Source: an uncultured archaeon | Lineage (GTDB): Archaea; Asgardarchaeota; Jordiarchaeia; Jordiarchaeales; Jordiarchaeaceae | Length of the DNA stretch: 32,000 nucleotides | NCBI GenBank assembly: GCA_964510585.1 | Contig: CAZECW010000146.1 | Location: 1-32,000, forward strand | Reading direction: 5' to 3' | In this document: piece after piece, positions 1 to 32,000 of the stretch | How the letters are laid out: each line of letters opens with the position of its first letter | Numbering within the stretch: position 1 is the first letter of the stretch | Position numbers and translations under genes: made by a program | The notes under the pieces: generated by a model | What the model saw: only the letters and a program-made list of their open reading frames with translations | What the model was told of the DNA's origin: nothing | The model's database searches: none

Positions 1-139
1 CCCCCATGAGGGTGCCAACATAGACGCCGTTCCCTTGAGGGAAGGGCGTGTTAACTGGGTGATGGCACACCCATTGCTTCGAAGGCTCCCGATGAGCCAG
101 AAGCAAGAATCTCCCGACTTTAGTCGCGGAGAGTGTCAA
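1..139 (+). mobile_element. Right end of an IS200/IS605-family element (rest lies upstream of the window)
   Basis: Subterminal hairpin TCTCC-CGAC-TTTA-GTCG-C-GGAGA (110-132) preceded by GAA and followed by GTGTCAA, ending in TCAA (136-139). This is the typical IS605/IS1341-type right-end layout. The downstream sequence resumes mid-gene in a flavoprotein ORF. Confidence 0.75.
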
Positions 140-159
140 AAATCTCCACAAAAATAGAT
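24..159 (+). ncRNA. Putative TnpB omegaRNA/reRNA scaffold plus flanking guide segment
   Basis: Four consecutive hairpins: 24-49, 56-73, 74-106 and 110-132, ending at the IS right end. In TnpB elements the RNA overlapping the right end plus ~12-20 flanking nt forms the guide RNA. tnpB itself is not visible in the window. Confidence 0.5.
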
Positions 160-702
160 AAACTCAAAAACAAAGTAGGGGCAATAATCGCCATCGGGGG
201 AGCACCAGGAGCGGAAGGAACTATCATGCCCGCGCTCGCCAGTTTCTTCAGCTTCCTCGGAATCCCAGTCATAGACCAAATGCTTGTGTACTCTCACGGG
301 CCAGGAGAAATTCTACTCCACGAAGACGCCGTTGAAAAGGCAAACCAAATAGGAAGAGAACTCGTAGAAGCCCTCCAAGACAACCAAGCCAAAACCAAAT
401 ACATGGAAGGGGCTGGGGTTTGTCCAGTTTGTCACCAAAACTTCCTAGTCTTAAAGGATGGCGTTTTGGAGTGTGGTCTCTGCCACATCAAAGCAACCCC
501 CAAAATAGAGGGAGGCAAACTCATTCTGGAATTCGGCAAAACAGGATTGAAGAAGGGGGAAGAAATCCAGAGGGCAATAGCGGAACACATCGAAAATCTT
601 TCAGAGACAGGAGTAAAGTACATTAAGCTCAAGGATGAAATCGATAAAAGAAAAGAAAAATACAGAAACTTCCCAGTAAAAGAGGCGAAACCCCCATCCT
701 AG
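140..702 (+). pseudogene. 3' part of an NAD(P)H-dependent FMN reductase / iron-sulfur-flavoprotein-like gene with C-terminal CxxC...CxxC ribbon, interrupted by the IS
   Basis: KNKVGAIIAIGG is a mid-protein flavodoxin-fold strand and CPVCH...ECGLCH follows. The N-terminal FMN-binding part is absent, and the ORF-track GTG (133) lies inside the IS end. Confidence 0.6.
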
Positions 703-1244
703 AAGAAAATAGGGGCCAATTAAACACGATTTGCGATGGCAGCATCTCCTCATTTTACCCTAAGTTTAAAGCTGCAAATCTAGAACATTTGAATGATTTT
801 TGTGGAGGAGGCTGTTTGGAACACGTGTTCTCAAAACCTGAAGCAAGGAACCTCTGCAAAATCATTCAATAATACCCAACGACTCAACCTCCCAAAGTGA
901 TGAGGAAGGTCAAAAGGGCTGGGGAATATTCACAGAAGAATTTAAACCCTAAAAAGGGTGAAGAGGAGGTGAATTGAAGGCTTGCCACTGTAATAAGACT
1001 TTTATTAGAGGTTATACGTCTAATACTTTAAGACGTTTATTATTAAGTTATAGCATAGGCATTCTTGGAGGATGCGTTGAATGGGATGGAAACCAGTAAC
1101 AATATTAGAGTGCCTTTTTCCACTATTGTTTTCGATTTTGGTGGTGCAGAACCTCTCATCAACCTCTCCAGGAATGGAATATGAAGATTTTGGTGGCAAT
1201 TGCCTATGGCTGAGAAGATTTATGAGCAATGATGGGTAAGAGGG

Positions 1245-2135
1245 TTGAAAATGCATAGTAGAAGGAATACTAAGGGTATAATTGGGAGCTTACTGGGAAT
1301 CGTGGTGTCGATTGCGGGTTTTGTGTGGGTTACGACTGTCATAGTTTTTATGTCGGATCTTATGAGCTATGCGGCCCTGGTAAACTTTATAGCGGGTTTT
1401 CCTATCCCCTTTTTCGGCTTGTCTATTTACAATGGTCTAATCGTCGGCTTAGCGGTGCCCTACCCTAATTCAGTAAAGTGGCTTGTGGTGGTGTCAATTT
1501 TATTTGTGGTGCTCTTGGTTGAGTTCGGTGCTATGATGGGTCTAGGTTTTAGAAGTTATGGTCGGTCAGAGTTTTCGGCCTTCGGTGCTACTGTTATTCT
1601 CAAGAGGGGAATTGAAAGCTCGCTCTACTTGGCGTTTAGCTTAGTTGGAGCATTAATCGCTGGAGTTATAATCCTTGCTGGTGTGACACTCCGAAACACA
1701 ATTGTTTATAATTTTTTGAGGATACAAGGTTTAACAGAGATATTTACACCAATACGCATACCTGAGTTCCTGTGTGCTTGGGTTGGGCTGGCGGTTCTAG
1801 GCGTGGTGCTAATTGCACTGGGTGCTGCAACTGTACGTGTAAGGGATTTGGTTGACTGGAGGGACTTGGCTACAGTTGCTGGGGCATTAAGCATAATGGG
1901 CGGGGTGGTATTTGATCTACACCTCCTCGTAGGTATACTTTATTCTATGCAATTAGCTTCTTTCTGGAATCAGCTTTGGATAGCCTTGTTTTACCCTATG
2001 GGTGCCAGCATGACTAGTGCGGTTCTCAGTAGTTTTGAATTCTCCAGCATACTTTCAATAGTGGGCTTCGGTATTCTACTGGTGGTGTCAGTCCTCTGGA
2101 CAAGAATTTTCCTGGCCCCTACTTTCAACAAATAA
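1245..2135 (+). CDS. Uncharacterised ~6-TM membrane protein (paralog 1)
   Basis: 296-aa ORF with about six hydrophobic segments. Shares motifs with 2408-3271: VPYPNS/VPYPSN, WVGLAVLG/WLGLVCLG, ILSIVGFGILLVVSVLW/ILCIVGFSLLLVASILW. Confidence 0.8.
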   Translation: MKMHSRRNTKGIIGSLLGIVVSIAGFVWVTTVIVFMSDLMSYAALVNFIAGFPIPFFGLSIYNGLIVGLAVPYPNSVKWLVVVSILFVVLLVEFGAMMGLGFRSYGRSEFSAFGATVILKRGIESSLYLAFSLVGALIAGVIILAGVTLRNTIVYNFLRIQGLTEIFTPIRIPEFLCAWVGLAVLGVVLIALGAATVRVRDLVDWRDLATVAGALSIMGGVVFDLHLLVGILYSMQLASFWNQLWIALFYPMGASMTSAVLSSFEFSSILSIVGFGILLVVSVLWTRIFLAPTFNK

Positions 2136-2407
2136 ATAAATCCATTTTTTTCTCCTTAAGAAGAGAACAATTAATTTCTATAACAGAAATTTGGGGAAAC
2201 ATTGTATAACCATCCAAAAAATAGGTTTTCCTTTTTTATGGTCGCCTCTAAGATTAGGTTTTTAAGTATAAATCAGATAGATTTAAACCCAAAGGGTTTT
2301 CAGTGACCCGTTTAAAAAAAGGGTGTATTTTGGAGGATGGATTGGATGAAATGGCAGCTACATTCAATCAGTCTTTAAGCCCTTGATATAAAGAGTAAAG
2401 TTATGAG

Positions 2408-3271
2408 GTGGTTGGAAAAGTGTCGGGGAAAAAGGTTTCTAGTTTAATTGGGGGAATATCTGGTGCGGTTGCAGGAGGCGTAGGCATACTATGGTGTTTA
2501 CCGCTTTGGAACTTCATATTTGCCATCAACAATTACCATAATGCATTGACACTCTCTTGGACTTTTTTAGCCCCTTATCCTTCGACGACGTATTTGGCTT
2601 GCATAGGTTTAATATCAACTATAATGGTTCCGTATCCGTCAAACACTATGATTCTAATGTTCTCCTCCCTGTTAGCGGTACTATTGATTGTTTTTGGTGT
2701 TTTGACTGCACGTGGCTTTCACAGTTCATTTTTGGAAGGTGAGGACGCTTCCGGAACTTTTCTCGCGGTTGTGGGTTCTAGTTTCAGCGTAGTTTCGGGA
2801 ATACTTATCGTCTTGGGTTTTGTGTTGCAGAAAACTGTGTTTGAAATTAATTATTGGATTGCCTATGGGGTTATAGGGGTCACTCCGCTAAGACTTCCAG
2901 TAATCTCACTGGTTTGGCTGGGATTAGTCTGTCTAGGTATTGCCATGATTGGTCTGGGCTGGATAGGCATAAGCTACCGTGAGCGGCATGGTCAGAGGAT
3001 CCTTTATCTAGGTGGAGTTGCAAGCACTGTGGGAGGACTGGCTTTACTGCTTCACTTCCTTCTTCTAGTGTTCCTTCCCATCCATAACATATTCGTACCA
3101 GGATATTTCCAAACCGCAACTTTCGGAACTACACTACCAAATACAGTCTTAGAAGGAGTAATTATGGGATCAATACTTTCCCAAATCTTGTGCATAGTGG
3201 GATTCAGCCTATTGTTAGTGGCCTCCATTCTCTGGATACGGGCTTTCTCAGCCTCCAGCAAACATAAGTGA
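2408..3271 (+). CDS. Uncharacterised ~6-TM membrane protein (paralog 2)
   Basis: 287-aa hydrophobic ORF, colinear motifs with 1245-2135. Confidence 0.8.
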   Translation: MVGKVSGKKVSSLIGGISGAVAGGVGILWCLPLWNFIFAINNYHNALTLSWTFLAPYPSTTYLACIGLISTIMVPYPSNTMILMFSSLLAVLLIVFGVLTARGFHSSFLEGEDASGTFLAVVGSSFSVVSGILIVLGFVLQKTVFEINYWIAYGVIGVTPLRLPVISLVWLGLVCLGIAMIGLGWIGISYRERHGQRILYLGGVASTVGGLALLLHFLLLVFLPIHNIFVPGYFQTATFGTTLPNTVLEGVIMGSILSQILCIVGFSLLLVASILWIRAFSASSKHK

Positions 3272-3408
3272 TATTCCCCACTCCCACAATTTTTATCTTT
3301 TTTTGCTGGTTTAACTTGATTTCTTGTAAAGAGGGCGGGGTTTGTTTTAAATTTTTTCTTTGGGAGTTAGGTTTGTTGTGTTTTGACCTAGATTTTAGGT
3401 TGGGTAGT

Positions 3409-5409
3409 TTATTCTTGGAAGAATTCTTGTATCATTTTTTCTATGGTTATAAATGGGGAGTGGGAGCTTATGGGTATGGTTCTTTGGGCCAGCCAGGATG
3501 CTAACCGGCTTTGATTTGTGCGGTAGGTGTATCTGCTGTCGAGGAGTATTCCTATTGCGTAGTCATTTTTGTGTCTCCACACTCTGCCCAGTGATTGGTT
3601 TACTGCGTTGAATGCTTGGTCAAGGTACCATGTGGTGCCCATTCCCTTCTGTTTCTTTTCATAGTATTCTCTTTGCGCTTTTATTCGGGGGTCTTGAGTA
3701 TTGGGGTAGGGTACTCCAACGAGTATTGCTGCTCGGCCTGTTTCGTCTGGGAAGTTTAGTCCTTCGCTGAGTTTTCCCCTCACCACTGCGAATAGTACTG
3801 CCTTATTTTTAGAGGCTTCTTTGCAATACATGTCTGCAAGAACCGGTTTGCTTCCCCTAGTTTCGAAGAATGCTGGGACCTTCAATTCGTCTAGTATCCC
3901 GTTTTTTTCCCACAGCTCAAGCATGCTTTCCATAAGTTCATATGAGGGGAAGAAGACTATGGTTCCGTTTGGAATAACATTTACGAGTGCGGTTATGGTT
4001 TTTCCATAGTCGATTATGGTTTCTTTGTCTTCTCGAAGCTCGTATTTTGTGGTGAGTGCTTTTTTGTTTAGTCCTCGACTTATGCTGAGAATCAAAATAT
4101 TCTCCTCAGGTATTATTGTGGGGTAACTCTGTAGGAATGGGGCCTCAACTCCTAGTCTTTGCGCGGTTCCTTTTAGGGGTGAGAGAGTGCCGCTCGTTAG
4201 TATGACTGTTCTGGGATTTTCGCTTAAAATTTGGTCGAAGGCAATTTTGGGCTCTAAGCAGAGCCACTCCAATTGGGGGTTTTTCTTGTATCTCAGGTTC
4301 CATACTCCAACATAGAACTGTTCGCCGGACTGTAGGAAGTTTTCGAAGAAGTGGTACACCCAGTAGGTTCTCAGCCTATCCAGTATAATTATTCTTCCAC
4401 GTAGAGCTATTAATTCGCGCTGAATGTTTAAAATAATAGGCCAACTGTCAAGGAAGTTCTTTATCCGCTCCCTTGTTACTCCGTGTTCATTCATCTCATT
4501 TAGAATGAGTTCTCTGGTTAAAAGTTCCTCGTCTTTAAAATCTGCATGGTTAAAGAATCTGAGAAGGAAGGCAAGAAACATCTCAATGTCTGAAGCCCAT
4601 GGACGACTGACCTCTTTTATTTCGTCTAGAGCCTGTTCAACTGTGAGGTGGGATAGGGTGAAGGACACGGTGTCTTTTAGGAAATCTTCCATGTTATGCG
4701 CTTCGTCCAAAACCACTATCTGGTTCTGATAGTTAGAATCAATAAACAGGTAGTTGTAGGCCCCTATAACCACCTTGTAAATCTGGGCGAGTAGCCTCGC
4801 AAGATAGTAGGGGCACACCTTGTGTTCCAAGCCGTATTGAAGAAGGCTCTCTACACTAGCCAGAGTAGGCGCATCTTTGGGAATGATTGAGGGGATTTCA
4901 ATTTCCCCCATCTCAGATTTGCAGTAAAGATCCATCCCTGAAGGGAGACGCTCATTACTGGTCAGGTTGACCTCTGGTCGGGAGGAAGCGATTTCTACAA
5001 GGCTCCTATCATCCTCCAAGCTTCTAATCCGGGAAAGACAGGTTTCACTAGCATAAAAATAGTCATTGGAGCGTCTCAAATCCTCATCCAAGCAGAGCTG
5101 AACACGAGACCCCCTAACTACACCCGTTATACTGTGTCCCAGCTCGTTAATCTTTTCCAACTCGTAAGCAACCTGCCTCATCTGAGCGTGGGTTCTGGAG
5201 TAGTAGAAAACGCGGTAAGGGGTGCCAACAGTGGCCGCAAGTATGGCAATGGTTTTACCAAAGCCGGTGGGGGCCTCCAGAAAACCTATTCCCCCCTTCT
5301 CAACCAGTGATGCCACATCCCTCATGTACATTTCCTGCTGGGGATAAGGTGTGTAGGGAAAATAGGTTCTTATCTGTTCACTTATGCTTTTAGTGGCGTC
5401 TTCCTTCAA
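3409..5409 (-). CDS. XPD/Rad3/DinG-family Fe-S DNA helicase
   Basis: Q motif PYTPYPQQ, Walker A EAPTGFGKT, DEAH box, TSGTLSP, QSLGRVWRH motif VI, four Fe-S Cys including CPYY. Confidence 0.9.
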   Translation of the reverse strand: MKEDATKSISEQIRTYFPYTPYPQQEMYMRDVASLVEKGGIGFLEAPTGFGKTIAILAATVGTPYRVFYYSRTHAQMRQVAYELEKINELGHSITGVVRGSRVQLCLDEDLRRSNDYFYASETCLSRIRSLEDDRSLVEIASSRPEVNLTSNERLPSGMDLYCKSEMGEIEIPSIIPKDAPTLASVESLLQYGLEHKVCPYYLARLLAQIYKVVIGAYNYLFIDSNYQNQIVVLDEAHNMEDFLKDTVSFTLSHLTVEQALDEIKEVSRPWASDIEMFLAFLLRFFNHADFKDEELLTRELILNEMNEHGVTRERIKNFLDSWPIILNIQRELIALRGRIIILDRLRTYWVYHFFENFLQSGEQFYVGVWNLRYKKNPQLEWLCLEPKIAFDQILSENPRTVILTSGTLSPLKGTAQRLGVEAPFLQSYPTIIPEENILILSISRGLNKKALTTKYELREDKETIIDYGKTITALVNVIPNGTIVFFPSYELMESMLELWEKNGILDELKVPAFFETRGSKPVLADMYCKEASKNKAVLFAVVRGKLSEGLNFPDETGRAAILVGVPYPNTQDPRIKAQREYYEKKQKGMGTTWYLDQAFNAVNQSLGRVWRHKNDYAIGILLDSRYTYRTNQSRLASWLAQRTIPISSHSPFITIEKMIQEFFQE

Positions 5410-5530
5410 GAATAACCCTCAAAACAAATCTCAGTAGAACAAGATATAAGAATTACTATGACAAAATATACTACCTACATCTAAAAATAATTCCAGCCAA
5501 TTGGGTTGCTGGAATATTTGTTAGTTAAGG

Positions 5531-6478
5531 GTGTCTGTTTTGGAAAAGGTTTGTGTGGCTCTTGGAGGCAACGCTATTCTCAGGTACAAGGATAGGGGCA
5601 CTGCAGAGGAGCAGTTTGAAAATGTTAGAAAAACCGCCGAATACCTGGTACGCCTGATTAGGGATGGTTTCAAAATAATAATAACGCATGGAAACGGGCC
5701 CCAAGTGGGTGATATACTGATTCGAAATGAGAGATGTTCCGATATTTTGCCACCAATGCCTCTGGATGTGCTTGGAGCTGAGAGCCAAGGTATGATTGGA
5801 TATATGATTCAACAAGCGATGCGGAATGAGCTGAGAAGGGCAGGACTAGACATTCCCGTTATTACCATTGTGACGCAGGTGGTGGTTGATAAGAATGATC
5901 CAGCGTTTAAAAATCCTGAAAAGTTTGTGGGTCAATTTTACACAGTTTGGGAAGCTGAAAAAATGAAGAAAGAGAGGGGCTGGATTCTCAGGGATGATGC
6001 TGGTAGAGGTTACAGACGAGTTGTTCCCTCCCCTAAGCCAATATCCATAGTGGAGATCGACACCATAAAGAGGTTATATGACGAGGGGATTTTGGTTATA
6101 GCAGCAGGTGGGGGTGGGATACCTGTTGTGGTAGGTGAGGAAGGTAGACTTCAGGGAGTGGAGGCCGTAGTTGATAAAGATTTGAGCGCAGAAAGGCTGG
6201 CCACCAGCATTGGGGCGGATACACTATTAATTCTTACCGACGTGGAGGGTGTTGCCATAAACTTTAGAAAACCAAACCAGAAATTCCTTAAGGAGATGAG
6301 TATAGTTCAGGCAAGGGAATACTTGGAACAGGAACAGTTCGGAAGGGGAAGTATGAGACCTAAAATAGAGGCCGCGGTGAAATTCATAACAGAGGGAGGA
6401 AAAAGAGTAATAATATCGTCTTTGGAACAGGGAGAAAAGGCACTGAAAGGCGAGGCAGGAACACTAATCCACATTTAA
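5531..6478 (+). CDS. arcC: Carbamate kinase (carbamate kinase-like carbamoyl-phosphate synthetase)
   Basis: ALGGNA, THGNGPQVG, GAESQGMIGY, RRVVPSPKP, GGGGIPV, AVVDKD, GSMRPK. Confidence 0.95.
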   Translation: MSVLEKVCVALGGNAILRYKDRGTAEEQFENVRKTAEYLVRLIRDGFKIIITHGNGPQVGDILIRNERCSDILPPMPLDVLGAESQGMIGYMIQQAMRNELRRAGLDIPVITIVTQVVVDKNDPAFKNPEKFVGQFYTVWEAEKMKKERGWILRDDAGRGYRRVVPSPKPISIVEIDTIKRLYDEGILVIAAGGGGIPVVVGEEGRLQGVEAVVDKDLSAERLATSIGADTLLILTDVEGVAINFRKPNQKFLKEMSIVQAREYLEQEQFGRGSMRPKIEAAVKFITEGGKRVIISSLEQGEKALKGEAGTLIHI

Positions 6479-6555
6479 AAATCTAGAAGCAATAACTATT
6501 CTTAATCTCTCGACCAACAATCTACTTCTAAGAGAGAAGTGAGGAATATAATTTT

Positions 6556-7317
6556 TTATCCCAGAACGTATTTTAGTGTTAATAACAATGCTATTCCTAT
6601 TAGAAATATGGCTATGGATGCCAGTGACCTTTTTAAATTCCGTTCTTTGTGGAGTTCAGGGATTAGATCTGAACAAGCTATGTATATGAAACCCCCCGCT
6701 GCGAATGCCAAAACAGAGTATACGATGCGGGTGTAGTCTCCCGTTATCACAGTGTCTTTTAATAAAAAGTATGTGATGAGCGCCCCAACTATTGCTGTTA
6801 GGGCGGAGAGAAGATTGTAACCCAGGGCCTTAATCCTCCCAAATCCGCCATATACCAATACGCCGAAGTCTCCGATCTCTTGGGGTATCTCGTGTGCAAG
6901 AACTGCTAGTGTAACTACTGCCCCCAGGTTTATGTTTATCATGTAGCTAGCCGCTATAAGCACTCCGTCTATTAGGTTGTGTATTCCGTCGCCAATAAGG
7001 TTCAGGTAGGTGAATGGATGAATGTCGCAAACTCCTTCATGGCAGTGGCGCCAATAGATAACCCGCTCTAGCAGGAAGAAGGAAGCAAAGCCCACTACCA
7101 GTAAAATTGAGAAACTCAGAGGCTCTAGGTTTTCAACAGATTCGGGTAAAATGTGGAAAAAGGCTCCACCCATTAGGGCTCCAGCAGCAAAGGCTATTAG
7201 GAAAAAGAGGATCTTATCCAAAAAAGACCTATTAAAGGCTAGAGTGAAAATCCCCACCAGTGAAACTAAACTAACGATAACAGTACTTACAATAATAAAA
7301 GTTAAAGTGAAATACAT
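6556..7317 (-). CDS. ZIP-family divalent metal (zinc) transporter
   Basis: AFAAGALMGGAFFHILPE, HCH loop, GDGIHNLIDG, HEIPQEIGDF, YIACSDLIPELH. The ATG at 7317 is preferred over the ORF-track start at 7368. Confidence 0.92.
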   Translation of the reverse strand: MYFTLTFIIVSTVIVSLVSLVGIFTLAFNRSFLDKILFFLIAFAAGALMGGAFFHILPESVENLEPLSFSILLVVGFASFFLLERVIYWRHCHEGVCDIHPFTYLNLIGDGIHNLIDGVLIAASYMININLGAVVTLAVLAHEIPQEIGDFGVLVYGGFGRIKALGYNLLSALTAIVGALITYFLLKDTVITGDYTRIVYSVLAFAAGGFIYIACSDLIPELHKERNLKRSLASIAIFLIGIALLLTLKYVLG

Positions 7318-7462
7318 ACACAACCACCCAAACTGGCAAAACGTCATCACGGATTTTGAGGTTTTCATAGAGGAATTTAAAATTTTTCGGTAGCTATTTA
7401 CCGAAAAGCCAAACTACACTGTACTTTGTCTATTTTAAGAATACCCATTGCTTTTTCGGGTT

Positions 7463-8839
7463 TTAGCCCTTCTTCCCTACTTTTTGTATTATCCTGATGG
7501 CCTTTTCCACTGCTTCCTTTGCTGTTGGAGCCAATATTCTGACCATGGCTTCCTTGCCGATTCCACCGCGGTCAAATATAACATCGGGCACACGGCCTAT
7601 GGATGTAATTGCCCTGTTAACGCCCCACGGCAAACTTTTGCCTTCCTGCTCTTTAATCTCCGCTGGCTCTTCGTCTCTATTAAAAGTGGAAACTACCAGA
7701 TCCAGTTCTACGCAAGCATTGATTATTTCCTCAGAATACTTTATGTTAACCGCAGCTCTCATGGTTGGGTCGTGTTCCATCACTGCCAGGATGATTCTCG
7801 CTATGTGGCTGGAGGAGCCGAATTTGATGCATCCTAAGGGCTTCGCCCGTCCGTGATAATTCATTATTCTCCCATCCACCGCTGCTATGTCCCCTACGTC
7901 TTTAGCATTTGGTAAAGCCATACCCACGTTTGTCCTCACCTCTGGAATGAATTCTCCAAAATTGGGTGAGGATTCCATCATTGCTACTGCTGCGTCCAAA
8001 TCTTGGACAACCCTCCACTTCTCAGCATCTATTTCAAGCCAATAAGTAGGGTTAACTGGTTTTCTTCCTCCTCCCACCATTACTGGATGCCCAACCGCCT
8101 CATCAATAAATTTCTCCGCGTGGAACACTGCGTCTGCTGGCTCGCAGCCTTTAGCTATGTATGCTGCTATAGCTGCAGAAAAGCTGCAGCCGCTTCCGTG
8201 AGTTCCGGGTTCTTCGATTCTGGACTTCTCAAAAAGTTTTATCTTTCCTCCGCAAAACATTACGTCCACTACGGTTTTACCGGTGGCTTCCAAGTGTCCT
8301 CCCTTAATCACCACCACCTCTGGGCCGAGGGTTGAAATGACACGCGCCGCCTCCTCCATATCTTTAACCGAGTTAATCATAGTATCAGCTATTACCGAGG
8401 CTTCAGTAACATTTGGGGTAACCACTTGGGATAAGGGAATGAGATTTTTTACAATCATTTTTTCAGCAGCCGGAGTAACCAGCCTGTCGCCAGAGCCCGC
8501 CCAGATTACGGGGTCCACCACCAAGGGAAAGCCATGTTCATTTATTTCATTGCAGACCAGCTTTATTACTTCTGGTTCATAAAGCATCCCAGTCTTAGCT
8601 GCGTCCACTTCTATATCGTCGGCTACCACATCGATTTGAGCCATTACAATTTCTGGGGGAATGGGGTGGATGTCTCGCACAAATAAGGTATTCTGGGCGG
8701 TAATTGCTGTGATGGCGCAAGTTCCGTGAACACCTAGTGCCGCAAAAGTTTTTAGATCAGCCTGGATTCCTGCGCCTCCACCAGAATCTGAACCCGCAAT
8801 TGTTAGGGCTACGGGAAACTTCAAAGCCACAGCCTCCAA
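7463..8839 (-). CDS. thiD: Bifunctional HMP/HMP-P kinase - thiamine-phosphate synthase ThiDN
   Basis: [28 protein letters not shown] (ThiD). C-terminal [30 protein letters not shown] (archaeal ThiN). Confidence 0.95.
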
Positions 8840-9173
8840 AAAGAGCTATTTTTGAAGTAGAAAACGTAGTTGAAACTATTAAATCTATGGCAGAACGTTG
8901 GAATAGCGTTATGAAAATTTGTGATTATCAATTTTAAGTTACACCTCATATTTGTTCACCGACTATTCCTTTTAGGAAGTTTGTTGGAGCTGTGGAATCC
9001 TTCTATTTCTCCTATTTTTAGGGAAGCAATGCTTCAAGTATAAGGGCTCTGAGTGAAGGTGAATCGTGGGGTTTTGGTCGTCTGTTTTTATGCGATATTA
9101 CTTTTATAAGTGGGGGGTATGTTCCTTATTTTGAGGATGACGCTAAAATAGTTGTAAAGGTGTTGAACTGGTA

Positions 9174-9944
9174 TTGCTTATAATTTTCTGTGGTGTACCG
9201 AGCATCGGAAAAACTCTGATTGCAAGAAGGCTGGCAATTGAACTTGAGAAATGTGGCTATCCCACTGTTGTTGTGGGGTCAGACGACATTCGTCGACTTG
9301 TTCCCGCACATGTTGAGATGTTCAACCCACAGCGGGAAGAGTTCATAAGGGAAACAACACTACACATGATAGATTATTTTCTTAGTAAGGGAAAAACGGT
9401 AATCAGTGATGATACAAACTATTACAATGCAATGCGGCGAGACCTTATAAAAATCGCAGAGAAAAACAAAACGGATTATGCCATAGTCTACATATACGCC
9501 CCCCTGGAGCTTGCCCTAAAGTGGAATAGGGAACGGGGAGAGCCCATACCCTCCGAGGTGATAAATAGGATCCATGACAGATTCGATGTTCCCGGTAAAA
9601 AGTATAAGTGGGATCAGCCTATTGCCATTATTGACAGATCCAAGGAATCAGTGGAAGATTCTGTTAAAATAATTCTCCAGAAACTCAAAGAAGGGAAACC
9701 TCAAAAGAGCGGTAAGCCCCAAGTCTTGTATAAGGCGGGCAAATCTGAAGAAATCGACCAACTTACACGCAGAATCGCTGGAAAAATTTTGGAGGAAAAA
9801 GGCGACAAGATGCTGGCCCGGCGAATAAGCGCTTTGAGAAAGGGTTTTGTTAGGGAAGCGGTTGAGAAGAATTTAACTCTGGAACAGGCTGAGAAGGAGT
9901 TCGTCAAGAAGGTAAAGAGTGTGATCAATGGTGAAAATTTCTGA
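9174..9944 (+). CDS. pstK: O-phosphoseryl-tRNA(Sec) kinase
   Basis: P-loop [49 protein letters not shown] as in methanococcal PSTK. selB, SepSecS and tRNA-Sec are nearby. Confidence 0.88.
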
Positions 9945-10986
9945 ATGGGTACCTCGGGATGGCGACGCAATTTTTACTAAAGAGGGATTCATTTTTTACA
10001 CTATCGGATACGTTCATCCAGAGGATAGGGTAATCGCGTTTATCAAGTATATTCCCAAAGAACTTCAAAGCCATTTTAAAGTGCCTTGGCTACCCTATGA
10101 GTGGCAGCTGGGCAGCACTCCACTGGTAAGGCCAAAGAAGCTCTACTCACCCCAAATATACGCTTCCGTCATCTCCTCACTTAAGGAAATCATTCCAGAT
10201 ACCGTCTACTTTAACCCTTATGTGGGAAAGGAACTGGTTACGGTGCCCAAAAAGCACATTAAAGAGGTTTATGTTCCCAGCGAACGCTTGAAATACCTTT
10301 TGGAAAAGCAAGACCACGATGAGCTTGAGAGAAAAGCAGTAGAAGTCATAGGAATGCTTTCCAAAGAGTCTGGAGTGCCAGTAGAGGATTTTGGTATTCA
10401 CGGCTCCATTTCTCTCCAGATGCATAACCAACAAAGCGACATTGACATTTGTATTTATGGAGCTGAGAACTTCAGAAAGGTTAAGAACGCATTCCACAAC
10501 CTGTGCACCAAGGGTGTAGTATCAATTCTCCAAGTGGACGAGTTTGACCCCATTAGGCGGAACAGGGGCCTGTATCAGAACACAAGGTTTGTAATTAATG
10601 CCACCCGAAGAATTGAGGAAATGAAGGAGAAATTTGGACAATACAAGTATGAGGCCATAATGCCAGTTGAAGCCATATGTCGAGTAACAAATAATGATGA
10701 ATCCATGTTTCGCCCCTCAATCTATGAGGTGGACGAATGCCAGTTAAAACAAAAAGGTAGGGTGGAAAAGCCTAGCAAAGTTGTGAGCATGATTGGGCAA
10801 TTCAGAGATTTCGCAAGTGTAGGCGAGAGGATAAAAGTTAGAGGTATGCTCGAAAAGGTGGAGAACCTAAAAACAGGTGAAACCAGTTACCGCATAGTTG
10901 TGGGATCCGGAGTAGGCGAAGAATACCTTTGGCCAATAAATAGTTTACCCAGTTCTCCACTCGAAAAGATTATCAAATCCGATTAA
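9928..10986 (+). CDS. Archaeal Pol-beta-superfamily nucleotidyltransferase (COG1665-like), paralog 1
   Basis: FGIHGS...SDIDICIYG (GS + DxD) signature and an OB-like C-terminus ([10 protein letters not shown]). Start overlaps the pstK end by 17 nt. Confidence 0.8.
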
Positions 10987-11035
10987 AAGGCTGAAAAAGG
11001 CGGGGCTTCAATTTTTTAAAGGGGATGGTAAAATA

Positions 11036-12109
11036 ATGGTGCTAAAAGTGAGGGACAAGGATGCTCCCGTTTCGCGGGAGGGTATCATATTCAGGGTTTA
11101 CGGGTATGATCATCCTCCCCACGCCTGTATATGTGATGTAGAGTACGCTCCAGAAACCATATATAGAGCAGTGGAGCCCAAAGCGGTGCGCACAGGTCTC
11201 CCCCTAAAGTATTATAAGTTCTATTCGGATGGAGGGCTTAGATTTGTTCAAGAAAAATATCCCCAATACCAGTTTTTCTATGAGCCACTCCAACGCCAGC
11301 TTGTAGGAATAAAAGAGGAACAAATAGTTGAGCTCCGTAAACCTGACCAGAAGCTTAAAGAAATTTTGGAGCTGGAGCCCAAGGACAATCTGATGAGGAC
11401 CCTTAGAAATGTTTTGGAATTGATTTTTAACCACTCAAAGCTTAAGCCTTCGGACTTCGGTGTTTTCGGCTCCCTCCTGCACGGCTTTTACAATTTGAAT
11501 TATAGTGACCTCGACTACGTTATCTACGGTAGCAGCAAGGTTGAAGAACTTGTAGACGTTTTAGACGACCTTTACAAAGATCGGGATGGGGTGCTAAAAA
11601 ACGAGTTTGATTTTTTTGATGAGAGGACAGAACAAAAAAATTGGCGGTTTGAGAACTATACCCTCAAGGAGTATGAATGGTACGAGAGGAGAAAGCGTAT
11701 CTACGCCCTTCACGATTCAAAGGAGCTGGGCAGGAGGGTTAAGGTTGAGTTTGAACCCGTTAGGGCCTGGAACGAAATAAGAAATGAATATCACCCAGAG
11801 ATGCGAATAACTAGAATAGGATGGATAAAGGCGAAGGCAATTATTCGAGATGACAAGGAGTCCTACTTTATGCCCGCCATTTACCCCATAGAAGTCCTAG
11901 AAATCATTGAAGGGAGGGAAGCAGACAACATTGAAAGGATAATCACTTACGTAGAAGAGTACAAAATGCAGGTTAAAAAAGATGAAAAGGTGCTGGTGGA
12001 GGGAACGCTGGAAAAAGTTGAAACACCCCAAAAAACATTCCACCAAATTACTCTAACCCACATTCCAGACAAAAGGTACTACAGGCAGGTGCTGAAAATC
12101 GCAAAATAA
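11036..12109 (+). CDS. Archaeal Pol-beta-superfamily nucleotidyltransferase (COG1665-like), paralog 2
   Basis: FGVFGSLLHG...SDLDYVIYG, C-terminal VLVEGTLEKV; same architecture as the upstream paralog. Confidence 0.8.
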   Translation: MVLKVRDKDAPVSREGIIFRVYGYDHPPHACICDVEYAPETIYRAVEPKAVRTGLPLKYYKFYSDGGLRFVQEKYPQYQFFYEPLQRQLVGIKEEQIVELRKPDQKLKEILELEPKDNLMRTLRNVLELIFNHSKLKPSDFGVFGSLLHGFYNLNYSDLDYVIYGSSKVEELVDVLDDLYKDRDGVLKNEFDFFDERTEQKNWRFENYTLKEYEWYERRKRIYALHDSKELGRRVKVEFEPVRAWNEIRNEYHPEMRITRIGWIKAKAIIRDDKESYFMPAIYPIEVLEIIEGREADNIERIITYVEEYKMQVKKDEKVLVEGTLEKVETPQKTFHQITLTHIPDKRYYRQVLKIAK

Positions 12110-12267
12110 ACAACCCTTTTTGGCAGAAAAATACAGGATGAATCACCTCTCATTTGCAGAGGGAGAATTATAATTGTTTACTTGCCCAAAATGCAGACAT
12201 ATTTTAGGATTTTTTATATATTCTAGAAGTACTTACTTGATTATGAGCTCGAAAATACCAAATTTTC

Positions 12268-13293
12268 GTGGTGGTGAAATTGGTGAAATTTTACTATGAC
12301 GAAGACGCGGATCTATCAGTATTGAAGGATAAGGTCATTGCAGTTATAGGATACGGTAATCAGGGCCGCGCTCAGGCGCTAAATATGAGAGACAACCATC
12401 TCGAGGTAATAATAGGGAACATTAAAGACTCCTATTGGGACCTGGCAAAGGCTGATGGCTTCAAAGTTTATCCCATAAGAGAAGCCGCCAGCAAAGCCGA
12501 TATAATATCTTTCCTTATTCCAGACGAGCTTATGCCCCAAGTTTACGAGAAGGAAATCCGAGGCGAATTATCCCAGGGAAAGGTTCTCAACTTTGCGTCG
12601 GGTTACAACATAGGTTTTGGCTTAATCAAACCCCCCAGTAACGTGGATGTGGTTATGCTTGCACCTAGAATGATTGGAAAATATGTGCGTGAACTATTCG
12701 TTAAGGGAGAGGGATTCCCCAGTTTTATAGCAGTGGAGAATGATGCCAGCGGGAGAGCCAAAGACATAGTTTTGGCTTTGGCAAAAGCTATAGGCTCCAC
12801 TAGGGCGGGCGTGCTTGAAGTTACTATGGCTCAGGAGGCCTACATGGACCTATTTACAGAGCAGGGCACGGGTCCAATCATCGGCAGAACTCTGATGGCT
12901 GCCTTTCAAATTCTGGTGGAAGCCGGCCTCCCTCCAGAAGCTGTACTAATAGAGTTGTACATGTCCGGTGAACTGGGACTTGTTTTCCAGACCTTTGCCG
13001 AAACGGGAATCGCGGGACAAATGGAGTTACATTCCCAAACCAGCCAGTATGGATCAATTAGTAGGAGCTTGACCCTCAAATTCGATCCCATTGTTGAACA
13101 TCTCAAGAAGGTGTTTGAAGAAATAAAAAGCGGGGCCTTCGCAGAAGAGTGGAAGAAGGAACAGGAGGCAGGATACCCCAAGTTTAAAGAGTTAAAAGAG
13201 TTATCCAAGCTTAATCCCCTAGCCCCCTACGAGAAAAAGGTTATTGAGGGATTAAGAAGGAAAAAACTGGGAAGCCCCCATAGTTCCCCCTAA
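12268..13293 (+). CDS. ilvC: Ketol-acid reductoisomerase
   Basis: IAVIGYGNQGRAQALNMRD, LIPDE, MLAPRMIG, DLFTEQ, ELHSQTSQYG. Confidence 0.92.
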   Translation: MVVKLVKFYYDEDADLSVLKDKVIAVIGYGNQGRAQALNMRDNHLEVIIGNIKDSYWDLAKADGFKVYPIREAASKADIISFLIPDELMPQVYEKEIRGELSQGKVLNFASGYNIGFGLIKPPSNVDVVMLAPRMIGKYVRELFVKGEGFPSFIAVENDASGRAKDIVLALAKAIGSTRAGVLEVTMAQEAYMDLFTEQGTGPIIGRTLMAAFQILVEAGLPPEAVLIELYMSGELGLVFQTFAETGIAGQMELHSQTSQYGSISRSLTLKFDPIVEHLKKVFEEIKSGAFAEEWKKEQEAGYPKFKELKELSKLNPLAPYEKKVIEGLRRKKLGSPHSSP

Positions 13294-13335
13294 AACCATG
13301 TAGTAGGAATTATACTTAGATGGGAGGATTGATGT

Positions 13336-14730
13336 GTGCCTGACACTATTCCAGTTCACATAGGGCTTCTGGGTCACATTGACCATGGAAAAACTCAGGT
13401 GGCAAGGGCCCTGAGTGAAGTGGTTTCTACCGCAGGACTGGACAAGCACCCCCAAGCGCAGGAGAGAGGAATCTCAATAGATTTAGGTTTCACATCCTTC
13501 CACCTAAACAGTTACTTGGTAACCCTGGTTGATGCTCCAGGTCACGCAGAACTAATAAGAAGCGTGGTGGCTGGAGCGAACATAATTGACGCTGCAATTC
13601 TTGTGGTGGCAGCTGATGAAGGCCCAAAAATACAAACCGGTGAGCACATAGTTATTCTTGAAAGTTTCGGGATCATTAGGGTGCTTGTAGCTTTAAGCAA
13701 AATGGATTTAGTTTCCCCTGAAAGACTAGAAACAGTAAAGAAACAGGTTAGAAGTATTCTTAAGGGAACCGCCTTAGAGGGGGCGCCCATAATTCCCATT
13801 TCTGCAATTACTGGCGCGGGATTGGAAGAACTCAAGAAAGCCCTTTTAAGTGTTTTATCGCCCCCAAAAAGGGAAAAGGAGGGCCCTTTTAAGATGCCCA
13901 TAGACCACGCTTTTCGCATCAAAGGCGCAGGAACAGTGATAACGGGAACCATTCACAGGGGCAAAGTTTCTACTGGTGACGAAATTGAGATTATGCCCCT
14001 TAAACAAAACGCAAAAGTAAAGTCCATTCAAATCTTCAGAGAGGAAGTAAATGAGGCCCAAGCTGGAGACCGGGTGGGCATCAACATCATAGCAGGACCT
14101 GAACCCGAAAAGATTTATCGAGGATGCTACGCTGGAATGCCGGGAACCCTAAAGGTAACCAACCAGCTGATTGGAAGAATAAAGATGAATAAATTGTTCA
14201 AATATCCTCTCCACCCAGGTGTACGGGTGCACCTCACCGTGGGAATGCCCACAGTCACCGCCACTATGATTCCCTTCAAAACACTTGATGGGAAAAAAAT
14301 CCTTATAGAAGAAGTGGGAAACGAAGATACTTACGACGCCTTTTTCAGACTCGGCGAAAGCGTGGTTGCAGAAGAGGGAACACCCCTACTTATTTCCCGC
14401 CTAGATCTGCCTCCAACAACCCTAAGAATTGCGGGCAGCGGAAAAGTGACCCATCCAACAATTGAACAAACAGAATTCTTTATTGAAAAAATAAAAACGG
14501 GCCGAGTAAAAATCCCTGTTCACTCGAAGGGTAGCGTGGTCGTGGGACTGGCAGAAACAAAGTATGGAGCTGAAAAACTGTTAGATGAAACTGCTACCAC
14601 GGAAAAAGGAAACCGGGGAAAAGTAGTGGACACATTTGGAGGTAAAGGCGCTGTTATAATCAAGTTTGAAAAACCAGTTTCGGAAAACGAAGAAGTTTAC
14701 ATAAGAAAGCTTAAGCCACGTAAACTATGA
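13336..14730 (+). CDS. selB: Selenocysteine-specific elongation factor (archaeal SelB)
   Basis: GHIDHGKT, DKHPQAQERGISIDLGF, DAPGHAELI, QTGEH, MPIDHAFRIKGAGTVITGT, AGDRVG, and a short archaeal-type domain IV. Confidence 0.95.
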   Translation: MPDTIPVHIGLLGHIDHGKTQVARALSEVVSTAGLDKHPQAQERGISIDLGFTSFHLNSYLVTLVDAPGHAELIRSVVAGANIIDAAILVVAADEGPKIQTGEHIVILESFGIIRVLVALSKMDLVSPERLETVKKQVRSILKGTALEGAPIIPISAITGAGLEELKKALLSVLSPPKREKEGPFKMPIDHAFRIKGAGTVITGTIHRGKVSTGDEIEIMPLKQNAKVKSIQIFREEVNEAQAGDRVGINIIAGPEPEKIYRGCYAGMPGTLKVTNQLIGRIKMNKLFKYPLHPGVRVHLTVGMPTVTATMIPFKTLDGKKILIEEVGNEDTYDAFFRLGESVVAEEGTPLLISRLDLPPTTLRIAGSGKVTHPTIEQTEFFIEKIKTGRVKIPVHSKGSVVVGLAETKYGAEKLLDETATTEKGNRGKVVDTFGGKGAVIIKFEKPVSENEEVYIRKLKPRKL

Positions 14731-14767
14731 GGGAGGCCTTAGTCTGAGGGAACTAATCGAAAAATAC

Positions 14768-16063
14768 ATGAAGGGACTTATCCCCAAAAACATGCTAGAT
14801 AGAGGCGCTATTGTTCTGGAATCCCAACTGGATTCCCTACGCATACTATTCGAACAGAGAAATATACCTGAAGAGGCGTGGAGTGACTCCCAAATAAGGC
14901 TCCTACTAACGATTCTATCCATGATGGATACAGACAAGGATCCCCAAGCAGCCAGGGTAGGGGAAAGAGAAGCTAGAGTAGCTTCGCCCCTTGTTTCCGA
15001 ACTAGCAGCTAATTTCTGCCACGGCATAGGACGCAGCGGCGAAATATACGCCCCTCAACCTAAAGCACCCGGAGCCTCAATAATGTATGCTCTAGCCAAC
15101 ATGCTGGCCTCTGATGCCATTCGAAGATTCGGAGCCCCAAACTTAAAATACGCCTTCCTGCTCCCCCTACCCACGGGAATGTCAATTGGACTCGCAATAT
15201 CCGCTATGAGACAAAAGAGGAAAGGAAAACATGTGATCCACCCCCGTGTTGATCACAGGTCGCCCCTGAAAGCCATAGAACTTATAGGGCTGGAAACTAA
15301 AATCATCGAGGGCGAGATTAAGGGCGATGCGGTAATCGTTCCCCCAGAGAGGGTGGATGAGGCGATAGACGAGGAGACGCTGGCAATTCTGTCCACAACC
15401 ACCTTTTTCCCACCCCGCGAACCCGACGATGTTAAGGAAATAGCTAAAATCGCAAAAGAACACAACATCCCCCACATAATTAATAATGCATATGGGGTTC
15501 AGAGCAGAGAAATAATGAAAAGAATAAGGTCAGCGGTAGACGCTGGAAGAGTAGACGCCGTTGTTCAGAGTACCGACAAAAACTTCCTTACACCAGTAGG
15601 TGGAGCAATAGTTGCTGCGCCTGAGAGAGAAACCATAGAACGAATCAATGAACAATATGCAGGTAGAGCCACTGCGGCACCAGTAGCACAGTTCCTAGCT
15701 GCGATACTAGCTTTGGGTATCAAAAAATACGAAAGCCTCAGAGACGAACAGGAAAAGAACAGAGAATATCTGGAGGAGAACCTCAAAAAAATCGCAGAAG
15801 AATACGGAGAGAGAGTTCTAAATGTATATAACCCCATAGCCTGCGCCATGTCACTCACTAATAGAGATCCCGCAAAAGTTGGAGGTGCACTGTATAACCT
15901 GAGAGTAACTGGACCCAGAGCATTAGGGCCCACAAGCTACGGGTCCTGCTGCAAAAAGTACCACACAGCCTACATCACAATGAATGCGGCAATTGGAACA
16001 AGAAAAGAGGACATAGAAAAAGCACTACAAAAACTGGAGGAAACCCTAAAACAAACCAGATAA
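14768..16063 (+). CDS. spcS: O-phosphoseryl-tRNA(Sec):selenocysteinyl-tRNA synthase (SepSecS)
   Basis: GLIPKNM, SMMDTDKDP, GEREAR, FCHGIGRSG, QPKAPGAS, NNAYGVQ, STDKNFLTPVGG (PLP lysine). Confidence 0.96.
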   Translation: MKGLIPKNMLDRGAIVLESQLDSLRILFEQRNIPEEAWSDSQIRLLLTILSMMDTDKDPQAARVGEREARVASPLVSELAANFCHGIGRSGEIYAPQPKAPGASIMYALANMLASDAIRRFGAPNLKYAFLLPLPTGMSIGLAISAMRQKRKGKHVIHPRVDHRSPLKAIELIGLETKIIEGEIKGDAVIVPPERVDEAIDEETLAILSTTTFFPPREPDDVKEIAKIAKEHNIPHIINNAYGVQSREIMKRIRSAVDAGRVDAVVQSTDKNFLTPVGGAIVAAPERETIERINEQYAGRATAAPVAQFLAAILALGIKKYESLRDEQEKNREYLEENLKKIAEEYGERVLNVYNPIACAMSLTNRDPAKVGGALYNLRVTGPRALGPTSYGSCCKKYHTAYITMNAAIGTRKEDIEKALQKLEETLKQTR

Positions 16064-16188
16064 TTTTCAAAATAAATAAGTATAGCTAAGAGAGATTCCT
16101 CCTCCCTCGTTTTTGCGAGTTATACTCTTCGAAAGAGTTAAATTTTTTGTTATTCATTATTATTTACTGTTTCGTGACGGGAAAGGCT

Positions 16189-16848
16189 ATGTTGTCAGCT
16201 GATGTTGACGAGTTGGTTAGGGGCTTAAGCGAAGCTTTGCGTATTGTTAAAGTGAAAGGTGAACATTTAGATCTTTTCAGGGTGGCTTATCATGCTGCTA
16301 CTTCTCTAAAATCTTACTGTGTGGATTTTTCTGATAAAAGTGGTGAGGCCCCTCATAGTTTTGAGGCGAGGCTTCTCTCCTTAGAGGATGGGGAGAAGGT
16401 GGTGAAGCGGATAAAAGTAGCAGGCGGCCTTGAAGGGATAGAGCTGAAGGTTTGGGGCTCCAACAAAGAAAAGGCAGAGAAGAAAGTAGGGGAATTGTCC
16501 CAAAGAGTTGAGGAAACTCTTTCCAGAATAGGAAAAATGTCTGGTGAAAATGTTCAAAGGTTTCATAGTGCAGTAACAATCGAAAGGAAGTTGGACATGT
16601 CGCTGAATCGTCTCTTAACGGGAGCAACCAGACAACAAGTCTACTTTGACCTGGCCGACGCCAGAGAAAGAATAATTCTGTTATTGGGACACTTTGACTC
16701 CAGCATTATCCAGATGGAAAAAATGTTGGAAGACCTCACAAAACTAGACAAAGACGCACCCATTAAAAAGGAAGTAGGCGAGAAAATGGCTTTAGAAATC
16801 CTTAAATGGAAAAGAAGAATCAGCGACTACATATCGCAACTAAAATAG
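16189..16848 (+). CDS. Hypothetical soluble protein
   Basis: Long open frame with protein-like composition and a helical C-terminal half. ATG at 16189 preferred; no recognisable motif. Confidence 0.7.
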   Translation: MLSADVDELVRGLSEALRIVKVKGEHLDLFRVAYHAATSLKSYCVDFSDKSGEAPHSFEARLLSLEDGEKVVKRIKVAGGLEGIELKVWGSNKEKAEKKVGELSQRVEETLSRIGKMSGENVQRFHSAVTIERKLDMSLNRLLTGATRQQVYFDLADARERIILLLGHFDSSIIQMEKMLEDLTKLDKDAPIKKEVGEKMALEILKWKRRISDYISQLK

Positions 16849-17120
16849 AAAAACAAAATTTCTGGACAAAATACTCTAAAGCCCCTCCCCATAGCATATC
16901 GCCTTAGTGATTTTCGCATCACTGCACTTCTGCGATAAACCCCCAGATGAAAGACATATACAGGGGAACCTCTTTCCCCAGGATGAAATCAGAAAACTAA
17001 GAAGTAACGAGTATATAAAGAAGTAGTAAACCAGCAGTGCTATCGAAAAATTGGCATTCATAAAAAGGAGTGATACTTAGATTCCCCATAGGAGAAATTT
17101 TTTGGCGGCGGACTGGGGGA

Positions 17121-17153
17121 TCTTCGCAAACATACCCTAATAAGAGTACGTGT
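17121..17153 (-). other. tRNA intron 2 (T-loop, 33 nt, strict hBHBh')
   Basis: GGGG/CCCC, TTCG/CGAA helix, ATA and GAT bulges, intron stem CGTACTCT/AGGGTATG. Splicing restores the T-loop TTCGATT. Confidence 0.92.
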
Positions 17154-17207
17154 ATCGAACCCCGAACCCTTGCCGGGTTCCACGGATTTGAAGTCCGGGG
17201 CAAGGGA

Positions 17208-17235
17208 TTGGGCGGAGCCCCTTAGATAGGCTCCT
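17208..17235 (-). other. tRNA intron 1 (D-loop, 28 nt, relaxed BHB)
   Basis: GGGT/GCCC helix flanked by GGA and AAT bulges, intron stem GGAGCC/GGCTCC. Cleavage after the 2nd bulge nt restores a UGGU D-loop. Confidence 0.85.
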
Positions 17236-17477
17236 CCACCCCTGCTTCAGTCCGCCAACAAGTTTTATTGTTAAATTACAGGTTGATTTGAGAGTTATAT
17301 TGTTTTTCACAGCATTTATTTTTGTTTCCAGCGCCCCTTTAATAGTTAAGGGAAGCAGGGCACCCATTTTTAATGTGTGTTATGTATATTTTGACCGACA
17401 TCTTATTATAGCTTGAGTTTTGGTTTTTTGGTGAGTGTTACTAAATTTTTGGAGTTAGTTTGCGGAGTGTGTATTTT

Positions 17478-18458
17478 TTGAGTCTCAGGAATTTGGCTGA
17501 GTCTATCAAAAGCTTTGAGGGTGTTACGAGGAAGAAGCCTATTATTGATGTTACCCGCCCTTTAAGTGAGACTCTTCGTTTTTCTAAAATTGGCGTGGTG
17601 AAGTCGTTTGGTGAGGACTCTGCGGTTCTGGATTTGGGTGGTGAAGATTATCTTTTAGCGGCTACTGATGGAATCTGGCATAAGCTTTTGATGGCTGCGC
17701 CAAAATTTGCTGGTTATTGTTCTGTTCTGGTTAATGTGAATGATGTGGTGGTTAAGGGTGGAGAGCCACTGGCACTATTGGATACTTTGAGCTATGAGGA
17801 TATGGATGTGGCTAAGGGCATAATGGAGGGCGTCCTGTTGGGCTGCGAGAAGTTCGGGGTTCCTGTGGTGGGTGGTCACCTTCACCCCTTCTCATCTACT
17901 TATTCGCTCTCCGTAACGGTTCTGGGACGAGTACCAAGGAATGAAGTTATTTACAGCGATACTGCAAGGCCAGGCGAGTTTATTCTAGCTGCGGTTGATC
18001 TTGAGGGTAAAGTGCATGAAAGTTTTGCTTATGCTTGGGATAGCACTTCTTGGAAGAATCCGGAGTATGTTGAAGAGAAGTTTAAGGCTATGAGGCAGAT
18101 TGCCAAGAGACACTTGGCCACCGCTGCGAAGGATATTAGTAATCCGGGATTGATAGGAACTTTGGGTATGCTTCTTGAGGCCAGTCAGGTGGGTGGGATA
18201 GTTGATGTTTCCGCCATACCTAAACCCAAGGATGTGAAGTTGGAGCAGTGGGTTAAAATGTATCCCGGATTTGGGGTTGTTATGACTTCTAAACCAGAGA
18301 GGGCTTCGGAGTGCCTCGAAATATTTCGGAGTGTAGGTGTTTCGGCGGAGATAATTGGCCGCGTTGACGCTTCGAAAAAGCTTTTAATAGCAGATGACAG
18401 TGAAGTTTGTGAAGTATTTAGTTTTGAGAGAGACCGACTGTCTGGAAAAATTTGGTAA
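17478..18458 (+). CDS. PurM/SelD/ThiL (AIR synthase-related) superfamily protein, resembling the methanogenesis-marker-2 type
   Basis: LAESIKSFEGVTRK, FGEDSAV, ATDGIW, AGYCSVLVNVND, VVGGH, AKDISNPG. TTG at 17478 (GGAG upstream) preferred over 17460. Confidence 0.8.
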   Translation: MSLRNLAESIKSFEGVTRKKPIIDVTRPLSETLRFSKIGVVKSFGEDSAVLDLGGEDYLLAATDGIWHKLLMAAPKFAGYCSVLVNVNDVVVKGGEPLALLDTLSYEDMDVAKGIMEGVLLGCEKFGVPVVGGHLHPFSSTYSLSVTVLGRVPRNEVIYSDTARPGEFILAAVDLEGKVHESFAYAWDSTSWKNPEYVEEKFKAMRQIAKRHLATAAKDISNPGLIGTLGMLLEASQVGGIVDVSAIPKPKDVKLEQWVKMYPGFGVVMTSKPERASECLEIFRSVGVSAEIIGRVDASKKLLIADDSEVCEVFSFERDRLSGKIW

Positions 18459-18515
18459 GCAAAAATAACCCGTTATCCAAATAATTTTGAATTAAAATAC
18501 TTGAAGGGATATACG

Positions 18516-18743
18516 ATGGCGAAGAGAAAAGATGAATCAATGTGTAGTGTAACATCCTGCGGCGAAAAGGCGAAGCGCTCATTCTCACTCAAGAGCATTC
18601 AGAGCGCACTTGTGAAGAGCGGCATCAATATTGAGGGGACTCCCAAGAGAGTTCATCTCTGCGACAAACACTACAAAGCAATTAAAAAGGAGTTAAAAAG
18701 GGAGAAAAAAACAGAACTAATGAGACACGGCCTACCCTTTTAA
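18516..18743 (+). CDS. Small basic C2CH zinc-finger-like protein
   Basis: CSVTSC...HLCDKHY plus a Lys-rich C-terminal helix; ATG at 18516. Confidence 0.7.
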   Translation: MAKRKDESMCSVTSCGEKAKRSFSLKSIQSALVKSGINIEGTPKRVHLCDKHYKAIKKELKREKKTELMRHGLPF

Positions 18744-18756
18744 CTCATAAAGTTTT

Positions 18757-20367
18757 TCACTCCCACTCCACGGTTGAGGGCGGTTTGTTTGTTATATCGT
18801 AGACCACCCTATTTATTCCCCTAACCTCATTCACTATTCGGGAGGAAATTCTTTCCAACAGGTCCCAGTCAAGTTTCGCAAAGTTTGCGGTCATGGCATC
18901 CTCACTCTCCACAGCTCTCACCGCTATAACATTCTCGTAGGTTCTCGCATCTCCCATTACTCCCACAGTTTTTACGGGCAGAAGAACTGCAAAATATTGC
19001 CAGAGTCTACTTTTAAAAGGGGATTTCTGAATTTCCTCCTGTATGATGGCGTCGGCCTCACGAAGGATACCCAGTTTCTGTTCTGTAACCTCACCTACTA
19101 TTCTCACAGCTAAACTGGGTCCGGGGAAAGGCTGCCTCCAAATTACATCGTCCGCGAGTCCTAGAAGTTTGCCCACTTTTCTAACCTCATCCTTGTAAAG
19201 GTATGCTAGAGGTTCAACCAGTTTAAGAGTCATACCCTGAGGGAGAGTTACGTTGTGGTGAGACTTTATTTTTGAAGCCGATTTGCTGGTTGCCGCAGAC
19301 TCCACCCGGTCAGGATAAATTGTCCCCTGACCCAGAAATTCGAATTTTCCATAGGCTCCCTCAAGTTCTCTGGCTTTGGCCTCAAAAATTCTTATGAATT
19401 GGTCAGCAATTATTTTGCGTTTATCCTCGGGGTCAATCACTCCCTTTAGCCTCTCAAGAAATGTTTCTCCAGCGTCCACAAAATGAATGTGCTCAAAGTT
19501 CAATCTTTTAAATCCCTCAACGACTTCCTTAGCTTCATTTTTTCTAAGAAGTCCATTATTAACAAATACACAGTGCAGGTTTTCTCCCACCGCCTCATGT
19601 ATTAGAACCGCTGCAACTGTGGAATCAACTCCTCCACTTACCGCCATTATAACCCTAGCGTCCCCAATAGTTTTCCTAATGTTCTGTATTGTTTCCTTTA
19701 CCCAGTCATCCATTCTCCAAGTGGGCCTACTTCCACATATTCCCTCCACAAAGTTCCGCAGAATCCTGCTCCCCTTGGCTGTGTGGTGCACCTCTATGTG
19801 GAATTGAACACCAAAAATATTATCCTTGACGTTTCGATACGCCGCTATGGCACAGTTATCGGTGTGTCCAATTTTCTCAAATCCTGAAGGTAAGAGTGAT
19901 ACTTGGTCTTCATGGCTCATCCAGACCACTTCAGTATCTTCTAAACCTTGGAAAAGATCCTCCCTATTTTCAACGCGGAGAACCGATTTTCCATACTCCC
20001 CCACACTTCTATTCACTTTACCCCCCAAAATATGGACTATTAGTTGATGACCATAACATATTCCCAAAATTGGAATTCCCCTCCTCTTACACCAAGCAAA
20101 GAATTCTCTACCAATAAGGGGACTACCCTCACTGTATACACTGCTTGGACCACCAGAAAAAATAACTCCTTTAAGCTTGGGAATTTTTTCCAACTCATCT
20201 ATGGATACATCATAGGGGTAAATCTCTGAATATACTCCTAGTTCACGAATTCTTCTGGAAATGAGATGAGTGTACTGGCCACCGAAATCTAATACTATTA
20301 TGGTGTCCCGCTCCAATGTAAAGCCACACTTCCATAAATTAGACATATATTTTGAGTTGAGTATCAC
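18757..20367 (-). CDS. guaA: GMP synthase (glutamine-hydrolysing), fused GATase + synthetase
   Basis: VLDFGGQY, ILGICYGHQ, VQFHIEV, AVSGGVDS, QGTIYPD, IKSHHNV, PFPGPSLAVR, ITNKPPSTVEWE. True start may be the TTG at 20316. Confidence 0.97.
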   Translation of the reverse strand: MILNSKYMSNLWKCGFTLERDTIIVLDFGGQYTHLISRRIRELGVYSEIYPYDVSIDELEKIPKLKGVIFSGGPSSVYSEGSPLIGREFFAWCKRRGIPILGICYGHQLIVHILGGKVNRSVGEYGKSVLRVENREDLFQGLEDTEVVWMSHEDQVSLLPSGFEKIGHTDNCAIAAYRNVKDNIFGVQFHIEVHHTAKGSRILRNFVEGICGSRPTWRMDDWVKETIQNIRKTIGDARVIMAVSGGVDSTVAAVLIHEAVGENLHCVFVNNGLLRKNEAKEVVEGFKRLNFEHIHFVDAGETFLERLKGVIDPEDKRKIIADQFIRIFEAKARELEGAYGKFEFLGQGTIYPDRVESAATSKSASKIKSHHNVTLPQGMTLKLVEPLAYLYKDEVRKVGKLLGLADDVIWRQPFPGPSLAVRIVGEVTEQKLGILREADAIIQEEIQKSPFKSRLWQYFAVLLPVKTVGVMGDARTYENVIAVRAVESEDAMTANFAKLDWDLLERISSRIVNEVRGINRVVYDITNKPPSTVEWE

Positions 20368-20476
20368 TAATCCAAGAAAAGGCTTTTAATCTTATTCTAG
20401 TTAAAAAAGATATTTTTATATTGTTCCTTTTAGTGAATATAAAGGGTACTAAGTGTAAGTAGGAGGAGAGAATACT

Positions 20477-20998
20477 GTGGATGTTTTTGAGGCTATTAAA
20501 ACAAGGAGAAGCATCCGACGTTATAAGTCAGAAAATGTTTCTGAGGAGCAAGTCAAAAAACTGTTGGAAGCGGCAATCATGGCTCCCTCGGGAGGAAACA
20601 TGCAACCTTGGGATTTCATTATCGTTAGGGACGAGACGCAAAAGAAGGCTCTAGCCAGAGCCGCTCTGGGACAAATGTTCATTGCCAGCGCCCCCGTAGT
20701 CATAGTAGTTTGCGCAAATAAGCCTCGAACCGCTAAAAGATATGGTGATAGAGGAGCAGAGTTTTACTGCCTTCAGGACACAGCGGCAGCAACGCAAAAC
20801 ATACTGCTAGCTGCTACAGCTATGGGATTAGCAGGATGCTGGGTGGGCGCCTTTAATGATGAAGCAGTGTCCCACGTTTTAAAACTTCCCGAATACATAA
20901 GACCAGTTGTAATACTGCCCATTGGCTTCCCCGCAGAATCTCCAAAAGCGCCTCCACGCATACCGCTAGATGAACTTATACATTACGATAGGTGGTGA
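20477..20998 (+). CDS. Nitroreductase-family flavoprotein
   Basis: RRSIRRY, APSGGNMQPW, QNILLAATAMGLAGCWVG, PIGFP. Confidence 0.93.
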   Translation: MDVFEAIKTRRSIRRYKSENVSEEQVKKLLEAAIMAPSGGNMQPWDFIIVRDETQKKALARAALGQMFIASAPVVIVVCANKPRTAKRYGDRGAEFYCLQDTAAATQNILLAATAMGLAGCWVGAFNDEAVSHVLKLPEYIRPVVILPIGFPAESPKAPPRIPLDELIHYDRW

Positions 20999-21025
20999 CA
21001 GACCCTCAACTTTCAAGTGGTGGAG

Positions 21026-21418
21026 CTATTTTAGCATTCCATACTCCCTTAGAAAATTTTTGTCTGAGTCTGAAACATTGCTTCCAAGAAAGTTTGTTCC
21101 CTCCACTGTGAGTTCTATTACAGTGTATCCATTCTGTGATGAGAATATTTTTACAAATCCTTTCTCCTTAAGTTTTTTTAGTGAGGATAAAATTAGTTGT
21201 TCTAGCTGGGAATCTTTAAATGCAAGGCTTCCATCTGGCTTGTGAAAGTCGGGAATTCGCCTCAAAGTTTTCTGAAGAGAGGTTAGTGAGCGTTTTCCGG
21301 AATCTGAGGGGTTGGAATAAAGCCACAAAAGAATTAGCCAGTCAATAAAGGAGAGACTGGAATCAACCCCTAATAGTTTGCGGGCGATGATGCTAATCGA
21401 AGGCATAACGAGCACCAA
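21026..21418 (-). CDS. Winged helix-turn-helix (MarR-like) protein
   Basis: LSFIDWLILLWLY...SLKKLKEKGFVKI...IELTVEG wing pattern; exact start uncertain. Confidence 0.6.
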   Translation of the reverse strand: MVLVMPSISIIARKLLGVDSSLSFIDWLILLWLYSNPSDSGKRSLTSLQKTLRRIPDFHKPDGSLAFKDSQLEQLILSSLKKLKEKGFVKIFSSQNGYTVIELTVEGTNFLGSNVSDSDKNFLREYGMLK

Positions 21419-21484
21419 GAAAAATACCGCAAAAAATCAACCATAAACCTTTTGGTTAACGCTCTGGAAATTTATTCTGGAAGT

Positions 21485-22405
21485 TTAGGTCTCTTTGGGC
21501 ACCAATTTGGCAATTATGGGTTCCACTGGTATTCTGTGCATTTTGAAGCCTAGTTTTTTGGGCTCCGCTCCCATAAGTAGAGCCAACAGTTGGGATAGGT
21601 GTATTACGGGAATTGGGTTTTCCAGCATTTCAACATCTAGAAGGTTTCCCTGATACTTGTCCAAAACATTAAGACAGTAGGGGCATATGACCACTATAGC
21701 CTCCGCATAGGCGTCTGACAGGCTATCGAGCTTCTTCTGAGTAACAGCGTAGGAAATGGTTTTGTGTACTGTTTGCTGTATTCCTCCAAACCCACAGCAC
21801 AAAGTTTTTTCAGTGTACTCTACAGGGATTCCACCCAGTTTCCCAACCATTTCCTCTATGAATGAGGGATTTTCCACACTGTCTAATCCCTTTTTTCCAT
21901 TAACATGTGAATAGTGGCAACCGTAGTGTACCGCCATTCTTAGTTCTCCGAGGCTAAAAGTTATCTTTTGTAGTATTTCATTCATTTTCTTGTAAAAGAA
22001 GTCTGCTATGTGAATAACTTCCACTTTTTCAAATTTTTTCCCAATCTTCTTGAGAATCTTGTCCGTCTGGAATTTTATCTGAGGATCCTCCATTAAGGCC
22101 TCAGCCACATAGAAGGAGGAATAGCATCCATTACAATCCGTGATAACGTAAGGCGTTTTTTCAAATATAATGCTGGAGTTTCTTCCCACGAGACAAGTGA
22201 GCACAGTATCAGCATTTAAAGAGCTAAATTCAGGGGTTCCGCAGCAGGTCTGATCATCACTCACCGCATAGTTAACACCCAACTTTTCAAGCACAAATCT
22301 GGTGGCTGACTCAATCCCGGGATAAAAATTATTTATAAAACAACCCCTAAAATAGAAAAAGACACCATTACCAGGAATCCTTTCCAATCTTTGCACATTC
22401 ACCAA
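21485..22405 (-). CDS. hdrB: Heterodisulfide reductase subunit B
   Basis: Two CCG domains: GC...TCCG...CNGC and YGCH...CCG...CPYC; HLSQLLALLMG. Confidence 0.92.
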   Translation of the reverse strand: MVNVQRLERIPGNGVFFYFRGCFINNFYPGIESATRFVLEKLGVNYAVSDDQTCCGTPEFSSLNADTVLTCLVGRNSSIIFEKTPYVITDCNGCYSSFYVAEALMEDPQIKFQTDKILKKIGKKFEKVEVIHIADFFYKKMNEILQKITFSLGELRMAVHYGCHYSHVNGKKGLDSVENPSFIEEMVGKLGGIPVEYTEKTLCCGFGGIQQTVHKTISYAVTQKKLDSLSDAYAEAIVVICPYCLNVLDKYQGNLLDVEMLENPIPVIHLSQLLALLMGAEPKKLGFKMHRIPVEPIIAKLVPKET

Positions 22406-22418
22406 TCAACAATCCCCC

Positions 22419-23024
22419 TTAATAGTTTTCTGAACACTCCCTTGCTTGCTTCACACTCTCATTCAACTTCTCCAACCCCTCTCTAAACCCTGTCTCCTTC
22501 AAAATAACTTTTAACTCCTCCATAGCCCTACCTGAAACCTCATATTTCTCAGGCAGACCCATCTCCAGCCGCATCTCAGCCAACTCCCTCTCCGCCTTTT
22601 TAGGATCCAGCCTAGCATAATCCCGGGGACTAATCGACAACCCACTTTCCAATAGATTCCTACCCACACCACTCAAGATTTCCACCAAATCCCAACCATA
22701 GCCCCTCTCCAAAGCCATCCTCCTCAGCCGAGAAATAATGTAAGGTATCCCTATTCTCCAAGGACACTTATTCATACAGAAGAAGCATTGAAAACAGTAC
22801 CAAACCTCCTTGCTGCTTAGAACCTTCTCTTCCTCACCTAGCGCCACATCATAAATAATTTTTCTAAAATTAAAACTGGAATTCCTACTAGCTACACAAT
22901 CTCCAACACAGGCCCCGCAAGAGAAACAGCATTCTATTTTTTTGCTATCTAGCCCTGCTACTCTGTCGAAGAATTTCCAACTCCATTTTCCTGAGGATAA
23001 TGCCGTGTTTCCGTTTGTTGTCAC
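22419..23024 (-). CDS. hdrC: Heterodisulfide reductase subunit C
   Basis: CFSCGACVGDC and WYCFQCFFCMNKCP clusters; LRRMALERG. Confidence 0.9.
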   Translation of the reverse strand: MTTNGNTALSSGKWSWKFFDRVAGLDSKKIECCFSCGACVGDCVASRNSSFNFRKIIYDVALGEEEKVLSSKEVWYCFQCFFCMNKCPWRIGIPYIISRLRRMALERGYGWDLVEILSGVGRNLLESGLSISPRDYARLDPKKAERELAEMRLEMGLPEKYEVSGRAMEELKVILKETGFREGLEKLNESVKQARECSENY

Positions 23025-24364
23025 TGAGCTACCTCCAGTTCCTTCTTCAAACGTTCTATGACCTTTTCTGTTTTGCCCTTCTCTGTGAGCATTCTTGTGC
23101 TCTTCTCCTTAAGGAAGTCTCTGGCCTTTTTTATACGCTGAGATAGTTTTTCCCTCATCTCCTCTGTCAGCTCTGGAACCTGCAGCTCGGGGATGGTGGG
23201 TTCTTCCTCCTCTATCTTTTCAATTTTCACTATGCGTATTTTGGGCATCTTTTCGGCTTTACCCACCAGTTTCAAGAATGTTTGTTCCCACATTCTGCTC
23301 CAAGGGGTTTCATTCGGCTTTGTGTATCGAACATCCTTTCTTATGACTTCTATTATTTTTTCTGGGCAGGCATTTTGACAGGCTCCACAGAAACCACAGA
23401 AATCTTGGTTGAAGGCTATCTTGTCAAATTTCTCCTTCTCTTCCATAGTTTCAGGGATAAACCACACCTTCGAGGGGCAAATGTTTAGACAGGCTTTACA
23501 GCCCACAGGGTCGCATTTCTCTGGGTGGTGTAGGCGAATTTCTCCCTCAAAGGCCTTTGTGACCCGTATCGCGTCTCTTGGACAAGCGGCTTTACACCAA
23601 CCACAGGTTAAACACTTCTCCCTATCTATTCTTATTTCCCCAGACCACTCTAAATCTTTTATTTCCCTATCAACCTCGGTTTTACAATTAACTTTGATTG
23701 CTTTGTCTGGACATATTTTTTCGCAGAGCCCACAGTAGTCGCACTCATCCTCCACCACTCTGATATCATATCCGGGAGCAGGATTATTTGGGGTTACATC
23801 TCTCCAGCTAATCTCTATAGCTTTGCAAAGCCTTTCACAGAGTCCACAGTAGGTACATTTTTCTTTGTCTATTGTAATCTCTCCCTCTATTTTACCCGGC
23901 TCCTTCCCGTAGATAACCAAGTCCTCCTTTTTGGGAACCTTAAGATCAGCAGTAATAGACTTATTGGGGCAAGCATGTTCACACAAAACGCAAGGAATAC
24001 ACTTCTCCTTGTCTATTTCAATGTCCTTTAGAAACTGGGGATAGTCAGGATTTTCTTGAATGTACTGGTCATCCATTTTAAGCTTCATAGCCTTTGTTAG
24101 GCAAACCGCAGAGCACAAACCGCAGTAGGAGCACTTGTTCTGATCAACCATCACTTTGGGAGCATCTATCTCCCCCATTGCAATCTCAGGTATTGGCCCC
24201 AGCTCTATGGCATCACAGGGGCAGACCAATTTGCACAAGCCGCAACCCGAACATCTTGAAGCGTCATAGTCCAGTGTTTTCTTCAGCTTCTCAGTATTCC
24301 ATTTAAAAATTAGTCTGTCGTCCTGCACATCCATTGTAATTTCCAATTCTACACGATCACTCAA
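23021..24364 (-). CDS. fwdF: FwdF-like polyferredoxin (8 x [4Fe-4S])
   Basis: Eight CxxCxxCxxxC-type motifs. The GPIPEIAMGEIDAPK segment resembles FwdF. Its TGA overlaps the hdrC GTG (GTGA). Confidence 0.75.
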   Translation of the reverse strand: MSDRVELEITMDVQDDRLIFKWNTEKLKKTLDYDASRCSGCGLCKLVCPCDAIELGPIPEIAMGEIDAPKVMVDQNKCSYCGLCSAVCLTKAMKLKMDDQYIQENPDYPQFLKDIEIDKEKCIPCVLCEHACPNKSITADLKVPKKEDLVIYGKEPGKIEGEITIDKEKCTYCGLCERLCKAIEISWRDVTPNNPAPGYDIRVVEDECDYCGLCEKICPDKAIKVNCKTEVDREIKDLEWSGEIRIDREKCLTCGWCKAACPRDAIRVTKAFEGEIRLHHPEKCDPVGCKACLNICPSKVWFIPETMEEKEKFDKIAFNQDFCGFCGACQNACPEKIIEVIRKDVRYTKPNETPWSRMWEQTFLKLVGKAEKMPKIRIVKIEKIEEEEPTIPELQVPELTEEMREKLSQRIKKARDFLKEKSTRMLTEKGKTEKVIERLKKELEVAQ

Positions 24365-24376
24365 AATAAATCCTCC

Positions 24377-26743
24377 TTATGTGGTCTTTTCAAAAAGCTC
24401 CGCTCCAATTGTGGGTAGGCTACGCAGCTCCTCAGTGAACTCCTTTATCACCATGGCAAACTTTTTACCCTCCGACGCTGAAGCGCTTTCCAGCCGCAGT
24501 CTTCTAGGATTAATTCCAATGGATTTAAGCATCTCACTCAGAACCTCCACTCTACGCTGGGTTTTCAGAAAACCTGTCCGGAAGTGGCAGTCCTGAGGGT
24601 AGCAGCCCATTATGAGTACTCCATCTGCGCCCTTTTCAAAAGACTCAAGTACAAACTGGGGATTCACCCTCCCGCTGCACATAACCCATATGGGACGCAC
24701 ATTAGTGGGATACCTTATCTTGTTAAGCCCCGCGGTATCTGCAGCCTCATAAGCACAATAATTGCACAGAAATGCTACTATAAGTGGATACTCCTTTTTA
24801 TCCTTCAAGGCGGCATCTATCTGACCCAGTATCTGTGCATCTGTAGATATGGGAATCTGTAGTGCCCCCGACGGACAAGCCGCAGCACAAGCACCACAAC
24901 CCTCACAACCAGCAGCGCTTATACTCACTCCCTCTTTGTCAATGGAGATTACCCCCCTATCACAAGTCGTGGCACATATGCCACATTTGAAACACTCTTC
25001 AGGATCCAAAACTGGAACGTAGGGTTCAATTTCCACCTCTCCCTTTGAAAGCAAAACGGCAACCTTAGCCGCCACTGCCCCGGCTTGAGAAACGCTGTCT
25101 TGGATATCCTTAGGGCTCTGAGCGCACCCTGCAACGTAGATTCCAGATATTTGGGTCTCAACCGGTCTCAGCTTGGGGTGGCGTTCAAGGATGAACCCGT
25201 CACTACTTAGGGGAACCCCAATTTTTGACAGAAGCTTCTCCTGATCCTTTGGAGGCGATAAGCCCACGGAGAGAACCACAAGATCTGCTTCCACCTCCAC
25301 AGGCCGCCCCATCAATGTGTCTTCTGCCCTCACTATGAGATTCTTACTTTTTGGGTTCTCTATTATTTTGCTAACCCTTCCTCTAATGAATCGAATCCGA
25401 TACTCACTTATAGCATCATTGTAAGCCTCCTCGAATCCCTTACCAAAAGTCCTGATATCTTGATAAAAGACGTATACCTCGGAATCAGGAATGTGATCCT
25501 TTACTTCTTTGGCTTCCTTCACCGCGTAGGTACAACACACCCGAGAGCAGTAAGGTTTACCGATACTCTCATCCCTAGAACCCACACACTGAACAAAAAC
25601 AACCCTTTTGGGAGGCACGCCGTCTGAGGGTCTAACAACGGCTCCCATGGTGGGTCCTGAGGCGCAAAACATCCTCTCCAGTTCTAGACTGGTGACCACA
25701 TTATCGAACCTTCCATATCCATAATTGTCCTTAACTGTGGGGTCAAAGGTGTCAAAGCCAGTAGCGAGTATTATCGCTCCAAAATTGTTCTCAATTATCT
25801 CCTCCTTCTGGTTCAGATCTACTGCTTCCCGATTACAAACTCCTTCACAGCTTCGGCAACCAATGCAATGCTCCGGATCAATGGTGTAAACTGTTGGGGT
25901 AGCCTGAGGGAAGGGCATATATACAGCTTTTCTCATTCCCAGTCCACAGTCAAACTCGTTGGGAACCTCAATTGGGCAGTAGTCGGCGCAGATGCCACAA
26001 CCCGTGCATTCCTCCTCCTTTATGTATCTTGGCTTCTTCCTTATTTTCACCTTGAAGTTGCCTATCCAGCCTGATACGCTTTCTACTTCGGCGTAAGTTA
26101 TTAACTTGATTTTGGGGTGTCTGTTGGCTTCCACCATTAGGGGTGCCAGTATACATATGCTGCAGTCGTGGTAGGGAAAGACCTTGTCCAACTGGGCCAT
26201 ATGGCCTCCAATACTGGGATTTTTTTCAACCAGGTATACTTCATATCCCATGTCCGCGAGGTTTAGAGAGGCGGTTATTCCTGTAACTCCTCCCCCTATG
26301 ACCAGAACTCTCCTCTCCACGGGTACGGTGTGTATGGGTTGGGGTTGCATTAGTCGCGCCCGCTCAATAGCCATTTTTATGAGGTCTTCTGCCTTTTTCG
26401 TGGCTCTTATGTTGTCTCCTCTATGAACCCAAGAGCACTGTTCCCTTATGTTGGCTATGACTAACAGATACTTGTTGAGACCAGCTTCCTCTACGGCTTC
26501 ACGGAATAGTTTTTCGTGAAGTTTGGGTGTGCAGGACGCCACAACTACCCTTTCCAGTTTTTCTTCCCTAATTTTATCAATAATTAGTTTAAGGCCGGGG
26601 TCAGAACACATGTAGGTATAATCTTCAACATGAACGTTTGACAATTTTTTGAGAGATTCAACGAGACTGGGCACATCAACTACACCAGCAATGTTTGAGC
26701 CACAGTGACATATGAAAACTCCAACCCGGGGAACTTCAACCAT
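24377..26743 (-). CDS. hdrA: Heterodisulfide reductase subunit A fused to an MvhD domain
   Basis: GVFICHCG, CTPKLHE, NIREQCSWVH, IGGGVTG, DCSICIL, CVGSRD, YCSRVCC. C-terminal MvhD: FLCNYCAY, CSGRV, GCYPQDCHF. Confidence 0.95.
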   Translation of the reverse strand: MVEVPRVGVFICHCGSNIAGVVDVPSLVESLKKLSNVHVEDYTYMCSDPGLKLIIDKIREEKLERVVVASCTPKLHEKLFREAVEEAGLNKYLLVIANIREQCSWVHRGDNIRATKKAEDLIKMAIERARLMQPQPIHTVPVERRVLVIGGGVTGITASLNLADMGYEVYLVEKNPSIGGHMAQLDKVFPYHDCSICILAPLMVEANRHPKIKLITYAEVESVSGWIGNFKVKIRKKPRYIKEEECTGCGICADYCPIEVPNEFDCGLGMRKAVYMPFPQATPTVYTIDPEHCIGCRSCEGVCNREAVDLNQKEEIIENNFGAIILATGFDTFDPTVKDNYGYGRFDNVVTSLELERMFCASGPTMGAVVRPSDGVPPKRVVFVQCVGSRDESIGKPYCSRVCCTYAVKEAKEVKDHIPDSEVYVFYQDIRTFGKGFEEAYNDAISEYRIRFIRGRVSKIIENPKSKNLIVRAEDTLMGRPVEVEADLVVLSVGLSPPKDQEKLLSKIGVPLSSDGFILERHPKLRPVETQISGIYVAGCAQSPKDIQDSVSQAGAVAAKVAVLLSKGEVEIEPYVPVLDPEECFKCGICATTCDRGVISIDKEGVSISAAGCEGCGACAAACPSGALQIPISTDAQILGQIDAALKDKKEYPLIVAFLCNYCAYEAADTAGLNKIRYPTNVRPIWVMCSGRVNPQFVLESFEKGADGVLIMGCYPQDCHFRTGFLKTQRRVEVLSEMLKSIGINPRRLRLESASASEGKKFAMVIKEFTEELRSLPTIGAELFEKTT

Positions 26744-27040
26744 TACTCTTTACACCTTCTCATATTGAGGGAACAGTGCCCAGAAAAAATAAGCCCGCAA
26801 ACCCAACATTCTTCCAAGGAACGGTGACTCATCACATTTATAAATTTTCCACCAAAATTATCCGCCCAATAAAACTTCAACGGGCAAAAACCCAGAATGT
26901 TACATTAGCCAAGATTTAAAGTATGCAGACTGATTCAAAAAATATTTTTATTACTAAAATGTGGGAAGAGAAATTCACGTGTTCCAAGTTATTATTAGCT
27001 GCGTTCAGAAATTGCAAATTTTGGGGGTTACTTTTAATTC

Positions 27041-27472
27041 TTATTCCTTGATTTTTCTCAGCACTAAACAGTTCTCTATATCTATTATTCCTTTTATGCC
27101 TCTAACCTTTTCTATGAAATCGTTGAGTTCAGAGAGACTGTTGACATTAACTTTCATGATTAAGCCGCATCCCCTCGTCAAAAGGTGTGCTTCCTCCACT
27201 TCTTTAAATTCGGCAAGCCTATCCACTATTTCGTTCAATCTGTGTGTCGCTGGTTGCACCGTCACAATTGAGGTTATCCTATTCTCAAATGGTTCCGGGT
27301 TCAGTACCACTGTAAACTTTTTAATTATGCCCTTATCAACCAATCTTTGAATCCTTTTTCTGACGGTGGCAATGCTCAGGTTAAGCTCCTCAGCAATATC
27401 TTTAATCGGTTTTCTACTATCCTCTGAGAGTATCCTAATCAGCTTTTCGTCTACATCATCCAGCTTTATCAT
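27041..27472 (-). CDS. Lrp/AsnC-family transcriptional regulator
   Basis: LDDVDEKLIRIL...IAEELNLSIATVRKRIQRL...GIIKKF HTH plus RAM domain. Confidence 0.92.
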   Translation of the reverse strand: MIKLDDVDEKLIRILSEDSRKPIKDIAEELNLSIATVRKRIQRLVDKGIIKKFTVVLNPEPFENRITSIVTVQPATHRLNEIVDRLAEFKEVEEAHLLTRGCGLIMKVNVNSLSELNDFIEKVRGIKGIIDIENCLVLRKIKE

Positions 27473-27733
27473 TGCCTGAAAACCTCGTTTTTAAATTTAA
27501 TATAGGTAACTCAAAGTGTTTGGTTCCAGTTCCGGCATTTAGAATAAATTTAAGACTAACATTTAAGATAATATCCCCTCTGTTTTAGATTTCGGCCAGG
27601 TCTAAGGCTTATAATTGTAAATCTATATAGGCTTACCCAAATTTTGGAGGTGCTTTTCCATAGCAATAGTATTTTTAGTAAGAAAAATTAAGCATTTTAT
27701 TGCATAGTTTTGTCCAGTGTGGGGCGAGGGGTA

Positions 27734-28177
27734 CTAAATCAGAGATCTTTTTAACTCTTTGAGTGCTATACAGCTTTCAAGGGCTGTTATCGCTGGTTCT
27801 CTTTGCAATTTTTCTAGGAATGCATTTAGGCTTGATAAATCCTTTACCACGACTTTCATGTTTACGCCACACTTGCCTGACATGGAATAAGCTTCCACGA
27901 CTTCAGGCAATTCTTTAACGAGTTCTTCTACTTCTCTCTCCCTCTGGTTCTGGGGGTAGGCTACAACATAAGCTATTATTGATTTTCCGCTTCTCTCGGG
28001 GTTAAGTGCCACCGTAAACCTTTCAATAACCTTGTCTTCGACCAATTTTTTTACTCTTTTCCTCACGGTAGACTCTGTTACCCCTAGCTCATCAGCGATT
28101 TCTCTGTATGGTCTTCTGGAATCCTTAATTAGCATTTCCACTATTTTCTTATTAATTGTATCCAGCTCCATTACCAT
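27734..28177 (-). CDS. Lrp/AsnC-family transcriptional regulator
   Basis: LDTINKKIVEML...IADELGVTESTVRKRVKKL HTH plus RAM domain; GGAGG upstream. Confidence 0.92.
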   Translation of the reverse strand: MVMELDTINKKIVEMLIKDSRRPYREIADELGVTESTVRKRVKKLVEDKVIERFTVALNPERSGKSIIAYVVAYPQNQREREVEELVKELPEVVEAYSMSGKCGVNMKVVVKDLSSLNAFLEKLQREPAITALESCIALKELKRSLI

Positions 28178-28750
28178 TTTCCTCCTTCTTCTCCGAAGTA
28201 ATTGTTTTATATAATTTACTTAAGAGTACTTATTTCGGAAAATTTATAAATATTTTGGAATAAAACCATAAATATTTTACGCTAAAATTATTGAAAAATA
28301 GTAAAAAGTAATCCAAAATATGTATACCACCTAATTTTAGGGAGGAGAACAAAATTTGGTAAGCAAGGAACAATTTTTGTCGAATTTTAACAATCTGAAA
28401 AGAATTTTGGGACGATATCAGTAAAAATATGAAGAATAATTTACTGAAATCAACTAAAATTTACTATTTTCAATAATTGGAAGAGATGAGTTTATCTTAA
28501 ATAACAAATTGTTTAATTTAGAGCCAAAAAACGGAATAAAAGAGATATATTTTTTCCGTTAAACTTGTAGAAAAGTTTATAAAACGTGTTTTTAATGTTC
28601 GGCGCTGGGAGTTTTTAGGAAAAAAATTTCCCAAAATGGGATTATTACCGTGTTTATTTTTACTAAAATTGTTAAAATTTATAATTGAAATTCCGATTTT
28701 CAACTAATAATATATATGTTATATGGAGCAAAAAATTGGAGTGATAAGTT

Positions 28751-29329
28751 ATGAAGGTTTATGTTCCGCTAAGAGAAAAGAAAGATGCTGGTAGCATAAT
28801 GTGGGTTGCAAAGGTTGGATACGAGTCAAATGTAGCCTTCTACGCCGTTTCTGATAACATGGATGAGTTATATGAATCTATTAATGAAAAGGCGCAAAAT
28901 CACTATTCTGGATTAATGGATTTGGATAGGAGTTTCATTACAGTGAGAAAGGCTCGTTTAGGCGAGGTGGACATCCCTGAGAGAATAATAGGTTCCGCCA
29001 CAAGAAAAATTGAAGAGGAAGGTTATGGAAATACAAAAATTCCTCCGAGTATTTTGGTGCCTCTGGATCTAGAGTTAGTTCCTATAGTTAATCTTGGTCT
29101 TGATGACGTAGATCCAGAATTTAGCCGATTTATTGAAGCCAGAAACATATTATCCAAAGAAGAGATAATATTCCTAAATGAATTAGATGGTGAATCAAAA
29201 ATTACTCTAACTGAAAAAGATGGCCAACTAGTTTGGGAGTATCAGAAAGATGGCGTAAATGCGGAATTTGACGCCCTCAGCGGTGTGAAGATAGTTAGCA
29301 AGTTAGTAATTAAAAGGGGTGTGATGTAA
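28751..29329 (+). CDS. Hypothetical protein
   Basis: 192-aa ORF, 3 nt before the MetF-like gene; no confident family. Confidence 0.7.
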   Translation: MKVYVPLREKKDAGSIMWVAKVGYESNVAFYAVSDNMDELYESINEKAQNHYSGLMDLDRSFITVRKARLGEVDIPERIIGSATRKIEEEGYGNTKIPPSILVPLDLELVPIVNLGLDDVDPEFSRFIEARNILSKEEIIFLNELDGESKITLTEKDGQLVWEYQKDGVNAEFDALSGVKIVSKLVIKRGVM

Positions 29330-29332
29330 AGT

Positions 29333-30172
29333 ATGGCTATGGAGAAAATGGTTCGTGGAGAATTTATGACCATAGCATTATTTGATCCCCCAGAGGGAAT
29401 TGATACGTTCAAATTTTTGCGTGAAGTGGAAGCCTTCAGTGATTATGTTGATGCTATTCTGATTCCGGACTCTACCAACGAGTACATTCATATGAGTCCA
29501 ATTGTTCCCTGTATGCTCCTTTCCCAGTTTAATGTGGAGCCTATAATGGAGATTGCCTATGGGAGTAGAAGTGAAAAAGCCGTTTATTCTGATGTTTTGG
29601 CGGCGCTAACAGCGGGAGTTCGCAGCATAGTTTTTGTGGCAAAAAATGCAGATGAAGCTTATGTTGAGAAAAACATTCTAGATGTCATAAAAGAAGTACG
29701 AAAAATGGTGGACGAATTAGAATTTGAGGATCCTGACTACAATATAGATCTTAAAATCGGCCTTTCTATTAATCCGCTTACCGAGGAGCGGGTAGATTTC
29801 CGAGAAGCCAAAGAGGCGGGCGTGGACTTCATAATAGCACTCGAAACATACGACCCCGCGCTAATATTTGACATTATTCATAGAGCTAGGGAGGCTGGCC
29901 TGTATACTATAATGAAAGTTGGAGTGTTTACTTCATTTAATCAGGCCAAATTTGCACACAAATTTATACCAGAACTATTCGTCCCGGAAGAACTCCTTGA
30001 GAAACTGTGGGAAGCAGAAGACGAGGCCCAGGCTGGCGTCGAATTTGCGCGAGAACACATAAAAATGCTGGTAGAACTGGGCGCTGATGGAGTATGCCTC
30101 ATGCCTATAAATGAACCCAAAATATACAAAGTACTCCACAATTCTCTGAATCTTAGTATTCAAAACACTTAA
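29333..30172 (+). CDS. Methylenetetrahydrofolate reductase (MetF)-like protein, divergent
   Basis: FDPPEG, YVDAILIPD, HMSP, VEPIM, GVDF, VPEELLEKL, GADGVCLMP follow the MetF barrel order. Key catalytic motifs appear altered. Confidence 0.7.
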   Translation: MAMEKMVRGEFMTIALFDPPEGIDTFKFLREVEAFSDYVDAILIPDSTNEYIHMSPIVPCMLLSQFNVEPIMEIAYGSRSEKAVYSDVLAALTAGVRSIVFVAKNADEAYVEKNILDVIKEVRKMVDELEFEDPDYNIDLKIGLSINPLTEERVDFREAKEAGVDFIIALETYDPALIFDIIHRAREAGLYTIMKVGVFTSFNQAKFAHKFIPELFVPEELLEKLWEAEDEAQAGVEFAREHIKMLVELGADGVCLMPINEPKIYKVLHNSLNLSIQNT

Positions 30173-30984
30173 TGAGTCCTACCCTCCCACCATTTTTTTA
30201 TCAAAAATGAAAAATTAGCAATCGACTTTCCATACTTTTCCTTTTTCGCTCTTTATATTTTTTGTTCTTATCCTTGGGGCGCAGTTAACTGGGTGTCACC
30301 TTTTGTGGGTAGGTTCGTGATATGTAGAAATGCCTTGATTTTAAGATGGAATGGGGTTAATGTTGGGAAACATGCTCATTTAAAGCATAAGAATGTGAGA
30401 AAAGACAACAAAGAAGCACCACCACACGATAAGAGGCACTGTGGAAACTGCCTTATCCTTCTTAGAAGGTCAGTTAGATTGGAAAATTCAAACGAGATTG
30501 GGACTAACGTTTTCTTTCTGGGTCTTTAGTGATTCCAAAAGAACTGGGAGGATCATTTTGAGGTTAAAAAGAGGTTGTGACAAAAATTCATTTAGTTTTT
30601 TAAATTTTTGGCAACGAACTATTAAAAAGATGTAAAATCCTGTTAAGGTTCTTTAACAATTTATGTTAAAAACTGGAAAAGCCTTCTTCGTTTTAGGAAT
30701 AGTTATATCTGTTTTAAGTTTAAAATGGGCATATTGTTTTCCCATTTTGAGCAATTTTTTTACCTATTTTTTGCATTTTTTTAACAAAATTTTATTTTAA
30801 AGCATTTTTTTCAGACAGTTCCTTCCTTTTTTTATTATTTTTTTCCTTTTATGAATGCTTTTTTCTTTAATATTTAGCGGTTTAATTTTCCGAATTATTA
30901 TTTTTTTATTTCCTAAAACATACCATTTAATTTATAAGCGGAACATGGTCAAAATATGACGACAAAGGTTGGAGGTAGATAAAA

Positions 30985-31296
30985 ATGGTGTTGTTTGCAA
31001 AGGAAAAATTGGCTGCCGTTGAGCTAGCCGAACTTGTAAGCAGAGTAGACCCAAAAGTGAGAGAGGATCTTGTAGAGGACATAATAGACGCCGTCCTAGA
31101 AACAGAAAACGCCGACGCAATGCCCGCAGAATATGCAAGAGCCGTCCTACAACTCTGGAGACGGGGAAAACTAGAAACAAACAACGGTCTGAAAGCCCTA
31201 TTCAAAGCCGCACTAAGTGTAGAACCAGAAAAAACCGCCAAAGTCTGCGAGAAACACGGATGCAAAGAACTAGCAGACTACATAAGAAGCAAATAA
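30985..31296 (+). CDS. Small all-helical hypothetical protein
   Basis: 103-aa ORF with GGAGGT ribosome-binding site at 30971-30976, co-oriented with mer. Confidence 0.75.
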   Translation: MVLFAKEKLAAVELAELVSRVDPKVREDLVEDIIDAVLETENADAMPAEYARAVLQLWRRGKLETNNGLKALFKAALSVEPEKTAKVCEKHGCKELADYIRSK

Positions 31297-31356
31297 GTCC
31301 ACTCTCACTTTTTAAGCAACAAAATTTAGGAAACAAAAAGTTAGGAAGAATTAGAA

Positions 31357-32000
31357 ATGGTAAAACTGGGAATTGAGCTCGTACCCCAACAAAAAATCGA
31401 TAAAATTGTTGAGTACATAAAGGAGGCAGAAGCAAATAATTTCGACTTCGCTTGGATTACCGACCATTACAATAATCGCAACACTTACGTCACCCTGGCC
31501 CTGGCTGCTGTGCAAACATCCAAAATCAAACTGGGCACCGGAGTAACAAATCCTTTCTTGGTAAACCCAGCAGTAACAGCTTCCTCGATTGCATCAATTC
31601 ACGAAGTTTCGAATGGTAGGGCAATACTGGGCATAGGTGCGGGGGATGCTACTACCCTCAAGCAATTGGGAGTCGAATGGAGCAAACCCTTAACAGCGGT
31701 GCAAGAAACCATAATGATTGCCAAAAAGTTATGGGCGGGAGAAACAGTCAAATTTGAGGGAGAAGTCTTTAAAATAAAAAGCGCAAGGCTAAACTTCAAA
31801 AATAAGTTCGGGCCAATTCCAGTATACGTTGGCGCCCAAGGACCCAAAATGCTGGAACTTGCAGCAACCTTAGGAGACGGCGCACTAATAAATGCTTCCC
31901 ACCCCATAGATTTGGAACCCGCAACGGCCAAACTAAAGGAAACACTGAGTCAGAGGGCCAACTCCCAAGAATTCGATATTGCGGCCTACACAAGCTTTTC
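31357..32000 (+). CDS. mer: F420-dependent 5,10-methylenetetrahydromethanopterin reductase (partial, runs off the window; missing from the ORF track)
   Basis: Own translation from the ATG at 31357: MVKLGIELVP...WITDHYNNRN...LGTGVTNP...GRAILGIGAGD...IPVYVGAQGPKMLELA...DGALINASHP. Confidence 0.92.
   Translation, partial: MVKLGIELVPQQKIDKIVEYIKEAEANNFDFAWITDHYNNRNTYVTLALAAVQTSKIKLGTGVTNPFLVNPAVTASSIASIHEVSNGRAILGIGAGDATTLKQLGVEWSKPLTAVQETIMIAKKLWAGETVKFEGEVFKIKSARLNFKNKFGPIPVYVGAQGPKMLELAATLGDGALINASHPIDLEPATAKLKETLSQRANSQEFDIAAYTSF

Follow-up and report, generated by a model that had tools for sequence, protein, structure and literature searches.

A probable chromosomal selenocysteine operon of an Asgard archaeon, with a two-intron tRNA-Sec gene and interleaved syntenic neighbours

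The window, a 32,000-nt stretch of DNA, comes from a Jordarchaeia/Freyarchaeia archaeon whose close relatives carry the names Ca. Jordarchaeia, Freyarchaeota and Jordarchaeum. We computed gene identities, tRNA structure, synteny and phyletic patterns for the locus, which contains genes for PSTK (positions 9174-9944), SelB as the Sec-specific elongation factor (13336-14730), SepSecS (14768-16063) and the Asgard-only protein Sel_Asgard (16189-16848) on the plus strand and a tRNA-Sec gene (17103-17256) on the minus strand. An earlier note on this DNA had claimed a compact Sec-decoding cluster, and PSTK, SelB, SepSecS and tRNA-Sec were all found at or very near where it had placed them, with exactly the 37-nt gap that it reported between selB and SepSecS (14731-14767). 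Because each protein gene of the Sec set, five in all, is present as a single copy in the 3.78-Mb genome, we infer that the clustering of four such specific loci within 8 kb is far beyond chance.

The PSTK protein, with a Walker A motif of GVPSIGKT, matches TIGR03574 (E 2.6e-61) and is the sole full-length member of the KTI12/PSTK family in the genome. The concern that it might instead group with KTI12, in which case the gene would encode a KTI12-type Elongator cofactor and the cluster would be without a true kinase, draws on its Pfam entry, PF08433 "KTI12", and on its TIGR03574 score of 207 bits, which lies under the curated NCBIfam cut-off of 290.5 (as do the scores of all 123 Asgard hits). 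PF08433, however, takes in both KTI12 and PSTK, and, generic P-loop kinases aside, every PDB match at E<=1e-3 is to M. jannaschii PSTK (3A4L and 3ADB), aligned over the full length (residues 1-249, E 3e-44), with no KTI12 entry among them. In family-level phyletic profiles of 251 Asgard genomes, which are drawn from related genomes and are not independent as samples, PSTK and SepSecS track each other family by family, occupying the same eight families, and PSTK has zero hits in families lacking Sec. The structural match and this distribution identify the protein as PSTK and make the KTI12 reading extremely improbable.

The two remaining enzymes are readily assigned. SelB (aEFSec) scores 305.6 bits against TIGR00475 (cut-off 242), matches PF21440 (aSelB_III) and aligns in full length with M. 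maripaludis SelB (4AC9, residues 7-460, E 7e-117), and SepSecS (spcS), the O-phosphoseryl-tRNA(Sec) selenium transferase, scores 512 bits against TIGR03531 (cut-off 225), with matches to PF05889 and PDB 2Z67 (E 1e-116). The genome also holds selenoproteins, the absence of which, according to the earlier note, would have counted against its interpretation. A selD gene on another contig has a Sec codon, UGA, in its YGUSCK loop and, in the 3'UTR, 3' of its stop codon, a SECIS-like hairpin (AUGA...AAAA loop...GA), so that SelD itself is, as judged from its sequence, a selenoprotein; in addition, two FlpD/VhuD genes of the VhuD type contain two in-frame TGAs each. No RNA holder was listed for the genome's own selD stretch, and the single RNA contig found, in a relative, spans only the 3' part of selD.

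The tRNA-Sec(UCA) gene is missed by standard finders because it contains two tRNA-type (bulge-helix-bulge, BHB) introns. Neither ARAGORN nor Rfam at its gathering threshold called the unspliced region, which reaches 22.6 bits with the Rfam tRNA-Sec model against a gathering score of 47. When a 28-nt insert in the D loop and a 33-nt insert in the T loop were removed in silico, ARAGORN called tRNA-SeC(tca) over all 93 nt of the joined exons (exon 1, 17256-17236; exon 2, 17207-17154; exon 3, 17120-17103), and the minimum free energy fold is a cloverleaf of the 9/4 type, in which the D stem has 7 bp, the D loop has 4 nt and the variable arm is long. In this form the molecule is a textbook archaeal tRNA-Sec, with its CCA encoded in the gene (17105-17103) after G73. 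Intron 1 (17208-17235, minus strand) has a central helix GGGU/GCCC, bulges GGA and AAU and an inner hairpin GGAGCC/GGCUCC; its removal leaves the D loop UGGU, and its sequence varies between species while the exons are unchanged. Intron 2 (17121-17153, minus strand; position 59/60) forms a canonical BHB motif, with T stem GGGG/CCCC, central helix UUCG/CGAA and 3-nt bulges, and also diverges in relatives. Its removal gives the T loop UUCGAUU, identical to that of the intron-less tRNA-Sec in family f7. A tRNA-Sec gene was found beside Sec genes in the scanned loci of f1, f7, f9 and f13.

These components suggest the following pathway, the steps of which are taken from established knowledge. A 154-nt tRNA-Sec precursor would be transcribed from the minus strand and its two introns taken out by the splicing endonuclease and a ligase. 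The mature tRNA-Sec would then receive serine through SerRS and a phosphate through PSTK, and SepSecS would turn the product into Sec-tRNA(Sec) with selenophosphate supplied by SelD. SelB would carry this aminoacyl-tRNA to those UGA codons that a eukaryote-like SECIS element in the 3'UTR marks.

Several other genes are interleaved with this set. NT1 (9928-10986, plus strand), the start of which is overrun by the PSTK stop by 17 nt, encodes a predicted nucleotidyltransferase of the MJ1086 family with a weak match to PF01909. Its AlphaFold model (pLDDT 91.6) comprises a small N-terminal domain, a Pol-beta NTase palm and a C-terminal OB fold, and superposes in full length on MJ1086 (AFDB/UniProt Q58486; TM 0.81, E 2e-34, 26% identity); its PDB matches, which are to the palms of TUTase/PAP/OAS and the OB folds of SSB/RPA, are weak. 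NT2 (11036-12109, plus strand) is a diverged paralogue (23% identity, BLASTP E 4e-19), and neither protein varies in the columns of the G-S and DxD motifs. Unlike MJ1086, a member of an uncharacterised archaeal family, NT1 belongs to a conserved tandem of two paralogues. Next follows ilvC (12268-13293, plus strand; KARI_N/KARI_C; TIGR00465, 273 bits, cut-off 226), a housekeeping gene inside the Sec cluster that encodes the only ketol-acid reductoisomerase of the genome and lies within the cluster only in loci of the same genus, being absent from this place in the other SepSecS loci examined. Beyond tRNA-Sec is a gene of the PurM/AIR-synthase superfamily that belongs to the "methanogenesis marker 2" type (17460-18458, plus strand; TIGR03267, 379 bits, cut-off 365). 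We rejected it as a selD candidate, its score with the selD profile being 45 bits; the protein has no SelD-type Cys/Sec-Lys loop and is grouped with ThiL-like/marker-2 clusters in a protein atlas.

The earlier note had proposed the two nucleotidyltransferases, the open reading frame at 16189 and the PurM-family gene as candidates for missing archaeal Sec factors, to be judged by their co-distribution with Sec genes. They fail this test because the NT pair, the PurM-like gene and Sel_Asgard all occur in families without Sec among the 251 genomes. The NT1-NT2 tandem is present in sampled loci of f1, f2, f8, f15, f16, f20 and f26, and in Sec-less f8, f15, f20 and f26 it is intact (42-58% identity) with no PSTK, SepSecS or SelB. 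The PurM-like gene is found in Sec-less f12 (19/19 genomes), f15, f8 and f18. These distributions indicate that the NT1-NT2 pair and the PurM-like gene are not Sec-specific; like ilvC, they are probably conserved syntenic neighbours whose functions are Sec-independent.

Could the NT pair, the PurM-like enzyme or both nevertheless be lineage-specific accessory factors, possibly in tRNA-Sec 3'-end formation or processing or in selenium activation, that stay beside pstK and selB as pathway members and have a second, general function in Sec-less lineages? PSTK and NT1 are adjacent in every f1, f2, f13 and f28 genome where both are on record, and overlap here; NT2 is immediately upstream of SelB in f13; in f1, f7, f13 and f28 the PurM-like gene stays 0.1-5 kb from Sec genes although rearrangements change order and orientation; and the predicted palm and OB fold of NT1 would be plausible for an RNA-acting enzyme. 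Against this, besides the Sec-less occurrences, the NT pair is unlinked from Sec genes in Sec-positive f16, the largest Sec-positive families, f7 and f9, give only distant NT1 matches (E 1e-8 to 1e-29; 28-31% identity where listed), and the PurM-like family is common in methanogens generally. We therefore consider such accessory roles very unlikely, although, because the PSTK-NT1 and PurM-like proximity persists, NT1 and the PurM-like gene may also be linked, secondarily and not exclusively, to Sec or tRNA metabolism. In locus L035 of Sec-less f20, the intact NT1-NT2 pair adjoins thiDN and PSTK is absent; PSTK probably sits within a conserved block of older date, thiDN | NT1-NT2.

The open reading frame at 16189 had already been catalogued as Sel_Asgard (NF045535, "putative selenocysteine system protein"; 173 bits, cut-off 132). 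Its likely start is the ATG at 16189; the mechanical frame opens at 16147, and the N-termini of homologues align to M15 of that frame. An Asgard-only hypothetical protein near secS/efSec/pstk, possibly associated with Sec, was flagged previously (PMC11227280), and in f1, f7, f9, f13 and f23 Sel_Asgard is found some 0.1-0.7 kb downstream of SepSecS, which would suit a missing Sec-dedicated factor of Asgard archaea such as a SECIS-binding protein replacing SBP2. However, it scores above the cut-off in all 19 genomes of Sec-less f12, occurs in Sec-less f3 and f20 and was found in none of the five genomes of Sec-positive f16, and its invariant residues F44, D150, Y166, R173 and E174 are retained in the Sec-less homologues. 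The model (pLDDT 89.7) predicts an adaptin-appendage/TBP-like platform with a four-helix bundle, and its fold matches include no L7Ae-type kink-turn-binding domain and none from RNA-binding families. A Sec-dedicated role is thus unlikely, and we propose that Sel_Asgard, a protein confined to Asgard archaea, acts in an accessory or adaptor-like way and not for Sec alone.

The full cluster order is kept in the same-genus relatives compared (loci L009-L011). Family f13 keeps the genes clustered, though in a different arrangement (NT2-SelB-SepSecS-SelAsg-tRNA-PurM...PSTK-NT1), and SelB and SepSecS are adjacent in f1, f2, f7, f13 and f28. In our judgement, it is highly probable that the stretch is a chromosomal selenocysteine operon, the co-transcription of which we infer, and that the other interleaved genes are syntenic neighbours rather than dedicated Sec factors. 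Of the interpretation in the earlier note, co-location, a true PSTK and selenoproteins hold up, and the neighbours as candidate Sec factors do not.

This type of cluster has been described before. Sec systems are known from Lokiarchaeum (Mariotti et al. 2016, PMC4989117), across Asgard archaea with their gene neighbourhoods (PMC11227280), and, together with Sec tRNA and selenoproteins, from Jordarchaeia/Sifarchaeia (Sun et al. 2021, PMC9723677) and Freyarchaeia/Atabeyarchaeia (Valentin-Alvarado et al. 2024, PMC11291895). The locus shares with them PSTK, SepSecS, aSelB/EFSec and tRNA-Sec, an SPS/SelD that contains Sec and is encoded elsewhere in the genome, the hypothetical protein adjoining secS, eukaryote-like SECIS elements, selenoproteins of the SPS and VhuD types and, with Lokiarchaeum, a T-loop intron in tRNA-Sec. 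It differs in that a single co-oriented block of 8 kb holds all components but selD, with the NTase pair and ilvC interleaved, and in the second, D-loop intron. Here pstK lies upstream of the other genes and in the same orientation, whereas it is divergent in Thor-like f7 and on a separate contig in the original Lokiarchaeum assembly. Methanococcales and Methanopyrus have orthologous enzymes, as the full-length matches to 3A4L, 4AC9 and 2Z67 indicate, and a 9/4 tRNA-Sec with a 7-bp D stem, but they have archaeal-type SECIS elements, and the search for Sel_Asgard homologues gave 0 hits in the control genomes. Their Sec genes are dispersed (PMC9723677); the contrast drawn in the earlier note is true, though not new.

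According to PMC11291895 and bioRxiv 10.64898/2026.10.13.758758, introns occur in 92-95% of the tRNA genes of these lineages, and in Freyrarchaeaceae, Jordiarchaeaceae and Atabeyarchaeaceae the multi-intron tRNA genes have BHB introns at non-canonical positions, as here in the D loop and at T-loop position 59/60, those in the D arm being missed by standard annotators. A keyword search of the main texts of these two papers did not find the two-intron tRNA-Sec layout. The gene in the window differs from those multi-intron genes in being the Sec isoacceptor.

The window carries an ordinary, intact selenocysteine (Sec) operon of an already known Asgard type. pstK (9174-9944, + strand), selB (13336-14730, +), SepSecS (14768-16063, +) and tRNA-Sec all lie within ~8 kb, as the earlier note had observed, and the 37-nt spacing that it gave between selB and SepSecS was confirmed. 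Protein-coding genes were placed from the ORF listing and family scans, and the identities of the Sec components come from family scans, Protein Data Bank (PDB) matches and a tRNA call on the spliced sequence. With all but selD within 8 kb, this is the most compact Asgard Sec arrangement among the loci seen. The cluster is bordered by thiD/thiN (7463-8839, -) and guaA (18757-20367, -), and it includes ilvC (12268-13293, +), the sole KARI gene recovered in a search of the genome, which lies within the cluster only in the window's genus (20 SepSecS loci compared). A back-translated scan found near-identical loci in records of Ca. Jordarchaeia, Ca. Freyarchaeota (including the complete chromosome CP147778) and Ca. 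Jordarchaeum madagascariense. The main value of the locus lies in its correct annotation, with little beyond that.

The pstK product could have been KTI12, an Elongator cofactor, rather than the kinase of the Sec pathway, an alternative that the earlier note had raised. The PDB includes a structure of KTI12; phmmer gave no KTI12 chain among PDB matches at E<=1e-3, whereas Methanocaldococcus jannaschii PSTK (3A4L/3ADB) aligned with residues 1-249 of the 256-residue product at E 3e-44, a full-length match, by which is meant one that spans an N-terminal P-loop kinase domain and a tRNA-binding domain at the C terminus. The protein has the Walker A motif GVPSIGKT, its alignment to TIGR03574 spans positions 1-245 of 249, and it is the only full-length family member in the genome. 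Across 251 Asgard genomes, grouped here into GTDB families (numbered with the prefix f), PSTK and SepSecS occur in the same eight families only (f1, f2, f7, f9, f13, f16, f23 and f28), with counts of 0/19 in f12, 0/26 in f5, 0/4 in f15 and 0/3 in f20. The full-length structural match, the Walker A motif and the co-occurrence with SepSecS identify the kinase as PSTK. Its TIGR03574 score of 207 bits is under the curated NCBIfam equivalog cut-off of 290.5, which none of the 123 Asgard PSTK hits reaches; the model appears to be tuned to methanogen sequences.

SelB scored 305.6 bits against TIGR00475 (cut-off 242) and E 9e-25 against PF21440, and it matched Methanococcus maripaludis SelB (PDB 4AC9) at E 7e-117 over residues 7-460 of 464; it thus has the EF-Tu-like GTPase domains I-III and the archaeal SelB-specific domains by which archaeal SelB was defined. 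SepSecS, a member of the PF05889 family, scored 512 bits against TIGR03531 (equivalog cut-off 225) and matched M. maripaludis SepSecS (PDB 2Z67) at E 1e-116 over residues 2-427.

No tRNA was found in the raw window by ARAGORN, or by Rfam at the gathering threshold, but with the threshold relaxed the Rfam tRNA-Sec model, whose gathering score is 47, matched minus-strand positions 17245-17140 at 22.6 bits and paired the acceptor stem wrongly. The minus-strand stretch 17265-17095 folds very stably (-83.4 kcal/mol, z = -6.55) into a structure whose acceptor stem has 9-10 bp and whose D and T arms contain additional hairpins. We spliced the sequence in silico by excising positions 17235-17208 (28 nt, D loop) and 17153-17121 (33 nt, T loop). 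ARAGORN called the resulting 93-nt sequence tRNA-SeC(tca) end to end, and its minimum free energy fold is the archaeal 9/4 cloverleaf, with a 9-bp acceptor and a 4-bp T stem, a 7-bp D stem with a 4-nt D loop (UGGU), a long variable arm, and G73 followed by an encoded CCA. Once the inserts are removed, the features of archaeal tRNA-Sec (UCA anticodon, 9/4 form, D arm, variable arm and G73) are thus all present.

Both inserts fit introns of the bulge-helix-bulge (BHB) type, as predicted by in-silico excision. The BHB motif was taken as a 4-bp central helix with two 3-nt bulges on opposite strands, in which a cut after the second bulge base restores a standard loop. The T-loop insert has this form (T stem GGGG/CCCC, central helix UUCG/CGAA, bulges AUA and GAU), and its excision restores UUCGAUU, the exact T loop of the intron-less tRNA-Sec of family f7. 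The D-loop insert fits a relaxed BHB (GGGU/GCCC, bulges GGA and AAU, weak outer helix), with UGGU as the restored loop. The tRNA-Sec exons of two congeners show no change or 2 changed positions, against many changes in both inserts, and f13 tRNA-Sec has inserts of unrelated sequence at both of these sites. Because the spliced call and fold, the BHB fit and the pattern of kept exons and divergent inserts agree, we regard tRNA-Sec at 17256-17103 (-) as real, and it was missed by standard finders because of its two predicted introns. The locus is an example of how a tRNA-Sec hidden from such tools by two introns can be recognised. Invisibility of this kind is a known property of the lineage: two reports describe 92-95% of tRNA genes as interrupted in these lineages and D-arm introns as often missed (PMC11291895; bioRxiv 10.64898/2026.10.13.758758). 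The tRNA-Sec genes of three Loki-like f9 loci (L018-L020) have the published T-loop intron and an apparent additional D-arm insert, the latter consistent with the "unusual insertions" of PMC9723677.

The earlier note had also allowed for a genome lacking selenoproteins, and these proved to be present. selD lies on contig C193 (228 bits against TIGR00476), with an in-frame UGA within a YGUSCK loop, and two FlpD/VhuD-type genes (C150:29261-29629 and C76:15382-15750), each with two in-frame TGA codons, probably encode Sec-containing hydrogenase delta subunits. Inspection by eye and folding of the region 3' of the selD stop gave a eukaryote-like SECIS candidate (L001:2545-2610, in the selD locus) with AUGA, a 9-bp helix (CCUGCAGAC/GUCUGCGGG), an AAAA-containing apical loop and GA; a search of the locus with Rfam gave no SECIS family match. 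For the same classes, PMC11291895 and PMC9723677 describe Sec machinery, Sec tRNA and eukaryote-like SECIS elements, and HdrA, Prx-like, SPS and VhuU as selenoproteins. An operon in the window itself, 5 kb from the Sec cluster (21485-26743, -), contains an hdrA-mvhD fusion of 788 aa that has no TGA and is hence the Cys form, together with genes for an 8-cluster polyferredoxin, an hdrC-like and an hdrB-like protein.

selD itself is interrupted, between the codons of ...DVY and AIGG..., by 30 nt that include an in-frame TAA (L001:1759-1788), probably an mRNA intron of the tRNA type. The insert fits a BHB (GUGU/GCAU central helix, bulges ACA and AAG, 9-bp inner hairpin), and its exact excision restores the conserved DVYAIGG. 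Its stem is conserved and its loop variable in five species of the genus, and it is absent from f13 selD. No RNA record was listed for the selD stretch of this genome, and the one metatranscriptome contig from a same-genus relative (X9) spans only 2243-2421 of that relative's locus L064, outside the intron junction.

Comparison of the window proteins with 20 SepSecS loci, together with a scan of those loci for a tRNA-Sec motif, indicated how far the arrangement is shared. SelB and SepSecS are adjacent in f1, f2, f7, f13 and f28; Sel_Asgard, the product of the ORF at 16147/16189-16848 (+; 219-233 aa), is encoded ~0.1-0.7 kb downstream of SepSecS in f1, f7, f9, f13 and f23; and a tRNA-Sec gene lies beside Sec genes in f1, f7, f9 and f13 loci. 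The UCA-loop motif was not found in the scanned f2, f16, f23 and f28 loci. In the complete 2.8-Mb genomes of f13, which are probably Atabeyarchaeia, the order is NT2-SelB-SepSecS-SelAsg-tRNA-PurM-(3 kb)-PSTK-NT1, where NT1 and NT2 are predicted nucleotidyltransferases of the MJ1086 family and PurM is the PurM-like gene.

On the strength of such co-location, the earlier note had proposed the uncharacterised neighbours as candidate Sec factors, and had named a lack of co-distribution with Sec genes as evidence to the contrary. Scoring families as Sec-less by the absence of SepSecS and PSTK in the 251 sampled Asgard genomes, we found that co-distribution fails: the NT1 family, the PurM-like gene and Sel_Asgard all occur in families that have neither SepSecS nor PSTK. 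Guilt by association is thereby refuted, on the earlier note's own terms, for the nucleotidyltransferases and the PurM-like gene, and weakened for the already catalogued Sel_Asgard. Since the nucleotidyltransferase pair, the PurM-like protein and Sel_Asgard persist without SepSecS and PSTK, they should not be annotated as Sec-dedicated factors, a useful negative in that even a protein named "putative selenocysteine system protein" by NCBI persists in such families.

NT1 (nucleotidyltransferase-like, 9928-10986, +) and its paralogue NT2 (11036-12109, +; 23% identity, E 4e-19) form a tandem that overlaps the end of pstK in the window and adjoins pstK in four Asgard families; PSTK and NT1 are adjacent in every f1, f2, f13 and f28 genome where both are listed. 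Full-length, orthologue-level NT1 matches (42-58% identity) also occur in f8, f15, f20 and f26, all without SepSecS and PSTK, and the loci fetched from these families have intact NT1-NT2 tandems and no PSTK. One of them (L035, G061:C1, Sec-less f20, 8536-12042) has thiDN followed by NT1-NT2, the window order minus pstK, which suggests an older conserved block that either lost pstK or gained it by insertion. The residual linkage in the synteny comparison is the reason for retaining the alternative, which we consider unlikely, that the NT pair or the PurM-like protein is secondarily linked to tRNA or Sec metabolism; that both persist where the Sec trait has been lost speaks against a dedicated role. 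The NT1 family is multi-copy, with six matches in the genome, including a second full-length tandem on C20 (32004-34041) with 30-36% identity to NT1, so that the MJ1086 family recurs as pairs.

A sequence search of the PDB with NT1 gave nothing meaningful, and Foldseek of its model (pLDDT 91.6) against the PDB gave no match at E<=1e-3. The whole of this confident model can be superposed on MJ1086, an uncharacterised M. jannaschii protein (TM 0.81). Weak PDB fold matches suggest that a Pol-beta-type palm (TUT1, mtPAP, GLD-2, OAS1) precedes an OB fold (SSB, RPA, LysRS). The alignment columns of the G-S and DxD motifs do not vary in either NT1 or NT2. Our working guess from the model is that NT1 may be an RNA-binding terminal nucleotidyltransferase.

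The PurM-superfamily gene (17460-18458, +, preceded by a 611-nt gap) belongs to the "methanogenesis marker 2"/sll0787 branch of the AIR-synthase superfamily, as judged from profiles and the protein atlas, and is found in Sec-less families (19/19 in f12, 3/4 in f15, and also in f8 and f18). It is not SelD: it scores 45 bits against TIGR00476 (cut-off 125) and does not have the N-terminal Cys/Sec-Lys loop, and the true selD is on C193. PurM-like paralogues in f16 and in genome G034, considered as candidate selenoprotein forms, were rejected, the "TGA inside" being a stop codon overrun by the alignment.

Sel_Asgard, whose ATG at 16189 is 125 nt past the SepSecS stop, is NCBIfam NF045535, "putative selenocysteine system protein" (173 bits, cut-off 132), and is the Asgard-only hypothetical protein that often adjoins secS, efSec and pstk in an Asgard-wide survey (PMC11227280). 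The restriction to Sec-using genomes implied by the family name fails: Sel_Asgard is above cut-off in 19/19 f12, 3/4 f3 and 2/3 f20 genomes, from families without SepSecS and PSTK, and was not found in Sec-positive f16 (0/5). Five invariant residues are retained in the Sec-less homologues. The model (pLDDT 89.7) combines an adaptin-appendage/TBP-like platform (Z about 11.7) with a four-helix bundle. A sequence search of the PDB gave nothing meaningful, Foldseek of the model against the PDB gave no match at E<=1e-3, and a VIA-align wide search gave generic platform-domain and four-helix-bundle matches only; neither of the two model searches gave a recognisable RNA-binding fold. As a candidate SECIS-binding protein of the SBP2/L7Ae type, Sel_Asgard would be expected to have an L7Ae kink-turn-binding fold; no L7Ae-family match was found by Pfam, PDB sequence search, Foldseek or the VIA-align search, where an unlisted match does not exclude the fold. 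A search for homologous proteins returned close relatives only.

With the NT pair lying against pstK as context, one proposal is that NT1/NT2 may be an enzyme of RNA 3'-end or repair function whose substrates are tRNAs, tRNA-Sec among them, in lineages with extremely fragmented tRNA genes. Another, which could hold instead or as well, is that Sel_Asgard may serve as an adaptor between SepSecS or SelB and some partner that Sec-less cells also possess. Taken jointly, we hold these proposals to be very unlikely; if true, either would supply a conserved family of archaea with its first function and archaeal Sec/tRNA maturation with a new accessory layer. The neighbours of Sel_Asgard in two Sec-less loci (L044 and L046) included no informative conserved partner; they encode a HerA-like ATPase, a CLC channel, a methyltransferase and, in one locus, a tRNA-splicing endonuclease. 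The last of these genes (L046, G001:C1, Sec-less f3, 7656-8222) is 1.7 kb from the Sel_Asgard homologue, a single instance that may be due to chance. The f2 homologue at L012 (G006:C1, 7171-7683) scores low, at 84.6 bits, with an in-frame TGA inside the match; the gene may be in decay, or the alignment may have overrun the stop.

Follow-up and report, generated by a model that had tools for sequence, protein, structure and literature searches.

The minus strand from 17256 to 17103 of the 32,000-nt stretch of DNA that we analysed (the window) is, as read from its sequence, a gene for a selenocysteine tRNA (tRNA-Sec) in three exons, with two tRNA-type introns (Table 1). It is very probably a single functional tRNA-Sec gene whose two BHB introns are cut by EndA, whose exons are joined by RtcB, and whose 93-nt product is used for selenocysteine (Sec). 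A two-intron tRNA-Sec is not new in kind. It adds a correction of the intron count of one published entry and leaves knowledge of how Sec is decoded unchanged.

Anatomy of the tRNA-Sec gene and its product

When the three exons were joined, ARAGORN called the 93-nt product as tRNA-SeC(tca), and its MFE fold was a cloverleaf. The acceptor stem had a perfect 9 bp followed by an AA linker, which together with the 4-bp T-stem makes a 9/4 fold. The D-stem had 7 bp (GCAGGGG/CCCUUGC, with one G.U pair) and the loop UGGU, and both form only once intron 1 is removed. The anticodon stem had six positions, one of them a C.U mismatch, and a 7-nt loop, CUUCAAA. The variable stem had 6 bp and a 5-nt loop, the T-loop was UUCGAUU, and a discriminator G (G73) preceded the encoded CCA. 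The product thus has the features of an archaeal-type tRNA-Sec: UCA in a 7-nt loop, a 9/4 fold, a 7-bp D-stem with a 4-nt D-loop (D-arm criteria taken from Mariotti 2016), a long variable arm and G73.

The first-pass annotation of this DNA had proposed the cuts at 17235-17208 and 17153-17121. Sequence reading and the BHB scan showed these coordinates to be exact, and ARAGORN and the MFE fold reproduced every element of the cloverleaf that it had described, including the single C-U mismatch. It was also right that neither intron lies at the canonical 37/38 site; the sites are in the D-loop and in the T-loop at 59/60.

Table 1. Features in the window and, below them, loci on other contigs of G000, the genome of the studied gene
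Feature	Position	Strand	Length	Content or evidence
PSTK-like kinase gene	9177-9905	+		TIGR03574 206.7 bits (below curated cut-off); Pfam KTI12 E = 3e-44
Ketol-acid reductoisomerase gene	12268-13293			between PSTK and SelB
Archaeal SelB/EFSec gene	13336-14730	+		TIGR00475 302 bits (over cut-off); Pfam aSelB_III
SepSecS gene	14768-16063	+		TIGR03531 511.9 bits; Pfam SepSecS E = 3e-130
ORF flanking the tRNA	16147-16848	+	233 aa	no Pfam match
tRNA-Sec exon 1	17256-17236	minus	21 nt	acceptor 5' strand (9 nt), AA linker, D-stem 5' strand (7 nt), D-loop UGG
tRNA-Sec intron 1	17235-17208	minus	28 nt	D-loop, between loop bases 3 and 4; BHB scan
tRNA-Sec exon 2	17207-17154	minus	54 nt	last D-loop base, D-stem 3' strand, anticodon arm, variable arm, T-stem 5' strand, T-loop UUCGAU
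Anticodon UCA (reads UGA)	17191-17189	minus		sequence and ARAGORN
tRNA-Sec intron 2	17153-17121	minus	33 nt	T-loop at 59/60; BHB scan
tRNA-Sec exon 3	17120-17103	minus	18 nt	last T-loop base, T-stem 3' strand, acceptor 3' strand, discriminator G, CCA
Encoded CCA	17105-17103	minus		sequence
AIR-synthase/SelD-superfamily protein flanking the tRNA, not SelD	17460-18458	+		TIGR00476 44 bits
selD	G000:C193:53368-54288	+		TGA at active-site motif
Candidate mini-intron in selD	about L005:1759-1788		30 nt	between D-V-Y and A-I-G-G; in frame, contains TAA
rtcB	G000:C58:3702-5036	+		578 bits
Candidate mini-intron in rtcB	L151:1559-1588		30 nt	between P-D and A-H-Q-G-Y-G; contains TGA
tRNA-Val(CAC)	G000:C126:4565-4661	+	97 nt	insert in variable region

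With either insert left in, ARAGORN made no call, and it made none on the genomic sequence. As the first-pass annotation had expected of standard callers, ARAGORN found no tRNA in the window and Rfam at the gathering score gave no match there. At a permissive threshold, the unspliced genomic sequence scored 22.6 bits on RF01852, as against the gathering threshold of 47 bits. In that alignment the anticodon, variable and 5' T-arm parts were placed well while the ends were forced onto insert sequence; exon 2 is the part that the model aligns well even without splicing.

The C.U mismatch is at the second pair of the anticodon stem (17199, 17183). It was fixed in 4/4 genomes of the genus; the corresponding pair in the sister family is U-A. 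In a genome of another class (G021), the stem is ACCGGA/UCCGGU, with C-G apparently at the corresponding position, where the alignment is gapped.

Junctions and splicing motifs

We surveyed 151 Asgard genomes with RF01852. The threshold was passed in 38 of them, nearly always by an uninterrupted gene of 87-89 nt, and by no Jordarchaeia genome. The intron-free genes that we inspected scored 57-67 bits, and all had the D-loop TGGT, the T-loop TTCGATT, discriminator G and an encoded CCA. The proposed junctions recreate the loops of these intron-free genes; therefore, the boundaries defined by homology are the same as the cuts predicted from the BHB motifs. The CCA was genome-encoded in every Asgard tRNA-Sec gene that we read, interrupted or not; according to a 2022 review, CCA is not encoded by archaeal tRNA-Sec genes.

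The BHB scan used a geometry of a 4-bp central helix and two 3-nt bulges, with the cut after the second bulge base. Both inserts had 4/4 central pairs at the boundaries given in Table 1. Intron 2 has a strict hBHBh' motif: the exon helix is the T-stem (h = 4), h' = 2, UUCG pairs with CGAA in the central helix, and GA↓U and AU↓A form the bulges (arrow, cut site); its BHB conformer was 0.4 kcal/mol above the MFE. Intron 1 has a relaxed HBh' motif: GGGU pairs with GCCC in the central helix, GG↓A and AA↓U form the bulges, and the hairpin within the intron has 7 bp (h' = 7). Its exon-side helix is short (h = 1-2 bp), being reduced to 1 bp because the central helix takes three G's of the D-stem. With 37 C parameters its BHB conformer was 6.7 kcal/mol above the MFE and is not the ground state.

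The BHB and folding signal is well beyond chance. The fold of the whole precursor had z = -5.46 (0/200 shuffles as good), and its MFE structure kept the cloverleaf skeleton with both inserts as added hairpins. When the boundaries were fixed and the interiors shuffled in 20,000 trials, a canonical BHB appeared in 0.5% of the trials for the D-loop insert and in 3% for the T-loop insert; the quality of the observed motif was matched in none and in 0.6%, respectively. An insert-sized window slid along the precursor gave a canonical BHB at the true position only (1/110 and 1/105).

The scan also found a second register for intron 1, with both cuts moved inward by one base (26 nt, 17234-17209), which would leave a 95-nt tRNA-Sec with the 6-nt D-loop UGGAAU. 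This register too has four central pairs (H GGUG/CGCC, h = 2, h' = 6), and the D-loop region is structurally plastic. However, the 4-nt D-loop TGGT of all the intron-free Asgard genes inspected is reproduced by the 28-nt register only, which moreover has its four central pairs in 9/9 genomes. As the 26-nt register fails to give the conserved 4-nt loop, we gave it low weight and consider it very unlikely.

Conservation of the two introns in relatives

A survey of relatives, which the first-pass annotation had suggested, found the same D-loop and T-loop introns in eight other genomes (G001, G004, G005, G006-G009 and G021). G001-G005 are from the same genus as G000, and three of them (G001, G004 and G005) have these two introns. 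In the sister family (G006-G009) there is in addition a canonical 37/38 intron of 12-24 nt, and in G021, of another class (Atabeyarchaeia), an additional intron of 22 nt in the variable arm. ARAGORN called the spliced products of all 9 genomes as tRNA-SeC. The D-loop intron was at one position with one central helix in 9/9 genomes, with lengths of 16-39 nt, and the T-loop intron was at one site in 9/9, with lengths of 17-33 nt. All four central pairs were present in 22 of the 23 introns of these genomes, and the T-loop motif was strict in 8/9.

The D-loop and T-loop sites are thus occupied in two Asgard classes, and the T-loop site in another Asgard genome (G134), where a single insert interrupts TTCGAT↓...↓T; the third introns are lineage-specific. 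A further Asgard genome, G146, had a canonical anticodon-loop intron only. The tRNA-Sec gene therefore offers a well-anchored single-gene case on a debated point, the ancient origin or repeated gain of tRNA introns in Asgard archaea.

The exons and the introns differed in their conservation. Identity between G000 and G001 was 100% for the exons, 75% for the D-loop intron and 90.9% for the T-loop intron; the corresponding values were 97.8%, 67.7% and 61.8% against G005, and 90.3%, 57.1% and 36.4% against G006. Exon 1 had no differences across the three other genomes of the genus apart from one linker base in G005. A two-sided compensatory change was seen in 6 of the 32 stem pairs across the 9 genomes, including four acceptor pairs and one T-stem pair. 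In 9/9 genomes, the true 3' exon provided a perfect 9-bp acceptor stem and G-CCA.

These patterns bear on whether the gene might be a decaying or silent tRNA-Sec pseudogene, with inserts that are disruptions rather than introns. The C.U mismatch in the anticodon stem would fit such decay, as would the two genomes of the genus, G002 and G003, in which neither BLAST nor an exon-2 pattern found a tRNA-Sec copy. Both of these genomes have a TGA-containing SelD, and the missing copy is probably due to assembly gaps. Against decay, the exons are 98-100% identical between species whose introns are only 62-97% identical, and every stem is maintained by compensatory changes. SelB, SepSecS, PSTK and the TGA-containing SelD are all retained, and no other tRNA-Sec candidate was found in the genome. 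A pseudogene is accordingly most improbable, and we continue with a functional gene.

Published tRNA-Sec genes

The first-pass annotation had mentioned single-intron tRNA-Sec genes in Asgard archaea, and such a gene is indeed published: in Lokiarchaeota, the T-loop of tRNA-Sec is interrupted by an intron of 31 nt (Mariotti et al. 2016, PMC4989117; Santesmasses et al. 2017), named as the sole archaeal case by a 2022 review (PMC9499178). It resembles the studied gene in its 9/4 fold, 7-bp D-stem, 4-nt D-loop, G73 and T-loop interruption, but it has one intron, whereas the studied gene has a second in the D-loop. The further statement that no two-intron case was known did not survive comparison with the literature. 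Supplementary Data 4 of Valentin-Alvarado et al. 2024 (PMC11291895) lists a tRNA-Sec with 3 introns in each of Atabeyarchaeia-1 and Atabeyarchaeia-2, and one with 1 intron in Freyarchaeia (810415-810536). These multi-intron tRNA-Sec genes were found only by Secmarker at a lowered score; the table gives no SeC intron coordinates, and tRNA-Sec introns are not discussed in the text. Judged by coordinates, G021 is Atabeyarchaeia-1, and the listed Freyarchaeia SeC gene is G005:C1:810384-810536 (minus).

For this orthologue within the genus, the published gene has 1 intron in 122 nt, while we find 2 introns in 153 nt. Intron 2 of G005 holds a decoy, TCCTCCAGT, of the true 3' exon, TCCCCCAGT, and the published 122-nt annotation ends just past the decoy. 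Since the published end falls inside intron 2 at the decoy, "one intron" is a probable under-call. On the sequence, the published entry for the genus appears to be misplaced at its 3' end and to lack one of the introns.

Taken at face value, the Freyarchaeia entry would speak for a gene with the D-loop insert only, ending about 31 nt earlier, inside intron 2. Rfam aligned the unspliced gene of G000 in that way in the 22.6-bit match. That alignment, however, has mismatched acceptor and T-stems, and its score is far short of the required 47 bits. The published end in G005 is 19 nt past the start of a strict BHB intron, at a decoy that mimics the true 3' exon, and it is the true 3' exon that gives the perfect 9-bp acceptor and G-CCA in all nine genomes. 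We give next to no credence to a gene with one intron, and retain the reading with two.

The Jordarchaeia tRNAsec was drawn in Fig. 3d of Sun et al. 2021 (PMC9723677) from Secmarker, in a paper from which the word "intron" is absent. That gene is of the same class and gene family as the studied gene; the sister-family genomes examined here have three introns. Heavily interrupted tRNA genes have been described in Freyrarchaeaceae, Jordiarchaeaceae and Atabeyarchaeaceae (Goswami et al. 2026 preprint, doi 10.64898/2026.10.13.758758) and in Thermoproteales (Sugahara et al. 2008). Like the studied gene, these genes are each interrupted by more than one BHB intron, often in the D-arm, and were overlooked by annotators. 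In the Goswami census, selenocysteine tRNAs appear in the methods only, while the studied gene is a specific Sec case.

The suggestion that Sec capacity could be overlooked here does not hold either, because Sec use in Jordarchaeia had already been recognised by Secmarker at lowered thresholds (PMC9723677, PMC11227280). The tRNA-Sec is invisible to ARAGORN and to the curated Rfam threshold, both here and in every Jordarchaeia genome surveyed. A pipeline that relies on tRNA-Sec calls to recognise Sec use will miss cases in these lineages.

Sec genes, splicing enzymes and proposed maturation

The genes for PSTK, SelB and SepSecS are all within 8 kb of the tRNA-Sec gene (Table 1). SepSecS is 86-96% identical to its counterparts in named Jordarchaeia/Freyarchaeia MAGs, and the organism belongs to this class of Asgard archaea. 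The SelD gene is on another contig and carries TGA at its G-U-x-C-K active-site motif, so that a working tRNA-Sec is needed. A GTPase paralogue with "1 TAA" was rejected, as this TAA is its natural stop codon.

EndA is represented by two genes of about 200 aa each, located on G000:C157 and G000:C126. The catalytic subunit had its best match in the Aeropyrum pernix alpha subunit (3P1Z_B, E = 2.8e-45), with Tyr/His/Lys kept, and it aligns through the loop region of the Aeropyrum pernix enzyme. The second paralogue has Thr where the catalytic His of M. jannaschii aligns. Two EndA paralogues are reported in most of the genomes with heavily interrupted tRNA genes (Goswami et al. 2026 preprint). According to PMC5829648, non-canonical introns are cut only by (alpha-beta)2 and epsilon2 EndAs. 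From these alignments, the host has a predicted two-subunit alpha-beta EndA, a type that can act on relaxed or non-canonical sites. It also has RtcB.

We propose the following maturation. A precursor of at least 154 nt would be transcribed. The alpha-beta EndA would cut the T-loop site (59/60), with its strict motif, and the D-loop site, with its relaxed motif. The D-loop motif would form only if three D-stem G's paired with GCCC of the intron, leaving their D-stem partners. RtcB would ligate the three exons. As in the established pathway, the 93-nt tRNA-Sec would first be serylated; PSTK would then phosphorylate it, SepSecS would carry out the conversion and SelB would deliver it. What the sequences show is the anatomy of the gene, the BHB geometry, the conservation and covariation, the enzyme genes and the Sec-containing SelD. 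From them we infer that both cuts take place and at which bonds, and that the tRNA is charged and put to use.

Candidate mini-introns in selD and rtcB

Two protein-coding genes of the genome contain short inserts of a similar kind (Table 1). The selD insert has a relaxed BHB (H GUGU/GCAU, bulges AC↓A and AA↓G) with an 11-bp hairpin that is fully covarying, and its boundaries agree with the protein alignment. It was present in all Jordarchaeia SelD genes with a full-length match and absent from the alleles of other Asgard families. Because it is conserved and covarying in Jordarchaeia and absent elsewhere in Asgard, we regard it as a candidate mRNA intron.

The rtcB insert has H CCCG/CGGG and the same bulge bases as the selD insert (AC↓A and AA↓G). 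It was seen in this genus only, and its stop codon alternates between TGA and TAA among the genomes. Its length in the complete genome G005 is 29 nt; therefore, the gene there is frameshifted unless the insert is removed. If this insert is an intron, making the ligase would need ligase that is already there.

As putative introns, the two inserts show the relaxed HBh' type of the D-loop intron in use elsewhere in the lineage. Ribosomal bypassing was considered for both inserts and is less likely, as the take-off and landing codons differ and the boundaries fit BHB cuts. A genome-wide scan for BHB mini-introns that merge ORFs gave more matches with a pseudo-pair null than with real pairing. It showed no peak in length or bulge and was dominated by junctions of adjacent genes, and its 80-codon flank threshold left out both known cases, selD and rtcB.

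It is conceivable, if rather unlikely, that in this genus the whole Sec route is gated by the tRNA-splicing machinery, through the two cuts in tRNA-Sec and the mRNA mini-introns of selD and rtcB. The costly D-loop motif could then make tRNA-Sec maturation the slowest, rate-setting or regulated step. If so, Sec decoding would be coupled to splicing capacity rather than burdened with a neutral intron load.

Other interrupted tRNA genes in the genome

In this 3.78-Mb, 96%-complete genome, ARAGORN found 5 uninterrupted tRNA genes, and 9 with the intron option, some of them implausible. So few uninterrupted genes at this completeness mean that interrupted tRNA genes are the rule here. The low count agrees with the published figure for the lineage, in which 92-95% of tRNA genes are intron-bearing in Atabeyarchaeia and Freyarchaeia (Valentin-Alvarado et al. 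2024, PMC11291895).

The best RF01852 match of the genome, G000:C126:4565-4657 (26.2 bits), was considered as a second tRNA-Sec and rejected, as it is tRNA-Val(CAC). The tRNA-Val gene has an insert of about 21 nt in its variable region, which is probably another non-canonical intron.
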